The notes beneath the pieces were generated by a model. It was not told the DNA's origin and ran no database searches. It saw nothing but the letters and a program-made list of their open reading frames with translations. Position numbers and translations under genes: made by a program. A stretch of DNA of 64,000 bases from Alphaproteobacteria bacterium (GTDB lineage Bacteria; Pseudomonadota; Alphaproteobacteria; Micavibrionales; Micavibrionaceae), in the NCBI GenBank assembly GCA_013215815.1, contig JABSQP010000009.1:4598-68597 (forward strand), in the 5' to 3' direction. Of this stretch, positions 1 through 64,000 are shown one piece after another. The first letter of the stretch is position 1; the number at the start of each line of letters is the position of its first letter.

Positions 1-90
1 CCTATTCACGATGTTCAAGAACCAAACAATCCGGACAACGTAAACGGCTATCCGAACCGTAACCAAGTTTATAAAAACCTGAAAAAATAA
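1..90 (+). CDS. 3' end of an unidentified CDS entering from the left edge
   Basis: The frame is open from position 1 to TAA at 88-90 (...PNRNQVYKNLKK*). It is too short to assign a family. Confidence 0.3.
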   Translation, partial: PIHDVQEPNNPDNVNGYPNRNQVYKNLKK

Positions 91-381
91 ATACTTAAAG
101 AATGAGACGAACATAGTCGCGTAATAAACATTCGTCAAGCAAAATGTCGGAGCTTTTAAAAACTAAGTATTTAGCGGCTCCGGCAGTAAGTAGTGCGGGT
201 CAGCCCCGCGCTGTGAGAGGGGTTATATACTGAATGGATTATCGAAGTAAACCCCTTTTTTTCACTTTTTTTTAATTTTTTTATCTTTTTTTCATGAATG
301 GCTGAAAACCAAGGGTTACGCTCTTTAAAATCTCTAGAAAAACATCACAAAAACAATACTCAAAAGATAAATTTGCGAGAG

Positions 382-819
382 TTATAGCAATCCAGCCTCT
401 TTGAGCTCTTCCTCCATCTCTGGTGGAGGGGCATCATGCGCCTGCCCAAGGACATACACCCCCTTCTCTTTCGGCGCCTTGGCCTGATCAAAATAGCGCC
501 AACCCTGAAAAGGTCTATGCGGTGTACTGACCGTCTCAATAACATCCGTATCTGTGAGAATAAGACTTTGTGTGCCCTTATCACTGCTCTCATAGATGTC
601 AAAACCGATAATTCTCTGACGGCAGACAATACGGTTTTTAATAACCCTATATATAGAGCCTTCAGATTTTAATATCTCTTCTGCTTTTTTCGGCAAAAAA
701 CGCGTACGGACAATATTTGCTTCCTGGCCCTCAAACATAACACGCTCATGCGCTTGCCATGCTGCAAAGTCTTCTAAGGTATCAATTCCCACTACTAATT
801 TAATCATATGTATTGCCAT
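382..819 (-). CDS. DUF1489 family protein
   Basis: 145 aa. The N-terminal IHMIKLVVGIDTLEDF and C-terminal PFQGWRYF motifs match my recollection of the alphaproteobacterial DUF1489 family. Confidence 0.75.
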   Translation of the reverse strand: MAIHMIKLVVGIDTLEDFAAWQAHERVMFEGQEANIVRTRFLPKKAEEILKSEGSIYRVIKNRIVCRQRIIGFDIYESSDKGTQSLILTDTDVIETVSTPHRPFQGWRYFDQAKAPKEKGVYVLGQAHDAPPPEMEEELKEAGLL

Positions 820-956
820 ACCTTACAAAGTAGCCCGAAAAACCTCTAAATCAATAGATTTATCCCAAATACTTGCCCAACAGGGATTCACAAGACGTAC
901 ATACGTCTGTATATTGGTAAGCGATTGATTTTCTTTGATTCGTCTCTCGAATTACC

Positions 957-3410
957 ATGGATAGCAAAATATTAAAAAATAACTGCTCCGCCTTACTTCT
1001 AGGCGCTTTTGCAACACTTATAAGCTTCTCCTCGTCAGCGAAGGCTGAAAACGGGTTCAGTATTCCTGTATCCCCATGGATGGAAGAAAAGAGAAATCCT
1101 GAAATTGCGCCCTATCCTGTTCAACGCCTATCGATAGAAGATATTAATCACTTCAACATCAATGAGCATACGAAACAACCGCAGAACCAATCCGCACTAG
1201 AAAAAATTTATTCAAGCCGCATTGTCGATGAACTAGAGCAGTATGGTTACGATTTATTTGATACTGCCTTATCTCTACAAGACAAAAGAAATGCGATGCC
1301 TGCAGGCATGGTGCAAGACAATTATGTATTAAGCCATGGGGACTCACTCGATATTACTGTGCGCGGGCAATTAAATACACGCTCGACCTATATAATTGAT
1401 AGCCAAGGCCTACTAATCGTTGACAACTTCTCTCCCGTGACTGCTGCAGGCAAGACAATAGGGGAATTAAAGCAAGAGCTTCAAAGAGAAGCTGCCAGCA
1501 TGTACAACACTCAAGCATTCGTTTCTTTATCTGGCATAAGGCAAATTAAAATCCTTGTGACCGGTCATGTTAAAAACCCGGGACAAAAAAACGTCACAGC
1601 ATTTCATACAGCACTTGATGCTTTATCACTTGCCGGCGGCGTCGATGAAACAGGATCATTAAGACAAATTAAACTTGTTCGTGGTGACAAAACATATGTG
1701 ATAGACCTTTATCAACTTCTTATGGCCAGCATGTCAGGGGCTGATAAACTATTAAAAGATGGGGATCGCCTTATTGTACCACCTATCGGACCAACAATGG
1801 CAGTGAGCGGCAGCGTTAAGCGCCCTGCCATTTATGAAATACGCCGTCATGAGAAAATCAGCCTTCACCAGGCATTACAACTTGCCGGCGGCACGCTCCT
1901 CCCTGGGCAAAACAGATACGTGAAGATGCAATTCACCAAAGATGGCGATGAAACAATTCAAGATGTCGGAGAGGCAAAGCAAAGAATATTTGGTAACGGT
2001 TCTATTTTAATGGTTTCTCAAAGCCAACAAAAACAAGCGAGCGCTATCACTTTATCTGGCCATACACGCCAACCAGGAACACACGATCTTAAAAAGTCAA
2101 AAACACTTTCCGATCTCATCACAAGTGATAAAGTTCTCGGCAAAGATATATATCCTCTTATAGGCATTATTGAACGGCGCGACCCCAATCAACTCACCAA
2201 AACCCTTGTTGAATTCTCACCACGGCATGTCCTCACAAAAGAGGAAGATAAGAAATTAAATGAAGGCGATATAATTCATCTTTTTTCTATGGACGACATA
2301 CGTGATTTAGAAAAACCGCAAAAAGAAACATCACTGCTATATCATCAAGCTTCATTCACACCCGAGAAAAATAAAACAGCGATTGATGATCCTGTTATAC
2401 GCTCCTTCCTAAAAGAACGCGCAGCATTCGTACGCGGCGCTGTACGTCAAGAGGGATCTTACCCTGTCACAAGCCATGCAACACTGGATAGTGTCTTAGC
2501 TATTGCAGGCGGAATTTCTCTTGAAGCTAACAAAAAGAGTATTGAAGTAACATCACGTGAAAATGGCCGTCATACTTACGACATCGAAACAACAAATCCG
2601 AAGAATGTTCACATCACATCGGGTGATACAGTTCGCGTAAATCAAAAGTTTCATAAAATCACAGATCAGAGCGTGACCATTATCGGTGAAGTTAATCATC
2701 CTGGACGTTACGATCTCATGCCAGGCGATACTATTCTAAAGCTACTAGAGCGTGCAGGCGGCGTAACAAACCAATCTTATCCTGATGGCGCTATCTTTAG
2801 CCGCGCGGGAGAACGCAAGCGCGAGAAAAACCGTTATAAAGCGCAAGCGCAAGATTTAGAAATGAAGCTAGCCGCCAGCATGAGCCAAGCCGATAAAGAT
2901 AAAAAGCCTGATATGACACAGGTAAGCGCGATGCAGAGCCTTATCGCGCAATTAAAGGGAGCGGAAGCAGTTGGACGCATAACAGTTGAAGCCGATCCCT
3001 CTTCTTTAAAAGCTGATCCAGCGCAAGATATCTTGCTCGAAGCAGGTGATAAGATCTTTATCCCTAAACGCCCCCTCACAGTGCGCGTTGCTGGCGAAGT
3101 TCTCTCCCCAGCATCCCTACAATTTAAAAGCGGGAAAGACCCGCTCGACTATATTAATGAGGCTGGCGGCACAACTTATTACGCCGATAAAGGCCGCGCC
3201 TTTGTTGTATACCCAGATGGTAGCGCTTCGCCGCTCGGTATTAGCGCATGGAATCACAGATCAACAATGATTCCGCCGGGCTCCACGATCATTGTACCGC
3301 GTGATCCAAAGCCATTCGACTTCCTTGAAAGCGCAGAACGCGTCAGTCAGATTCTAGCCAATCTTGCGATCTCTGGCCTTTATATCGAAGCTATTGGCGA
3401 CGATGATTAA
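957..3410 (+). CDS. Polysaccharide export protein, KpsD/Wza family, with multiple SLBB repeats
   Basis: 817 aa with a signal peptide (...SFSSSAKA/EN). A Poly_export-like N-terminal block (GDSLDITVRGQ...) is followed by at least five SLBB-like repeats (V.G.V..PG.Y......L.D.L..AGG). Confidence 0.85.
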   Translation: MDSKILKNNCSALLLGAFATLISFSSSAKAENGFSIPVSPWMEEKRNPEIAPYPVQRLSIEDINHFNINEHTKQPQNQSALEKIYSSRIVDELEQYGYDLFDTALSLQDKRNAMPAGMVQDNYVLSHGDSLDITVRGQLNTRSTYIIDSQGLLIVDNFSPVTAAGKTIGELKQELQREAASMYNTQAFVSLSGIRQIKILVTGHVKNPGQKNVTAFHTALDALSLAGGVDETGSLRQIKLVRGDKTYVIDLYQLLMASMSGADKLLKDGDRLIVPPIGPTMAVSGSVKRPAIYEIRRHEKISLHQALQLAGGTLLPGQNRYVKMQFTKDGDETIQDVGEAKQRIFGNGSILMVSQSQQKQASAITLSGHTRQPGTHDLKKSKTLSDLITSDKVLGKDIYPLIGIIERRDPNQLTKTLVEFSPRHVLTKEEDKKLNEGDIIHLFSMDDIRDLEKPQKETSLLYHQASFTPEKNKTAIDDPVIRSFLKERAAFVRGAVRQEGSYPVTSHATLDSVLAIAGGISLEANKKSIEVTSRENGRHTYDIETTNPKNVHITSGDTVRVNQKFHKITDQSVTIIGEVNHPGRYDLMPGDTILKLLERAGGVTNQSYPDGAIFSRAGERKREKNRYKAQAQDLEMKLAASMSQADKDKKPDMTQVSAMQSLIAQLKGAEAVGRITVEADPSSLKADPAQDILLEAGDKIFIPKRPLTVRVAGEVLSPASLQFKSGKDPLDYINEAGGTTYYADKGRAFVVYPDGSASPLGISAWNHRSTMIPPGSTIIVPRDPKPFDFLESAERVSQILANLAISGLYIEAIGDDD

Positions 3411-3429
3411 GCGGCATATAATATAAACT

Positions 3430-4194
3430 ATGCGCGCGCCCTATTTTTCAATTGTAACAGTCACGAAAAACAATCTGGAAGGATTGAAAGAAACCGCTGC
3501 GTCTATTGCTGCACAGGATAATAGTGATTGGGGAAACCATGAATGGATTGTCATCGATGGTAACTCTAATGATGGCAGCGAAGAGTTCTTAAAAACAACA
3601 AAGGCACACTGGATTAGCGCACCAGATGATGGGCTTTACGATGCGATGAATAAAGGCATCGAGCGCGCCCACGGTGTTTACATTATATTTATGAATGCTG
3701 GCGATGTCTTTACTGATGAAACGGTTTTAAGCGAGCTACAAAACGATATTGATGAACCCCTTCCTGATCTTATATATGGCGACGCACTTGAACAGGGGCA
3801 GGATGGGCACGATTACTATAAATATGCACGCAGTCATAAACATATTGATAAGGGTATGTTCACGCATCACCAATCTATCTTTTATAAGAGGGAAAAGATT
3901 GAAACGCTTCGCTATGATTTAAGCTATAAGCTCGCAGCTGATTATGATTTTACAGCACGCTTTTTAAAGATGAACCCTTACGCGATCTATTTTGACCGTC
4001 CAATCTGTCTTTTTGAGGCAGGAGGATTGTCGCAACGCAATGCTGGTCAATCAAGGTCAGAGGAATTCCAGATCAGGCAAGAAATGAATGTACCAATGGT
4101 AAAAAACATACTGGTAACAGCACGGCAAATGATCGCTCAATTTATTCGGCAGCTTTCAAATCCGCTTTACTGGAAGATTCGCGAGAATTTTTAA
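3430..4194 (+). CDS. Family 2 glycosyltransferase
   Basis: 254 aa. It has the GT-A N-terminus FSIVTVTKNN, then VIDGNSNDGS and a DxD-like NAGD, typical of GT2. Confidence 0.8.
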   Translation: MRAPYFSIVTVTKNNLEGLKETAASIAAQDNSDWGNHEWIVIDGNSNDGSEEFLKTTKAHWISAPDDGLYDAMNKGIERAHGVYIIFMNAGDVFTDETVLSELQNDIDEPLPDLIYGDALEQGQDGHDYYKYARSHKHIDKGMFTHHQSIFYKREKIETLRYDLSYKLAADYDFTARFLKMNPYAIYFDRPICLFEAGGLSQRNAGQSRSEEFQIRQEMNVPMVKNILVTARQMIAQFIRQLSNPLYWKIRENF

Positions 4195-4990
4195 GCGCAT
4201 TAGAGACCATCCTATAATAAGTATAACGTGATTTTGCGAACTCAAAGCCAGCGCGCCCACCAAGAAACCCACGTTTTAAAATATAACTATGTGCAAACGC
4301 TATTAGTGGCCTGAATGGCATAGAACGAAACATCTGCTTCAAAAACTCTCGTACAGCAGACGGATCTCTTGGATAAGCATGACGCTTAATCATCTCTGCC
4401 TCCCAATGCGCATAGCGCTTATGACGCTTATGCCAATTATCATTATCGGCATAATGTAGCAGAGGCTCAACTAACTGCCCTAACACCTCACCTGCAAATT
4501 TTTTTTTAAGAACCGGTTGATAATGCCCTTCCATCTCGCCCATGCCTGCAATATCCAGATCATCAACGACAGGGAATTCAACTTTATAGCGGTTGAATAG
4601 AACCAGTTTATTGTTTTGAAGACCGTGCTTGAGCGCTCTACCATTCCAAATATACCGCCCCTTCACAAAATACCCTGCACATGACGTATCTGTTACACTT
4701 TTTATTTCGTCAACAAGCCTAGATGTAAGCACCTCGTCTGCATCAACAAAGAAAATCATATTGTGCCTTGTCTCGATATGATCAAGAGACCACTGTCGTT
4801 TCTTAGGGTAAGAACCATTCCACGAAAAACTCTCAATACGTGCTCCCAGATCAGAGGCAATCATACAAGTTCTATCATTGCTATTTGAATCAACAACAAT
4901 CACCTCATCAAAATTAGAAAGCGCATTCAAGCAGCGCGCAATATTACCTTCCTCATTGCGCGTAGTAATAATGACACTCACAGGGATCAT
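4142..4990 (-). CDS. Family 2 glycosyltransferase
   Basis: 282 aa with VSVIITTRNEEGNI, VVDSNSNDRT and FVDADE (DxD) motifs. Its 3' end overlaps the convergent GT2 gene by 53 nt. Confidence 0.8.
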   Translation of the reverse strand: MIPVSVIITTRNEEGNIARCLNALSNFDEVIVVDSNSNDRTCMIASDLGARIESFSWNGSYPKKRQWSLDHIETRHNMIFFVDADEVLTSRLVDEIKSVTDTSCAGYFVKGRYIWNGRALKHGLQNNKLVLFNRYKVEFPVVDDLDIAGMGEMEGHYQPVLKKKFAGEVLGQLVEPLLHYADNDNWHKRHKRYAHWEAEMIKRHAYPRDPSAVREFLKQMFRSMPFRPLIAFAHSYILKRGFLGGRAGFEFAKSRYTYYRMVSNALKNSRESSSKADLKAAE

Positions 4991-4993
4991 GTT

Positions 4994-5824
4994 TTAATCT
5001 CTTTGGCGAAATGACCAAGTAAGGTAGCCTAGAAACATACCCATCAAAATGGCGATAGGCCAAACTAAAACTGGGTTTGGCCAATGCGGCTTTGGTGTAG
5101 AAAAAGCAGGCTCAACAACAATAGCAGCATAAGGCTCATCAAGATTAGCAAGCATTTGAATATGCTCTTGCTGCATCAACAAATTCGTAATGCCTTTACG
5201 ATGATCCGGATTATTTGTTCTTGCGAGAGAGTTCTTCAAATAGTCAATACGGCTTTGTGATTGGCGACGGCGATCACGACGTATCATCTGATCAGACACC
5301 AGATGGATTTTACGAAGCATTGCCGCAGCAAAATCAGGATCAGGGTGCTGATAACTAATGCGGCGTAACGGTGTTGCCCCTAAAGGATCAATTTGAATAC
5401 GGCGATCAAGATAAGTGGCCAACGCTTCTTTCTTTGATAATGCACCTTCATGTCCACCACGGCGAATACCCGCAATCACACCACTATCACTCAATAGAAT
5501 ATCAGCGACCGATGGTCCACGAATGGTATGAATGAAGCGATAGAAATCTGTTGAAGCGCCCTCCTGATCTTTTGGCCGCCAAAACGGCATTGATGCTATA
5601 CGGTCATTATCAATCAAGGACGCATAATCACCCAAAGCATACCCATCTGCAGGCGCGACAATCATGGTCGCTTTATAGAGCGGTGTTACAGTGAATAAAA
5701 AAACCGCAGTGCATATTGATAAAAGAATAATAAAGACAGCCATATAAAACTTTGACATCCATATGCGGCGTATCAGATCCGCCAACGTCACTTCTTCATA
5801 CTGCCCTGCATTATTATCAATCAT
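4994..5824 (-). CDS. Wzz-like polysaccharide chain-length determinant protein
   Basis: 276 aa with one TM helix near each end and a periplasmic middle. The N-terminal segment (LADLIRRIWMSKFYM...) is Wzz-like. There is no C-terminal tyrosine kinase domain. Confidence 0.6.
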   Translation of the reverse strand: MIDNNAGQYEEVTLADLIRRIWMSKFYMAVFIILLSICTAVFLFTVTPLYKATMIVAPADGYALGDYASLIDNDRIASMPFWRPKDQEGASTDFYRFIHTIRGPSVADILLSDSGVIAGIRRGGHEGALSKKEALATYLDRRIQIDPLGATPLRRISYQHPDPDFAAAMLRKIHLVSDQMIRRDRRRQSQSRIDYLKNSLARTNNPDHRKGITNLLMQQEHIQMLANLDEPYAAIVVEPAFSTPKPHWPNPVLVWPIAILMGMFLGYLTWSFRQRD

Positions 5825-5828
5825 AAAT

Positions 5829-7022
5829 TTACTTCACCGCCCTATTCAGTTCATCACTCCATGCGTTCAAACTTGTTGTTATATTATACGTCTGAGATGC
5901 CTTGATAGCGCCTTCTTGAGCGTTAAACCACTCCTGCCCATTATGGCGATAATATAAAATTGCATCCACTAAAGATTGCGCCTTATCATTAGAAACTGTG
6001 ATGCCCGCCTTATATTCTTTCAGCACTTTGGCAATACCGCTCTTCTCAGATCCTACAAATATAGTCGGACGCCCGACAGCAAGGGAAGAGTAAAATTTAC
6101 ACGGCAGTAAAAGCCCTTCTGCACCCTGCTTCATACTCACCAAATGAATATCGCCACTTTCTAATAAGCCCTTCAGCGCGTGAGATGGCTGATACGGCAT
6201 AAACTTTATATTATCGAGCCCTTCTTTTGCTCGCTCTTGAGCCAAATCATCATGTGCGTCAGACGTGCCAACGAAAACAAATTCTATCTCTTTATGATCA
6301 AGCAGCTTTTTTGCCGCGTTAAATATCACACGCATATCATGGGCTAGGCCAACATTACCTGCATATAAAATTCGAAACTTCGGGCTATCATCACGAAATA
6401 CCTTTTCCGGCAACACCGTTTTTGGCTGAATTGCAATCTTACCAGTGCCTTCTGGAATAAAAATATGCGGATCGGCCCAATTGGGAATAATAGAGACCTT
6501 ATCTCTATTAACGCCCGTTTTAACCAAATAGTCGGCCATACAGCGTTCTAAAACCACAACCTTAGACGATCTATTCAAAATACGGCGCATATATTTATAA
6601 ACACTATTATAAACTGGCGGCCTCTTTCCAAATAATGGCAGCAAATCCGGATACACATCATGTGACCAATGGATATGCTTCGCTCCCTTCACCTTAGAAA
6701 CAATATGCCCCATCACAGCGCAAAGCGGCGGATCGCTCATGCTGACAACAACATCAGGTTTTTGAGAAAATAATGCTGCTGTCAGTAACTTTCTAAAAAT
6801 CGATAAATAAGACACTACAGAGCGCGGTTCTTGATTGACCTTGATAGAGTGAACAAAAATATCCTTTTTCAACCCCTTATACTTCTTCGCTCCGGTCGTT
6901 AAAACCTGAACATCCCATCCCTGAGATGCCATATGCCGCGCCAGATTTTCTGCCATACGGCCTGTTGCCCCCCTATGCGGCGGGTAAACACGGTTTATAA
7001 TAAGGAGAGATTTTTTTGTCAT
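5829..7022 (-). CDS. GT-B fold glycosyltransferase (family 4 / group 1 like)
   Basis: 397 aa with an N-terminal INRVYPPHRGATGR and a C-terminal E..G....E-type region (LLPCKFYSSLAVGRPTIFVG). Confidence 0.8.
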   Translation of the reverse strand: MTKKSLLIINRVYPPHRGATGRMAENLARHMASQGWDVQVLTTGAKKYKGLKKDIFVHSIKVNQEPRSVVSYLSIFRKLLTAALFSQKPDVVVSMSDPPLCAVMGHIVSKVKGAKHIHWSHDVYPDLLPLFGKRPPVYNSVYKYMRRILNRSSKVVVLERCMADYLVKTGVNRDKVSIIPNWADPHIFIPEGTGKIAIQPKTVLPEKVFRDDSPKFRILYAGNVGLAHDMRVIFNAAKKLLDHKEIEFVFVGTSDAHDDLAQERAKEGLDNIKFMPYQPSHALKGLLESGDIHLVSMKQGAEGLLLPCKFYSSLAVGRPTIFVGSEKSGIAKVLKEYKAGITVSNDKAQSLVDAILYYRHNGQEWFNAQEGAIKASQTYNITTSLNAWSDELNRAVK

Positions 7023-8199
7023 AAATTGAAAACGCTACAATCAAAGTCAGTACTAATCCAAAATCAAATGATTTATAGGAAGCATACAGAAAAACAGGAA
7101 TGACAAAAGCCCAGAAAAGAGCAATGCCCACAAGACTATTTTTCAAAAATATCTGGATAACCTGGCGGCTAAAGTAGGAGCAATACGCAATTGTCACAAC
7201 AAGCCCCAATAAACCTGTTTTTAAAAGCATGTAAGACAAGAAACTATGTGTAAAACTAGCCTGCAAGCCTCCAAGAGCTGGTGATGCGAATTGGCTTCCC
7301 CACCCCAGACCAAACAAGGTGGTCAATGGATTTTGACCAATCTCTTTCCAAACAGCCGTCAACTCATGTGCCCGCGCATTTAAACCAACAAGGCTTGTTT
7401 TATATTCAATAGATAAAAAGATGCTCGCAATTTCTGTTTTAAAAAAAGCGATGAAAAAAACACAAATCGCTATAGGAACTATCGAATGCACTGGCCTATT
7501 TTTAAATTCACGAAAAACAATAAAAACGAACGAAAGAACAACAGCAACCAATGTCGCCCTTTGTATATCCTGCGCCATAGATACAATCATGAGCAATGAC
7601 AGTGAAAAACAAAAAACAGATTGAAGCACCTGTTTTTTGATAACGGATAAGTAAGACAGCCCTAACAAAACTATGGCGTAAAATAAAACCAAAGGGGAAT
7701 TTGCCAAATATAAAAGTTCATCTGTTTCGTTCATAAACGGGATATCAGAAAATAAAACACGCAAACTAAAGCTTAAAGCAATAATAAAACCACCTATAAA
7801 AAGAGCATCAAAACCGTATTTATATTTTCGGATAACTGGAATTAAAAATATTGGTAAACAAAATAATACGAAAGCAACAACATCACGAACCAGAATCGAA
7901 AAGGCAACTCCACCTAACGTTCCAACTAAAACAGGAACACTCAAACCAAAGACCATAAAGATTATAGCTACATGATTTTGTGCCCTGCTCTTATAAAGAA
8001 ACGCCTTATAAAACCCAAAAGAACCAACACTAATCACTAGCAATAAGGCGATAAGAAGCTCAGAAAAACCAGGGTTATCCGGCGTAGGAGAACTTTGAAA
8101 TCCATACAACAGACAGCATAAAAACAAACAAAAAATAGAATAATGGCAATTACCACTAAAAATGTATCTTAGGAAAGATATCGTGGAAGAAAGCATCAT
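6973..8199 (-). CDS. O-antigen polymerase/ligase-like (Wzy_C-type) polytopic membrane protein
   Basis: 408 aa with about 10 or more hydrophobic helices and a loop containing HELTAVWKEIGQNPLTTLFGLGWGSQF, typical of Wzy/WaaL-type proteins. It overlaps the downstream GT gene by 50 nt. Confidence 0.6.
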   Translation of the reverse strand: MMLSSTISFLRYIFSGNCHYSIFCLFLCCLLYGFQSSPTPDNPGFSELLIALLLVISVGSFGFYKAFLYKSRAQNHVAIIFMVFGLSVPVLVGTLGGVAFSILVRDVVAFVLFCLPIFLIPVIRKYKYGFDALFIGGFIIALSFSLRVLFSDIPFMNETDELLYLANSPLVLFYAIVLLGLSYLSVIKKQVLQSVFCFSLSLLMIVSMAQDIQRATLVAVVLSFVFIVFREFKNRPVHSIVPIAICVFFIAFFKTEIASIFLSIEYKTSLVGLNARAHELTAVWKEIGQNPLTTLFGLGWGSQFASPALGGLQASFTHSFLSYMLLKTGLLGLVVTIAYCSYFSRQVIQIFLKNSLVGIALFWAFVIPVFLYASYKSFDFGLVLTLIVAFSIYDKKISPYYKPCLPAA

Positions 8200-8222
8200 A
8201 GAATTAAGGCTACAGAAGTAAT

Positions 8223-8249
8223 AAAAAAACCGCTAATTCGTATTAGCGG
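8223..8249 (-). terminator. Rho-independent terminator after the 8283-8804 gene
   Basis: Stem CCGCTAAT (8230-8237) pairs with ATTAGCGG (8242-8249) around a 4-nt loop. On the minus strand it is followed by a 7-U run (8223-8229). Confidence 0.6.
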
Positions 8250-8282
8250 CTTTCAACAAAGATACACAACTTTTTCAAAATA

Positions 8283-8804
8283 TTAATACGCTGTAAAGAC
8301 ACGCTGAGGCGTTACAAAATTTTGTTTCTTTTTTCTATTATACTTAACTTTAACATTCGTAGGCACATTCGCTGTTGATGAACCACCCGAAGAACCAGAA
8401 TCAGATCTGAACTGAGCCTGATATTTTTGAAAAGCTTGCTGATAATCTTTTTCAAGATAGCTCTGATTCATGTACTCAGTTGTCACATGTTCTTGTGCTT
8501 GAGCATATGCATCACGACGGGCTCTAGATTGCATGACCTGCGTCGGTGTCATGCTCATTGTATAGGCAGCACCACCACTAGGTGTGTAGGGTTGAACGGG
8601 CGTGCTTCCCACATTGGCTACACTTGAGCCTGTCTTGCCTGACAATATTTGATTCAAATTAATCGGCGCAGAGCCGGATGTTGTTGGAGTTTGATTATAA
8701 ATTCTTGGTTTTTCCTGTCCCATTTGCGCACTCGCATCACCTGCAATACCCAAAGACAAGATCAAACAACAAAAAACAAAACAGATTTTCTCTATTATTT
8801 TCAT
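8283..8804 (-). CDS. Secreted low-complexity hypothetical protein
   Basis: 173 aa with signal peptide MKIIEKICFVFCCLILSLGIAGDASA/Q. The mature part is rich in S/T/G/Q and I recognise no family. Confidence 0.5.
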   Translation of the reverse strand: MKIIEKICFVFCCLILSLGIAGDASAQMGQEKPRIYNQTPTTSGSAPINLNQILSGKTGSSVANVGSTPVQPYTPSGGAAYTMSMTPTQVMQSRARRDAYAQAQEHVTTEYMNQSYLEKDYQQAFQKYQAQFRSDSGSSGGSSTANVPTNVKVKYNRKKKQNFVTPQRVFTAY

Positions 8805-8982
8805 AGTTTTAGTATAGCAAACCCTGAGGAATTAAGAAAATTTTTCTCAAAAAATTGTGTGAATTCAAATATTTACATAAATATAGAAAAATTACGTATT
8901 TGAACCACATGTTTTTAACAGTTCTTTAAGTTTTTTAGCGCATGATTACATCAGTTTCGTAAAATAATAAGGAGTGTAAAGC

Positions 8983-9567
8983 ATGCAAATCAATATCGGA
9001 GAACTGGTAGAACGCGCTGGGCTAGAAGAAAGCGTTTATCCAGGTAAAAAGTCTGGTACAGCTTTTACACCGCCAGGTGAATTTAGAAGTCATACGGTAT
9101 GCATGAATTGGAATGACCAAAATACTATACAAATCCAACTGACTGCTGGAACGACTGGTAATACGCCTGAGTTAAGTGATTTACAACGATATCCAGTAAG
9201 CCTACAGGCAAAAACAAGTGTAGAAATTGCAGTTAGCCGTGACGCCGAGGATTCTGAAGCGTCGTTATCTACAAGTGCCTTCGATCAAGCGCGTAGAAAT
9301 GAAATTCCAACAGAAGGGGAAATCACTCAAGTTGTCATTATGGGTAAAGAATTAGATCCTCAGCAATTCGGACCTGCTTTAGACAGTCTTTTATATCAAA
9401 TGGGCGGCGATAAAATTGATCCGATCCAAATGCTTAATGATGCAGGACAAGTCGTGCGGCGCGTGACACCATCTGGAGGCCTTGACGCAAAAGGTGATGA
9501 AACAATTAATTATGAATATGACCCAGAGAGAAACGCAGGTTTGTTTGGGGGGATGGCACCAAGTTAA
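8983..9567 (+). CDS. Hypothetical protein
   Basis: 194 aa with a strong SD (AAGGAG) 8 nt upstream of the ATG and a terminator downstream. No signal peptide and no recognisable motif. Confidence 0.5.
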   Translation: MQINIGELVERAGLEESVYPGKKSGTAFTPPGEFRSHTVCMNWNDQNTIQIQLTAGTTGNTPELSDLQRYPVSLQAKTSVEIAVSRDAEDSEASLSTSAFDQARRNEIPTEGEITQVVIMGKELDPQQFGPALDSLLYQMGGDKIDPIQMLNDAGQVVRRVTPSGGLDAKGDETINYEYDPERNAGLFGGMAPS

Positions 9568-9599
9568 ACAATTTCTAAATGTCTATTTATAATATTAAG

Positions 9600-9634
9600 A
9601 TAGCGGTTTTTAATAAGCCGCTATTTTTTATTTT
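9600..9634 (+). terminator. Rho-independent terminator
   Basis: Stem ATAGCGG (9600-9606) pairs with CCGCTAT (9618-9624), followed by TTTTTTATTTT. Confidence 0.6.
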
Positions 9635-9668
9635 GTGAAGCGATATCAATCACGGTATAGCTATTACT

Positions 9669-10385
9669 ATGAGCGACGACAAAAATAATGACGAAAACGA
9701 TAATGTGGTGGAATTCAAAAAACCGCTCAAAAAGCACAAACCTGAAGAAAAACATTCAGCAGCTAAAGATCAGAACAATCATCCTCCGCTCATTAATCTC
9801 CCCCCTCTGACACAATACCTACTGATTGCTATAGTAACCATTCATGTAATTCTCACTTTTTTGATATCTGATGAATTGGCAAACAAAATTTATCTGGATT
9901 GGGGCTTCATTCCTGCCCGCTTTAGCGGTGATCTACCATTTGAACCTCTTTTTATTCTAAGCCCTCTTACGCATATGTTACTCCATGCTAGCTGGATACA
10001 TATTGCCATGAACGGGGTAATGTTTATGGCATTTGGCGCTGGTGTTGAACGTTGGCTCGGAGCACAAAAAATGCTCTTTATTCTCATCATATCTGGTTTC
10101 GTTGGCATTGCCGTGCAATACATATTAGACCCTAGCTCCATTTACCCGGTAATAGGCGCATCAGGCGGGTTAAGCGGCCTTTTTGCAGCAGCTCTAATTA
10201 TGATCAATCGCTTGCAAGGGAATGCAAATCCGTATGGAATTTGGCCTTTTATTATTCTCTGGATCGTTATTTCTGTCCTATTCGGTATGGCTGGCAGCCC
10301 CGATGGAAACAGTATTGCCTGGGCAGCCCATGTTGGCGGTTTCTTAGGCGGGTTTGCTGCTTTAAAAATGATAAAAGTTATTTAA
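9669..10385 (+). CDS. Rhomboid family intramembrane serine protease
   Basis: 238 aa with HMLLHASWIHIAMNGVMF (H..H.N), catalytic GASGGLSGLF (GxSG) and AHVGGFLGG (His) motifs in TM helices. Confidence 0.85.
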   Translation: MSDDKNNDENDNVVEFKKPLKKHKPEEKHSAAKDQNNHPPLINLPPLTQYLLIAIVTIHVILTFLISDELANKIYLDWGFIPARFSGDLPFEPLFILSPLTHMLLHASWIHIAMNGVMFMAFGAGVERWLGAQKMLFILIISGFVGIAVQYILDPSSIYPVIGASGGLSGLFAAALIMINRLQGNANPYGIWPFIILWIVISVLFGMAGSPDGNSIAWAAHVGGFLGGFAALKMIKVI

Positions 10386-11749
10386 GCGCGAACTGGGTCA
10401 ATCATTAAGACACTATCATTCGCAGCGAGCGATGGTGAAACTTGCCCTACAGCATAGGGATAGTCCCATTCAATGCTATTGAAACTACCGTGGGGTTCAG
10501 CGACAGGCTCCCACTCCTCATAAACAATACCAGTATCACGACAAACCCAAACTTTGTTTGGCGGAGCAGAAGCAGCCTTATCCATGCATTCACCTAGTAT
10601 GCTCTCGTCCTCTTCCAAATTTTGTTCCACAAGCGCCATTTGCTTATAAAGTGCTGATGATGGCTCTAATTTTTCAGCTGTTATAAGATATGACTTCGCA
10701 GCGCTCCAAAGCTCTAAATCCATGGCCGCTTTCGCAGCCCCCATGTATCCAAGAGCACTATCCGCATTCAATGAAACAAGTTCTTCATACCATTTCATTC
10801 TCTTTTCTTCAGCCTTACGCTTTGATTTTGGTGCAAGATCATCCCATAAAGCCAATAAATCTGGATGTGGATTTGCTGACCATACTTTTTTAAACACGTT
10901 AAGCGCTCTTCTTTTCTTCTTAGCATTAATACAATGCTGAATTAGAGCGGTTGTCGTTGGCACAAACGTCGGGTCTATCTTATATGCCTTTTCCAATGCC
11001 TTAAGAGCAGATTTTTCATCGCCAGAACTTTGTGCAACTTGACGGTGTACATGATAAATAGCAACGCGATCACTAGCGGCTTGCTGCGCAGATATAGCAG
11101 AATATTTTTCACATTTTTTGAGAGTATCTAAAGCTTCATCCCATTTCTTATTTTTCACTTGTAGATTATAAAGAGTTTTCATCACCCAACCTTGCTTAGG
11201 ATGATGCTTCGCAGCCTCCTTTGCATATCTAAGTGCAGAGACCATATCCCCCTGATCAATTGACGCCGTTAAAAGACCGCGTACACCAAGAAAAGCGGCA
11301 TCTTTATCTTTCATAAGCTCTTGGAACCTAATTTTTGCAACGCCCTCTTCCCCGCGCATTCGCGCTGCTTGTGCATCCAACAATACAGGCAATCCATTTT
11401 GCTTTGGTAAAAGGTTACGTGTTTGCTTAGCGTATTGCGTCGCCCTTTTCGCATCACCAGCAGCTACAGCAACAAGGCCTCGAGTTAAAGACTGAAAACC
11501 TCGAGCACTTCTCTCTTTTTGTCTAACAGAACCAATAACACCGGGTATTGAGAACACCGCGCGCACAAAGCGATAAATGAAAATAGAAATGAGAATAAGT
11601 GCTAAAAGAGTAACAAGAAAAACGCCTGTTTGCATATGAAGCGTATAATTCAAAACATCGATAACAACGCGACCATCACGCTGGCTGAGCCAAATAGCGC
11701 CAGCTGTTAATCCTGCAATTTGTATAAAAAACCAGAGTGCTCTGAACAC
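10382..11749 (-). CDS. hemY: HemY-like protein (HemY N-terminal domain plus TPR)
   Basis: 455 aa with two N-terminal TM helices, then TPR-like repeats. It holds the last position in the hemC-hemD-mic60-hemY array. Confidence 0.75.
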   Translation of the reverse strand: MFRALWFFIQIAGLTAGAIWLSQRDGRVVIDVLNYTLHMQTGVFLVTLLALILISIFIYRFVRAVFSIPGVIGSVRQKERSARGFQSLTRGLVAVAAGDAKRATQYAKQTRNLLPKQNGLPVLLDAQAARMRGEEGVAKIRFQELMKDKDAAFLGVRGLLTASIDQGDMVSALRYAKEAAKHHPKQGWVMKTLYNLQVKNKKWDEALDTLKKCEKYSAISAQQAASDRVAIYHVHRQVAQSSGDEKSALKALEKAYKIDPTFVPTTTALIQHCINAKKKRRALNVFKKVWSANPHPDLLALWDDLAPKSKRKAEEKRMKWYEELVSLNADSALGYMGAAKAAMDLELWSAAKSYLITAEKLEPSSALYKQMALVEQNLEEDESILGECMDKAASAPPNKVWVCRDTGIVYEEWEPVAEPHGSFNSIEWDYPYAVGQVSPSLAANDSVLMIDPVRA

Positions 11750-11822
11750 GAGACGTTCCTTTTAAGATGCGTTACAAATCACATCATAGCACAAAAATAT
11801 AGGCGCAAAGGAAGAGAAACAA

Positions 11823-13691
11823 TTATTGTCCCGCAGAAAAACCTTTAAAACCCTGCTGTCTAGGCAAAATACTCAAGCCCGACTCTTCGTCCTTGATGAC
11901 TTCACGCGGCGTTGTTGCTTCTTCAAGTGTTTTCTTGATCGCGTTCATATCAAAACCTGTTTGTGCAGGTTGGCCATTCGCCTCAGGCGCAACATTGGTT
12001 TGCTGTTGCGGTATCATTTGTGTCGGCAGTTGATCAACTATGCCGCCAAATTGACCGCCCACCTTTGATAAAATTGTGTTACGCAACATTTGCTGAACCT
12101 GATCAGAAAGCAAAGACGCTTGTGCCTGATCAATAAATGGTTGTGCCGTTTGTGCAGCTTCTCCATCTAGCGTCTGCAACTGTGCAATAGCACCTTCAAC
12201 ATCACCATTATCAAGCATGGCTTGCGCTTTAGCGACCGTCGCCTGTGTATCAGTTCCTGTAACAAGTTCACCGTCTTTTTCAACTTGAATAACATCATTT
12301 AAACGTGCCACAGCTTTATCTTTAATTGAAATATCTTCGCCCTTCAAAGAAGAAACAACGATATCTCCTGCCAATCCTCGGAATTCAGATGACAGCCCTT
12401 TCTTCGTTAAGACGCCCCCTTGTGCATGTGGGGCAAGCTTTTCCAATGATGCTGTTAATTCAGTATTATCATCACCAACCATCTTGTTCAAAAGAACAAG
12501 ATCTTCTTCAAATGGTGCTTGACGATTCAAAGAGTCACGAAGCTGCGAAAAAGCAATCAACATGGCTGCCGCTTTAAGATCATTTCCAGAAACCCCCTCG
12601 AGTGTTTGCCCAAGAGCGGTCTCGTCTGTTTGCGCTTGCCCTAGCTCATCTTCAAGCGTTGTTACTTTCCCGTCCAAACCGCCAACAATGTCTTTAAGTT
12701 CAGTGATAGAGCTTTGCATCTGATTTTGGCCTGGAACACTTTCTTCAAGTTTCTGAATGCGGTTAATAAGGCCTGAAAAATTATTCTCAGATCCACCTGT
12801 CATTTCAGCAAGTTGTGCCTCCAAGACAGAAAGACGCTTTGATAAAGGACCTGCATTCTCACCCAGAACACCCTCTGATATAGCATCTGTCTTTTCTTTT
12901 AGCTGCTCGAACGCTATTTGCGTGTTACGTGCCTGATTTTGCAGAGCCTCAAGATCTGCTTCAGCCTTCGCTTTCAAATCTGCTACAGATTTTTCGATAT
13001 CATCTGGAACAACCGCGCTTAAGAAAGAAGTCTTTTCGTTCACCTGATCAACGTCACTCTGAAGAGCAGACAATGCTTTTTCCTGCTCTTCCAATTTCTG
13101 GCTCATCTCATCAGAGCTAGGCCAGAAAAAAAAAGTCATTAACGCTGCAGCAAGAAGAATAAGTCCTGTGACAATCCACGTTGTTGTCACAACTGTCTTC
13201 TTGTTATCCGCTTCAATTTGTTTGAGAAGATCTGAGTTACTACCAGCAGCGCTTGCTGCTGGAGCTTTTTGTTTGCTTACGCTACGCGCTTTTTCTTCTT
13301 TTCTCTCCCCCAAATCGGAAGAAATCCCAGAAGTTTTTTTTTTAGTGTTTTGAGATTGCTGTTCAACTTTCTCAAAAACACTTTTTTCTTCAGTCTCTGC
13401 AGACTGGGGTGCTTCAGGCTCTTTAGCCTGAGTATTTTCATTTGCGACACTATCCGTGACCGGCGCTTTCGCTGCCATCAAATCAGAAAGATCAATATTA
13501 AGATCGCTTGCCGCGGCTTCAATCTCTTCACGTCTTGTTCCTGGAATCACGTTACGTTTTTTCCACCCCTGAACAGTCGTTACCGGCACATTGATTTTAC
13601 TCGCCATCGGACGAATACCACCAAAACGTTCAATAACAGCTTCCGCGTTTTGAATTGCAGCTTTCTTTGTACTCATAGATTTTCCCTTCAC
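11823..13691 (-). CDS. Alphaproteobacterial Mic60/mitofilin-like protein
   Basis: 622 aa with a single TM (TWIVTGLILLAAALMTFFFW), a long coiled-coil region and a C-terminal mitofilin-like block (AAAMLIAFSQLRDSLNRQAPFEEDL...GVLTKKGLSSEF...VEGAIAQLQTL). It lies between hemD and hemY. Alternative start at 13676. Confidence 0.7.
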   Translation of the reverse strand: MKGKSMSTKKAAIQNAEAVIERFGGIRPMASKINVPVTTVQGWKKRNVIPGTRREEIEAAASDLNIDLSDLMAAKAPVTDSVANENTQAKEPEAPQSAETEEKSVFEKVEQQSQNTKKKTSGISSDLGERKEEKARSVSKQKAPAASAAGSNSDLLKQIEADNKKTVVTTTWIVTGLILLAAALMTFFFWPSSDEMSQKLEEQEKALSALQSDVDQVNEKTSFLSAVVPDDIEKSVADLKAKAEADLEALQNQARNTQIAFEQLKEKTDAISEGVLGENAGPLSKRLSVLEAQLAEMTGGSENNFSGLINRIQKLEESVPGQNQMQSSITELKDIVGGLDGKVTTLEDELGQAQTDETALGQTLEGVSGNDLKAAAMLIAFSQLRDSLNRQAPFEEDLVLLNKMVGDDNTELTASLEKLAPHAQGGVLTKKGLSSEFRGLAGDIVVSSLKGEDISIKDKAVARLNDVIQVEKDGELVTGTDTQATVAKAQAMLDNGDVEGAIAQLQTLDGEAAQTAQPFIDQAQASLLSDQVQQMLRNTILSKVGGQFGGIVDQLPTQMIPQQQTNVAPEANGQPAQTGFDMNAIKKTLEEATTPREVIKDEESGLSILPRQQGFKGFSAGQ

Positions 13692-13702
13692 TCTTAAATT
13701 CG

Positions 13703-14416
13703 CTACCCTTGTACTTCTTTTAGAAGCGCTAACATATGTTTCTGATCTGGATAATCAGAGACATGAATTTGTTTCCAAGGTAATACGGAAAGAGACTCTA
13801 ACATGGAATCTGCCAAACACAAGACCTGAATCGACTCCGCAGCCCGCGTACAGTCATTTTTATGCATTAAATGTACAAAATTGTCTGCTGTACGCCTAGA
13901 ATAGAACAAAACATACTCTATTCCACTATTTATTATTATTTTCAATATGTTGTCCGAAAAATTAGGCGCAGGTACAGCGCGATAACTCACTATATTTTGG
14001 ATAGAGATGCCAGGTATTTTCATCAAACGTTCTGAAATCGAAACAGTCACATTTTCGCCCTGAAAATAGGCGTACGAACCCGCTTTCTCTGTTAGACTAG
14101 AGATTAACTCTTCAACATCCTTACCGGTGCATTGTACGTTCTGAAAACCAGTTTGTAGGGCTTCTTCTGCTGTACTTTGACCAACAGTATAGATCGGCTT
14201 TTCATGTGCTGAAAAATCATTTGGCAAACTCTTGATCGCGTTTTTACTGGTGAAAATAAAACCATCAAATTTTGAAAAATCTATACGATCAAAAGCGATA
14301 GGTTCAATCGTTAACATGGGCTCAATCAAAACATGACAACCCATCTCCTCCAACACCTTTGCTAAAGGCATTGCATTATCAATTGGTCGAGTAATTAAAA
14401 CTGTTTCAGGCATCAC
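13703..14416 (-). CDS. hemD: Uroporphyrinogen-III synthase
   Basis: 237 aa lying immediately downstream of hemC. The HEM4-like two-lobe pattern is present (VLITRP...FTSKNAI...FYSRRTA). Confidence 0.75.
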   Translation of the reverse strand: MMPETVLITRPIDNAMPLAKVLEEMGCHVLIEPMLTIEPIAFDRIDFSKFDGFIFTSKNAIKSLPNDFSAHEKPIYTVGQSTAEEALQTGFQNVQCTGKDVEELISSLTEKAGSYAYFQGENVTVSISERLMKIPGISIQNIVSYRAVPAPNFSDNILKIIINSGIEYVLFYSRRTADNFVHLMHKNDCTRAAESIQVLCLADSMLESLSVLPWKQIHVSDYPDQKHMLALLKEVQG

Positions 14417-14422
14417 GCCCTC

Positions 14423-15379
14423 TTAATCTAAAAAACCTTCAGGAACAATTTCCTTTAAACGTTGCCCAACTATTTGCCCGACAGCGATAGCCTCATCTTT
14501 ATTTGATACGATCACGCGATATTCATCTCTGAAAACTGTTTGTCCATCATTCGATGCAACTAACGCTCGAAGAAACATTTCATTGTTTTCAAGAATAGCA
14601 TACGCACCAATCGGCGTATGGCATGAACCATCAAGAATTTTTAGCACTTCACGTTCAGCTACCGCACATAAACTAGTTTGTGTACATGAAATGGCGCCCA
14701 ACAAGTTTTGTGTTTCTTCATCACCCTCACGCGTTTCAATACAAACAATCCCTTGACCACAAGCGGGCAACATCTCTTCAGGTTCAATCACATGCGCTTC
14801 GGGCACGTTAAGCCCAAGACGATCCAAACCTGCCTTCGCTAGAAACGTTGCATCAACTTGTTCATTTCGAATTTTCTCAATACGCGTTTCAACATTTCCG
14901 CGAAAAGGAACAATATCAACATCCTTATTCTGAGAGAGCATAAGAGAAGCGCGCCGCAAGCTGCAGGTCCCCACCACACAGCCCGCGGGCAAATCTTTCA
15001 TAGACTTATATTTTACAGAAATCAAGACATCTCTGACATCAGCTCTTGGTAAGTAGTGCTGTATCTCAAGACCGGTGGGCAAAAACGACGCCATGTCTTT
15101 TAAAGAATGAACACCGCAATCGACGTCTCCTGAGAGGACTTTATCTTCAATTTCACTTGCAAACTGACCTTTACCGCCATTTTCTTCACAAAGGTGTTTT
15201 TCACCCTGCTCAGGCCTCCAATCAGCATTACTTTGAACAACAACAATCTCGATAGTTAAGCCTTCATGCGCTTTTTCTAACGCATCCTTGACTATATTCG
15301 CCTGCTTAAGCGCAAGTGGCGAACCTCTTGTTCCTATTTTGAAAAGTCGCTGTGTCATATCGGAAACAGTTGTACGCAC
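14423..15379 (-). CDS. hemC: Hydroxymethylbilane synthase (porphobilinogen deaminase)
   Basis: Motifs IGTRGSPLALKQA, HSLKD, RGNVETR and dipyrromethane-Cys context LDGSCHTPIG. The ORF-track start is a GTG; an ATG at 15358 is the likely start. Confidence 0.9.
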   Translation of the reverse strand: MRTTVSDMTQRLFKIGTRGSPLALKQANIVKDALEKAHEGLTIEIVVVQSNADWRPEQGEKHLCEENGGKGQFASEIEDKVLSGDVDCGVHSLKDMASFLPTGLEIQHYLPRADVRDVLISVKYKSMKDLPAGCVVGTCSLRRASLMLSQNKDVDIVPFRGNVETRIEKIRNEQVDATFLAKAGLDRLGLNVPEAHVIEPEEMLPACGQGIVCIETREGDEETQNLLGAISCTQTSLCAVAEREVLKILDGSCHTPIGAYAILENNEMFLRALVASNDGQTVFRDEYRVIVSNKDEAIAVGQIVGQRLKEIVPEGFLD

Positions 15380-15414
15380 TTTACACAGATAAGAAAAGAT
15401 GAAATAGAGAATGC

Positions 15415-16527
15415 ATGAAAATTTTAGGGATTGAAACTTCCTGTGATGAGACAGCGGCGGCAGTCGTTTCCGATGATCATACGATCCATTCTAATATGGT
15501 GCTGAGCCAATTGGAGGATCATAAAATCTTTGGGGGCGTTGTGCCCGAAGTGGCAGCGCGCGCGCATCTAGATCATCTCGACAACATAATCAAAGGCGCA
15601 ATGGATGAGGCTAGTATAGACTTTTCTGAATTAGATGGCGTTGCGGCGACATGCGGCCCGGGCCTAGTCGGCGGCGTTATGGTCGGCATGATGGCAGGTA
15701 AAGCAATCGCCGCCGCACACAATCTTTCGTTCATAGGTGTGAATCATTTAGAAGCGCATGCACTCACACCGAGGCTGACAGACAAAGTTCAATTCCCCTA
15801 TCTCATTCTTCTTGTTTCTGGCGGCCATACACAAATCCTCGTCGCGGAAGATGTTGGCGTTTACAAGCGCTGGGGCACAACAATTGATGATGCGTTAGGC
15901 GAATGTTTTGATAAGTCAGCAAAAATGATGGGACTTGGTTATCCAGGCGGGCCCAACCTCGAAAAGATGGCAAAAGAATGTAAAGATCCTGAGAAAGCAA
16001 TTGAACGCTTCCCACTTCCCCTTCCTTTAAAAGGACGCGCAGGATGTGATTTTTCATTCTCTGGCTTAAAGACTGCTGTTCGCAATCATATTGAGAAATT
16101 ACCTGAAGGCGACTTGCAAAAAGAAGACATTGCCGACCTCGCGCATGCTTTTCAAACAACCGTAGCCGCAATCATTGAAGATCGAGTAAAACGCGCCATT
16201 GAACGCTTTTTAGACGAATATAAGAATGCTTTTCCACAAGGCTTAAAAGATGGTCAAAGCGCGCAAAAGCCTGCCTTTGTAGTTTCTGGTGGTGTTGCAG
16301 CAAATATGACAATAAGAGACTGTCTGAAAAGCTTGACGGCGCGACATAATATGGATTTTATGGCGCCACCACTTAATCTTTGCTCAGATAATGGCGCAAT
16401 GATCGCTTGGGCAGGTGTTGAGAGGTTAAAGAGAAATATGACAGATAGTTTGGATATAGCGGCGCGCCCACGTTGGCCTTTGGACCCAACGGCAGAGCCA
16501 AAAGTCGGTGGCGGCGCCAAAGCTTAA
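15415..16527 (+). CDS. tsaD: tRNA N6-adenosine threonylcarbamoyltransferase
   Basis: Motifs ILGIETSCDETAAAV, NHLEAH, SGGHT and VSGGVAAN are diagnostic Kae1/TsaD motifs. Confidence 0.95.
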   Translation: MKILGIETSCDETAAAVVSDDHTIHSNMVLSQLEDHKIFGGVVPEVAARAHLDHLDNIIKGAMDEASIDFSELDGVAATCGPGLVGGVMVGMMAGKAIAAAHNLSFIGVNHLEAHALTPRLTDKVQFPYLILLVSGGHTQILVAEDVGVYKRWGTTIDDALGECFDKSAKMMGLGYPGGPNLEKMAKECKDPEKAIERFPLPLPLKGRAGCDFSFSGLKTAVRNHIEKLPEGDLQKEDIADLAHAFQTTVAAIIEDRVKRAIERFLDEYKNAFPQGLKDGQSAQKPAFVVSGGVAANMTIRDCLKSLTARHNMDFMAPPLNLCSDNGAMIAWAGVERLKRNMTDSLDIAARPRWPLDPTAEPKVGGGAKA

Positions 16528-16576
16528 AATCAAGCAATACAAAAGATCATAATAAAAATATAAGGTAAGGTGTTTT

Positions 16577-17569
16577 ATGCATAAAATTGGTGTTATCGGA
16601 GCAGGCGCATGGGGTACAGCGCTTTCACAAGCACTAGCGAATACAGGTCGTGATGTCGTTATTTGGGCACGCGAAGAAGAGGTTGTTGAGTCAATCAACA
16701 ATGAAAATGAAAATAAGCTTTACCTCAAAGAGGTCAGCTTAAATGAAGCACTAAAAGCAACGAACGACCTTGCCGAAGTATGCGAGCGTGATGTCCTTAT
16801 TTTGATGACACCGGCGCAACATATTCGTTCCACCCTTGAAACAATCAAGGAACACTTACGAGACGATCAGCCAATCATTATAGGCGCCAAAGGCATTGAG
16901 AAAGAAACTGGTTACCTTCTCTCTGAAGTTGCTGAAGAAATTATCCCAGGCAAAAAAGTGGGCGTATTAACAGGCCCAACATTTGCGAGCGAAATTGGTC
17001 GCGGCCTTCCTTGCGCAGTAACAATAGCCATCAAAGATAAAGATGCCGGTGAAATGGTGATCGAGGCTTTGGGTTCAAGAACACTACGTACCTACCTCAC
17101 AGATGATCTTGTTGGCGCGCAAATTGGCGGCGCTGTGAAGAACGTTATCGCAATTGCTTCTGGCGTTATTGAAGGCCGTAAAATGGGTGAAAGTGCGCGT
17201 TGCGCTCTGATTACACGTGGCCTCACAGAGATATCTCGTCTTGCTAAAGCAATGGGCGCACAAAAAGAAACTCTTATGGGGATGTGTGGTGTCGGAGATC
17301 TCATGCTAACAGCATCCAGTATGCAATCGCGTAACTTTTCTCTTGGTGTTGCACTCGGTGAAGGCAAAACACTTGAAGAGATTTTGGGTGATCGTATCGC
17401 GGTAACAGAAGGCGTGCACACAGCAAAAGCTCTTCGTGTGATGGCGAAAAACAATGCTGTTGATATGCCAATTTCTAAAGCCGTTTATGAGTTCCTTCAC
17501 GAAGGTATTTCAATCGAAGAAGTTATGAAGAAAGTACTTGATCGTCCATTAAGGCGAGAAAGCCTATAG
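16577..17569 (+). CDS. gpsA: NAD(P)H-dependent glycerol-3-phosphate dehydrogenase
   Basis: Motifs IGVIGAGAWGTAL (Rossmann), GPTFASEI and GGAVKNVIAIA. Confidence 0.95.
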   Translation: MHKIGVIGAGAWGTALSQALANTGRDVVIWAREEEVVESINNENENKLYLKEVSLNEALKATNDLAEVCERDVLILMTPAQHIRSTLETIKEHLRDDQPIIIGAKGIEKETGYLLSEVAEEIIPGKKVGVLTGPTFASEIGRGLPCAVTIAIKDKDAGEMVIEALGSRTLRTYLTDDLVGAQIGGAVKNVIAIASGVIEGRKMGESARCALITRGLTEISRLAKAMGAQKETLMGMCGVGDLMLTASSMQSRNFSLGVALGEGKTLEEILGDRIAVTEGVHTAKALRVMAKNNAVDMPISKAVYEFLHEGISIEEVMKKVLDRPLRRESL

Positions 17570-17643
17570 TAATTATAGCTAATTGCGCTTTTCTCTGATC
17601 TCAAGTATATTTTTTGTGCGCACAAAAAACAGGGAGAATTACC

Positions 17644-18045
17644 ATGAATAAAAAACGCTTTATAATATCAACGCTTGTTGGATTTGCACTGCTATTCGTT
17701 TTAGATTTTGTTATCCATGGCGTTTTACTGATGCCAACATACGAGCAAACTGCTGATGTATGGAGATCGAAAGAAGGTTACGAATCTCTCATGCTATTTT
17801 CTACGGTTATACACCTAGCAATAGCTGCCACCCTTTGCTTTATATACACACGACATCACGAAGGAAAAGGAATAAAAGAAGGCATTCGCTTCGGCCTAAT
17901 GACTGGTTGCCTGATTGGCTTAATACATTTTAGCTCATACGCTTGATTACCTATTTCTATGGCGCTAGCTGCAGCATGGTTTGCTGCAAGTGTTGTAAAA
18001 GCTACAGCTCTAGGCGTTGCCTTCTCACTTTTATATAAAAAATAA
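17644..18045 (+). pseudogene. DUF1761-like small membrane protein gene interrupted by an in-frame TGA (17944-17946)
   Basis: ATG at 17644 follows SD AGGGAGA. The frame stays open after the TGA for 32 more hydrophobic codons (LPISMALAAAWFAASVVKATALGVAFSLLYKK) and ends at TAA 18043-18045, one nt before the next gene's ATG. Confidence 0.5.
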
Positions 18046-18046
18046 A

Positions 18047-18454
18047 ATGAATTACTGGCTTATAAAATCTGAACCATTCAAATGGTCATGGAATGATCAC
18101 GTCAAAAAGGGCGTTGAACATTGGGATGGTGTACGTAATTACCAAGCCAGTAACAACATGAAGGCTATGGAATTGGGCGATCTTGCTTTCTTCTATCACT
18201 CCAACGAAGGTAAAGAGATCGTCGGTATCTGTGAAGTTGTCAGTGGCTACTACCCTGACCACACAGATGAAAAAGGCCGTTTTGGAATGGTTGATTTCAA
18301 AGCGATCAAACCTGTTCCAAAACCTGTCACATTAAAACAAATCAAAGAAACACCCGAACTCTCCGACATGGCGCTTGTTAAACAGATGCGCCTCTCTGTC
18401 GGCCCCGTTACCAAAAAGGAATGGGATATTATTTGCAAAATGGGCGGGCTGTAG
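18047..18454 (+). CDS. EVE (PUA-like) domain protein
   Basis: The canonical EVE N-terminus MNYWLIKSEP...WDGVRNYQA...GDLAFFYHS is present. The ORF-track start at 18017 is rejected in favour of the ATG at 18047. Confidence 0.85.
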   Translation: MNYWLIKSEPFKWSWNDHVKKGVEHWDGVRNYQASNNMKAMELGDLAFFYHSNEGKEIVGICEVVSGYYPDHTDEKGRFGMVDFKAIKPVPKPVTLKQIKETPELSDMALVKQMRLSVGPVTKKEWDIICKMGGL

Positions 18455-19321
18455 ATGACCCTTCAAAATACGCTTCTCGCCCTCCTCGTGATTTTCATTT
18501 GGGGGAGCAACTTCGTTGCCATTAAAATCGGTGTAAATTCGATCGATCCCCTCGTGTTGCTGTCAATGCGCTTTACAATGGCCGGCCTTCTCTTCATTCC
18601 CTTTATGAAATGGCCCGGTTGGAAAAAGGCACGCATGATCATGCTCGTTGGGTTGCTAATGGGACCATTACACCAAGGGCTTTTATACGTCGCACTCACT
18701 TATTTACCTGCAGGATTAATGTCCATCATACTACAATCCAACGTCATCATGGTGACGCTCATCAGCTGGTTATTGCTGAAGGAACATGTCGGTTGGCGTA
18801 CATGGAGTGGTATTTGCGTTGGCCTCTTAGGGATAGTTGTTCTCTTCGGTGGCGATGAGCTAAGCACCTCTATGACAGGCTACGTACTGGCATTCTTATC
18901 AGCGTTCTTCATTGCGGTTACTTACATTACGCAAAAAAAGCTCGGTAAAACCCATGCATCAACATACATCGCACTGATGTGCCTACCCGTTGCACCTTTC
19001 ATCATGCTTTCTAGCTTCTTTGTTGAAGGAACTGATTGGCTTAACAATATAGACAACATTAATTGGACTACAGTAGGTGGTGTGGTGTTTTATCAGGCGA
19101 TTGTTCTCTCGCTAAGCCATATGCTATGGCAACACTTAATTGCGCATAATCCGGTTAGCCAGCTCATTCCTTGGACTCTATTAATTCCTATATTTGCAGT
19201 AGCTGCAGCGATTGTTTTACTTGATGAAGAACTAACCAGATCCATTATATTTGGTGGTCTTTTGACGATTGCAGGCGTTGGTATTATTACCTTTCGCCAG
19301 ATCCAGAAGAAAACAATCTAG
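18455..19321 (+). CDS. DMT superfamily (EamA-type) transporter
   Basis: 288 aa with ten hydrophobic helices in two EamA-like halves. The start codon directly abuts the EVE gene stop. Confidence 0.8.
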   Translation: MTLQNTLLALLVIFIWGSNFVAIKIGVNSIDPLVLLSMRFTMAGLLFIPFMKWPGWKKARMIMLVGLLMGPLHQGLLYVALTYLPAGLMSIILQSNVIMVTLISWLLLKEHVGWRTWSGICVGLLGIVVLFGGDELSTSMTGYVLAFLSAFFIAVTYITQKKLGKTHASTYIALMCLPVAPFIMLSSFFVEGTDWLNNIDNINWTTVGGVVFYQAIVLSLSHMLWQHLIAHNPVSQLIPWTLLIPIFAVAAAIVLLDEELTRSIIFGGLLTIAGVGIITFRQIQKKTI

Positions 19322-19911
19322 GCAGCGTGCCCCGCATATTGATATTGCGGCCTGTTATGCAAGCCTGCAGGCAAGAGCTTAAACATCATTAATAGAAAAA
19401 CGACTTCGAAGAATGGAATTTTATCTCGCTCTTTCCTGATGTTTTGAGCACGTTTCATGTTTTTTACGTGCTGAAGCATTTGCATTTTATGAGCAAGAGC
19501 CAGCGCTTTCTTTTTCTCTTTCTCTTCTTTGTTTTCTTTTATTTTTCTTGCAGATGCACGCATCATATTCTGAGCTTTTGCCATCATTTCTCTGCTTGCG
19601 CGCACTTCCATTAAACGTGTTTGCATCGCACACCAAGCGCTATCCATCATATCTGCAGCTACTTCTGTCATGGCATCATCTGCGCCATTTTCACGGACCA
19701 AACGCTCATGATAGGCTTTGGCATTTAGAAATTCATTTTGAAGGTGCGCCAACACCTCGTCCATTGACGCAAAAGAATCTATCTCGGAAAGAGGTGTTTG
19801 ACATTTTTCTACAAAATCATCGCTTGGCGCAGGTGTCGCTATTACTAGCTCTCCCTTAGCCATCTCATTCATGATGTTTTGTAGTGATAAGTCTGACAAA
19901 AAAGCCCCCAA
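19318..19911 (-). CDS. Hypothetical protein with K/E-rich helix and hydrophobic C-terminus
   Basis: 197-aa ORF with a TTG start. ATG alternatives lie at MNEMAKG. I recognise no family. Confidence 0.4.
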   Translation of the reverse strand: MGAFLSDLSLQNIMNEMAKGELVIATPAPSDDFVEKCQTPLSEIDSFASMDEVLAHLQNEFLNAKAYHERLVRENGADDAMTEVAADMMDSAWCAMQTRLMEVRASREMMAKAQNMMRASARKIKENKEEKEKKKALALAHKMQMLQHVKNMKRAQNIRKERDKIPFFEVVFLLMMFKLLPAGLHNRPQYQYAGHAA

Positions 19912-19991
19912 AACTGTTGTCTTGAGGGCATTATGAAGAAAAAGCTTTACGATTTCGTTAAAATCTATTTTTTCCTATATTTTTCAATATG

Positions 19992-20285
19992 TTACTCCAT
20001 GCCGATGGCAGACATATACAGATCTAAAAGCTCATCTTCTTCACGGCGTTTTTCTACTTCCATCTTACGAAGCTTTAAAACACGACGCATAATCTTAACC
20101 TCAAAACCCGCTGCCTTCGCCTCTGCAAAAACTTCCTTGATATCTTCAGCTATAGCCGCCTTTTCTTCTTCCAAACGCTCAATACGCTCAAAGAAAGAAA
20201 TCAGGCGCTTACCTGCTACGCCTCCTACATCATCAGCCTCTTTTGATTCACCTGATGGAAATTCCGCTACATTCGCTTCGCTCAT
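19992..20285 (-). CDS. GapR-like DUF2312 (UPF0335) nucleoid-associated protein
   Basis: MSEANVAEF...LISFFERIERLEEEKAAIAEDIKEVFAEAKAAGFEVKIMRRVLKLRKM matches the DUF2312/GapR pattern. The ATG at 20285 is preceded by SD GAGGA. The longer ORF-track start is rejected. Confidence 0.8.
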   Translation of the reverse strand: MSEANVAEFPSGESKEADDVGGVAGKRLISFFERIERLEEEKAAIAEDIKEVFAEAKAAGFEVKIMRRVLKLRKMEVEKRREEDELLDLYMSAIGME

Positions 20286-20379
20286 AGTCTCGTGTCCTCT
20301 AATTTGTATGATTATTCCTGTTAAACCAAATAGGGCCGCCATATGCGACCCCTTTTTTTATTTTTTATACAGAAAAAAC

Positions 20380-21009
20380 TCAGCGCATTGCCTGAGCTTG
20401 CCAGACATCAATTTGAACGCCACTCTCAGAGATACTTTTATCAACACGGCGGACTTGCAAACTTAACTTCACTTTACGGTTAGTAATCTGCCCATCAATC
20501 CTTGATTTAAAGCTAATAGAAACCGGCATACTGGCCTGCCATCTATAGATACCTTGATATTCAACACCTTTAGGCACATAAGGGCTTTGTTCGAAGAACA
20601 AACCAGCTTTATACGTTCCGCTTTGTATTGCCTTCACAATGCCTGCCGTTTCCAAATAGTTTTTATACTGCTCGTATCCATTTGTGGTAAAATAAGAACG
20701 CACACTCTTTATAACGCGATCATAGTCTTGACCCGAAAAGGTCAAAGCCTCAGAAACCGTAACACTGAGCCAATTTTGTATTTCTTTGTTATTTACATGC
20801 GGCTTCGATAAAGGCGCATCACTTTGCAAATTTAAAATGGCGTTACTCTGTACAGGCCTTACGTTCTGCTCAAAAGGTGCCACATCTGAACGCATCGGAG
20901 GATTCAAGAGCTCCGTCATATACGCATAGTAAATAACACCAATAAAAGCGAAGAAGGCTATAAGGAAAGCAAATCGATAAACAAACTTTTGATACCAAAA
21001 CATAATCAT
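20380..21009 (-). CDS. N-terminally anchored membrane protein with IcmL/DotI-like domain
   Basis: 209 aa with one TM (FAFLIAFFAFIGVIYYAY). The pattern W.....EALTFS..DYD.....V..YFT..GY..Y...L...G............P...G.....G.Y.W....P....F resembles IcmL/DotI-family proteins. It starts 3 nt after the COQ9-like gene. Confidence 0.45.
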   Translation of the reverse strand: MIMFWYQKFVYRFAFLIAFFAFIGVIYYAYMTELLNPPMRSDVAPFEQNVRPVQSNAILNLQSDAPLSKPHVNNKEIQNWLSVTVSEALTFSGQDYDRVIKSVRSYFTTNGYEQYKNYLETAGIVKAIQSGTYKAGLFFEQSPYVPKGVEYQGIYRWQASMPVSISFKSRIDGQITNRKVKLSLQVRRVDKSISESGVQIDVWQAQAMR

Positions 21010-21012
21010 AGC

Positions 21013-21630
21013 TTATTGTACCTTGCTGCTCTTATTAGGAAAGAAGGATTTTATCTTGCCTGCGAACTTACCAATTTTCATGACATCATTAATACGACGC
21101 TCTAAAAATGCGCAAGTATCATTCATGTCCGTCGATTCATCATTAAACCAATAGAGTGTCGTCGATGTAATAACTCCAGAAAGCAACGCTCGCTTCGTAT
21201 AATGGTTATAATCCTTAGAGGTATCTCCAGCCCATTCCCAAATATGATCAGCTGTGCGCCATACAATTTTTCCACCCTCTACCTTAAGAAGTGGCCTTGC
21301 CCAATAACCCGCAGATGCCTGAACACAGTCTCTATAAGGGATGAGAGCTCTTAAACGTAGTTCAACAGCTTTAGCTACACGGTCACGAACGCGTAAATCA
21401 TCTGGATTATACTCTTTTAAGGCCTCAAGCATTTGGCGGTCTGCCCAATCAGAAAAGTGGGCCAGTGCATCCGTTAACTTTTCTGGAAAAACGGCATCAG
21501 CCATTTCCGGTTTATGACCAGATTTTTCCGCCGCAGCGCGAATGCCATCCCACGCCCATCCATCGAATGGAACATCTTCCAATGCGGCCAAAATAATCTG
21601 ATCTTGAATATCGAGAGTCGCTTCATCCAT
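21013..21630 (-). CDS. COQ9 family protein (rpsU-divergently-transcribed protein type)
   Basis: 205 aa. IILAALEDVPFDGW...RVRDRV...R..AL.PY...GYWA...DHIW...GD.S.D.N.YTKR..L..V...T..YW matches the bacterial COQ9-like family. Confidence 0.7.
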   Translation of the reverse strand: MDEATLDIQDQIILAALEDVPFDGWAWDGIRAAAEKSGHKPEMADAVFPEKLTDALAHFSDWADRQMLEALKEYNPDDLRVRDRVAKAVELRLRALIPYRDCVQASAGYWARPLLKVEGGKIVWRTADHIWEWAGDTSKDYNHYTKRALLSGVITSTTLYWFNDESTDMNDTCAFLERRINDVMKIGKFAGKIKSFFPNKSSKVQ

Positions 21631-21724
21631 CTCCTATTTATGCCCGATTACAGGCCATTTGTATAGTGTACTTTCAGTAACGAAAACGCTGGAATTTTAT
21701 AGTTTTTTCAGTCATTCTTAGCGC

Positions 21725-23068
21725 ATGGAAAAACGCGATGAAGAACAAAGCACACTAGGGGGCCGTTTGGCCAGATATGGTAAGGTCTCAGGTGCTATGG
21801 CTGGCCTTGCTGCTAAACTTGTTGGTGAGAAATATCTCGGCATAGACATCAAAAAAGATGAACATGCGCAAGAGCTCATGATGGCTTTGGGCAATCTTAA
21901 AGGCCCGTTGATGAAAGTGGGACAAATCCTAGCGACTATCCCGGAAGCCCTCCCAAGTGAGTACGCACAAACATTCCAGCAACTTCAATCAAATGCCCCA
22001 CCTATGGGATGGCCTTTTGTGCGCCGCCGTATGAAAGCGGAGCTTGGCACTGACTGGCAATCAAAATTTGCGAACTTTGAGAAAGAAGCTGCTGCAGCTG
22101 CGTCTCTCGGCCAAGTCCACAAAGCAACAACACATGACGGGCAGGCCATCGCGTGTAAATTGCAATATCCTGATATGCACAGCGCTATTGAAGCAGACCT
22201 AAGGCAGCTCAAACTGATTTTCTCACTCTATGAGCGCTACGATAAAGCCATTCAGACAGAAAACATTCACGCTGAACTCGCTGCGCGTCTGAAAGAAGAG
22301 CTCGATTATAAGTTAGAGGCAAAATATACAAGCCTCTATGCACATATGCTGGATAATGAACTAAATGTTCACGTACCTGGCATTATTGATGAGCTATCGA
22401 CCGATCGACTCATCAGTAGTACGTGGTTAGACGGCAATAAAATTCTAGATTACAAAGATGCGCCGGCAGAGCAGCGCAATACAATTGCCATGAACCTTTT
22501 CCGCGCATGGTATGTGCCGTTTTATTATTACGGCATTATTCATGGCGACCCACATTTGGGGAATTATTCGGTTCGTAAAGATGATCTCTCGATTAACCTA
22601 CTCGACTTTGGATGCGTTCGTATCTTTCCGCCGGAGTTTGTTGGCGGCGTTATCGATCTTTATAAAGCACTCCAAGAAAATGACACTGCACGCGCCGTTC
22701 ACGCCTATGAAACTTGGGGGTTTGAAAATCTAAATAATGAACAGGTTGAAACCCTCAACATCTGGGCGCGTTTCCTTTACGGCCCTATTCTAGAAGACAA
22801 AGTTCGTCCGATCGGTGAAGTCACAAACGGCATTTATGGACGTGAAATTGCCGAACAAGTGCATAAAAAACTCCGTGAAGTTGGTGGCGTAAAAGTGCCA
22901 CGTGAATTCGTCTTTATGGATCGCGCCGCCCTTGGCCTTGGATCCGTCTTCCTTCACCTCAAAGCTGAGATAAACTGGTATCAGGTATTTAATGAACTGA
23001 TTGATGGATTTGATTTAGCCGTGCTTGAGAAGAAGCAGTCAGAAATACTTTCGAATTTCTCTCTCTAA
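21725..23068 (+). CDS. ABC1/UbiB/COQ8-type atypical kinase
   Basis: 447 aa with the KxGQ motif (MKVGQILATIPEALP), AAASLGQVHKA, HGDPHLGN and LLDFG. Confidence 0.85.
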   Translation: MEKRDEEQSTLGGRLARYGKVSGAMAGLAAKLVGEKYLGIDIKKDEHAQELMMALGNLKGPLMKVGQILATIPEALPSEYAQTFQQLQSNAPPMGWPFVRRRMKAELGTDWQSKFANFEKEAAAAASLGQVHKATTHDGQAIACKLQYPDMHSAIEADLRQLKLIFSLYERYDKAIQTENIHAELAARLKEELDYKLEAKYTSLYAHMLDNELNVHVPGIIDELSTDRLISSTWLDGNKILDYKDAPAEQRNTIAMNLFRAWYVPFYYYGIIHGDPHLGNYSVRKDDLSINLLDFGCVRIFPPEFVGGVIDLYKALQENDTARAVHAYETWGFENLNNEQVETLNIWARFLYGPILEDKVRPIGEVTNGIYGREIAEQVHKKLREVGGVKVPREFVFMDRAALGLGSVFLHLKAEINWYQVFNELIDGFDLAVLEKKQSEILSNFSL

Positions 23069-23075
23069 AATAAAA

Positions 23076-23101
23076 AAGGGCACTTGATAAGAAGTGCCCT
23101 T
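23076..23101. terminator. Hairpin terminator, probably bidirectional
   Basis: A 10-bp stem AAGGGCACTT/AAGTGCCCTT with a 6-nt loop. It has an A-run on the left (a U-run for minus-strand transcripts) and only a weak U-tract on the right. Confidence 0.5.
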
Positions 23102-23393
23102 GTGTTGAACAAAAACGTCCTCTACGAAAACCATTTTAGGATATTAAATCCTAGGTTCAGGCAAAGTTTATTGTTACTTGCCCAACTGGCTTCGAGTCGA
23201 ATAGTTAAAGACATTGCTTTACTCCCCTACTCACTTGCATGAGACTCTTGATGTAGTCACTACATGCGCTAAGCCAGAATTAGGGGTTTGAGTTTTATCA
23301 CTAAGATCCCTTAACTCTGTGACTATTTCTTAAATCAATATATTGTTATAATTAACTAATGTCAATACTATATATTGTGCATTTGGTGATAAA

Positions 23394-23470
23394 TGGCGCG
23401 CCCGGGAGGATTTGAACCCCCGGCCTTTGGCTCCGGAAACCAACGCTCTATCCAACTGAGCTACGGGCGC
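23394..23470 (-). tRNA. tRNA-Arg (anticodon CCG)
   Basis: The reverse complement GCGCCCGTAGCTCAGTTGGATAGAGCGTTGGTTTCCGGAGCCAAAGGCCGGGGGTTCAAATCCTCCCGGGCGCGCCA folds as a cloverleaf. The anticodon loop is TTCCGGA and the CCA end is encoded. Confidence 0.9.
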
Positions 23471-23588
23471 ATTAGTAGCTTTGTATAGCAAAAACCGTTA
23501 ATTTCAAAGCCATACAGACAAAGTTTCTGAATTCCCTCATATTACGGTATAATAAACATATAAGGCGGTTAAATAGGGGAAAATAATC

Positions 23589-24602
23589 ATGTGCGCGACA
23601 GATATAAAAACAGGATCAATGCGCAATCCTGTTTTCGACAGTTTTTTTATCTTTCTTCCTCTTGCTGTAGCTATTGTTTGTGCCATCTTTCTAAAAAACG
23701 ATCCAACTCAAACCTATCTGGCTATTGCAGGTGTATTTTGGATTGCCAGTAATACACACGCTTTTATGACCTACGTCAAAGCAATGTGGGATCAACCTAG
23801 TAGAAAAAAATATATGCCTTTTTTCACATGGATCCCCCTACTCATTTTTATATCGTGTGTGTCTATATGGTCTCTAGCAGGTGGTGCAGCGCTTGTGAGC
23901 ATATATTATTACACTCAGCTTTTTCATTATGTGAGGCAAAGTTACGGTCTAGGCGGCATCTATAGGAAATGCTCGAACGACACAACGCCAAGCTGGCTTC
24001 ATCAAAGCATCATTTACATGTTTCCTTTCTGGGCATTACTCCTATCCATGCATCATGGGTTTTCATTTTTTAAGTTCGAAGTATACAGCTTCAGCATAGG
24101 CATACCTTTGATTACTATCTTTGGCCTAGCAACAAGCATGGTTGTTCTTATTTGGTTAGGGCATCAAATTAAAAACGTAATCCAGCGCACATTTTCAATG
24201 TGGTACTTCTTATATGTAATCACTCATTTTATCGTTTTTTACATTGGTTTAATCTACTTCGAAGATAAAACACAAGGTTGGGCATGCATGGCATTCTGGC
24301 ATGGAATACAATATGTTTTATTTGTCTGGAATCACTTCGAACGTATTTCTGGCAAAGATGCAGAAGGTAAAATAACATTATTTAAGCCAGTCGCAAAAAA
24401 TGTTGTTTTGTTCACTCTAGTATGTGGCATAACCTCTAGCGGCACAATATATCTAATCAAAATCTTACTATCTGGCGCCTTTATATGGGCCGTTCCAGTC
24501 TTTTTTACATTTACGCTCATGCTTAATTTTAATCACTACCTACTTGATGCCATTATCTGGCGTAGGCCCAAGCAAAAAGAAAAAGTAGCGAAACAAACCT
24601 AA
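23589..24602 (+). CDS. Polytopic membrane protein with conserved-looking His motifs (unknown family)
   Basis: 337 aa with about 9 TM helices. Motifs are NTHAF, LFHYVRQSYG, FWHGIQYV and NFNHYLLDAIIWRR. Alternative start at 23619 (MRNPVF). Confidence 0.5.
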   Translation: MCATDIKTGSMRNPVFDSFFIFLPLAVAIVCAIFLKNDPTQTYLAIAGVFWIASNTHAFMTYVKAMWDQPSRKKYMPFFTWIPLLIFISCVSIWSLAGGAALVSIYYYTQLFHYVRQSYGLGGIYRKCSNDTTPSWLHQSIIYMFPFWALLLSMHHGFSFFKFEVYSFSIGIPLITIFGLATSMVVLIWLGHQIKNVIQRTFSMWYFLYVITHFIVFYIGLIYFEDKTQGWACMAFWHGIQYVLFVWNHFERISGKDAEGKITLFKPVAKNVVLFTLVCGITSSGTIYLIKILLSGAFIWAVPVFFTFTLMLNFNHYLLDAIIWRRPKQKEKVAKQT

Positions 24603-24640
24603 TCATTCCGCTACTCAGCAATTAAATATCTAATCAAGTT

Positions 24641-25084
24641 CTATGCAGCTTGCTGCTTGTTATCCTGACAACCCGCCGTGATCTGTTGCTGCGTTTGACC
24701 AACATTTGGACGGCTGACAGATTGTGCCAAATCACCCATAGAAACAACGCCAACAAGACGCTTATCACGATTGACGACAGGAAGACGGCGCACTTGAATT
24801 TCACCGAGATTATTACAAACCTCTTCAATATCCTGATCGTCATAACAGTAATATGTTTTTGGCGTCATCACATCACGCGCTGTCGTGTTTTGCGGGTCTT
24901 TACCCGCAGCAATTGCGCGCACTGTAATATCACGATCTGTGACCATACCAATCAGGCGATCATTTTCACCAACCGGCACAAAGCCAATATCTTTAGCTTG
25001 CATCACTTGGGCGACTTTTGAAACAAGCGAGTCTGGTGCAACCCACTCACAATCTGGAGTCATTACATCTTTAATCTGGGTCAT
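24641..25084 (-). CDS. CBS-pair domain protein
   Basis: 147 aa with two CBS repeats (IKDVMTPD...VPVGENDRLIGMVTDRDI and ARDVMTPK...LPVVNRDKRLVGVVSMGDL). Confidence 0.85.
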   Translation of the reverse strand: MTQIKDVMTPDCEWVAPDSLVSKVAQVMQAKDIGFVPVGENDRLIGMVTDRDITVRAIAAGKDPQNTTARDVMTPKTYYCYDDQDIEEVCNNLGEIQVRRLPVVNRDKRLVGVVSMGDLAQSVSRPNVGQTQQQITAGCQDNKQQAA

Positions 25085-25169
25085 AGTATTCCCCTTTCAG
25101 CTATATGTTGAATGGGGGTACTAAACCACAAAAACCGCAGAATTTCAATGTTTTGCCTAATTTAGGCGT

Positions 25170-26102
25170 TTACGCAGCGCGCGTAAGTTGTAAAAAGACA
25201 TCTTCTAAATCACTCTCATCCGTTGAAATATCACAGATTTCAAGCTTTGCCTTTTGCAGAATATCAATAATCTCACCAACACATTGATCCTGCGGAGAAT
25301 AACGCATTACAAGTGTACGGCGCCCTTCTTTTGCTGCATTAAATTTCTCTAGGCCATTGGGAACGTCAACGATTTCATCCGCCAAACGAAAACGTATTTC
25401 TTTGTTATCAATACGCGCGAGTAGTGTTTCTTTTTCTTCGTTCGCAACGATCTCTCCATGATTAATAATCGCGATACGATCACATAATTCTTCTGCTTCT
25501 TCTAAATAGTGCGTTGTTAAAACAATCGTAACACCTTCGTCATTGAGACGACGCACATTCTCCCAAAGCATCTGACGAAGCTCTACATCGACACCTGCTG
25601 TTGGTTCATCCAAAACCAAAATTGGCGGAGAATGTGCAAGCGCTTTAGCAACCATCAAGCGGCGTTTCATACCGCCAGATAATGCACGTGAATATGAATC
25701 CCCCTTATCCGCAAGCTCCACCATTTTAAGAAGCTCTTCAGTGCGACGTTCATTCTTTGGCACACCATAAAGGCCCGCTTGAATATCGAGAAGCTGGCGC
25801 GGTGTAAAGAAAGGGTCAAAATTAATCTCTTGCGGAACAATACCAATTGCCGCTTTTGCATTACGCGGCTTTTCATCAATGTCTAAATCCCAGATTTTAA
25901 CGCCGCCTGATGTCTTTAAAACAAGCCCCGCCAAAATATTAATCGTTGTCGATTTTCCTGCACCATTCGGCCCTAACAGACCAAAGATAGAGCCTTTAGG
26001 AATATTCAAGTCAATATCCTTTAGCGCCACTTTTGCTTCGGCTTTTTTACCGGCAGCTTTGTAAGTTTTATTTAGTTTTGAAATCTCAATCGCGTTTTGC
26101 AT
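25170..26102 (-). CDS. ABC transporter ATP-binding protein (ABC-2/NatA-like)
   Basis: Walker A GPNGAGKST, signature LSGGMKRR, Walker B ILVLDEPTAG and H-loop TTHY, plus a C-terminal accessory domain. Its start overlaps the upstream stop as TAATG. Confidence 0.9.
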   Translation of the reverse strand: MQNAIEISKLNKTYKAAGKKAEAKVALKDIDLNIPKGSIFGLLGPNGAGKSTTINILAGLVLKTSGGVKIWDLDIDEKPRNAKAAIGIVPQEINFDPFFTPRQLLDIQAGLYGVPKNERRTEELLKMVELADKGDSYSRALSGGMKRRLMVAKALAHSPPILVLDEPTAGVDVELRQMLWENVRRLNDEGVTIVLTTHYLEEAEELCDRIAIINHGEIVANEEKETLLARIDNKEIRFRLADEIVDVPNGLEKFNAAKEGRRTLVMRYSPQDQCVGEIIDILQKAKLEICDISTDESDLEDVFLQLTRAA

Positions 26103-27064
26103 TAAGCGGCTTTCATTTGGCTTTCATAGGTTGCATTGTCCCCTAGATAAGCCTTTAAACCACCCTCCGTCAACCACTCTTGTGCTGCTTTATTACCCTT
26201 CAGGTAAGCGTCCCAATAAGCTAGTGATGTGATCTTAATAATTGCCTCATGCGTTTTACGATTAGAGGTGTGCCCTAGTTTTCCTCGCGAACCTGCAAAT
26301 ACCATATGATCCCCATCTTTAAGAACCAGTAAATGCTTTTCGGTACTTGTGTTCTCATAGACAGTCAAACGCATTTCATATCCCAAATCAGAAAGCGGTG
26401 ATCCATCTTCTGTACCCGTCATATGAAAGAGAGGAATACTAATGCTTGGGTAAACCTCCTTTGGATCCATATCTCCTAAATGCTCAATTGAACCAGGACT
26501 ATAGAGAATGCCCGCTTTAAAACGCGGCTCTTTCAAATCAAGTAAGTTCCCTTTCGCATCAGGAAAGCGCATCCCTGCCATCACTTGCGTGGTTAAAGCA
26601 CCAAAAGAATGTCCCGACATCCCAAGCGTCGATAAATCAGCATGTAAGCCGACTTCTGGATTTTCTTCCATCCATCGTGGCAGCTGATTAAGAACAAAGG
26701 GTATATCGGCATAACGATTTAACGTTGTCTCGCGTGTAATGTGCGTTGCACGTATAACATCCCACGGATGCCCAGGCTTACCTTCCCAAATACTGCTATC
26801 TGTGCCCAGATGCTGCACATGCACCATGACATAGCCATGCGCTGCGACAAAGCGGGATAAAAAAGCCGCACCATCAGCGCTTCCCCCCAAGCCATGCGAC
26901 CATACAATCACTGGTAGGTTCGTCATTGTGTGGTTTACAGGGTAATAGGCCTTAATTTTAACAGGACGGTTACCGCGCGCTTCATCAATAAGCTCATCGC
27001 GCGCAATCATGACCTTATGTGGTTCATGATCGGGATCAAGACCTTCTGCCCAAAACATTGTCAT
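26102..27064 (-). CDS. Alpha/beta hydrolase (dienelactone hydrolase / PAF-acetylhydrolase-like)
   Basis: 320 aa with oxyanion region VWSHGLGGS, nucleophile elbow GHSFGA and late DGDH. Confidence 0.7.
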   Translation of the reverse strand: MTMFWAEGLDPDHEPHKVMIARDELIDEARGNRPVKIKAYYPVNHTMTNLPVIVWSHGLGGSADGAAFLSRFVAAHGYVMVHVQHLGTDSSIWEGKPGHPWDVIRATHITRETTLNRYADIPFVLNQLPRWMEENPEVGLHADLSTLGMSGHSFGALTTQVMAGMRFPDAKGNLLDLKEPRFKAGILYSPGSIEHLGDMDPKEVYPSISIPLFHMTGTEDGSPLSDLGYEMRLTVYENTSTEKHLLVLKDGDHMVFAGSRGKLGHTSNRKTHEAIIKITSLAYWDAYLKGNKAAQEWLTEGGLKAYLGDNATYESQMKAA

Positions 27065-27073
27065 TGGAAATGC

Positions 27074-27574
27074 TTACTTCTTACGGAATTGGTCGAGAGA
27101 AACCACTTCGCCTTTTTTACCATCGTCAGAAGAAGAGCCTGCGCTCTCATCATCTGTACCTGTCGGATCATCATCCGGTTCAAAATCAGGATCTACACTT
27201 TCTTCTAACGGTTGGAACTGAAGCGCAAAGTTGACCGAAGGGTCAGCAAAGATCGTAATTGCTGCTAATGGAATTTCTAATTTCTCTGGTACATTGTTGA
27301 ATGACAACGTCACTTGCATTTTCTCATCATCAACATACAAATCATAAAATTGAAACTGTAAAACGATAGTCATTTCCCCCGGGTAACGTTCCTTTAAATA
27401 TTCAGGAATGTTTACACCCGGAAAATCCGTCATAAATGTAATATAGAAGTGATGGTCGCCAGGAAGACCGTCTTCCATAACCTCTTCTATGGCATGACGA
27501 ACAACACCGCGTAATGCTTGTTCAACCATCTTATCGTAGCGTAGAATATCTTCGTCTTCTGTGATGTCGTTCAT
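27074..27574 (-). CDS. sspB: ClpXP adaptor SspB (alphaproteobacterial type)
   Basis: MNDITEDEDILRYDKMVEQALRGVV...GDHHFYITF...V.IP..L...YP.EMTIVLQ.QF..L matches SspB, with an acidic tail and a basic C-terminus. The ATG at 27574 is preferred to the TTG at 27640. Confidence 0.7.
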   Translation of the reverse strand: MNDITEDEDILRYDKMVEQALRGVVRHAIEEVMEDGLPGDHHFYITFMTDFPGVNIPEYLKERYPGEMTIVLQFQFYDLYVDDEKMQVTLSFNNVPEKLEIPLAAITIFADPSVNFALQFQPLEESVDPDFEPDDDPTGTDDESAGSSSDDGKKGEVVSLDQFRKK

Positions 27575-27730
27575 AATTAGCCCGTTTTGAAAATTTTCTT
27601 TTCGTATGAATAGTTTAGAGAGCCGCGGAAAGCGGCGCAAGACATTTATAGGAATCGCATATTCGCGCAGCGAAAGCCAATAGAATAAATACCATAACGC
27701 CGAGTTTCTGTGGACAAGTGAAAGAGCGCC

Positions 27731-29689
27731 CTAATTCGTAATCATAGGATTTTCACTCAGGTCTGCTGCTGTCGCTCCAAAACGTCTTCTAGCGCCCTGC
27801 GCACGCTCTATCGCTTCTGTATGCTTCTCAAATTGCCCCGCCCTCAAATAGGCTAACGCAATCTTTTCATAGTAATCGATAACCGTTGATTTACGGTAAT
27901 GATAACGATACCCCTCTTCCAAAATTGCTAACGCACTCTCTTTGTCACCGCGCGCCATCAAAATATCAGCGACGGCCATACGGGCACCAAGATGTAGAAC
28001 GCTCAGCTTTAAGGCATCACGGTAGTATTCTTCTGACGTCTTAAAGTTCTCCGGAAGAAATCTGACCGGTGCTAATTGCCTTAAATTTCCTTTGTAATAC
28101 GCAACAGCAGCCGAGCGTGGATTAACCGATCCTGCGTTATTCAAATAGTAAACTGCCTGATCAACAACGTCCTTCAGACGCTCCTCATCCATTTGATCTT
28201 TAGCATGCTCTAATAAAGACAATGGAACCGTTACGCCCAAAAGATGGGTCCTATAGTTGGAATATTGACTAAAACGATGAGATAATTGAAGGCTTTTAGA
28301 AAACCCATCAAGATCCCCCGCAATAAGCTCTTTACGGGCTTTGTCGACTAAGTGTTCACTTACTAAATACGGCAAAAATAGCCCTGCGAGCATAAGGAAA
28401 GGCATACAAATCAACACCAGGCCAGACGAATTATTAACTTTTTCTGGCATGAGCACCTCTTTACGGCTTTTGCCGAGTATTTTCTCACTTGCCAAATACC
28501 ACACCGCCAATAAAAAGCCACACCCGTAGAGAATAGACAGATTATAAAAATTAAATGTTACATGCGCGTGCATCGTAACTGCACCCAGTGCAAAAAAAGG
28601 AATAATCAACAAGGCTCTATCGTGCCCATCAATCGGGGCCGCTTTATAGGCTTTAACCGTTCTAATCAAAACCGCAATCAATAATGCATAGAATAAAACA
28701 GGCCCTAAAACGCCCATCTCAACCCAAAATTGGAGTGGATCGCTATGCGCGTGATAAACCCCTTTGACCTCTTCCGGAATACGGTATTCGTTATAATAAA
28801 GAAAGAACATCCCCATACCGATACCAAAGAGCCAATTATCTTTTAGAATAGCAAGCGCACCTTCCCAAATGTTAAAGCGGTTATTACTAATATCCGGCTT
28901 TTCCAAAGTCACAGTTTCAACAGTACGCGTTATAATACGCGCGGTTTCTACATCGCCTAAAGTACTAGAAAAAAACAAAGCAATAGAACCAACAACAATA
29001 GTTATCAGGTAACGCCCATGGTTAAAAAACTCTGTCTTTAAACATATGGCCAAAACAGGAAGACACAGGGCAAGTGAGAAAAAAGCACCTCTGCTGCTTG
29101 TCGCAATCAATCCACCAAAATATAAAATAGCCATAGCTGTTGCTATCCATTTTTCGGAAACGCTTTTAGCGACAATAACCCAACCTATCGCAGACAAAAT
29201 AGCAAGGTTTAATAGAGCGCCAAGAGAATTTGAATTTGCAAGCGGATGATGTGCCGCGCCTCTATTCTCAACGTTAAAAAAGAAAAATTGGATGAGTGCC
29301 CAAACAGAAAGAACGGCGAAAATAACAGCTAGCACATAGCCTATCATCGCTATCATGCTTTTATGATCATCTCTAAGGGTAAACAAATAAAAACTAAGCG
29401 GCATCACGCTAAAAAAACAAAATGCCATTAAGCTTACTTGGATAACATCGGAAACAAACAGACTGCAAAAGGTTAAAAGCCAAAATGCTGCCATAAACCG
29501 ATGCGCCCAACTTTGAGGCACTTGCCACCCTTGCTTCAAACCTTTTTGTAGCAGAGCGATACTCCATAAAAAAACAAGAGCGACTGAGGCACCAAACAAT
29601 TCCAACTGCCAAGCATTGTTAAAATACAAGGCGCATATAAAAGCCGATAACCACAACAAAACAGGAAGAGAAAATAAAGTTCGAGTCAT
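27731..29689 (-). CDS. O-antigen ligase family (Wzy_C) membrane protein with C-terminal TPR region
   Basis: 652 aa with about 12 TM helices and a loop NRFNIWEGALAILKDNWLFGIGMGMF...HAHSDPLQFWVEMG typical of WaaL/PglL-type proteins. The C-terminal ~230 aa are TPR-like. Confidence 0.7.
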   Translation of the reverse strand: MTRTLFSLPVLLWLSAFICALYFNNAWQLELFGASVALVFLWSIALLQKGLKQGWQVPQSWAHRFMAAFWLLTFCSLFVSDVIQVSLMAFCFFSVMPLSFYLFTLRDDHKSMIAMIGYVLAVIFAVLSVWALIQFFFFNVENRGAAHHPLANSNSLGALLNLAILSAIGWVIVAKSVSEKWIATAMAILYFGGLIATSSRGAFFSLALCLPVLAICLKTEFFNHGRYLITIVVGSIALFFSSTLGDVETARIITRTVETVTLEKPDISNNRFNIWEGALAILKDNWLFGIGMGMFFLYYNEYRIPEEVKGVYHAHSDPLQFWVEMGVLGPVLFYALLIAVLIRTVKAYKAAPIDGHDRALLIIPFFALGAVTMHAHVTFNFYNLSILYGCGFLLAVWYLASEKILGKSRKEVLMPEKVNNSSGLVLICMPFLMLAGLFLPYLVSEHLVDKARKELIAGDLDGFSKSLQLSHRFSQYSNYRTHLLGVTVPLSLLEHAKDQMDEERLKDVVDQAVYYLNNAGSVNPRSAAVAYYKGNLRQLAPVRFLPENFKTSEEYYRDALKLSVLHLGARMAVADILMARGDKESALAILEEGYRYHYRKSTVIDYYEKIALAYLRAGQFEKHTEAIERAQGARRRFGATAADLSENPMITN

Positions 29690-29723
29690 GAACTGACTGT
29701 AGCGGAATTAAAGAAAAGTAACA

Positions 29724-29760
29724 TAAAAAAATGCCGGGTTTCTGTTGCTAGGTACCCGAC
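29724..29760 (-). terminator. Rho-independent terminator of ssrA
   Basis: On the minus strand, UCGGGU (29759-29754) pairs with ACCCGG (29739-29734). It is followed by CA and a 7-U run (29730-29724). Confidence 0.65.
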
Positions 29761-30098
29761 GAACCCCACCTTTACCGGTTCAATGGAAAAGGGATTGAAT
29801 GTAGCTTATGCTACGCGGCTCAATTAAGCAGCGATAGCTTCGTCACCAGCAACAACTAGGTTGTCGTTAGCGGCTACGAACTGCGCATTATCGTTTGCAG
29901 TTATAAAATCATCCGATATCGGCGGAAAAACCGAACGCCGCATGAAGCCTTTACTACGTGTGTCGATCCTGTTTCAGCCCCGCGATCTATCACTAACTTT
30001 GCGTAAAGTGATAATTGGTGGAGCTGCCGGGTACTGCCCCCGGGTCCACAACGCTTATTCCGCAACCGCGTTTAGCGTTATATCAGGGCAAGCCCTGA
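29731..30098 (-). ncRNA. ssrA: Two-piece (circularly permuted) tmRNA gene
   Basis: The acceptor piece ends ...GGACCCGGGGGCAGUACCCGGCAGCUCCACCA at 30016. A ~34-nt intervening segment spans 29982-30015. The coding piece starts GGGGCUGAAACAGGAUCGACA at 29981 and pairs with CAGCUCC, giving a G3:U70 pair. The tag frame begins GCA AAC GAU AAU (ANDN...) and ends ...AIAA-UAA. The outer ends are approximate. Confidence 0.85.
29824..29898 (-). other. tmRNA tag reading frame ANDNAQFVAANDNLVVAGDEAIAA-stop
   Basis: Read directly from the minus strand: resume codon GCA at 29898-29896 and stop TAA at 29826-29824. A second in-frame ANDN begins at 29871. Confidence 0.7.
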
Positions 30099-30104
30099 AC
30101 CTAT

Positions 30105-30133
30105 AATATACTGAAAAAACGTAAAAAATTCAA
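30105..30133 (-). promoter_or_regulatory. Sigma-70-type promoter of ssrA
   Basis: TTGAAT (30133-30128), a 17-nt spacer, then TATATT (30110-30105), about 7 nt upstream of the predicted tmRNA precursor start. Confidence 0.6.
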
Positions 30134-30136
30134 GAT

Positions 30137-30586
30137 TTATACGATTAAACCAGGCTTGCTACTAACAATAGGCTTGAAATCATCGCGCCAAGTCAACTCG
30201 GCTCCCTTACTGGTTACACTATCATGAAATTGGTTTTCATAGTGAGCTGCTTGAATGTATAAATCTGATGCTGCATTTACCAGCGTTGTTCTCACGATAT
30301 CGCCGAGTACCTTTGATGTAATCGGTCCAACTTTATTAGCTCCAGTCAAAATATCGAAAGGTTTTGCTGCTTCTACAGCATCCTCTGATATAACTGTTTC
30401 CGCGCCAGCAGAACAAAGCTCTCTAAGCACATCAGGATTTTCTCTAACGAGATAAGCGGCTGCCTGCATTACGCGCAAAACATGTGCTGCTGAAGCTAAG
30501 GTACCGTCAGCAGCTTTGACCATACCCTGTTTGAAAACCTGTTGGTTAATATCGCGTAAGTTTACTGGTTCATTGGCACTCATCAT
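30137..30586 (-). CDS. Hypothetical protein
   Basis: 149-aa soluble ORF with no recognisable motif. Confidence 0.45.
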   Translation of the reverse strand: MMSANEPVNLRDINQQVFKQGMVKAADGTLASAAHVLRVMQAAAYLVRENPDVLRELCSAGAETVISEDAVEAAKPFDILTGANKVGPITSKVLGDIVRTTLVNAASDLYIQAAHYENQFHDSVTSKGAELTWRDDFKPIVSSKPGLIV

Positions 30587-30722
30587 ACTCTCCTAATTTT
30601 CGCGGAAACTATCAATATTTATAAGTTATGTCAAATATTTGTTTGAGGATCGTGTTTATCAGGCCTATATGCCTGGAAAAGAATCATCTATGATGCACTT
30701 TATCTACTGAAGGAGTACTCTT

Positions 30723-31517
30723 ATGCAGCAATATCATGACCTCATGCGCCGTGTTTTAGACGAAGGCGTTAAAAAAGAAGATCGCACAGGCACAGGCACT
30801 TTAAGTGTTTTTGGCCACCAGATGCGTTTTGACCTTTCTGAAGGCTTCCCTATGGTCACGACGAAGAAGTTGCACCTTAAATCGATCATTCACGAACTAA
30901 TCTGGTTTTTGGCCGGTGATACGAATACGAAATACCTGACAGAAAACGGTGTTCGTATTTGGAACGAATGGGCAGATGAAAATGGTGATTTGGGCCCCGT
31001 ATACGGTCATCAATGGCGTAGCTGGCCAACACAAGATGGCAATACAATCGATCAAATTTCTAACCTGATTGAACGGATTAAGACAGATCCTGATTGCCGC
31101 CGCCTTATTGTGTCAGCTTGGAACGTTGGTGAAATTCCGAAAATGGCGCTACCACCATGCCACTGCTTCTTCCAGTTCTATGTTGCTGATGGAAAGCTGT
31201 CTTGTCAGCTATACCAACGCTCTGCCGATATTTTCCTCGGCGTGCCGTTTAACATTGCCTCATACGCACTGCTGACATTGATGGTAGCGCAAGTTTGTGG
31301 CCTTAAACCTGGTGATTTTGTGCACACATTTGGTGATGCACATATCTATACAAATCACATTGAGCAAGTGAACGAACAGCTCTCACGTGATTTCTACCCA
31401 GCGCCAGAAATGCACCTTAACCCTCATGTAAAAAATATCTTCGACTTTAAGTTCGAAGATTTTGAACTTGTTGGTTATGAAGCGCACCCACACATCGCTG
31501 GTAAAGTCGCCGTTTAA
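30723..31517 (+). CDS. thyA: Thymidylate synthase (ThyA type)
   Basis: Motifs [12 protein letters not shown], the catalytic context [12 protein letters not shown] and [18 protein letters not shown]. Confidence 0.95.
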
Positions 31518-32002
31518 TGACAACGATTAGCTTAATCGTCGCAACCGCAGAAAATAACTGCATCGGTATTAATAATACAATGCCGTGGCATATTCCTGAG
31601 GATTTCAAACACTTTAAAGAAGTCACAATGGGTAAACCTTGTATCATGGGTCGCAAAACCTATGAAAGCATCCTTGATCAATTAGGCAAGCCTCTTCCTG
31701 GGCGTACGTCTATTGTTGTAAGCAGATCAGGTTATGAGCATGAAGGCGCTTTATCTGCGGCGTCTTTAGAAGAAGCCATTGAAAAAGCAAAATCAGAAAA
31801 TACGGATGAAGTTATGATTATTGGTGGCGCACAAATATATAAACAAGCGCTTGAGAATAACTTGGCCAGCAGAATCTATCTAACGCGCGTTCATAAATCT
31901 TATGATGGCGATGCATTCTTCCCTGAACTAGATTCAGTTTGGTACGAGGCTAAAAAAGACGCCCGTGATGAATACAGCTTTGTTACTTTAGAGCGCAGCT
32001 AA
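31517..32002 (+). CDS. folA: Dihydrofolate reductase
   Basis: Motifs IGINNTMPWHIPEDFKHFKEVT, MGRKTYESI and IIGGAQIY. Its ATG overlaps the thyA stop. Confidence 0.9.
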   Translation: MTTISLIVATAENNCIGINNTMPWHIPEDFKHFKEVTMGKPCIMGRKTYESILDQLGKPLPGRTSIVVSRSGYEHEGALSAASLEEAIEKAKSENTDEVMIIGGAQIYKQALENNLASRIYLTRVHKSYDGDAFFPELDSVWYEAKKDARDEYSFVTLERS

Positions 32003-33010
32003 AACCGTCTTTGTAATATCTTGATAATTCTCTAAATCACTAATCTTTCCAGCGTCGGAATCCTCTCTAACCGATATATGCAAAGGGATTGAACCAAGAT
32101 ACGAAACGTTACGTTTCTTTGTTTCTTTTTTAAGATCATGACCAAAAATATGCTCTTCATGACCGCAAGCAGAGCAAATATGTGTACTCATATTTTCAAC
32201 GAGACCCAAGATCGGAACGTTCGTCTTTTTAAACATTTCAATCGCTTTGACTGCATCGATCATCGCAAGGTCTTGTGGCGTCGACACGATCACGGCGCCA
32301 TCAACGTCTACTTTTTGTGCCAACGTTAATTGTGCATCCCCTGTCCCTGGCGGCATATCAATCACAAGAACATCCAGCGGCTCATCCTGCGTTCCCCATG
32401 CCACATCGCGCAGCATCTGATAAATCGCGCTTTGCACCATCGGTCCGCGCCAAATCATCGGCTCATCCGGATCAACCATAAAACCAATCGACATAACTTT
32501 AAGGCCATGCGCATCAAACGGGATAAGCTGCTTATTCTCATCCATATCAGGTTTTTTATAAGGAAGGCCTGTTAAGCGCGGTATGCTCGGACCATAAATA
32601 TCTGCATCCAGTAAACCAACTTTAAGTCCCTGCTTTGCCATCGCCGCCGCAATATTAACCGATACAGTCGATTTTCCAACGCCGCCCTTGCCAGAGGCAA
32701 CCGCGATAATCTTCTTAATCGGTAGCTTCAGCCTTGGGTTTTTATTCATGCCATGCGGATCAGGCGTATTATCTTGTGCCTCTCGTTCAGCCGTTAGAAT
32801 GGCAGTCACCTTGCTTACACCTTCCAAAGCCAATACTTCTTTTTCGGCTTTTTGGCGCATCTCTTCCATATCTGCGCCAGCGCTTGGATCCACCAAAACA
32901 GAAAAAGAAACCTCACCCTTATCCGAAATGTAGACGCCCGAAAGCTTATCGGTAGGCACGATTTTTTCTAGTGCCACCAAAATGTCTTTTTCATGAAGTG
33001 CTTTTGCCAT
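31988..33010 (-). CDS. apbC: Mrp/NBP35 (ApbC) iron-sulfur cluster carrier ATPase
   Basis: Deviant Walker A SGKGGVGKST, the DADIYGPS and MPPGTGD motifs, and a CSACGHEE Cys pair. The ATG at 33010 is preferred; the ORF-track TTG is at 33061. Confidence 0.85.
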   Translation of the reverse strand: MAKALHEKDILVALEKIVPTDKLSGVYISDKGEVSFSVLVDPSAGADMEEMRQKAEKEVLALEGVSKVTAILTAEREAQDNTPDPHGMNKNPRLKLPIKKIIAVASGKGGVGKSTVSVNIAAAMAKQGLKVGLLDADIYGPSIPRLTGLPYKKPDMDENKQLIPFDAHGLKVMSIGFMVDPDEPMIWRGPMVQSAIYQMLRDVAWGTQDEPLDVLVIDMPPGTGDAQLTLAQKVDVDGAVIVSTPQDLAMIDAVKAIEMFKKTNVPILGLVENMSTHICSACGHEEHIFGHDLKKETKKRNVSYLGSIPLHISVREDSDAGKISDLENYQDITKTVLAAL

Positions 33011-33141
33011 ATTTTTCTTTAATTTTCCAAGCATAACCTTTACGTCGATAATCCTTGCCAAGCGGCATAAAAACGATAATGTATGGGGCTAGTCATACAC
33101 CCTAATATCAGGTTTTAGAACAAAAAAAGGAATAATCTAGC

Positions 33142-34290
33142 ATGGGCGATAATAAAGGCTCCGGTAAGAACAAAAATCCTTGGGGAAACCCAAAAGGCGG
33201 CGATAAAGATCGCGGACGTAAAGATCACGACGATCATCGCGGCAGAGGACACAAAGATTGGCACAAAGGCCGAGGCGGCAATGAGCCTGATTTAGATGCT
33301 ATGCTGCGTAATGCACAAAATAACTTCAACGATATGATTCCAGGCGGCCTCGGGAGCGGCGTTGTCGGTCTTGGTCTGGGTCTTATCTTACTAGTAACCT
33401 TTATTTCACTATGTACGTTTATCGTGCAGCCGGGTGAGCAAGCCGTCGTTCAGCGCTTTGGCGCCTATGATCGTACGAAAGTGACAGAAGGTTTGGGCTT
33501 TAAGATGCCAAACCCGCTTGAAAAAGTAACAAAAGTAAACGTGAACGAAATTCGCCGTATGAATATCGGCTTTACGCAAAGCTTTGGCCGTGGCGGTTCT
33601 TCTCAATTAAGAGATCTTCCAGAAGAAAGCCTCATGCTGACATCGGATCGTAACATTGTTGATCTGGATCTTGTTATTCAGTGGGACATTGCCTCTGCAG
33701 AAGACTATCTTTTCAACATTTATGATCAAGAAAACACAATTAAGAAAGTTGCTGAAAGCGCTATCCGTGAAGCCGTTGGTCAAACACGCATGTTCCCTAT
33801 CATTACAACAGAGCGTGATAAAGTGGCTCAACATACAAAAGACATCATCCAAAAAAACCTTGATGAGTATAACTCAGGCGTAAGCATCAAGCAGGTCTTG
33901 ATCCAGCGCGCTGAAGTACATCCTGATGTTCAGCAAGCTTTCCAAGACGTTCAATCTGCGAAACAAGATGCGGAAGATGTTCAAAACCGTGCACAAGCGT
34001 ACCGCGAAGACATTCTTCCGAAAGCACGCGGACAAGCAATCCAACTTGTTCAAGAAGCAGAAGGTTATAAGGATGCAAAAGTTGCGCGTTCGACTGGTGA
34101 CGCCGACCGCTTCAATTCAATCTATAAAGCATACTTGAGTGGTAAAGACGTGACAAAAGAGCGTATCTACATCGAAACAATGGAAGAAGTTCTGGGCAAC
34201 GCACAGAAAATCATTCTTGATCAAGAAGGTGGTGGTGTCGTGCCTTACTTACCACTCGATAGCCTCAACAAAAAAAGTAACAAACAATAA
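33142..34290 (+). CDS. hflK: FtsH protease modulator HflK
   Basis: 382 aa with a basic G/K/D/H-rich N-terminal tail, one TM and an SPFH/band-7 domain (VQPGEQAVVQRFG...), followed by hflC. Confidence 0.9.
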   Translation: MGDNKGSGKNKNPWGNPKGGDKDRGRKDHDDHRGRGHKDWHKGRGGNEPDLDAMLRNAQNNFNDMIPGGLGSGVVGLGLGLILLVTFISLCTFIVQPGEQAVVQRFGAYDRTKVTEGLGFKMPNPLEKVTKVNVNEIRRMNIGFTQSFGRGGSSQLRDLPEESLMLTSDRNIVDLDLVIQWDIASAEDYLFNIYDQENTIKKVAESAIREAVGQTRMFPIITTERDKVAQHTKDIIQKNLDEYNSGVSIKQVLIQRAEVHPDVQQAFQDVQSAKQDAEDVQNRAQAYREDILPKARGQAIQLVQEAEGYKDAKVARSTGDADRFNSIYKAYLSGKDVTKERIYIETMEEVLGNAQKIILDQEGGGVVPYLPLDSLNKKSNKQ

Positions 34291-34294
34291 AACG

Positions 34295-34324
34295 CAAGGA
34301 ACTCAAACACAAGGAACTCAAACA
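34295..34324 (+). repeat. Perfect 15-nt tandem duplication in the hflK-hflC spacer
   Basis: CAAGGAACTCAAACA occurs twice (34295-34309 and 34310-34324). Each copy carries an AAGGAA SD, and the second lies 9 nt from the hflC ATG. Confidence 0.8.
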
Positions 34325-34325
34325 A

Positions 34326-35255
34326 ATGAACCAGACTAATCTTACCATTCTTCTTGTTTCTCTTGCGATTGTCTTCGTTGTTGGATCGCAAAGTATCTTT
34401 ACCGTTGACCAGCGTGAACAGGCGCTTGTTCTACAACTTGGTAATCCAGTTGGTGAACCACGCGGCCCTGGCTTGCATTTCAAACTACCACTTGTTCAGG
34501 AAGTGCGCATCTTTGATCGCCGTATCCTCTCTGTTGATCCAGCGCCAGAACAAGTTGTTATCTCTAGCGCGACATTCAACAAAACGACTGAAGAAGGCGA
34601 GGAGCAACAAGACGACTTTTCAAATATTAGCGGGGAACCAATTATCGTTGATAGTTTCGCGCGTTATAAAATCACAGATCCTCTACAGTTCTTAAAAACG
34701 CTTGGAACAATTGGCCGAGCAAATTCACGTTTAGAAAACATTCTCAACGATGCAACGCGTTCGGTTCTTGGTCAAACAACACTAAGAGAACTACTTTCAG
34801 AAGAAAGAACAGCTGTGATGGCAAGCATCAAAAGCCGCGTAAACAAAAAGACACAGGAAGATAAACTCGGTGTTAAAATTGTTGACGTTCGTATTGTTCG
34901 CGCCGACCTAACAGCAGAACTTCGTACATCGACTGTTCGCCGCATGATTTCTGAACTGCAAGAGCGCGCAACAGAAACACGCGCTAAAGGTGAAGAGCGT
35001 GCAAAAGAAATTCGCTCTACTGCCGAAAAGGAGCGCACAGTAATTCTGGCGGAAGCAGAGCGTGATGCGCAAATCATCCGAGGTGAAGGTGATAATCAAG
35101 CGATTAAAATCTACGCTGAAGCTTTCAACAAAGACAAAGAGTTCTACGGCTTTATCCGCTCAATGGAAGCATACCGTAATACTTTGGCGGATTCAGAAAC
35201 ACGCCTGATCCTATCACCGGATAGTGACTTCTTCCGTTACTTCGAAGGCCGCTAA
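34326..35255 (+). CDS. hflC: FtsH protease modulator HflC
   Basis: 309 aa with an N-terminal TM and an SPFH domain (FTVDQREQALVLQLG...), paired with hflK. Confidence 0.9.
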   Translation: MNQTNLTILLVSLAIVFVVGSQSIFTVDQREQALVLQLGNPVGEPRGPGLHFKLPLVQEVRIFDRRILSVDPAPEQVVISSATFNKTTEEGEEQQDDFSNISGEPIIVDSFARYKITDPLQFLKTLGTIGRANSRLENILNDATRSVLGQTTLRELLSEERTAVMASIKSRVNKKTQEDKLGVKIVDVRIVRADLTAELRTSTVRRMISELQERATETRAKGEERAKEIRSTAEKERTVILAEAERDAQIIRGEGDNQAIKIYAEAFNKDKEFYGFIRSMEAYRNTLADSETRLILSPDSDFFRYFEGR

Positions 35256-35288
35256 TACAAACAAATAACTTAAAAGGATTTTAAGATT

Positions 35289-36770
35289 ATGAAGACGTTA
35301 CTTACTGCTGCATCAATTGGGATGATAGCTTTTGCACCAACATTTGCGCTTGCAAAAGAAGCAATGCCCCCTCTCAATGCCCCGGCAACTTTTGCAGGTT
35401 TGGCATCGCAACTTTCCCCTGCCGTAGTCAATATATCGTCAACGCAAAAAGCAGAAATTATCGACGATGCAACACCTGAATTCCCTGAATTCCCGCCAGG
35501 ATCACCATTTGAAGATTTCTTTGAAGAATTTATGGGTAAACCAAATGGTAACGGCGGCGGTATGCCATCTCTGCCCCCGTCTTCTTTAGGATCGGGCTTT
35601 GTTGTTGATGCTGAAAAAGGATACATCATCACAAATAACCACGTTATTCGGGATGCTGAAAAAGTGCGCGTCACATTCAATGATGACAGTACGCTGAAAG
35701 CGAAAATCGTTGGCCGTGATGAAAAAGTTGATATCGCTGTCCTTCAGGTTGAAACAGATAAAAAACTAACCGCTGTTTCTTTTGGTAACAGTGATGTGAT
35801 GCGTGTTGGCGATTGGGTACTGGCTATTGGTAATCCGTTTGGCCTCGGCGGTACGGTCACAGCCGGCATTATCTCTGCGCGTCAGCGTGATATTAATTCT
35901 GGCCCTTATGATGATTACATACAAACAGACGCGTCTATTAACCGCGGTAACTCTGGCGGCCCAATGTTTAACCTGAAAGGTGAGGTAATCGGCATTAATA
36001 CGGCGATCTTCTCACCATCTGGCGGCTCTGTCGGTATTGGATTTGCCATTCCTTCTGACCTCGCGCAGCCTATTATCAAACAATTGATTGAATATGGCCG
36101 TACACGCCGTGGCTGGCTCGGTGTTCGTATTCAAACAGTTACAGAAGAAATTGCAGATAGCCTCGGTCTGGATGAACCTTACGGCGCTCTTGTGGCAAGT
36201 GTCACAGAAGATGGTCCAGCTGAAGCGGCCAAACTTAAAGCAGGTGATGTCATTACAGAATTTGCAGGTAAAACTATTCGCGAGATGCGTGAATTACCAC
36301 GCATTGTGGCTGAAACACCAATTGATGAAGCAACAAGTTTGAAATACTGGCGCGATGGTAAAGAACGCACAGCCAAGGTGACAATCGGTGAGCTTGAAAA
36401 AGCAGAAGAAGATGGTCTTTTAGCATTAAACGAGCCGAATAAAGAGACAAAAACAAAAGCAACCGAAATTGAAACAGTCGGCATTCATGTTACATCTCTG
36501 ACAAAAATGCTTCGCGAAAACTTTAATATCGGCGATGATGTAACTGGCGTTCTTGTAACAAAAATTGATCTTCAAGGTGAAGCTGCAAGTAAAGGTATTG
36601 ATAGCGGTGACGTAATTGTTGAGATTAATCAGCAGAGTGTGGGTTCCGCAAAAGACGTGCAAGACGCAATCGAGAAAGCACAGAAAGACAAACACTCTTC
36701 TATCCTTCTTCTTGTTAATCGTGAAGGCGACGTACGCTTTGTTGCATTAAAGTTGGATGAGCAAGAGTAA
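35289..36770 (+). CDS. Periplasmic serine endoprotease DegP/DegQ (HtrA family)
   Basis: Signal peptide, GSGFVV, TNNHVI (His), DIAVLQV (Asp), GNSGGPMFN (Ser) and two PDZ-like regions. Confidence 0.9.
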   Translation: MKTLLTAASIGMIAFAPTFALAKEAMPPLNAPATFAGLASQLSPAVVNISSTQKAEIIDDATPEFPEFPPGSPFEDFFEEFMGKPNGNGGGMPSLPPSSLGSGFVVDAEKGYIITNNHVIRDAEKVRVTFNDDSTLKAKIVGRDEKVDIAVLQVETDKKLTAVSFGNSDVMRVGDWVLAIGNPFGLGGTVTAGIISARQRDINSGPYDDYIQTDASINRGNSGGPMFNLKGEVIGINTAIFSPSGGSVGIGFAIPSDLAQPIIKQLIEYGRTRRGWLGVRIQTVTEEIADSLGLDEPYGALVASVTEDGPAEAAKLKAGDVITEFAGKTIREMRELPRIVAETPIDEATSLKYWRDGKERTAKVTIGELEKAEEDGLLALNEPNKETKTKATEIETVGIHVTSLTKMLRENFNIGDDVTGVLVTKIDLQGEAASKGIDSGDVIVEINQQSVGSAKDVQDAIEKAQKDKHSSILLLVNREGDVRFVALKLDEQE

Positions 36771-37662
36771 AATCCATATCATTGGCGGGCCGACGGCCAG
36801 TGGTAAGTCAGCTCACGCTTTAGAACTCGCTTCAGAAGAAGACGGCGTTATTATCAACGCCGATTCTATGCAAGTTTATGACGGCTTGCATCTTCTAACA
36901 GCGCAACCGCCCCAAGAAGATTTCGAGAAAGCGCCACATCTATTATACAGCGCCCTACATCCTAATGAACCATGCAGCGCCGGCAACTGGCGTGAGATGG
37001 TTGAACCGATTATTCACGAGACATTACGCGACGGCAAAATACCTATTATTGTCGGCGGTTCCGGCCTCTATATTAAGGCGTTAATGGACGGGCTCTCACC
37101 TATTCCAGATATTCCACAAGAAGTCCGTGACCGTGTTGTTGCTCTTCATGAAGAACTGGGCAATCCACGTTTTTACGATGCGCTGCATGAACGTGATCCA
37201 ATCATGGCTGAACGCTTTCACCCTTTCCATACGGCACGTCTAATCCGTGCTTATGAAGTAATAGAAGCAACAGGAAAAAGTCTCGCCGAATGGCAAGAAC
37301 TACCACTGATCACGCCGCCCGATGATTGGATCTTTCACGTTAATCTTATCCTTCCCGAACGTGAAACACTTTATAACCGCTGTAATGAGCGCTTCTTATG
37401 GATGATGGATAATGGAGCCATCGAAGAAGTTGAAGCATTTGACATCGCATTAAAATCAGGTGAAATCGTCGATAATGTACCGCTTATCAAAGCCCTTGGC
37501 GCCCCTGCGTTACGAGAGTATATCAACGGGGATACATCCAAGGATGAAGCTATTACAAAAGCTCAAGGGCAAACACGTCAGTATGCGAAACGTCAAATCA
37601 CATGGTTTAAGCACCAAATCAAAAAGCAAAAAAATGTTGCCAGCATCAAAATTTTGAACTAG
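36757..37662 (+). CDS. miaA: tRNA dimethylallyltransferase
   Basis: P-loop GGPTASGKS, ADSMQVY, IVGGSGLY and RQYAKRQITWF. Confidence 0.9.
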   Translation: MSKSKIHIIGGPTASGKSAHALELASEEDGVIINADSMQVYDGLHLLTAQPPQEDFEKAPHLLYSALHPNEPCSAGNWREMVEPIIHETLRDGKIPIIVGGSGLYIKALMDGLSPIPDIPQEVRDRVVALHEELGNPRFYDALHERDPIMAERFHPFHTARLIRAYEVIEATGKSLAEWQELPLITPPDDWIFHVNLILPERETLYNRCNERFLWMMDNGAIEEVEAFDIALKSGEIVDNVPLIKALGAPALREYINGDTSKDEAITKAQGQTRQYAKRQITWFKHQIKKQKNVASIKILN

Positions 37663-37666
37663 CGTG

Positions 37667-37747
37667 ATGTTCATGCAAAATATTTTAAACATTGTCGTCG
37701 TGCTGGTACTAAACGTGCTTCTCTGTGAGGAAGGGCGAAAACTTTAG
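37667..37747 (+). CDS. Candidate branched-chain amino acid leader peptide (MFMQNILNIVVVLVLNVLLCEEGRKL)
   Basis: A 26-codon ORF in which 12 of 14 consecutive codons (37682-37723) are Ile/Leu/Val. It lies upstream of ilvIH-ilvC and is followed by alternative antiterminator/terminator pairings. There is no obvious SD. Confidence 0.5.
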   Translation: MFMQNILNIVVVLVLNVLLCEEGRKL

Positions 37748-37782
37748 GCATATCGATTTTGTTTAAACGTTAAAGCGCCCTT
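37731..37782 (+). promoter_or_regulatory. Candidate antiterminator pairing
   Basis: AAGGGCG (37731-37737, inside the leader codons E-G-R) is perfectly complementary to CGCCCTT (37776-37782). That segment overlaps the 5' arm of the terminator stem. Confidence 0.45.
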
Positions 37783-37808
37783 GAAGAGAGATCATCAAGG
37801 GCTTTTTT
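37777..37808 (+). terminator. Rho-independent terminator (attenuator and/or miaA terminator)
   Basis: Stem GCCCTTGA (37777-37784) pairs with TCAAGGGC (37795-37802) around a 10-nt loop, followed by TTTTTT (37803-37808). Confidence 0.7.
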
Positions 37809-37918
37809 AATGCCATATTTAGAGCAGGACAAACGCGTACAACTAGGGTGAGTGAATACAAATGGAAGGATGTGAGTTGTAATTTTATTTCAAAATTTAG
37901 AATATATGTATATTTTTA

Positions 37919-37948
37919 TTGATAAAATTGTAATTTTATGTCTATAAT
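37919..37948 (+). promoter_or_regulatory. Near-consensus sigma-70 promoter candidate
   Basis: TTGATA (37919-37924), an 18-nt spacer, then TATAAT (37943-37948). The region is AT-rich, so a chance match is possible. Confidence 0.35.
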
Positions 37949-38026
37949 AAAGCATATTTCGATAAGTATTTTACGTTATGGGCTGCAAGTCCCGCTTATC
38001 TAGTATGTAATCTCCAATTGTTTTCA

Positions 38027-38066
38027 CGAGCTGGCTTGACCATAGGGTCAAGCGGGCTTGTTTTTT
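38027..38066 (+). terminator. Second strong intrinsic terminator immediately upstream of ilvI
   Basis: CGAGCTGGCTTGACC (38027-38041) pairs with GGTCAAGCGGGCTTG (38046-38060), giving 15 positions with one mismatch and two G:U pairs. The loop is ATAG and the stem is followed directly by TTTTTT (38061-38066). Confidence 0.6.
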
Positions 38067-38114
38067 AAGAAGGATTGTTTAAAAGCAAATAGTCAAAGCA
38101 AAAGGTATGAGAAA

Positions 38115-39905
38115 ATGACAACAGCGCAATTAAAAACAGAGACAATTGAAAAAATTGAACCAGCAACAGCAATGACTGGTGCAGACATGGTTATTGAAGC
38201 GCTCGTCGAACAGGGCGTCGATACAATTTTTGGCTATCCTGGCGGTGCTGTTTTACCTATTTACGATGCGCTCTTCCAGCAAAAGAAAATCAAGCACATC
38301 TTATGCCGTCACGAACAAGGTGCAGCACATGCAGCAGAAGGTTATGCCCGTTCTACAGGGAAACCTGGTGTTGTTTTGGTAACAAGCGGTCCAGGAGCAA
38401 CGAACGCTGTTACAGGCTTAACAGACGCTCTATTGGATTCTATTCCGCTTGTTTGTTTAACAGGTCAAGTGCCGACATTCTTGATTGGTAACGACGCTTT
38501 TCAGGAGGCAGATACAACTGGTATTACGCGCCCATGCACGAAGCATAATTACCTTGTAAAAGATGTTCAGGATTTGCCGCACATTATTCACGAAGCTTTT
38601 CACGTCGCGACAAGTGGTCGTCCGGGACCCGTTGTTATCGACTTACCAAAAGACGTACAGTTTGCTGAAGGAAGCTATGTCTCCAAAGATGATGCCTCCA
38701 CGCATATGTACCAACCACAAACAAAGCCTGATATGGCTCAAATTGAGAAAGCTGTTGACCTTATAGCGAACGCAAAGAAGCCAATCTTTTATACCGGTGG
38801 CGGTGTTATCAACGCGGGACCAGAGGCAAGCGAAGCCTTAACAAAGCTTGTTAAAATGACAGGCTATCCAATCACGAGTACTTTGATGGGTCTTGGCGCC
38901 TTCCCTGCCAGTGATGATCAATGGCTTGGTATGCTTGGTATGCACGGAACTTACGAAGCAAACTGGGCCATGCATGATTGCGATGTTATGATTAACATCG
39001 GAGCACGTTTTGATGACCGCGTGACAGGTGATACGAAGAAATTCTCACCAAATTCAAAGAAAATCCATGTTGATATCGATCCAAGTTCGATTAACAAAAT
39101 TATCAATGTTGATGTTCCGGTTATTGCGGACGCAGCCGAAGCGATTAGCGCGATGATCGAAGTTTGGAACAATAAAGGATATCAGACAGATCAAGATGCA
39201 CTTAATAAATGGTGGTCGCAAATTGATGAATGGCGCGCTGTTAAATGCCTAAACTACAAAAACAGTGATACAATCATTAAACCTCAATATGCGCTAGAGC
39301 GTCTTCGCCATCACTTAGAAAAAAGTGATAAAGAAACGTTTATCACGACGGAAGTTGGACAGCACCAGATGTGGGCTGCGCAGTTCTTGCCGTTTGATAA
39401 ACCAAATCGTTGGATGACATCAGGCGGCCTTGGAACAATGGGTTACGGGATGCCTGCTGCTATCGGCACACAACTTGGCAACCCGGATGGCCTTGTTGTT
39501 GATGTTGCTGGTGAAGCATCAATCTTGATGAATATTCAGGAGATGAGTACAGCGGTTCAGTACAACCTTCCGATCAAGATCTTTATCTTGAACAACCAAT
39601 GGATGGGCATGGTGCGCCAGTGGCAAGAACTTCTTCATGGTGAACGCTATTCAAACAGTTATACAGATAGCTTGCCTGATTTTGTTAAGCTAGCTGAAGC
39701 TTATGGCGGAATTGGCCTTCGTGCAGAGACACCAGATCAATTAGACGATGTAATTGAAAGAATGATGGAGACAGACAAAGTAACAATCGTTGATGTTTGT
39801 GTTTGTCAATCGGAGAACTGCTTCCCAATGATCCCATCTGGTAAGGCGCACAATGAAATGATCTTGTCTGCTGACCCAGAAGCTTACGATAAAAAGCTGG
39901 TATAG
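38115..39905 (+). CDS. ilvI: Acetolactate synthase (biosynthetic), large subunit
   Basis: Motifs GADMVIEALVEQGVDTIFGYPGGAVLPIYDAL and the ThDP motif GGLGTMGYGMPAAIG...ILNN. The ATG at 38115 is chosen because the ORF-track start at 38058 lies inside the terminator. Confidence 0.9.
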   Translation: MTTAQLKTETIEKIEPATAMTGADMVIEALVEQGVDTIFGYPGGAVLPIYDALFQQKKIKHILCRHEQGAAHAAEGYARSTGKPGVVLVTSGPGATNAVTGLTDALLDSIPLVCLTGQVPTFLIGNDAFQEADTTGITRPCTKHNYLVKDVQDLPHIIHEAFHVATSGRPGPVVIDLPKDVQFAEGSYVSKDDASTHMYQPQTKPDMAQIEKAVDLIANAKKPIFYTGGGVINAGPEASEALTKLVKMTGYPITSTLMGLGAFPASDDQWLGMLGMHGTYEANWAMHDCDVMINIGARFDDRVTGDTKKFSPNSKKIHVDIDPSSINKIINVDVPVIADAAEAISAMIEVWNNKGYQTDQDALNKWWSQIDEWRAVKCLNYKNSDTIIKPQYALERLRHHLEKSDKETFITTEVGQHQMWAAQFLPFDKPNRWMTSGGLGTMGYGMPAAIGTQLGNPDGLVVDVAGEASILMNIQEMSTAVQYNLPIKIFILNNQWMGMVRQWQELLHGERYSNSYTDSLPDFVKLAEAYGGIGLRAETPDQLDDVIERMMETDKVTIVDVCVCQSENCFPMIPSGKAHNEMILSADPEAYDKKLV

Positions 39906-39917
39906 AGAGAAAGTAAT

Positions 39918-40469
39918 ATGAGTGCGCAAGAAAATACAAAAAGCGTTTACGGCGCAAGCCCAGAACAAGAAACCATTGAGAGCCACACATTATCAGTGAT
40001 CGTGGATAACGAGCCTGGTGTTCTGGCACGTGTCATTGGCCTATTCTCTGGTCGTGGTTACAACATCGAAAGCCTCACTGTGGCTGAGATTGATCATGAG
40101 CAAAATCTATCGCGCATTACAGTTGTAAGCAGTGGAACACCTCAAGTGATTGATCAAATTAAAAACCAACTTGAACGTCTTGTGCCTGTACACCGCGTTA
40201 TTGATCTAACAGTATCAGGTCCGCACGTCTCTTGCGAAGTTGCTCTGGTAAAAATTGTACGTCCACAAAGCGAGCATGCAGAAGTCATCGAAAAAGCAAA
40301 AGCGTTTGATGCTCGCAGCGTTGATACAACAGAAGAATCTATTATTTTTGAGGTGACTGGCGACACACAAACAATCGATAATTTCATTAACGTAATGAAG
40401 AAAATGGGTCTTACAAATATGACGCGTACGGGTATTGTTGCTCTTATGCGCGGACCAAAGACGATTTAG
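39918..40469 (+). CDS. ilvH: Acetolactate synthase small (regulatory) subunit
   Basis: The ACT domain HTLSVIVDNEPGVLARVIGLFSGRGYNIESLTV is present, and the gene sits directly after the large subunit. Confidence 0.9.
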   Translation: MSAQENTKSVYGASPEQETIESHTLSVIVDNEPGVLARVIGLFSGRGYNIESLTVAEIDHEQNLSRITVVSSGTPQVIDQIKNQLERLVPVHRVIDLTVSGPHVSCEVALVKIVRPQSEHAEVIEKAKAFDARSVDTTEESIIFEVTGDTQTIDNFINVMKKMGLTNMTRTGIVALMRGPKTI

Positions 40470-40587
40470 CGTAATATCATTTCAAATTGTCGCTTAATCC
40501 CTTTTAACCCTTGATTATCGGGCATTTTAGTGCTTTTTTAGCGCCAGAATTATACACAAACTTTTAATATTAACTGAAACCATATAA

Positions 40588-41676
<1,089 letters not shown>

Positions 41677-41719
41677 TTTGTCAAATAAAGACAAACACTT
41701 AACTAAAGGTGATAACCCC

Positions 41720-42568
41720 ATGCTCGGCGTGGGGTTTGCTTTATGTGCTGCGATCATGTTGTCCAGCATGAATATGTTTGCAAAACTTCTAAGCTCAATA
41801 CACGATCCTATCGAAATAACTTTTTGGCGCAACCTAATCGCCATGGCTTTATTGTTAGCAGGTTTAGTTGTCTTTAAAAAACTTCACCTTCTAAAAACAA
41901 ATCGTCCTTGGGCGCAACTTTGGCGATCTATTGTTGGTACAACAGGAATGATTTTTTCTGTATGGGCTGCCTCTCTTATGCCATTGACAACAGCGACGGC
42001 TTTTATATTTACCGCCCCCCTTTTTGTTATTTTAATGTCTTACCCAATATTAAAAGAGCGCGTTGGAATATATCGTATACTTGCTGTTATATTAGGGTTT
42101 TCTGGTGTTTTGCTTATTGCAAATCCTGAAGGCGGCATATCCTCTTTGGCATTAACAGTAGGTTTATTGGCCGGCTTTTTTAACGGAATGGTTGCGATCT
42201 TTTTAAGGTGGTTAGGAAGCACAGAAAATACCGCAACAACAAACTTCTACTTTTTTCTTTATGGCCTGATCGGCACAGGAATAGCTATGCCATTCATTTA
42301 CACGCCACCAATACCTGAAACATCACTATGGATAGTTGCTATCGGCATTGTTGGGTTATTATCACTACTGTTTAAAACACAGGGATTCCGATTAGGCCCG
42401 GCATCACTCATTAGCCCAATCAGCTACACCATGCTTGTTTGGGCCAGCTTATACGATTATTTTATATGGAACACGCTACCAACACCGTCTGTTTTAATCG
42501 GCGCGTTTATAATCATTTCAAGTAATATCTTTATTCTTTGGCGCGAACAAAAACTCAAACAGAATTAA
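41720..42568 (+). CDS. DMT superfamily (EamA-type) transporter
   Basis: Ten hydrophobic helices in two EamA-like halves. The ATG at 41720 is preferred to the ORF-track TTG at 41657, which overlaps ilvC. Confidence 0.75.
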   Translation: MLGVGFALCAAIMLSSMNMFAKLLSSIHDPIEITFWRNLIAMALLLAGLVVFKKLHLLKTNRPWAQLWRSIVGTTGMIFSVWAASLMPLTTATAFIFTAPLFVILMSYPILKERVGIYRILAVILGFSGVLLIANPEGGISSLALTVGLLAGFFNGMVAIFLRWLGSTENTATTNFYFFLYGLIGTGIAMPFIYTPPIPETSLWIVAIGIVGLLSLLFKTQGFRLGPASLISPISYTMLVWASLYDYFIWNTLPTPSVLIGAFIIISSNIFILWREQKLKQN

Positions 42569-43062
42569 CTTCGAGTTGCAAAAAACTGCGTATCAGAAAG
42601 CGTGAATTCCGCGCTTACAAACTCTGTTGTTGTTTTAGATGCTGTAACCGTTAGTTCCGTTAGATTACCACTATCATCAAGTGTAAAATCAATATCGAGA
42701 GTTTCTTCAACGATAGTACTAGCTGTGATGCTAGCTTCAAACGATGTTGCTCGCGCAGCCAAGGTTTCAGAATTTCCATCAGCTGGTTTTATACGAACAG
42801 ACTTTTCATCTTCATTTCCACCTTTTAAATAGTCTAAATAACGTTGAAGATGATTATTTAAAGCTCGCAAATCCTCAAGCTGCTTCACTGCTTCCGAGGA
42901 AATGTTTACGTCATCGACAATCTGACGTTCTTGCGCATTAAAAAGATTAGGGGTGTTTGATTTCGAACCTGATTGATAGGCTAAAGCTTGCCTATCGTAA
43001 CGAGCATTAACGCTTGTGATATCGGCCTGAACCGATCTAAAAGAGATTGATCCTTCAATCAT
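42565..43062 (-). CDS. Hypothetical acidic S/T-rich protein downstream of tpsB
   Basis: 165 aa with no signal peptide and no recognisable motif. It is on the same strand as tpsB and 104 nt downstream of it. Confidence 0.45.
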   Translation of the reverse strand: MIEGSISFRSVQADITSVNARYDRQALAYQSGSKSNTPNLFNAQERQIVDDVNISSEAVKQLEDLRALNNHLQRYLDYLKGGNEDEKSVRIKPADGNSETLAARATSFEASITASTIVEETLDIDFTLDDSGNLTELTVTASKTTTEFVSAEFTLSDTQFFATRS

Positions 43063-43165
43063 GGCGAATTTCCTTTTCGCATTGCATTTGAAAAACCGGC
43101 ATCCTACCGATTACTAAATAACCAGTATATCATAAAGAGTTTTAAGAAACAGTTTATCGCTTCAA

Positions 43166-44887
43166 TTAAAACTTCTTATTCAGACTAAAGAAGAACTGAG
43201 GGTCATGCTCACCCTGCGTTTGAATATCGCGGTGTAAAGGGAATGCTGCAATAAACTCAGCATCCACTTCCATTGGCAAATCCAAGCGAACACCACCACC
43301 TGTAGATGTCAAAGATGTTCTTTTATCTCCAGAGTTTGTTGCATCTTGATTCCATACTGTACCAGAATCTAAGAAACCGAATAACTGTGCCATCTCAACG
43401 GGTGTATCCCATTGAACTTCGACACTACCGCCAATACCGTCATCACCAACAACTTCAGATGGGTCAAAACCACGAATAGTACCGATGCCGCCGAGACCAA
43501 ATTCTTCAGAACTCAAAAGCGGGTTGTTAGAAAGCTGGCCACGGCCCTTTAGAAGTACATTCACGGTACTCGTAACACGCTGTAGACGCTGTAGCTCAAT
43601 ATTTGCTTTTGTAAACGTGGGATCGCCAGTAGCACGTGTTAAGTTTGCATCACCCTCGTCACTAGATCCTAAGATATCAAGACCTTGTGATAGTTGAAGA
43701 CTTACGCTGTTAACAGCAACGCCGAGAAGTCTATCCAAAAACTCTGCCTTCATACCTGCGCGCACTGCACGGATACGATCTTTTCTAGTAGGCTCAACAT
43801 TGTTTTTACTATCAACATTACGCCAATCAAAAAGACCATGAGCAAATATATTTGTTGTACGGGAGCGAACCACCGGATGCTCAACTCTAAGCGTCATCGA
43901 TTGAGACAAACCCGTTACATCAAATTGTCTCAAGTCAAAACCTGGGTCCGTACTAGTAACACTACCACCAATGGATACAGTCGTACCATAAGGCCCTACA
44001 GGCTGCTCATACGTAAGGGAGCCATAAGCTAACTCCATACCAGAGTCTGGTGCCAATACAAGCTGCGCTGTAATAGATTCATTGAAACCTAAAGCAGAAT
44101 TAACAACGCCAACACCGCTGAATTGTACAGGACCTAAGTATCGGCTACCGTGGTTATTAATCCCCACAAGGGCTTCATAAGGGTCGCGTTCACCTAATAT
44201 TACAAGCAAATCTGCTGCACCAGGTGTTGATGCTGATGGACTGATAACGCTACGCGCACTTAAACCAGTCAAATCATTAATTAGAAGAAGGTAACGTTCC
44301 ATATCAGCGATATTCAGTGGACCGCCTGTACTAATGTTGGACGCATACTTTTGAATGATATCTAGTTCGGATTGGCTACCATCACCTTGGATGATGACAT
44401 TATCTATAAAACCTTCAACAACGCGAAGACGCGCAATCCCATCTTCAATAGTTTGCGGCGGCACAACGACCTGCGTCAATATGTACCCATCGTTACGGTA
44501 CTTTAAAGTCATACGATTAGCGAGGGCATACAGATCTGCCAACGTGATCTCTGTACCTATCATACCTTGATACATTGACGTCAACTCTGTTTCGCCATAT
44601 GCACTTGCGCCTTCAATGCGTAAACCACCAAAATTAAATTTAATATTTTCCGCTCCTTCAGGTGCCGCTTGAAGAGCCATACTCTTAACACTAATATCTG
44701 GAGCCACTTGAGGAACAAGTTGCGTTTCCCCTAATGTACGATCAAGACGACCTGGGTCGGCAACTCCTGTTTGCTGCTCAAGCTGCGCATTGGCCACGCC
44801 TGAATAACACAGCATTGTTGTAACAAGTGCTGTCGATAATAACTTTCTTAGCACCATGTTTTTTGATGTTGCTATAATGGACCCCAT
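43166..44887 (-). CDS. Two-partner secretion outer-membrane transporter (ShlB/FhaC/HecB family TpsB)
   Basis: 573 aa with a signal peptide (...CYSGVANA/Q) and POTRA-type blocks (IKFNFGGLRIEGASAY...LADLYALANRMTLKYRNDGYILTQVVVPPQTIEDGIARLRVVEGFI). The C-terminal beta-barrel ends in ...FFFSLNKKF. Confidence 0.85.
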   Translation of the reverse strand: MGSIIATSKNMVLRKLLSTALVTTMLCYSGVANAQLEQQTGVADPGRLDRTLGETQLVPQVAPDISVKSMALQAAPEGAENIKFNFGGLRIEGASAYGETELTSMYQGMIGTEITLADLYALANRMTLKYRNDGYILTQVVVPPQTIEDGIARLRVVEGFIDNVIIQGDGSQSELDIIQKYASNISTGGPLNIADMERYLLLINDLTGLSARSVISPSASTPGAADLLVILGERDPYEALVGINNHGSRYLGPVQFSGVGVVNSALGFNESITAQLVLAPDSGMELAYGSLTYEQPVGPYGTTVSIGGSVTSTDPGFDLRQFDVTGLSQSMTLRVEHPVVRSRTTNIFAHGLFDWRNVDSKNNVEPTRKDRIRAVRAGMKAEFLDRLLGVAVNSVSLQLSQGLDILGSSDEGDANLTRATGDPTFTKANIELQRLQRVTSTVNVLLKGRGQLSNNPLLSSEEFGLGGIGTIRGFDPSEVVGDDGIGGSVEVQWDTPVEMAQLFGFLDSGTVWNQDATNSGDKRTSLTSTGGGVRLDLPMEVDAEFIAAFPLHRDIQTQGEHDPQFFFSLNKKF

Positions 44888-45216
44888 ATTTTTTATTCGA
44901 ATATTCGTTAAGGTTTAGCGAAGATAGACACAGAAGACAATAAGGAAATTTCTTTTCCTTCTAGTTATAGAAAAGAATACTACCGCTTTTCTGAGATTTT
45001 AACAATGTTCAGAAAGTACAAAATAAAAATACAGAAAATAAAAAGAAATAATATTGTGTAATTTTGTTTCTTTTTTATCATTTTCCCTAATCACATGTTG
45101 CAAATGGATAGAAAAGGTGCATTATGTGTACCAAGCCAAATATTAACTTTTTGTTAACCATTACATCTAAATGACGAAAAAGATGGGAATGATTATACGT
45201 ATTTTACTCATCGGGG

Positions 45217-45240
45217 AAAGATCAGGAGAAAGATCAGGAG
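45217..45240 (+). repeat. Perfect 12-nt tandem duplication upstream of tpsA
   Basis: AAAGATCAGGAG occurs twice (45217-45228 and 45229-45240). Each copy contains an SD-like AGGAG, 60-80 nt upstream of the ATG. Confidence 0.8.
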
Positions 45241-45298
45241 ACCTTTAGACAACACCACGACTTCATTCACTTCGCTAAGCCAAACTGGCAAAAAGCTT

Positions 45299-48200
45299 AT
45301 GATATCCACTGCGCTAACAGCGGCTGGTCTTTTATGTATCGCCCCTAACGCAAAAGCGGATCCAGCATGGTCTGACTTTACCGATGTTTCGGGTACAATT
45401 TCTACTGACGTTTCTATTCCTGACACAACCAAAATCAATCAACATACACAGACATACATAGGTAACAGCCCGAACCTTGATATCGGGAAAAATCAAACAG
45501 TTATTATTGGCCAAAACAACACTGGTTCTCTTTTCGTTGGTCGTGCGACGGGAGCAGGTGATGACCCAACAAAAATCCTCGGTACACTAAAAACAGTTCT
45601 CAAAAAACCAAGTGACGGTAATGATGGCTTTACATTCTCAAACCGTAGAGGTGGAGACGTTATGGTCATTGATCGTAACGGCGTATTCTTTGGTAAAGAC
45701 GCACGCGTGGATGTTGGTAGCATCATCGCAACAACAGGTAAGGTTAAAAATTCAGACATTCTTGATGGTGACGGTAAATTCAAATTCAAAAACTTTGGTG
45801 ACGGCGAAATTGTTAACAAAGGAACAATCACTGTAGCCAATGCTGGTTTGGCCGCTTTTGTATCACCACATATTTCTAACAGCGGTCTTATTAAAGCAAC
45901 AGTAGGTCGTGTTGCTATGGCATCGGGAAGCAAAGTTACTTTGGATCTTTACGGTGACAACCTTATTGAAATCGCCGTAGATGAAGATTTTAACGAAGGC
46001 CTCATCAAAAACACAGGTACCATCCTTGCTAAAGGCGGGGAAGTTATCATCAAAGCAGAAGTTGCTAAAGACGCGGTTGATAATGTCATCAACATGGGCG
46101 GTATTGTTAACGCTAGCGCGGCAACTGTTAAAGGCGGCAAGATTGTTCTTTCTGGTGGCTCTTCAGGTAAAGTAACTGTTAAAGGGCGATTGGATGCTTC
46201 GGGCAACACAACCGACGGTGGCTCTGTCGATATCTCTGGTGAACGCATTAAGATCACTGACACAGCGCGCTTACGTGCGAAAGGGTACAATGGCAGCGCC
46301 GCTGGTGAAATTACAGCTATTGCGGATGAAAGGCTTGTTGTTGATGGAAGACTTACAGCGCAAGGCCTAACAGATACTGGCTTTATTGAAACATCTGCGC
46401 CAACGACACTCTTTGGTACAGGCGCTTCTATCCTGGCAACACGTGAATGGTTGTTGGATCCAACAGATGTAAGCATTGATGCAGCCCTTGGCGGCCTCAT
46501 TGAAGCACAGTTAGGCGTTGGTGACATGACTGTTGAAACGCCAGCAGCAGGTGGCGATGCAGGAAACATTGCAATGCGTACAATCATTGATTGGGCGACA
46601 GATAACACATTAAAACTTATCGCTCACAATGACATTTTCTTAAGTGGTTCTTATGGCGGCGGCATTAACGCTGCTGGTGCAGGTAACTTTATCGCTGAAG
46701 CTGGCGATGACTTCCGTATGAACGCTGGCAACGGTTCAATCATCATGAACGGTGGTGATGTCACGATTAGTACAGGGGACGAGTTCACACTTGATGATGG
46801 CTTCATCCTTGCAGGTGGCGGGAACATCTCTATCGACAACACTGAATCATTCTCAGCAGTTGCAAACAGCCTTCGTACATCAGGCACTGGTACAATTGAG
46901 ATCAACCAAAACAAAGATGCAAACGGTAATAGCATTATTGCTACGCCAACTATTCAAAATGCGATTGATGCTATTTCAAACACAGGAACAGGCACAAACA
47001 CAATTAACGTTGGCGCGGGTACATGGGCAGAATCAGTAAATGTTGATCATGCTAATCTTGTTCTTAACGGTGCAAATGCAGGTCTTCACGGATCTGATGG
47101 CGCACGAGGCGCTGAAACGATTGTAACACCAAACTCACCTGGCTTTTATGTGACGGCTGACAATGCAACTATCGATGGTTTCACTGTCGATGGTAGCGGC
47201 GCATCAGGTAATAACGGCATTGAAGTTGATGGTGTAAATAACTTTAAAGGTATCAACAACGTTCTTATGAACAACACAGATACTGGTGCAGGCAGAAGTG
47301 CAAGCAGCTGGATAACTGGTGTTGGTGTTATTGTTAAGGACTCAACAGGTACAATTGAAATCGCAGATAACCGTGCGGAAGGTAATACGGATGGTGTCCG
47401 TATTCTTGATACGGACGCAGCTGCTCTTGGTGATGTAAAAATCAAGGGTAATGACGTTGTTGATAGCGGCGACAAAGGTATTATCACAAAGAACAGCGAT
47501 AACATCAAAATCGTAGACAATGATGTAACAGGCAGCTCAACAGGTGTTTGGCTTGAAAATAGTTCTGGTAACGTTGTTCGCGATAACACAGTTGACGATA
47601 GTTCGCAAAACGCTATCCGCTTACGTAACAATAGCGATGATAATGTCATTCATGACAACCGCATTGATGGCGCCGGCGATAACGGTATCCTCGTTGCAGC
47701 AAACTCTGACAATGTTGTGATTAGAAACAACCGCATCAGAAACGTTGATGAAAACGGTATTGATCTAGATGATAGCGACAATGCACGTATCATCGGAAAC
47801 CGTATCGGTCTTGCTGATGGCGCTGACAACATTGGTGATGATGGTATTGACCTCGATGACAGCAACGGCGCTGTTATTAGAGATAACCGCATCCGTAATA
47901 CTGATGAAAACGGTATCGACCTTGATGATAGTGACGATGCCAAAATCATTGCTAACGTCATTAACGATACAGGCGATGACGGTGTTGATCTAGATAACAG
48001 CGACAATGCACGTATCATTGATAATCGTATCGGCCTTGCTGGCGCAGTTGATAACATCGGTGATGATGGTATTGATCTAGATAACAGCGACGGTGCCCTC
48101 ATCAAAGGAAACAAAGTTAAAAACACAACAGAAAACGGCATTGATATCCGTAGCTCTGACAACACAACAATGCGAGATAACGTTGTTCGCGTGACTGGCG

Positions 48201-51200
48201 GTCATGGTATCTACGTAAATCCATCTGACAACATTCGTATTCTAGACAACACAATCACTGACACAGGTGAAGATGGCGTCCATGTAGAAGAAGGATATGA
48301 TGTTCGTGTTCGTCGTAATACAATTCGCCGTACTGGTGATGACGGTATTGATATCACACGTAACGATTATGTTCGTGTAACAGATAACACAGTAACAGAC
48401 ACAGACAGACGTAGTATTTCTATTGAGCGCTCTAGGAATGACGTAGAAAATTTCTCAGTTGTTGCTGCAGATAACACAGTTCGCCGCACTGGTAGAACAG
48501 GTATCGTTGTTGATCGCTTCACGACAGCACGCGTAGTGGATAACACGGTAACAGATTCAAACAGAGCTGGTATTCGTGTTCAACGTGGTGACGAAGCGCG
48601 TATTCGCCGTAATACAGTTCGTGACACACGCCGTGATGGAATTAGAGCGTTGAACCTTGATAGCGTTGACATCCGTCGTAACCTCGTTCGCAGAGCTGGC
48701 TGGGATGGCGTTCACCTAGAAAACTTCGGTTCGGCATGGATCGCTTACAATGATATTAAATGGACAGGTGATGATGGTGTCGATGCAACGAACGGTGACT
48801 TCGTCTCCATCTACGATAACTACATTGATCTATCTGGTTTCTTACCTGCAGAGATCTTCGGTAACGAGGAAGTTGGCGATGATGCAAATGGTATCTATGT
48901 TAGTGATGTTGGTGATGGTGAATTACCACCTCTATCTTTAGATGAAGGCTTCGGCTTTGGTTATTACGGTACATCTGTTGAAATTCATGGCAACGACGTT
49001 GTGAATGCTGAAGATGACGGTATCCAAGTTGAAGAAAGCGACTCTACTTACATCGGCTTCAACATAGTCGGTCACGCGGGCGATGACGGTATCGACGTCG
49101 ATGATGTAGACTACACAAAAGTATCTAACAACGTTGTTACTCTAGTGGGAGATAAGGGTATCACAATCGATAGCGGCAACTATGCTGGCGTATTCGATAA
49201 CTTAATCCTTTTAACTGGTAGTGACGGCATCCAAGTTGAGAATGTTCGCTACGACCATGACACAGACATCACAATACTTGGTGATGATAGTTACGGTTAC
49301 GGTTGGGCTGTAAATGTTTCCGGTAACGAAGTTGCTATGACAGGCAATGACGGCATTGAAGTGCGCAACAGCGATGCAACAAAAGTTCAAAAGAACAAAG
49401 TGTTCATGGCTGGTATGGGTGAAAATCTTGAAGATGTTATTGATACGATCAATGACTTTGCGAGTGAAACATTCAACCCATTACGTATCAGACGTCCTGC
49501 AACTCCATCTTACGAAGGTTTCGAATTATCATGGGGTAATGGTCACGGTATCAATGTTCATGGCATTGATGGTGCGTATTACAGTCCGAACGGTTGGGCA
49601 GCTGATATACGCGGTAATACAGTAGAATACACTGGTGGCCACGGCATTCTTGCAGAAAATAACGACAGAACACGCATTAAAAATAACCGTGTTCGTTACG
49701 CAGGTGTTGATAAAACATACTTTGACGGCGCATACAGCATGATGGACGTATTGAACAGCGGACCATTCCATGGTGAAGGTCGTCGTGATCTATGGCAGTC
49801 AACTGATGACAGCATGATGGATGTTCTGAATGGATACTTTGGTCAAGAAGAAGATCCTGAACCAGAATATGGTGACTACATCACAATCAGCTCTGTTGAT
49901 TTCGATTCACATGACGGTATTCACGCAGAAAACATTTACAGTGAATCACTTGATGGCCTAAGTGGTCGTGATTACCTCTACGATCTAAAAATCAAAAAGA
50001 ATGATGTGCGTCGCACAGGTGATGATGGTATCGAGGTGGTTTACGCAGGCCGTACTTTAATTGCGAAGAACACTGTGCGTCACGCAGGCTATGGTGATGA
50101 TATCGACTATGGTTCTGGTGATTATTACGGCGCAGATGGTATTCATGCGCGTTACATTTCAGGTAGCGTGTTTGGTTACCCAGATTCTCCTGGTTTAGAT
50201 CGCGGTGGACGTGAACCTGCAGAAAACTACGCTCTTATCGTTCGTAGAAACGATGTTCGCAATACAGCTGACGATGGTATTGAAGTTGTTGGTCGCGGCG
50301 GTATACCTGAAGTTAGCGTAGCAAGTACTGCTGGGCGTGGTTACCCACCATACTTCATCGGTACAACAGATCGTGTACTGATCAAGAAAAACACTGTACG
50401 CCGTTCAGGTATAGTTAATGGATTTGGCTTCTATGAAGATAATCTAGGCCCTGACGGTTACGGACACGATGGCATCCATGTGCGTGGCATTAATGGCCGC
50501 ACTGGTCCTATCTGGTCAGCTACAACATTAGCAGGCCCTGGCCCTCTCCCAGGTGATGGTGAGTATGGCTATTATGGTTACGCCGTAGACGTTATCGATA
50601 ACGATGTTCGCCGTACAGGCGACGATGGTATCGAGGTCATCAACTCCTCGTCTACATTGATCCTTGATAACACAGTAAGACGCGCTGGCGTTGGTGGTGG
50701 ATTATACTACGGTGGCGGAGATTACTTCGGCGCGGATGGTATCCATGTCCGTAACGTTGGTGACCTATTTGGTATTCCAGTTTGGCTCCCGGGTGCAGCT
50801 GGAGAGGCTGGATTCGGCTTCATTCCTTATTCAGTTGTTATTTCTGAAAATGATGTCCGCAGAACTGCAGATGATGGCATCGAAGTCGTTGACGAATTCG
50901 GACCAGAAAAAATGATCCAAGGATGGGGTGACGGCGGCGATGGTGACGGCTTCCCTGTCTTCGACCGTACAACTGGACGAACACTTATTTCTGAAAATGA
51001 TGTCCGTCACGCTGGTTATGGACTTCCTCCGATTGGTGATGGCTACCCATATAGTGGTTATGCTCCAGATGGATACGGCGCAGACGGCATTCATGTCCGC
51101 GGCGTAGGTCGCCCATCATATGGCGACGGAGATGGTGATGGCTGTGGCGCACCAACAGTTGGGTTCATCAATGATGGCTTCTACCCAGGTGATTTTGATG

Positions 51201-52288
51201 TTGAGATTTCAGATAACTACATCTGGAGCTCGGCGGATGATGGTGTTGAAGTTCACGGCCGCCCGTTTGGTCAAACTAACGTTCTAGTAGATCGCAATAT
51301 CATCGAGGACTCAGGTGATAACGGAATCTTGATTGCATCAGGTAATGGCCGTTTTGGATTTAAAATGCGCCCTATACCGTCAGTGTTCTTAAGCCCTATT
51401 GGAGGAGAAATTAACTCTGTTGTTTCAAACAATGAGGTATCTAACTCTGGTACAAATGGCTTGAACATTGCTGGATCTACACATAATGAGGTTATCGTTT
51501 CAGGAAATACATTTACTGACAACGATACTGGTGCTTCTTTCGAAAGTGGTACTATCGACCTCACAGGTGAAGGTAATACATTTGTTGGAGGCCGTGTTGG
51601 TATGCGTTTTGCGCCTGCTCCAATATTCTATTACCCAACAGCGCAGGTTCTTGATATCACGCCATCAATCTTACCACCTATGTTTGCACCAATGTCTCTT
51701 GTAGATAATACAATCGGCGCGCAAATATTTAATGGTCAAGATGAAAGCTATGTTGAACTCGACAATGGTGCGTTCTTCGATCCAGGTACACCAACATTAC
51801 TGAATGCTTTAGACAGCACATATGTTGGAACGCCTTTCGGAACGTTCACTCCGTCTTCTGATTTCGCAGCAGGCCTACCACTTAATGTTGTAGCCTACCT
51901 AGAGAGCAAGTTCGTTCACTTTAACGACAATGGAACAACAGGCTTGTTCTTCTTCCCTCTCTTACCTGAGATTTCACAAGAAGATATCTTCAACTACTTC
52001 GGCCCATACTCTTCTGGCCTAGCGGGTCTAGACGTTACTATCTTAGGCCTCCCAGGCATTCCTGGTGGATCTCCGGTAGCGCTTAATAACATTGCTCCTG
52101 CAGCTGGCGGAGATACATCTCCTGAAGCTCTGAATGCAATTGCGACAGCAGCTGGTGAAGATGGCGGTGAAACATCATCTTGTTGGGGTGATGCAATCGG
52201 CGCCGCGGGATCAGGCCAAACTGCAACTCTTAGCTACGGTGGTAGCGCAGAAGAGCTTCTCAGTGGCGAAGCAAGCTGTGGATCCTAA
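45299..52288 (+). CDS. Giant TpsA exoprotein: haemagglutinin-type TPS domain plus right-handed parallel beta-helix (PbH1/CASH-like) repeats
   Basis: 2329 aa. It has a signal-like N-terminus and a TPS domain pattern (INQHTQTYIGNSPNLDIGKNQTVII...ILGTL...VMVIDRNGVFFGKDARVDVGSIIATT...VNKGTITVANAGLAAFVSP.ISNSGLI). About 2000 aa of 22-25-residue repeats of the type N.I...GDDGI.L..S....I..N follow. Confidence 0.85.
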   Translation: MISTALTAAGLLCIAPNAKADPAWSDFTDVSGTISTDVSIPDTTKINQHTQTYIGNSPNLDIGKNQTVIIGQNNTGSLFVGRATGAGDDPTKILGTLKTVLKKPSDGNDGFTFSNRRGGDVMVIDRNGVFFGKDARVDVGSIIATTGKVKNSDILDGDGKFKFKNFGDGEIVNKGTITVANAGLAAFVSPHISNSGLIKATVGRVAMASGSKVTLDLYGDNLIEIAVDEDFNEGLIKNTGTILAKGGEVIIKAEVAKDAVDNVINMGGIVNASAATVKGGKIVLSGGSSGKVTVKGRLDASGNTTDGGSVDISGERIKITDTARLRAKGYNGSAAGEITAIADERLVVDGRLTAQGLTDTGFIETSAPTTLFGTGASILATREWLLDPTDVSIDAALGGLIEAQLGVGDMTVETPAAGGDAGNIAMRTIIDWATDNTLKLIAHNDIFLSGSYGGGINAAGAGNFIAEAGDDFRMNAGNGSIIMNGGDVTISTGDEFTLDDGFILAGGGNISIDNTESFSAVANSLRTSGTGTIEINQNKDANGNSIIATPTIQNAIDAISNTGTGTNTINVGAGTWAESVNVDHANLVLNGANAGLHGSDGARGAETIVTPNSPGFYVTADNATIDGFTVDGSGASGNNGIEVDGVNNFKGINNVLMNNTDTGAGRSASSWITGVGVIVKDSTGTIEIADNRAEGNTDGVRILDTDAAALGDVKIKGNDVVDSGDKGIITKNSDNIKIVDNDVTGSSTGVWLENSSGNVVRDNTVDDSSQNAIRLRNNSDDNVIHDNRIDGAGDNGILVAANSDNVVIRNNRIRNVDENGIDLDDSDNARIIGNRIGLADGADNIGDDGIDLDDSNGAVIRDNRIRNTDENGIDLDDSDDAKIIANVINDTGDDGVDLDNSDNARIIDNRIGLAGAVDNIGDDGIDLDNSDGALIKGNKVKNTTENGIDIRSSDNTTMRDNVVRVTGGHGIYVNPSDNIRILDNTITDTGEDGVHVEEGYDVRVRRNTIRRTGDDGIDITRNDYVRVTDNTVTDTDRRSISIERSRNDVENFSVVAADNTVRRTGRTGIVVDRFTTARVVDNTVTDSNRAGIRVQRGDEARIRRNTVRDTRRDGIRALNLDSVDIRRNLVRRAGWDGVHLENFGSAWIAYNDIKWTGDDGVDATNGDFVSIYDNYIDLSGFLPAEIFGNEEVGDDANGIYVSDVGDGELPPLSLDEGFGFGYYGTSVEIHGNDVVNAEDDGIQVEESDSTYIGFNIVGHAGDDGIDVDDVDYTKVSNNVVTLVGDKGITIDSGNYAGVFDNLILLTGSDGIQVENVRYDHDTDITILGDDSYGYGWAVNVSGNEVAMTGNDGIEVRNSDATKVQKNKVFMAGMGENLEDVIDTINDFASETFNPLRIRRPATPSYEGFELSWGNGHGINVHGIDGAYYSPNGWAADIRGNTVEYTGGHGILAENNDRTRIKNNRVRYAGVDKTYFDGAYSMMDVLNSGPFHGEGRRDLWQSTDDSMMDVLNGYFGQEEDPEPEYGDYITISSVDFDSHDGIHAENIYSESLDGLSGRDYLYDLKIKKNDVRRTGDDGIEVVYAGRTLIAKNTVRHAGYGDDIDYGSGDYYGADGIHARYISGSVFGYPDSPGLDRGGREPAENYALIVRRNDVRNTADDGIEVVGRGGIPEVSVASTAGRGYPPYFIGTTDRVLIKKNTVRRSGIVNGFGFYEDNLGPDGYGHDGIHVRGINGRTGPIWSATTLAGPGPLPGDGEYGYYGYAVDVIDNDVRRTGDDGIEVINSSSTLILDNTVRRAGVGGGLYYGGGDYFGADGIHVRNVGDLFGIPVWLPGAAGEAGFGFIPYSVVISENDVRRTADDGIEVVDEFGPEKMIQGWGDGGDGDGFPVFDRTTGRTLISENDVRHAGYGLPPIGDGYPYSGYAPDGYGADGIHVRGVGRPSYGDGDGDGCGAPTVGFINDGFYPGDFDVEISDNYIWSSADDGVEVHGRPFGQTNVLVDRNIIEDSGDNGILIASGNGRFGFKMRPIPSVFLSPIGGEINSVVSNNEVSNSGTNGLNIAGSTHNEVIVSGNTFTDNDTGASFESGTIDLTGEGNTFVGGRVGMRFAPAPIFYYPTAQVLDITPSILPPMFAPMSLVDNTIGAQIFNGQDESYVELDNGAFFDPGTPTLLNALDSTYVGTPFGTFTPSSDFAAGLPLNVVAYLESKFVHFNDNGTTGLFFFPLLPEISQEDIFNYFGPYSSGLAGLDVTILGLPGIPGGSPVALNNIAPAAGGDTSPEALNAIATAAGEDGGETSSCWGDAIGAAGSGQTATLSYGGSAEELLSGEASCGS
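47762..48211 (+). repeat. Intragenic 225-nt (75-codon) tandem duplication within tpsA
   Basis: The segment from 47762 (GATCTAGATGATAGCGACAATGCACGTATCATCGGAAACCGTATCGG...) recurs at 47987 (GATCTAGATAACAGCGACAATGCACGTATCATTGATAATCGTATCGG...) with high identity over about 90 nt. The outer boundary is approximate. Confidence 0.6.
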
Positions 52289-52316
52289 GATTTGGTTTAA
52301 GAAATAAATGAATTTT

Positions 52317-52346
52317 AAAACACCCCTTCTGGGGTGTTTTTTTATT
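52317..52346. terminator. Bidirectional rho-independent terminator between tpsA and the VTC gene
   Basis: AAAACACCCC (52317-52326), loop TTCT, then GGGGTGTTTT (52331-52340) followed by TTTATT. A/T runs lie on both sides. Confidence 0.75.
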
Positions 52347-52357
52347 CGTATAGAAAT

Positions 52358-53044
52358 TTAATAATAGGTCGCGTAGCCAAAAGCCGCTAAACCAACAAGG
52401 TATTTAGAATGGCGTTTCGGCGTTAAATTTAAAGCGCGCAAAGATTGTACAACAGCAGATCGACGTTCAGCAGGAAACTTAACTTCCATAACTGATTGTG
52501 GATATGAAATCACTTGGCTCTCTGATAGCTTCATATGAGGTAGCGGTGACGAAAACTGGACGGACCGATCAAACGTCACGCGAACACCGTCTAACCCTTC
52601 GTAATACTCACGTTCATAAGACACATGCAAAGTTGGAAAGAAGTAATCATCTGCCAAAAAAGATCTATCGCCACCTAAACTGCTGTGTACTCGTTGGAAT
52701 AAATCACCATATTTTAGATCCAATAACTCTTTTTCCAATCCGTGTGTATCAAAGCGATCTTTTCCGCCCAACCTGCCATCACGATACTTCACTTCCAGAT
52801 GAACTGAATTGATGTTTTCTTTCTTATCATCATGATACCAGCGCAACCGTATTTTTCGCCTTTGAGAAATACCCGCCAGATTATCACGCACGGCGCTATA
52901 TCCAGGATCATCGAAGTAAATAGAGTTTACTGTTCTTTTAGGATGCGCTTCTCTCGCGCCTGTAGTGCTATAAAGCCAGGAAACAGCCTGAGACAGCCTA
53001 CTCTCATCCAGAACAAACTTCATTTCATAGCGATAATCACTCAT
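52358..53044 (-). CDS. VTC-domain (triphosphate tunnel, polyphosphate-polymerase-like) protein
   Basis: 228 aa and soluble. Beta-strand motifs with alternating charged residues (YRYEMKFVL, SIYFDDP, RRKIRLRWY, VHLEVKYRDG, VMEVKFP) are typical of VTC/CYTH tunnel enzymes. It overlaps the CotH-like gene by 4 nt. Confidence 0.7.
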   Translation of the reverse strand: MSDYRYEMKFVLDESRLSQAVSWLYSTTGAREAHPKRTVNSIYFDDPGYSAVRDNLAGISQRRKIRLRWYHDDKKENINSVHLEVKYRDGRLGGKDRFDTHGLEKELLDLKYGDLFQRVHSSLGGDRSFLADDYFFPTLHVSYEREYYEGLDGVRVTFDRSVQFSSPLPHMKLSESQVISYPQSVMEVKFPAERRSAVVQSLRALNLTPKRHSKYLVGLAAFGYATYY

Positions 53045-55671
53045 TTTCTCATCGTCTCGCTTTTGTATAGCTTCTTAACGTTAATATCTATTTCTTCTAC
53101 CTCTTGACCATCGACGATTAAGGTTGTGCCCTCTTGTCTAGAAAAAGCATTAGAGTCATCATAACTCATATTATTTATCGTAAGATAAGATGGCCCAAAC
53201 ATTGGCTTCTTCATATACGTCATTGCTGCATGTAATTTATAATTAACAACAGATATACCCTCTGCTTCAACACGGCTTCCATCCTTAGATGCAATCGCTA
53301 CTCCAACATTATTTGCTAGACTATTCTTAACGATAAGGTCGCTCCCCTCGCCTGCAGATATAGCTTTATCGTGAATATTGGTGGCGTCCAAGCCATCAAT
53401 AAGAACGCGACTACCAGAGAAATCGACACCATCTCCCCTCACATTATCTACATTTACATTGAGTATTTTCCCATCTGAAAAATCACAATCAAAAGCGTCA
53501 GAACGTGTCGTTGTTAACGTACTGCGTTCCAACGTGAAGTCGGAGCGAACAATATTAAGAGCGTCTTCCGCAATTGTTCCTAAAAATTTTGAATCACTGA
53601 TTGTTACAGGAGATTTATAGAATGTAACGGCTCCAGTTAGTGATAAAAGACCATCTTGCAATGCCGTCGTGTTAGCAATAACAACATGCTGCAATACAGA
53701 TGGCTTTTGAGCCTGTAAGACATATACACCCTTCCAAGTCTCTTCTGAAGGCAGCATTTGTATCTTCAGCTTATCTGTTCCTTTTGCGTTCAATGCGCCC
53801 CGCACAATCATATATGCATCTGGCGCGAAAATCATTTTAACGCCCGCAGCTATTTCCAAATCACCATTGACGAGAAAAGGACGGGAAACAAACCAAGTAC
53901 CGTAATTTATACGGTACTTATCTTCATCAATCTTCTTAACAAATCTAGGGCTTTCTTGATTATATAACGCATCAAAAGGATTATAATAATCAGTTGAAAA
54001 AGTTGCCTTTGAAGATGTTACGCGCTTAATACCTTTGTAAGAAGTATGCGCTTTAAAACGATTATCATGATTGCCCGTGAAATCTGTTTTTACTTTAAGC
54101 TCACCGTTATTTTCAGTGTATGGCGGAACAACTGATGAGGTAAATTCAACTTCTTTATCCTTATAGTATATCTTCTCAATTTTAACTGGAACATCTAAGA
54201 GGTTAAATAAAACAAGATCGCCACTATCGTAATGGCGAATATGCACATGATCTAGTAATCCATTTACTTGTTTTTCTGTAGGCTCTTGTTTCGACTGAGC
54301 ACTTCTATTTTCTGGTGATCCAAAATTTTCAAGATCTGCATTCTTTTTTACGATCTCAACATTGTTAAAAAACATTTCAAAATCAATTTCTGCGTTATTT
54401 GGAAAATAACTTTGATAATGTTCATACAAACTTGGGATGGCATTACTGGCTTCTGAAACAGACGCTAGAGCCTTAGGCAAAAGGGCCTTCGCTTCTGGTT
54501 GTGATAAAGCTGCTTGGAACAACCATTCGTTTTCCAAAAATTTTAAAGGATTTATATCATCGGAGACAGGGTAGAACGCACCCTGATCAGTTGTGATTGG
54601 CTCTAACTGCAAAATATATGGATTGAAATAAAACCGGGCATTATTAAAATCCAACGTATGCTTATTATTCCACATAGCCGTGGAAATACCTGTCTTAAGA
54701 AAGCTCTCTACATTAACAACGCTCGCTTCCTCCCCTTTTAGAAATCTATCCATAACGAAACTGTAATAATCTCTAAACAGTGGGTTTTCGAAGTTCTTAT
54801 TCATACGATAAACAGATGTAAACAAACGTCTATCGGACAAACGATATCCCTTGTAAGGATTATCTTCTAACGTTTGATATGTCGCTTTTTGGCCGTCTAT
54901 TAGCTTGAAAATAAGAGACTCTTTAGACTTACGCTTTTCTAAGAACTCTTTAGACATATGCTCTTCAGCATGCATCACACCCCAATTTTCACCATTTACA
55001 AAAACACGTAAATAATTATGACTTGAAGACAGCTCACCCGTTTGCGAAACAAACCCTTGGAAAACCTGATCGTATGGATGTTGCCGCGCGCCTGGCTTTT
55101 GAATAGAAAATCTATTAAAGCCATTAATCATTTTCTTTTTCTTTAAGTTGATGCGCAAACTCATACGCGTTTTAGAGCGCCAATGATCATAAAGATCGCC
55201 TTTTAAACGTATATCTGCTTTATATGTTTTACCCTGATAACGAATTTGAGCTGGAACCTCATTCGGTTCCATTAAACGGTAGTGCTCTAATGCTTTTTTC
55301 CTGTCATCCAAAATAGTCTTATAATCTCTAAACTTGATATCTATATCGATACGATCAATATCAGGCCGATCAGAAAAACCGGTGACTTTTTTATAGATTA
55401 TAGAGGGTGCCCGAAATAAAACCTTTTCAGGGAACATCTTAAGCATAGACAGTATAACTTCAGATTTTGTGTTTCCGAGCTGATTGATGTTTCCGACACC
55501 ATAAAGGCCGGTAACGCTGGCTATACCCCAATCATACACAAGCGCTTTATCAAGAACAGAAGCACCTTCCAGCTTCAGACGCTCTTTAGTGATTCCAAAA
55601 GTAAGCAATACCAACAATATCAGCGCCCCTATTATTAGAGGTTTTTTGGCATTTTGCTTTTTTATAATCAT
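53041..55671 (-). CDS. Exported/anchored CotH-like kinase family protein with C-terminal beta-helix repeats
   Basis: 876 aa with an N-terminal anchor KKPLIIGALILLVLLTFGI. The CotH-like core is YKADIRLKGDLYDHWRSKTRMSLRINL...FSIQKPGARQHPYDQVF...NYLRVFVNGENWGVMHAEEHMSKEFLEKR. The C-terminal ~250 aa are PbH1-like repeats (DALNIVRSDFTL...DGVDFSGSRVLI...DKAISAGEGSDLIV...VGVAIASKDGSRV). Confidence 0.65.
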   Translation of the reverse strand: MIIKKQNAKKPLIIGALILLVLLTFGITKERLKLEGASVLDKALVYDWGIASVTGLYGVGNINQLGNTKSEVILSMLKMFPEKVLFRAPSIIYKKVTGFSDRPDIDRIDIDIKFRDYKTILDDRKKALEHYRLMEPNEVPAQIRYQGKTYKADIRLKGDLYDHWRSKTRMSLRINLKKKKMINGFNRFSIQKPGARQHPYDQVFQGFVSQTGELSSSHNYLRVFVNGENWGVMHAEEHMSKEFLEKRKSKESLIFKLIDGQKATYQTLEDNPYKGYRLSDRRLFTSVYRMNKNFENPLFRDYYSFVMDRFLKGEEASVVNVESFLKTGISTAMWNNKHTLDFNNARFYFNPYILQLEPITTDQGAFYPVSDDINPLKFLENEWLFQAALSQPEAKALLPKALASVSEASNAIPSLYEHYQSYFPNNAEIDFEMFFNNVEIVKKNADLENFGSPENRSAQSKQEPTEKQVNGLLDHVHIRHYDSGDLVLFNLLDVPVKIEKIYYKDKEVEFTSSVVPPYTENNGELKVKTDFTGNHDNRFKAHTSYKGIKRVTSSKATFSTDYYNPFDALYNQESPRFVKKIDEDKYRINYGTWFVSRPFLVNGDLEIAAGVKMIFAPDAYMIVRGALNAKGTDKLKIQMLPSEETWKGVYVLQAQKPSVLQHVVIANTTALQDGLLSLTGAVTFYKSPVTISDSKFLGTIAEDALNIVRSDFTLERSTLTTTRSDAFDCDFSDGKILNVNVDNVRGDGVDFSGSRVLIDGLDATNIHDKAISAGEGSDLIVKNSLANNVGVAIASKDGSRVEAEGISVVNYKLHAAMTYMKKPMFGPSYLTINNMSYDDSNAFSRQEGTTLIVDGQEVEEIDINVKKLYKSETMRK

Positions 55672-55701
55672 ATGTATTTCCCGCTATCTAAGCGTACATA
55701 T

Positions 55702-56412
55702 CTACCAGTTTGTTTTAGCTTCAAAGAAGGAACAAGTTGCGGATTTATCTTCTTCTCGAACAAGTTTCATAACATTATCAAGCTTTTCATTATCATTCAG
55801 CGCAACCAACAAAACCGCAGTGTTCGCATCTGCTGTATAATCCAAGCGAACGACTTTTAAGCTCTTTGTGCGGTCTTTAATCGCATCTAATATCTGCGAA
55901 AACTCAATATCTGCTGATTTCCAATTAATCACCATGTTGTATTCATCTGCCTGTCCGACCTTACGGTTAGACAACCAAAAGTAAACAACCACCAAGATTG
56001 CTAAAGTAAATAATGTTGTAATTAGAACTTGGCCGGCACCATACCCAATACCTATGGCAATCGCCAAAAATAAATACACTAATTCTTCCGGCTCTTTAAT
56101 AGGCGTACGGAAACGTACAATAGAAAGAGCACCAACCAAACCAAGAGAAAGCGCAAGAGACGATTTCACAACGACAATAACCAAAAAGATTACAGCTGAA
56201 AGTACAGGTAAGACTGCACCAATGTGATTTTTACCAGTAAGAGAAAAAGAGCGACGAATATAGAAATCTCTGACAATAAATGCCATCGCCACACACAAGA
56301 CGAAACTAAAAGACGTTGGAATTAACTCTAGCTGATCACTAGAATTAGGAAATAATGTCGCGATGCTTTCAAGCTTGTCCATAAAAGGCTCCCCTATAGA
56401 TCGATAAACCAC
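55702..56412 (-). CDS. DUF4956 family membrane protein
   Basis: 236 aa with about 4 TM helices. The hallmark LGLVGALSIVRFRTPIKEPEELVYLFLAIAIGIGYGAG is present, followed by a ~95-aa soluble C-terminal domain. It is the first gene of the three-gene operon. Confidence 0.7.
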   Translation of the reverse strand: MVYRSIGEPFMDKLESIATLFPNSSDQLELIPTSFSFVLCVAMAFIVRDFYIRRSFSLTGKNHIGAVLPVLSAVIFLVIVVVKSSLALSLGLVGALSIVRFRTPIKEPEELVYLFLAIAIGIGYGAGQVLITTLFTLAILVVVYFWLSNRKVGQADEYNMVINWKSADIEFSQILDAIKDRTKSLKVVRLDYTADANTAVLLVALNDNEKLDNVMKLVREEDKSATCSFFEAKTNW

Positions 56413-56607
56413 TGATTTAAAATAATAAATTGTGATACATGCAGTTACACACTAACTATTTTCATTAAAATAGTCAGTTTATTAATTTTAGCAATAAAAT
56501 AAGTATGCCAATATGACTTAACATATATCCTCATTTATGTTTATTTCATCAAATTGACTAGATCAAAAACATCACTTTTACTTTTTAAAAACATTAAGAT
56601 CCGACAC

Positions 56608-57351
56608 ATGAAAATGCCTTCTCCTGTTTTAATTTTACAATTACGCCCTGAAGATGCTGTAGCAAATAGTGAATATGCCTGCCTTCTAAAATATGGGAGC
56701 TTACAGCCAGAAGACACACACAGAATACGCATCGAACAAGCTGGTATTCCTGACGACTTGGATCCTCTTGATTACAGCGCTATTATAGTTGGCGGTAGTC
56801 CTTTTGATATTAGCACTCCCGAAAGTGAAAAATCAGATATACAGCATAAAATCGAAGCTGATTTTAATAGACTACTTCACCAAATCGTAACACAGGACCT
56901 CCCCTTCCTTGGCGCCTGTTCGGGCAATGGTCTATTAGGTAGTTATCTTGGCGCGAAAATAACCAGAGAGTATGGAGAAACGACAAGCTGCGTGACATTA
57001 GAAATCACCGAGGATGGTAAAAAGGATAAATTACTAAAAGGTTTCCCGGATCATATAGACGTGTTACTTGGCCATAAAGAAGCAGTTGATACGACGCCTG
57101 ATAAGGCAACACTACTGATGACAGGAACAGATTGCCCCGTACAAATGTTTCGTGTCGGGCAGAACGTCTATGCCACTCAATTTCACCCAGAAGGCGACGC
57201 AGAAGAATTCAAATTACGAATTGATATCTACCGCAATCATGGTTATTTTGAGCCACACGAAGCTGATGCACTAAAAGAAAACGTTAGCGCAAAGCCAACA
57301 CCATATGCCCAAGAAATATTACGGCGCTTTGTTGAATATTATTATCAATAA
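56608..57351 (+). CDS. Class I glutamine amidotransferase-like protein
   Basis: It has the nucleophile elbow LGACSGNGLL and a His/Glu context ATQFHPE. The ATG at 56608 is preferred to the ORF-track TTG at 56554. Confidence 0.7.
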   Translation: MKMPSPVLILQLRPEDAVANSEYACLLKYGSLQPEDTHRIRIEQAGIPDDLDPLDYSAIIVGGSPFDISTPESEKSDIQHKIEADFNRLLHQIVTQDLPFLGACSGNGLLGSYLGAKITREYGETTSCVTLEITEDGKKDKLLKGFPDHIDVLLGHKEAVDTTPDKATLLMTGTDCPVQMFRVGQNVYATQFHPEGDAEEFKLRIDIYRNHGYFEPHEADALKENVSAKPTPYAQEILRRFVEYYYQ

Positions 57352-57412
57352 CGTCTGATTAAAAATGCGGCTATAGACGGTTTAACACGTCTCAAACTAC
57401 CTGCCTATTTGC

Positions 57413-57613
57413 TCAAATACGGCTATCTGCAGTTTCCGAAGGCTGCAGACACGAGCTACATCCACAACCACAACCATGAGAAGTCGTTTCAAGTGATTGT
57501 TTTAGATTACTTGCCTCTGGGGCTTTCGCATTCGCCTTTTCAGCATGCCCCAACTGAGAGAAAGCAAAGAATGTTACAAACAAACCTGTTATCTTTAATA
57601 TTACGCCCCTCAT
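57413..57613 (-). CDS. Candidate small secreted Cys-rich peptide
   Basis: 66 codons with SD AAAGGA 7 nt upstream of the ATG at 57613. The signal peptide is MRGVILKITGLFVTFFAFSQLGHA/E and the mature part contains HGCGCGCSSC. It is only the 3' part of a longer ORF-track entry that runs through tRNA-Tyr. Confidence 0.35.
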   Translation of the reverse strand: MRGVILKITGLFVTFFAFSQLGHAEKANAKAPEASNLKQSLETTSHGCGCGCSSCLQPSETADSRI

Positions 57614-57731
57614 AAAGTAGTCCTTTCGTATTTCGCTTCTTAAATTATAGCATCTATACTTAAAAGAAAACAAAAAGAGCCTGTCATACGCACAATCTAA
57701 AGCAGTATTTTTAATGAAATTAATTATGAAA

Positions 57732-57817
57732 TGGTGGAGGGAGTAGGATTCGAACCTACGTACGCTTACGCGGGCGGAGTTACAGTCCGCTGCCTTTAAC
57801 CACTCGACCATCCCTCC
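57732..57817 (-). tRNA. tRNA-Tyr (anticodon GTA)
   Basis: The reverse complement is GGAGGGATGGTCGAGTGGTTAAAGGCAGCGGACTGTAACTCCGCCCGCGTAAGCGTACGTAGGTTCGAATCCTACTCCCTCCACCA. It has a long variable arm, anticodon loop CTGTAAC and an encoded CCA. Confidence 0.9.
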
Positions 57818-57904
57818 ACGCGGGCAATTAAATATCGAGTTAAATACGGAGCATAAGAAAAAGCTTTTTGCTTTCTTTGTCAAGGGCATGTATGAAGTTT
57901 TCTT

Positions 57905-58699
57905 ATGAAACATCACAAAAATAAGCATAAAGGTCACAAAGGCCAGAAAAGCAAGTCAGCGCGCCTAAATTTAAGCCTTTTTGGCTTTCACGCCGTAGCC
58001 GAAGCTTGGCTTAACCCAAAACGCCATATACATGCTCTATTCGTAACGGAAAGCGCGCTTTATGGATTTGAAGAAACAATGAAAAAAGCTGCTGAAAAAG
58101 GTTTAAAACGCCCAGATCCGCAAATTATCGACAAAGCAGCCTTAGATAGCGCGACACCGCCAGGCGCTGTCCATCAGGGGGTTGCCCTGTCCTGTCAAAA
58201 TTTAGAACAGATGGATATTCGCGATATTCTGGCGAAAATTCAAAATAATGAGAAAACTACCCTAGTTATGCTCGATCAAGTGACAGACCCGCATAATGTT
58301 GGTGCCATTTTACGATCAGCCAGTGTTTTCGGTGCATCTGGCCTTATAATGCAGGATAAACATGCCCCTGATTTAGGTGGTACGCTTGCAAAAACAGCCT
58401 GCGGAGCCGTTGAACATGTTCCCGTTGCATATGAAACAAACCTGACCCGTTGCTTGGAATTACTACAAAAAGAAGGATATTTCGCTATCGCACTCGATGA
58501 GCGAGGGGATGCTGAAATATCTGAGTTCCCGAAATATGAGAAGGCTGTTCTTGTGATGGGCGCTGAAGGCGATGGGCTTCGAAGACTTGTGCGGGAACAA
58601 TGCGACGTTCTGGCGCGGCTTCCCGTATACGGAGCCGTTCCCTGTCTGAATGTGTCGAATGCTGCTGCTGTAGCTCTGTATGCTGTGCAGAAACCTTAA
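57905..58699 (+). CDS. rlmB: 23S rRNA (guanosine-2'-O)-methyltransferase RlmB (SpoU/TrmH family)
   Basis: 264 aa with a basic N-terminal tail and SpoU motifs (DPHNVGAILRSA, LVMGAEGDGLR, LNVSNAAAVALY). Confidence 0.85.
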   Translation: MKHHKNKHKGHKGQKSKSARLNLSLFGFHAVAEAWLNPKRHIHALFVTESALYGFEETMKKAAEKGLKRPDPQIIDKAALDSATPPGAVHQGVALSCQNLEQMDIRDILAKIQNNEKTTLVMLDQVTDPHNVGAILRSASVFGASGLIMQDKHAPDLGGTLAKTACGAVEHVPVAYETNLTRCLELLQKEGYFAIALDERGDAEISEFPKYEKAVLVMGAEGDGLRRLVREQCDVLARLPVYGAVPCLNVSNAAAVALYAVQKP

Positions 58700-59087
58700 A
58701 GTCAGAACGAGGATTATCACCGAAACAATCTCGATTGAACTTTGCTCTTATTTTGTCGACCAAAATCTGTATTCGATGACGTAACACATTATCGGTTTCC
58801 ATTGGTTTCATTGAAAGAGACACATTAGCAAAGGCTTTTGAAAGACTAGAGAAGCTTATAGGCGTCTCTTCACGAAGAACATCCAATATCCAATTAATCG
58901 TATCGCGTGCTTCATCTTCATCCGCACACACATTTAGATCAATAACTTGACCCCATAACTCTTCTGCATACTCAACAAGACGGCCAGCAATCATGCCCGC
59001 CATCACCTCTTTTTCCGGGTCTAGCACCGTGTACTGATAGGCCTGAATATGTTCACGCAATTGTTCTATTGAAGAAATTTTACTCAT
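58485..59087 (-). CDS. Hypothetical protein (3' boundary uncertain)
   Basis: 200-aa ORF. The first ~129 codons lie in the gap between polA and rlmB. The last ~70 codons (R/Q/P-rich) overlap the 3' end of rlmB on the opposite strand. Confidence 0.4.
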   Translation of the reverse strand: MSKISSIEQLREHIQAYQYTVLDPEKEVMAGMIAGRLVEYAEELWGQVIDLNVCADEDEARDTINWILDVLREETPISFSSLSKAFANVSLSMKPMETDNVLRHRIQILVDKIRAKFNRDCFGDNPRSDFKVSAQHTELQQQHSTHSDRERLRIREAAPERRIVPAQVFEAHRLQRPSQEQPSHISGTQIFQHPLAHRVR

Positions 59088-59192
59088 AAACTAAAATACT
59101 CTATATCTATTATTCATAATATAATTTTTTATTCTGTCAACAATCTCATTTTAAACTTTGTCACAAAGCGCCCTTCCCGCTAAAACATTCTT

Positions 59193-61964
59193 ATGACTGC
59201 AGATAAGAATACTCTCTATTTAGTGGATGGCTCCGGCTATATCTTTCGTGCTTATTACGCTATGGCTTATAGCGGTGGCGGAAGCCTAACAAATCCTGAA
59301 GGAACACCTGTTGGTGCGGTATATGGCTTCACCAATATGATGATGAAGCTACTCGATGATCATAAAGAAGCAGTCATTGCTGTTATCTTTGACGCGGCGC
59401 GCGCAAATTTTCGTAATGACATTTATGAAGATTACAAAGCAAATCGTGATGAAACACCTGAAGATCTTATTCCGCAGTTCCCTCTTGTGCGTGAAGCAAC
59501 AGAAGCTCTAGGCATTCCAGCAGTAGAACTAGAGGGGTACGAGGCAGATGACCTCATCGCCACTTATGCGCAGCAAGCTGTCGCTCAAGGTAAAAAAGTG
59601 ATCATAATCTCTTCTGATAAAGACCTCATGCAACTTGTCACCGATGACATTAGCATGATGGATCCAATGAAGAATAAAATGATTGACCCAAAAGGTGTTG
59701 TCGAAAAATTCGGCGTTACACCAGATAAGGTTGTTGATGTGCAATCCCTTGCTGGAGATAGTGTTGACAATGTCCCGGGCGTACCTGGTATTGGGGTAAA
59801 AACCGCAGCACAACTCATTAATGAGTATGGCTCTCTCGAAGAGCTTTTAAATCGTGCGGAGGAAATAAAGCAACCCAAACGTCGTGAAAAACTCATAGAA
59901 AATGCCGATATGGCGCGTATATCCCAACAACTTGTTAGATTAGCGCAAGATGCACCTGTTCCCATGCCTTTGGAACAATTCACACACCACGACCCAACTA
60001 TGCCCGATTTAAAGGCCTTCTTACAAAAGCAAGGATTTAAGTCGATGCTGACACGCCTTGGTGACACTGTTTCAAATGATACGGCAGAACAAAGCGCGGA
60101 TATCAAAACAGAAGAACTACCGGCTATTTCAGAGAATGAATACACTCTAATCACGGATATCGATACTCTAAAAGAATGGATAGAAGATGCTTATCAAACA
60201 AGCGTTCTGGCAATCGATACAGAAACAACACACCTCACACCTGCGATAGCCAAACTCGTCGGTATTTCGATTTGTTCAACAATCGGAAAAGCCGCTTATA
60301 TCCCGCTTACTCATGTTCCTGAAGAAGTGGATCTGCTGGGTGAGAGTAAAGGTGATCTCGTTCAAATTCCTTTTGATGATGCTATTAACGCGCTCAAACC
60401 ACTTTTGGAAGACCCTAGCGTTTTAAAAGTAGGTCAGAATATAAAATATGATTGGCAGATGTTTAAAAAGCATGGCATTCATATGGCCCCTTGCGATGAT
60501 ACGATGCTTATATCCTACACAGTAGATGGCACAAGCCATTCAAATTCAATGGATGGACTATCTAAACTCTTCCTCGATCATGAGCCAATAAAATATGAAG
60601 AAGTTGCTGGGAAAGGTAAAAATCAGGTTACGTTCGACAAAGTCGACGTAGACAAAGCACGCGATTATGCCGCAGAAGATGCAGACATAACACACCGCCT
60701 CCACCATACATTCAAACCGCGTGTCGCACGTGAAAAAATGGCACGCGTCTATGAAGATATCGAACGCCCACTTGTTTCAGTTATTGGACAAATGGAGCTA
60801 GATGGCATTAAAGTTGATCAGCTTATTTTAAAAGAAATGAGCAGCGATTTTGCCAAGAAGATCCAAGAACTTGAAAAAGAAATTCATACCGAAGCAGGCA
60901 CTGAATTCAACATTGGATCGCCAAAGCAGATCGGAGAAATTTTATTTGATCAAATGGGTCTATCTGGCGGTAAAAAAACCAAGACAGGCCAATGGTCAAC
61001 TGATGTTTCAACACTCGAAAAACTATCTGCACAAGGTCATAAAATTGTTAGCGATATCCTTGAATGGCGCGGCCTTGCCAAACTAAAAAGCACATATACA
61101 GACGCCCTTCAGGAACAAATAAACCCTGATACAGGGCGTGTACACACCTCTTTTTCTATGGCTGGCACATCAACAGGACGCCTTGCATCCAGTGACCCAA
61201 ACTTACAAAACATCCCAATTCGTACAGAAGATGGACGCCGTATTCGTGAAGCGTTCGTAGCCGAAGAAGGACATGTTCTTTTATCCGTCGATTACTCGCA
61301 AGTTGAACTGCGTCTCGCCGCAGAAATGGCTGACGTAGCCGCACTAAAGCAAGCATTCAAAGATAACGTTGATATTCACGCCATGACAGCATCGCAAGTC
61401 TTTGGTGTACCGCTCGATGAAGTATCCAGCGATCTTCGACGTCAGGCAAAAGCTGTTAACTTTGGTATTATATATGGCATCTCTGGCTGGGGCCTTGCCA
61501 AACAACTGGACTGTGATCCAGGAGATGCACAGGAATTCATCAATAAATATCTCGATGTCTTTGGTGAGATTCGTGACTTTATGGAGGAGCAAAAAGAATT
61601 TGCGCGTCAATACGAATATGTTGAAACACTCTTTGGCCGCAAATGCTTTACCCCCAATATTAATGCGAAGCAGCAAAATGTGAAAATGGGGGCCGAACGC
61701 GCTGCGATTAACGCGCCTCTCCAAGGTACTGCCGCTGATATTATGAAGATGGCGATGATTAAAATGCCGCGCGCATTAAAAGAGGCAAACCTAAAGGCAA
61801 AAATGCTTCTTCAAGTTCACGATGAATTAATTTTCGAAGTACCTAGCGATGAACTAGAGAAAACATCTGACCTCGTCAGACACGTCATGGAGAACGTTGT
61901 TGATCTTGATGTTCCATTAATTGCAGAAGCAGGTCACGGAAACAGCTGGGCCGAGGCACACTAA
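59193..61964 (+). CDS. polA: DNA polymerase I
   Basis: 923 aa with a 5'-nuclease N-terminus (LVDGSGYIFRAYYA), 3'-5' exo motifs (AIDTETT) and polymerase motifs (DYSQVELRLAA, RRQAKAVNFGIIYG, QVHDELIFE). Confidence 0.95.
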   Translation: MTADKNTLYLVDGSGYIFRAYYAMAYSGGGSLTNPEGTPVGAVYGFTNMMMKLLDDHKEAVIAVIFDAARANFRNDIYEDYKANRDETPEDLIPQFPLVREATEALGIPAVELEGYEADDLIATYAQQAVAQGKKVIIISSDKDLMQLVTDDISMMDPMKNKMIDPKGVVEKFGVTPDKVVDVQSLAGDSVDNVPGVPGIGVKTAAQLINEYGSLEELLNRAEEIKQPKRREKLIENADMARISQQLVRLAQDAPVPMPLEQFTHHDPTMPDLKAFLQKQGFKSMLTRLGDTVSNDTAEQSADIKTEELPAISENEYTLITDIDTLKEWIEDAYQTSVLAIDTETTHLTPAIAKLVGISICSTIGKAAYIPLTHVPEEVDLLGESKGDLVQIPFDDAINALKPLLEDPSVLKVGQNIKYDWQMFKKHGIHMAPCDDTMLISYTVDGTSHSNSMDGLSKLFLDHEPIKYEEVAGKGKNQVTFDKVDVDKARDYAAEDADITHRLHHTFKPRVAREKMARVYEDIERPLVSVIGQMELDGIKVDQLILKEMSSDFAKKIQELEKEIHTEAGTEFNIGSPKQIGEILFDQMGLSGGKKTKTGQWSTDVSTLEKLSAQGHKIVSDILEWRGLAKLKSTYTDALQEQINPDTGRVHTSFSMAGTSTGRLASSDPNLQNIPIRTEDGRRIREAFVAEEGHVLLSVDYSQVELRLAAEMADVAALKQAFKDNVDIHAMTASQVFGVPLDEVSSDLRRQAKAVNFGIIYGISGWGLAKQLDCDPGDAQEFINKYLDVFGEIRDFMEEQKEFARQYEYVETLFGRKCFTPNINAKQQNVKMGAERAAINAPLQGTAADIMKMAMIKMPRALKEANLKAKMLLQVHDELIFEVPSDELEKTSDLVRHVMENVVDLDVPLIAEAGHGNSWAEAH

Positions 61965-62701
61965 TATATATTTTCTGTTCTAAATGACTTTAATCTTAGT
62001 TTCGTCAAATGTGTTTCTGTACCTTGCTGATTATCCAGTGTTTTACCTTTAAAGTAATTCTTTTGCCATTCCTCTTCACGAGCATCTGTACCAGGCATAT
62101 CAAGGTCTTTATTGAAAGCAATGCGTTCCTTTGCCCACGTCGTGTGCTCTATGTTCAATCCGAAATCAGATGACATTGGCTTAATAACCGGATCTACGGT
62201 CTGTAAAACTTCTCTTTGAACTGGAAACACACTACAAAAAGGCATCCCTTTTTCGAAAGTCACCCACTCACCTGGTTTTGAAATCTTCCAATTCATCGTA
62301 AAGCTATAAGGCGACCAGTCTGTTTCAATTACGCCCGTGAGGGGATAAGCAAAATCACACGGCGTGTTCGGTGATCCACCTGCCATCAAATTCCATTCAG
62401 GTTCTGTTCTAAAAACACCATGAATGAAGAACGTTAAAATACCATCACCAAAAGCAGAAGCGCACACATTCGCCATTTGCTGAGATTTATCTATCTTGAG
62501 ACTACTTTTTCCTTTACCCCCATCCCAGAAGGCACGTACATCTTGCTCTAAATGGAAAGACCAACCATGCGCGTTGGCGATACTCAAAGGTAGGCAACGG
62601 TATGCATATTTGTCAGGTGTCTGATCCATCCAATCACGCGTCGGTGAATTAGGTCTTAAATCATAACTGTGACCATCAACTACATAAAATTCTAGCTTCA
62701 T
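61961..62701 (-). CDS. Conserved hypothetical protein (resembles the DUF6065 family)
   Basis: 246 aa. The segment RDWMDQTPDKYAYRCLPLSIANAHGW resembles what I recall of DUF6065 proteins. The assignment is by memory only. Confidence 0.4.
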   Translation of the reverse strand: MKLEFYVVDGHSYDLRPNSPTRDWMDQTPDKYAYRCLPLSIANAHGWSFHLEQDVRAFWDGGKGKSSLKIDKSQQMANVCASAFGDGILTFFIHGVFRTEPEWNLMAGGSPNTPCDFAYPLTGVIETDWSPYSFTMNWKISKPGEWVTFEKGMPFCSVFPVQREVLQTVDPVIKPMSSDFGLNIEHTTWAKERIAFNKDLDMPGTDAREEEWQKNYFKGKTLDNQQGTETHLTKLRLKSFRTENIY

Positions 62702-62710
62702 TTTCTACCT

Positions 62711-63385
62711 CTAATTAGTTCTATATTCTCCGGCGGCAATAATAGCACCCGTAGCTTTATCCTGAGCATAAATTGCAAAACCAGCATGCTTGCTTTTCAG
62801 CATTGGTGCAAATACTTCGTCTCGTTTTACCCCATTCCATGCTCCCAAAGGCAGCATAACATCAACGACATTTACAAAATTACGACGACGAAGGCTTCTT
62901 CGACCCTCATAAATCACAAGCCATAAATCGCTAGATCTGTTCTCTACCTGCGGTAGAGAATAAGAGAATACATATGGCGCACGACGTGTAATAGAAATGC
63001 TCTCCACACCTTTAGAGGCCTTCATCAATGCCGCGGAAACTTCATTCTGACGAACACCAACTGCACTATGTTGCCCATTAAAAACAAATTGCGGTGTAAA
63101 TGGTGATTTACCTCTTAAATAACGAACATAATCGAACTGTCGCTGCGTACATGCTGCACGTCCCAAATCACTTTTTCCTGGAAAATAGGTCACATGACAC
63201 CCAAGAGCTATAATATGATTTTCTTGGGACAGTTTCTCTAGCAACGCGTCTGCAGGCGGACACGCCGGGCAAAATTCTGATGTAAATAATTCAGCAAGAA
63301 TTACAGGCTTTTCTGCATGCGCCTGATACGGCGTAAGCACTAGTAAACTAAGGGCAAACAATGAAAAAAGAATCTTTTTGATCAT
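62711..63385 (-). CDS. DUF1223 family secreted thioredoxin-fold protein
   Basis: Signal peptide, then ELFTSEFCPACPPAD, matching the hallmark (ELFTSQGCSSCPPAD-like) motif of DUF1223. Confidence 0.7.
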   Translation of the reverse strand: MIKKILFSLFALSLLVLTPYQAHAEKPVILAELFTSEFCPACPPADALLEKLSQENHIIALGCHVTYFPGKSDLGRAACTQRQFDYVRYLRGKSPFTPQFVFNGQHSAVGVRQNEVSAALMKASKGVESISITRRAPYVFSYSLPQVENRSSDLWLVIYEGRRSLRRRNFVNVVDVMLPLGAWNGVKRDEVFAPMLKSKHAGFAIYAQDKATGAIIAAGEYRTN

Positions 63386-63444
63386 GACGACAAACTAAGG
63401 CATGATGCGCAAAAAACAAGGTATAAATAAGGATAAATCGAGCC

Positions 63445-63957
63445 ATGGCTGATGCATCAACATACACAAAAGATTTCCCTGTTTCGTGGGACGAACTTCA
63501 CAGAAACGGCAAAGCGCTAGCTTGGAAGCTTTTGGATAAAGGGCCATTAGAAAACGGTAAGTGGAAAGGCATTATCGGGATCACAAGAGGTGGTCTTGTA
63601 CCTGCCTGTATCGTTGCGCGCGAACTCGAAGTCCTCAATGTCGAAACATTGTGTATTTCAAGTTATGACGTCAAAGACCAATCAGAGACTAAAGTTTTAA
63701 AACGCCCTGCTGCAGTCGATGCGGATGGCAATGGAGATGGTGAAGGTTGGCTCGTCGTCGACGATCTCGTTGATACAGGAAAGACTTTTGAGATTGCCCG
63801 CGAAATGTATCCAAAAGCGCACTTCTCATGCATTTTTACAAAACCAAAAGGTGAGAAGCTAGCCGATACTTTTGTAACAGCTTTTTCACAAGACACATGG
63901 GTACACTTTCCATGGGATTTGGAAAATCAATACGCAACACCACTAGCGCGTAAGTAA
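63445..63957 (+). CDS. gpt: Xanthine-guanine phosphoribosyltransferase
   Basis: Motifs FPVSWDELH, GITRGGLVPA and the PRPP motif LVVDDLVDTGKT, plus a C-terminal WVHFPWD. Confidence 0.9.
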   Translation: MADASTYTKDFPVSWDELHRNGKALAWKLLDKGPLENGKWKGIIGITRGGLVPACIVARELEVLNVETLCISSYDVKDQSETKVLKRPAAVDADGNGDGEGWLVVDDLVDTGKTFEIAREMYPKAHFSCIFTKPKGEKLADTFVTAFSQDTWVHFPWDLENQYATPLARK

Positions 63958-64000
63958 GATACTAAAAAGAAAGAGTAAAAATCGAAGCTGGTGCCTTCAA

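Follow-up and report, generated by a model that had tools for sequence, protein, structure and literature searches.

The gene trio studied here was described before among the accessory genes of Gram-positive pel loci (Whitfield et al. 2020, bioRxiv 10.1101/768473), and the trio of S. intermedius (SIR_1594-1592) was partly tested genetically (mBio 2025, PMC12345266). Mutants lacking the DUF4956 or the CotH gene were altered in aggregation and in the Pel level, which shifted in opposite directions in the two, and deletion of the VTC gene gave no phenotype; the synteny was found by these authors only at pel loci (PMC12345266). The eukaryotic VTC complex (Vtc4/Vtc3 or Vtc2/Vtc1) couples a polyphosphate (polyP) polymerase to a membrane channel. 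The Vtc4 active-site residues bind triphosphate and Mn2+ and are required for polyP synthesis, and K458 is the sole one missing from the inactive Vtc2/3 (10.1101/2023.01.27.525886). In B. subtilis, coat proteins are phosphorylated by the Ser kinase CotH (PMC7821199).

The locus was found in the window, the whole 64-kb stretch of DNA that was analysed. As in the Gram-positive pelDEADAFG loci, the cotH, polyP-polymerase (VTC) and DUF4956 families are adjacent and associated with exopolysaccharide loci, the CotH protein is secreted, and in DUF4956 an MgtC-like transmembrane (TM) domain is joined to an ACT domain in the cytoplasm. However, the gene order is DUF4956-CotH-VTC here and CotH-VTC-DUF4956 there, and the CotH of pel loci has an FN3 domain and a signal peptide, whereas the protein here was predicted to carry a signal anchor together with a beta-sandwich and a beta-helix of PL3-like type. 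The pel genes and the DUF4832 gene, the latter named with the Gram-positive accessory set, are absent here, and the hosts are Gram-negative and mostly marine. The first-pass annotation, made from the sequence alone, had called the trio uncharacterised; this holds in that no biochemical function was demonstrated, but not for its description, as the trio was already known at pel loci with partial genetics.

Organization, conservation and genomic context of the cassette

The three minus-strand ORFs (55702..56412, 53041..55671 and 52358..53044) correspond to the DUF4956, CotH-like and VTC genes, and the features of the locus are listed in Table 1. The spacing between the first two genes was 30 nt and the last two overlapped by 4 nt (ATGA), exactly the layout of the first-pass annotation. 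The DUF4956 ORF is open up to a GTG at 56412 (236 aa from that GTG), but the start is most likely the ATG at 56382, because a GGGGAG Shine-Dalgarno sequence lies 6 nt upstream and the resulting 226 aa is the length of nearly all homologues. A palindromic, G+C-rich hairpin detected by the terminator scan, AAAACACCCC-TTCT-GGGGTGTTTT followed by TTTATT, has A- and T-runs on its sides and separates the VTC gene from a convergent giant beta-helix gene. Giant surface proteins adjoin the cassette both in the window, where the neighbour is a two-partner-secretion beta-helix protein, and in the closest relative, locus L006.

Table 1. Coordinates of the cassette and its parts in the window
Feature	Position	Strand	Basis
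DUF4956 membrane protein, 226 aa	55702..56382	-	Pfam PF16316
CotH-like / beta-sandwich / beta-helix protein, predicted membrane-anchored and extracytoplasmic, 876 aa	53041..55671	-	Pfam, AlphaFold, Foldseek
N-terminal signal-anchor helix (predicted), res 10-28	55588..55644	-	hydropathy; AlphaFold helix res 9-26
CotH-like (atypical kinase fold) domain, ~res 100-470	54262..55374	-	Foldseek vs 5JDA
Middle all-beta (sandwich-like) region and beta-helix start, ~res 476-640	53752..54246	-	AlphaFold secondary structure
Right-handed beta-helix, ~res 641-860, 22-residue coils	53092..53751	-	Pfam Beta_helix, Foldseek, profile search
Soluble VTC-type triphosphate-tunnel protein, 228 aa	52358..53044	-	Pfam PF09359
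Likely bidirectional intrinsic terminator closing the operon	52317..52340	.	terminator scan

The order and strand of the three genes were kept in 31 of the 33 related loci having both flanks, and the same order was present in 8/8 annotated contigs looked up. The hosts of these loci belong to at least eight phyla-level groups, nearly all uncultured marine bacteria, and include Alphaproteobacteria (with SAR11 single-cell genomes), Gammaproteobacteria, Sulfurovum, Cloacimonadales, Myxococcota, Flavobacteriales and one Verrucomicrobia-assigned MAG. Both exceptions were Nitrospina genomes, in which the CotH/beta-helix gene had no VTC or DUF4956 gene within 10 kb. The ATGA overlap of the CotH stop and the VTC start recurred in 19/29 loci, tandem paralogous trios were found in two loci (three in L028 and two in L030), and the pairwise-identity matrices of the three proteins correlated (r 0.85-0.89, Mantel p 0.001). 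The three genes are thus inherited together and translationally coupled, and the synteny is much wider than the pel loci. Since the same order recurs in 31/33 loci, the trio is not a chance juxtaposition but a genuine cassette that is complete in itself. That the three genes are mere neighbours of unrelated function was considered hardly credible, as it is contradicted by the order kept across distant phyla together with the tandem trios, by the overlap of start and stop codons and by the correlated divergence of the three proteins.

The trio often lies inside clusters for cell-surface glycan biosynthesis. Its neighbours were NeuB, sulfotransferases and Wzx in L001, UDP-sugar dehydrogenases and APS kinase in L003, a PglB/glycosyltransferase cluster in L004, glycosyltransferases, DegT and rml-like genes in L008 and L043, and a WecA-like glycosyltransferase with epimerases in the SAR11 locus L031. 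The census of flanking genes (n=128) counted 11 Glycos_transf_1, 4 GT2 and 6 epimerases. The cassette was outside a glycan cluster in the window and in its relatives L006 and L007.

The VTC protein and its putative membrane partner

The VTC protein matched PF09359, the catalytic family of the eukaryotic complex, over its full length (E 5.5e-27). All nine Vtc4 active-site residues were identical in it, among them R66/R68 (R264/R266 of Vtc4), K86 (K281), Y143 (Y359), R145 (R361), E187 (E426) and S213/K214 (S457/K458), the K458 counterpart included, and across 39 VTC homologues each equivalent residue was either invariant or conserved to 90% or more. Directly after S213-K214, the protein is closed by a conserved hydrophobic tail, LVGLAAFGYATYY. 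Neither a hydrophobic segment nor a signal peptide was detected, and a TM-like segment occurred in 0/39 family members. Tunnel residues of this kind are common to many TTM enzymes that hydrolyse instead of polymerise.

The DUF4956 protein matched PF16316 (E about 1.7e-18 to 1.9e-18) and, weakly, MgtC in Pfam (E 0.042) and MgtC/SapB in NCBIfam (E 1.2e-3). Five hydrophobic helices were predicted in an N-out/C-in arrangement with which the charge distribution agreed, and residues 148-221 formed a C-terminal beta-alpha-beta-beta-alpha-beta ACT-like domain, cytoplasmic by predicted topology. The middle of the protein is crossed by an invariant block, KSSLALSLGLVGALSIVRFRTPIKEPEELVYLFLAIA (homologue alignment A3), and the invariant R38, R44, K51, H53, R90, R92 and K96 lie on the predicted inner face. 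The AlphaFold model reached pLDDT 75 with a moderate TM part (pLDDT 57-89), and Foldseek matched the C-terminal domain only, to ACT/ferredoxin-like folds (3IBW, TM 0.76). DUF4956 shares with MgtC/SapB/YhiD an architecture in which a cytoplasmic ACT-like domain comes after about five TM helices, but it scored far under the thresholds of that family, and its invariant RFRTPIKEPEE loop is a mark of this DUF4956 group alone. MgtC is a regulator of other proteins and, to our knowledge, neither it nor its relatives are channels.

Like eukaryotic Vtc4, the VTC protein would act on the cytoplasmic side of a membrane with a dedicated membrane partner, as predicted here from sequence. It has no SPX domain, however, and no TM helices are attached to its catalytic domain; the partner is DUF4956 (MgtC-like with ACT) instead of the DUF202 three-helix domain, and an extracytoplasmic enzyme is added which the eukaryotic complex does not have. 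In the profile search, the DUF4956 protein gave no DUF202 match even at E<=10, and any channel here would be analogous, not homologous, to the eukaryotic one. Because of this missing similarity and the moderate confidence of the TM model, the role of DUF4956 as a conduit is a conjecture.

The CotH-like domain and the beta-helix

A basic stretch, KKQNAKK, precedes the anchor helix of the CotH-like protein. A single N-terminal TM-like segment was recognized by hydropathy in 101/105 CotH/beta-helix family members, and the mean net charge in the family was +2.8 before this segment and about 0 after it, from which the protein was predicted to be anchored N-in with its bulk outside the cytoplasm. 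The family comprises 4,465 representative clusters at E<=1e-30. The Pfam CotH match (E 1.8e-5, 24.8 bits against a cut-off of 23.8) covered profile positions 1-120 of 322 only, and no PDB entry was matched in a search with the family sequence profile. The AlphaFold model (pLDDT 94.5, pTM 0.92) had the B. cereus CotH kinase 5JDA/5JD9 as its best PDB match (Foldseek E 1.5e-11, 371 columns), and the CotH assignment is secured by this modelled structure.

The B. subtilis CotH sequence, validated against 5JD9 (E 2.4e-140), was used for comparison. The fold and N-lobe motifs of Bacillus CotH are shared at about 17% identity, and its metal ligands Asn233 and Asp251 are kept with identical 18-residue spacing; the invariant residues of the domain here are R155, K157, H163, S171, R196, N226, E245, R300, N344, Y348, P351 and D362. 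In contrast, the catalytic Asp228 is replaced by Thr, Ala, Val, Pro or Ser, with a near-invariant His (H338, by family residue frequencies) one residue earlier, and the protein here is predicted to be membrane-anchored, periplasmic and fused to a beta-helix. Because the catalytic Asp (D228) is missing, the label "kinase" is not assured. That the CotH-like domain phosphorylates secreted or surface proteins, much as CotB and CotG are phosphorylated by B. subtilis CotH, would agree with the fold, with this precedent (PMC7821199) and with the giant surface proteins beside the cassette in the window and L006, of which the two-partner-secretion protein could be the substrate. It was nevertheless judged improbable, as the domain has not kept the catalytic Asp, the giant neighbours are no constant feature of the loci, the neighbour in the window is convergent with a terminator in between, and the beta-helix resembles carbohydrate enzymes.

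For the beta-helix, Pfam Beta_helix scored 25.1 bits, just under the cut-off of 25.9, and Pectate_lyase (PF03211) was marginal (E 0.047, 13.7 bits against a cut-off of 25). Foldseek matched AlgG, GH87, PL6, PL3 and tailspike proteins, the polysaccharide enzymes at E 5e-5 to 1e-2. Acidic residues are stacked on successive coils as in C. bescii Pel3 (3T9G) and AlgG (E702/D703/N706, D725/D728/D730 and D747/D750), accompanied by a D768-K769 pair, K796-D797 and K821-K822, and the ladder residues were invariant in 105/105 sequences. The profile search of PDB returned only C. bescii PL3 pectate lyase, with marginal similarity (E 0.2-0.3), and aligned D768-K769 to its D107-K108. The beta-helix appears to bear an Asp ladder and an Asp-Lys pair like those of PL3 pectate lyase, and unlike PL3 and AlgG it is fused to a kinase-fold domain. 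AlgG is periplasmic and acts on nascent acidic polysaccharide; we know of no lyase or epimerase activity in the CotH/beta-helix family.

These features are also consistent with a CotH/beta-helix protein that is the sole effector, lyase-, epimerase- or kinase-like on an acidic polysaccharide, and that is regulated or energised from the cytoplasmic side by DUF4956 as an MgtC-like ACT sensor and by a VTC protein hydrolysing or making a small phosphate signal, with no polymer crossing the membrane. Besides the invariant PL3-like residues and the Foldseek matches, counted here as all polysaccharide enzymes, the weak MgtC similarity and ACT-like domain of DUF4956, both typical of regulators, point this way, as do the silent VTC mutant and the opposite Pel shifts of the other two mutants in S. 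intermedius (PMC12345266) and the retention of the CotH/beta-helix gene alone in Nitrospina. We regard it as unlikely, since the VTC protein keeps the equivalent of K458, which distinguishes polymerase-active Vtc4 from inactive Vtc2/3, and since the strict synteny and translational coupling across phyla suggest a stoichiometric complex over loose regulation.

A possible membrane-spanning polyP relay

The first-pass annotation had proposed a split bacterial VTC-like machine that delivers polyP or a phosphodonor to an extracytoplasmic CotH enzyme. Pfam and the structurally matched CotH fold agreed with its family placements, and co-occurrence extended beyond the source genome (31/33 loci with both flanks, 8/8 annotated contigs). 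The four strand motifs quoted for the VTC protein were present and carried the residues aligned with the Vtc4 catalytic residues, and the tunnel was intact and conserved across the 39 homologues rather than degenerate. The polytopic DUF4956 with its soluble C-terminal domain and the 876-aa CotH-like protein with anchor and beta-helix agreed with the predictions from the ORF, hydropathy and models, and an extracytoplasmic position was predicted from the anchor and charge pattern in 101/105 family members. Since the tests that this earlier reader named as possible refutations all came out in favour, the predicted split topology, with a VTC protein without TM segment in the cytoplasm, a polytopic N-out/C-in DUF4956 and an N-in anchored CotH outside, is well supported. 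The passage of polyP or a phosphodonor through DUF4956 to CotH, the other half of the proposal, is an inference only.

We tentatively propose, as a reading held possible rather than probable, that the trio is one inner-membrane-spanning module which feeds a phosphate-bearing modification of envelope glycan via polyP and may export phosphate-bond energy from the cell. The VTC protein would polymerise polyP from cytoplasmic ATP, and the growing chain would leave the tunnel onto the invariant basic cluster on the cytoplasmic face of a DUF4956 oligomer, which would thread it to the periplasm, possibly gated by the ACT-like domain. There is no ATP outside the cytoplasm. There, the CotH-like domain would use polyP as phosphoryl donor or substrate, with the Asn344/Asp362 metal site and His338 replacing the missing catalytic Asp, and the Ca2+/Mg2+-type Asp ladder and Asp-Lys pair of the beta-helix would hold a linear polyanion, either the chain of polyP or an acidic surface polysaccharide becoming (poly)phosphorylated. 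Overall, the glycan of the cell envelope would come to bear phosphate.

The synteny, the intact VTC active site, the topology, the CotH fold with the PL3-like ladder and the glycan context argue for the relay, together with the effects of the S. intermedius DUF4956 and CotH mutants on Pel level and aggregation (PMC12345266). Against it stand the S. intermedius VTC null phenotype, which fits poorly with VTC as obligatory donor source, the tunnel residues shared with hydrolysing TTM enzymes, the DUF4956 protein with no DUF202 similarity, a moderate TM model and regulators for relatives, the CotH domain without catalytic Asp, the partnerless Nitrospina gene, and the cassettes outside glycan clusters in the window, L006 and L007.

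PolyP could instead be exported as the end product, as a periplasmic or surface store of phosphorus and cations or as a matrix polyanion, with CotH/beta-helix as receiver, anchor or length-controlling enzyme and not as glycan kinase. The topology and VTC active-site evidence serve this equally well, a linear polyanion bridged by metal ions would fit the Asp ladder and Lys pairs, members of the CotH/beta-helix family abound in oligotrophic marine bacteria, SAR11 among them, and the cassette is also a stand-alone unit outside glycan clusters. Judging from the S. intermedius genetics, an anionic polymer could serve Gram-positives as a cross-linker of their cationic Pel. Passages of PMC4525184 and PMC7250820 report a large periplasmic phosphate pool in marine bacteria, but the latter passage describes osmotically releasable orthophosphate, not polyP. 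As the frequent embedding in glycan clusters and the retention of a kinase fold are left unexplained, export as end product was considered an unlikely account. The pectate-lyase-like site of the beta-helix and the link to surface-glycan clusters were both absent from the first-pass annotation.

Layout of the operon and recurrence of the cassette

The DUF4956 membrane protein, the CotH-like protein ending in a beta-helix (876 aa) and the VTC-type protein (228 aa) were encoded within one transcription unit, with a 30-nt gap between the first two genes and an ATGA stop/start overlap between the CotH-like and VTC genes, and the layout given in the first-pass annotation was reproduced from the ORF list. 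The start of the DUF4956 gene was the single point corrected: the gene most likely begins at the ATG at 56382, because this codon had a GGGGAG Shine-Dalgarno sequence 6 nt upstream and nearly all DUF4956 homologues were 226 aa in length. The palindromic hairpin found by the terminator scan between the VTC gene and a convergent giant gene looks like a bidirectional terminator, with A- and T-runs on its flanks. Sigma-70-like matches were no commoner than in shuffled sequence, so no promoter was claimed, and no riboswitch or other known RNA was found in the operon region. A defence system was also considered and rejected, as PADLOC gave no match.

Positions and strands of the features in the window and in related loci of other genomes
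Feature	Sequence	Position	Strand	Remark
DUF4956 ORF	window	55702..56412	minus	ORF list
DUF4956 gene, most likely extent	window	55702..56382	minus
CotH-like ORF	window	53041..55671	minus	ORF list
VTC ORF	window	52358..53044	minus	ORF list
Palindromic hairpin	window	52317-52340		terminator scan
ShlB/FhaC-type transporter gene	window	43166-44887	minus	POTRA_2 and ShlB domains
Giant beta-helix protein gene	window	45299-52288	plus	2,329 aa
tRNA-Tyr(GTA)	window	57732-57817	minus
Mechanical ORF	window	57413-57937		174 aa
DUF6065 gene	window	61961-62701	minus	E 6e-87
DUF1223 gene	window	62711-63385	minus
CotH/beta-helix gene	L013, Nitrospina MAG	9755-12427		full length
CotH/beta-helix gene	L022, Nitrospina MAG	8824-11484		full length
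Three trios in tandem	L028, Kordiimonadaceae contig	5359-18439
Two trios	L030, alphaproteobacterial single-cell genome	518-8910
DUF4956 gene split by insertion	L020, alphaproteobacterial MAG	4489-6479
IS3-family orfA and orfB	L020, alphaproteobacterial MAG	4886-6054	opposite to DUF4956

The window came from a marine alphaproteobacterial MAG, and the distribution of the trio beyond this genome was evaluated. All eight CotH-like homologues on long contigs lay in the order DUF4956, CotH, VTC on a single strand. A scan with one genome per species gave 33 loci, which belonged to Alphaproteobacteria (Thalassospiraceae, Hyphomicrobiaceae, Kordiimonadaceae and Pelagibacteraceae single-cell genomes), Gammaproteobacteria, Sulfurovum, Nitrospina, Cloacimonadales, Myxococcota, Flavobacteriales and a MAG labelled Akkermansia. 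HMMs made from the three families were run against all loci, and the full trio, with order and strand kept, was detected in 31 of 33 loci with both flanks, five further loci being interrupted by contig ends. In two Nitrospina loci the CotH/beta-helix gene was found alone, even with a permissive search for DUF4956 and VTC. Of 29 loci, 19 had a 4-nt overlap between the CotH stop and the VTC start, and in five others these codons overlapped by 1 or 11 nt. The pairwise-identity matrices of the three proteins were correlated (r 0.85-0.89, Mantel p 0.001), which indicates that the trio is inherited and diverges as one unit. The CotH/beta-helix family comprised 4,465 representative clusters at E<=1e-30 in a library of 1.84 billion proteins, the DUF4956 search returned at least 8,000 matches, and tblastn with the CotH-like protein gave no match on plasmids.

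Several individual loci showed features of their own. The lone genes of the Nitrospina MAGs were full length; neither DUF4956 nor VTC was detected within 10 kb of them, and they were neighboured by cytochrome c, LRR and dihydrolipoamide-dehydrogenase-like genes. Three divergent trios stood in tandem on the Kordiimonadaceae contig, one of which read VTC-DUF4956-CotH and lay on the opposite strand, and two trios were present in an alphaproteobacterial single-cell genome. The paralogous CotH proteins of these two loci were so divergent, scoring 91-309 with the HMM where the main copy scored about 700, that diversification for different substrates is suggested. In an alphaproteobacterial MAG, an IS3-family element split the DUF4956 gene and left the CotH and VTC genes intact.

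The VTC-type and DUF4956 proteins

The assignment of the third protein to the VTC family was borne out over its full length by PF09359 (E 5.5e-27, 95.3 bits vs a cut-off of 23), with residues 5-221 aligned to positions 2-233 of the 235 in the profile. From 39 homologues a new profile was built, and its PDB matches were yeast Vtc2, Vtc3 and Vtc4. The Vtc4 numbering rested on the chain offset obtained by comparing the ranges matched in 3G3Q and in full-length Vtc4 of 8I6V. In the profile-to-3G3Q alignment, R66/R68 (KIRLRWY) corresponded to Vtc4 R264/R266, K86 (LEVKY) to K281, Y143/R145 to Y359/R361, E187 (MEVKF) to E426 and S213/K214 to S457/K458, and K9 (YEMKF, strand 1) would correspond to K200 by its motif position only. 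The tunnel residues were not degenerate, being invariant or at least 90% conserved among the 39 homologues. A cryo-EM study of the eukaryotic VTC complex reports that the Vtc4 residues listed hold triphosphate and Mn2+ and are needed for polyphosphate (polyP) synthesis, and that K458 is the sole residue of the set that differs in the inactive Vtc2 and Vtc3 (10.1101/2023.01.27.525886). At the K214 site, the bacterial HSKY aligned with FSKF of Vtc4, HGQW of Vtc2 and FSLY of Vtc3. The protein is predicted to be a minimal cytoplasmic Vtc4-like catalytic domain, since this single domain of 228 aa had no SPX domain, no transmembrane segment, no fused DUF202 domain and no signal peptide; hydrophobic segments were found in none of the 39 homologues. 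A conserved hydrophobic tail ended the protein directly past the catalytic Ser-Lys pair. The VTC-type protein is a putative polyP polymerase.

The membrane protein was placed in DUF4956 (PF16316, E 1.9e-18, 67 bits vs a cut-off of 30.6), and it was the best conserved of the trio, its top matches being 58-79% identical to it. Its AlphaFold model (pLDDT 75) contained five helices followed by a beta-alpha-beta-beta-alpha-beta domain, which was matched by Foldseek to ACT and related ferredoxin-like folds; the model was matched in this ACT-like portion only, with no Foldseek match to the membrane part, and the PDB sequence search returned only noise. The scores for MgtC/SapB were below threshold both in PF02308 (14.7 bits vs 31.4) and in NCBIfam (18.5 bits vs 214), so that DUF4956 may at most be a distant relative of MgtC/SapB. 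These weak matches agree with the description of a streptococcal DUF4956 homologue (PMC12345266). Even at E<=10, DUF4956 had no match to DUF202, the channel domain found in eukaryotic VTC subunits. The acidic N-terminus and the positions of basic residues fitted an N-out, C-in topology, by which the invariant R38, R44, K51, H53, R90, R92 and K96 and the ACT-like domain are predicted to lie on the cytoplasmic face.

The CotH-like domain and the beta-helix

The first-pass annotation had proposed a CotH kinase fold outside the cytoplasm. A single hydrophobic segment, located close to the N-terminus, was present in 101 of 105 family members, and the mean net charge was +2.8 before this segment and about 0 after it. 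Such a pattern of hydropathy and charge argues for a signal anchor in N-in orientation, which places the enzyme beyond the inner membrane, in agreement with the extracytoplasmic location proposed. The family assignment by sequence was narrow: CotH Pfam PF08757 was matched at E 1.8e-5 (24.8 bits vs a cut-off of 23.8) over profile positions 1-120 of 322 only, the recorded CotH match was missing in many homologues, and the Beta_helix Pfam was matched at E 1.5e-5. Because the PDB sequence search with the whole CotH/beta-helix family profile found nothing, the fold was established via the predicted structure. The AlphaFold model built from 105 sequences (pLDDT 94.5, pTM 0.92) had as its best PDB matches in Foldseek two B. 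cereus CotH kinase entries, 5JDA and 5JD9 (E 1.5e-11, probability 1.00), over 371-383 columns with a TM of 0.55 relative to the target.

The catalytic region was aligned by MAFFT L-INS-i, using family members, three divergent paralogues and two Bacillus proteins. The B. subtilis CotH sequence was used after it matched 5JD9 at E 2.4e-140, and the B. cereus sequence was taken from the same search. The alignment, which was sequence-based, was gapless through the catalytic region. It paired N344 and D362 with the metal-binding N233 and D251 of B. subtilis CotH, and Y348 with Y237. Both N344 and D362 were invariant (105/105), and the Asn-to-Asp spacing was 18 residues in the window protein and in B. 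subtilis CotH alike. The D228Q mutant of B. subtilis CotH is inactive (PMC7821199). The position aligned to this catalytic Asp, residue 339, was T64/A15/V8/P8/S7 in the family with none acidic, directly after a His338 present in 103 of 105 sequences. The hhalign comparison of the family with B. subtilis CotH was weak (E 0.0035, probability 9%) and shifted the catalytic-loop register relative to MAFFT, with no acidic residue at the D228 position in this register either; the MAFFT register was preferred because it was gapless and kept the Asn-to-Asp spacing. With N344 and D362 kept and the D228 position non-acidic, the domain is predicted to combine a CotH fold with a metal site but to lack the canonical catalytic base.

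After a beta-rich middle region, a right-handed beta-helix occupied the last ~220 residues of the CotH-like protein. Foldseek matched it to the AlgG alginate epimerase, GH87 glucanases, PL6 and PL3 lyases, a capsule lyase and phage tailspikes, the PL3 matches having E about 1e-2 and TM 0.4-0.5. Its coils of 22 residues carried an acidic ladder, E702-D703-N706, D725-D728-D730 and D747-D750, followed by D768-K769, K796-D797 and K821-K822, all of them in 105 of 105 sequences. PL3 Pfam PF03211 scored 13.7 bits vs a cut-off of 25, and the PDB profile search with this region found only the C. bescii family 3 pectate lyase, at a marginal E of 0.2-0.3 over 130 residues. In this marginal alignment, D768-K769 fell on D107-K108 of the lyase, K108 being presumably its catalytic base, and D747 and D725 fell on the E84/D85 and D64 coils. 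K108, D107, Q111 and R133 are the PL3 residues mutated in deposited structures, according to the PDB entry titles. Given the invariant acidic ladder and the PL3-like alignment, the beta-helix is probably shaped for holding a linear polyanion with the help of divalent cations, and may perhaps act on it.

Genomic context, earlier records and the proposed relay

In six of eight annotated loci, the cassette was located within or beside glycan gene clusters. These contained NeuB, sulfotransferases, Wzx and AsnB (L001); UDP-sugar dehydrogenases, APS kinase and aminotransferases (L003); a PglB/Bac_transf/glycosyltransferase cluster (L004, Sulfurovum); GT2, GT56, DegT and rml-like genes adjoining type IV pilin genes (L008 and L043); and a GT4 and a Wzz-type gene (L042). 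In a SAR11 single-cell genome the cassette was neighboured by a WecA-like transferase, epimerases and a TylF-type methyltransferase. A census of three genes on each side of the 33 species-level loci (128 proteins) counted 11 Glycos_transf_1, 6 GT4 N-terminal domains, 4 GT2, 6 sugar epimerases/dehydratases and 7 methyltransferases. Glycan clusters were not obligatory, as none surrounded the cassette in the window, and L006 and L007 were similar. On the gammaproteobacterial-type contigs L008 and L043, at positions of about 17-23 kb, the cassette was bordered on one side by the glycan cluster and on the other by tandem type IV pilin genes, accompanied by PilS/PilR. The pilin genes flanking these two cassettes and PglB in the Sulfurovum cluster hint that the modified glycan could be protein-attached.

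Earlier papers had already described the trio as an unexplained set of accessory genes. In streptococci, clostridia and bifidobacteria the three families were reported as accessories adjoining pelDEADAFG (10.1101/768473), and VTC, DUF4956-like and CotH genes occur together in the NELoc-2 locus of C. perfringens (PMC2879425). In S. intermedius, deletion of the DUF4956 or the CotH gene reduced aggregation in artificial sputum by more than half and shifted Pel levels in opposite directions, deletion of the VTC gene gave no phenotype, and, according to the authors, synteny of the three genes could be found at pel loci only (PMC12345266). No paper giving the trio a biochemical function was found. 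In the window the three families adjoined in one transcription unit, as in the Gram-positive Pel accessory module, and the Gram-negative form is a variant of that module. Differently from it, the window form had another gene order and no pel genes, its CotH was signal-anchored with a PL3-like beta-helix, and the Gram-negative form had a very wide marine distribution. Contiguity with pelDEADAFG and DUF4832 were absent at the window locus, and the Pel and DUF4832 families were absent from the eight annotated related loci. The module formerly tied to Gram-positive Pel biofilm loci is thus wider.

Our analysis confirmed that the trio is real, and the earlier reading of it, a split VTC-like machine feeding an external CotH enzyme, appears largely sound, if unproven. 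In such a relay, polyP would be made in the cytoplasm, DUF4956 would pass it across the inner membrane, and the CotH/beta-helix enzyme would use it outside, acting either on a polyanionic glycan of the surface or on the chain of polyP. The grounds are the family memberships, an intact set of catalytic residues in VTC, the CotH fold and its metal ligands, a ladder resembling that of pectate lyases, the division of the topology across the membrane, the conservation of the cassette, the translational coupling and the glycan context; from them we infer polymerase activity of VTC, translocation through DUF4956, polyP use by the CotH domain and the identity of the acceptor. The full relay across the inner membrane is put forward tentatively, with caution because the streptococcal VTC mutant had no phenotype, the catalytic Asp was missing and the Nitrospina loci lacked the partner genes. 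Two rivals hold the main share of the remaining probability, namely export of polyP as the end product, and a glycan enzyme accompanied by a cytoplasmic regulatory pair.

The periplasm and the bacterial cell surface contain no ATP, and the trio bears on how external kinase-fold enzymes are powered. The operon, which is translationally coupled, combines a complete active site of the polyP-polymerase type with a dedicated membrane protein and a kinase-fold enzyme located externally, and this question thereby becomes directly testable. A bacterial counterpart of the VTC machine, in which a Vtc4-like polymerase on a non-homologous MgtC-like conduit would deliver polyP into the periplasm to a kinase-fold enzyme using it instead of ATP, is considered rather unlikely. 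If true, it would be the first dedicated supply of phosphoanhydride energy to an ATP-free extracytoplasmic space. Besides PPK1 and PPK2, to which bacterial polyP synthesis is at present attributed, it would open a third route, and activity of the VTC-type enzyme would have implications for how the eukaryotic VTC complex arose. The family is large, with thousands of clusters, and concentrated in uncultured marine bacteria including SAR11, where the cassette is often located in hypervariable surface-glycan regions. Such regions govern phage and grazer interactions and the phosphorus economy.

The cassette in the window was neighboured on one side by GATase, tRNA-Tyr, SpoU and PolA genes, and on the other by a two-partner secretion pair and ilv genes. 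The pair was divergent, and its giant protein was built almost wholly from beta-helix repeats of the NosD/PbH1 type, while its N-terminus carried a weak haemagglutinin-type secretion domain. The giant gene converged on the VTC gene with a terminator common to both; it was rejected as a member of the system, being convergent, separated by the terminator and not conserved in relatives. A giant surface protein of 5,108 aa (cadherin/Big_9/S8), adjoining an RND/OEP exporter, was observed in L006, the closest cassette relative. The mechanical ORF on the other side was largely spurious because the tRNA-Tyr gene underlies it, and its 3' part could encode a short Cys-rich peptide with a signal peptide (…HGCGCGCSSC…). 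Downstream of polA, DUF6065 and DUF1223 genes were adjacent.
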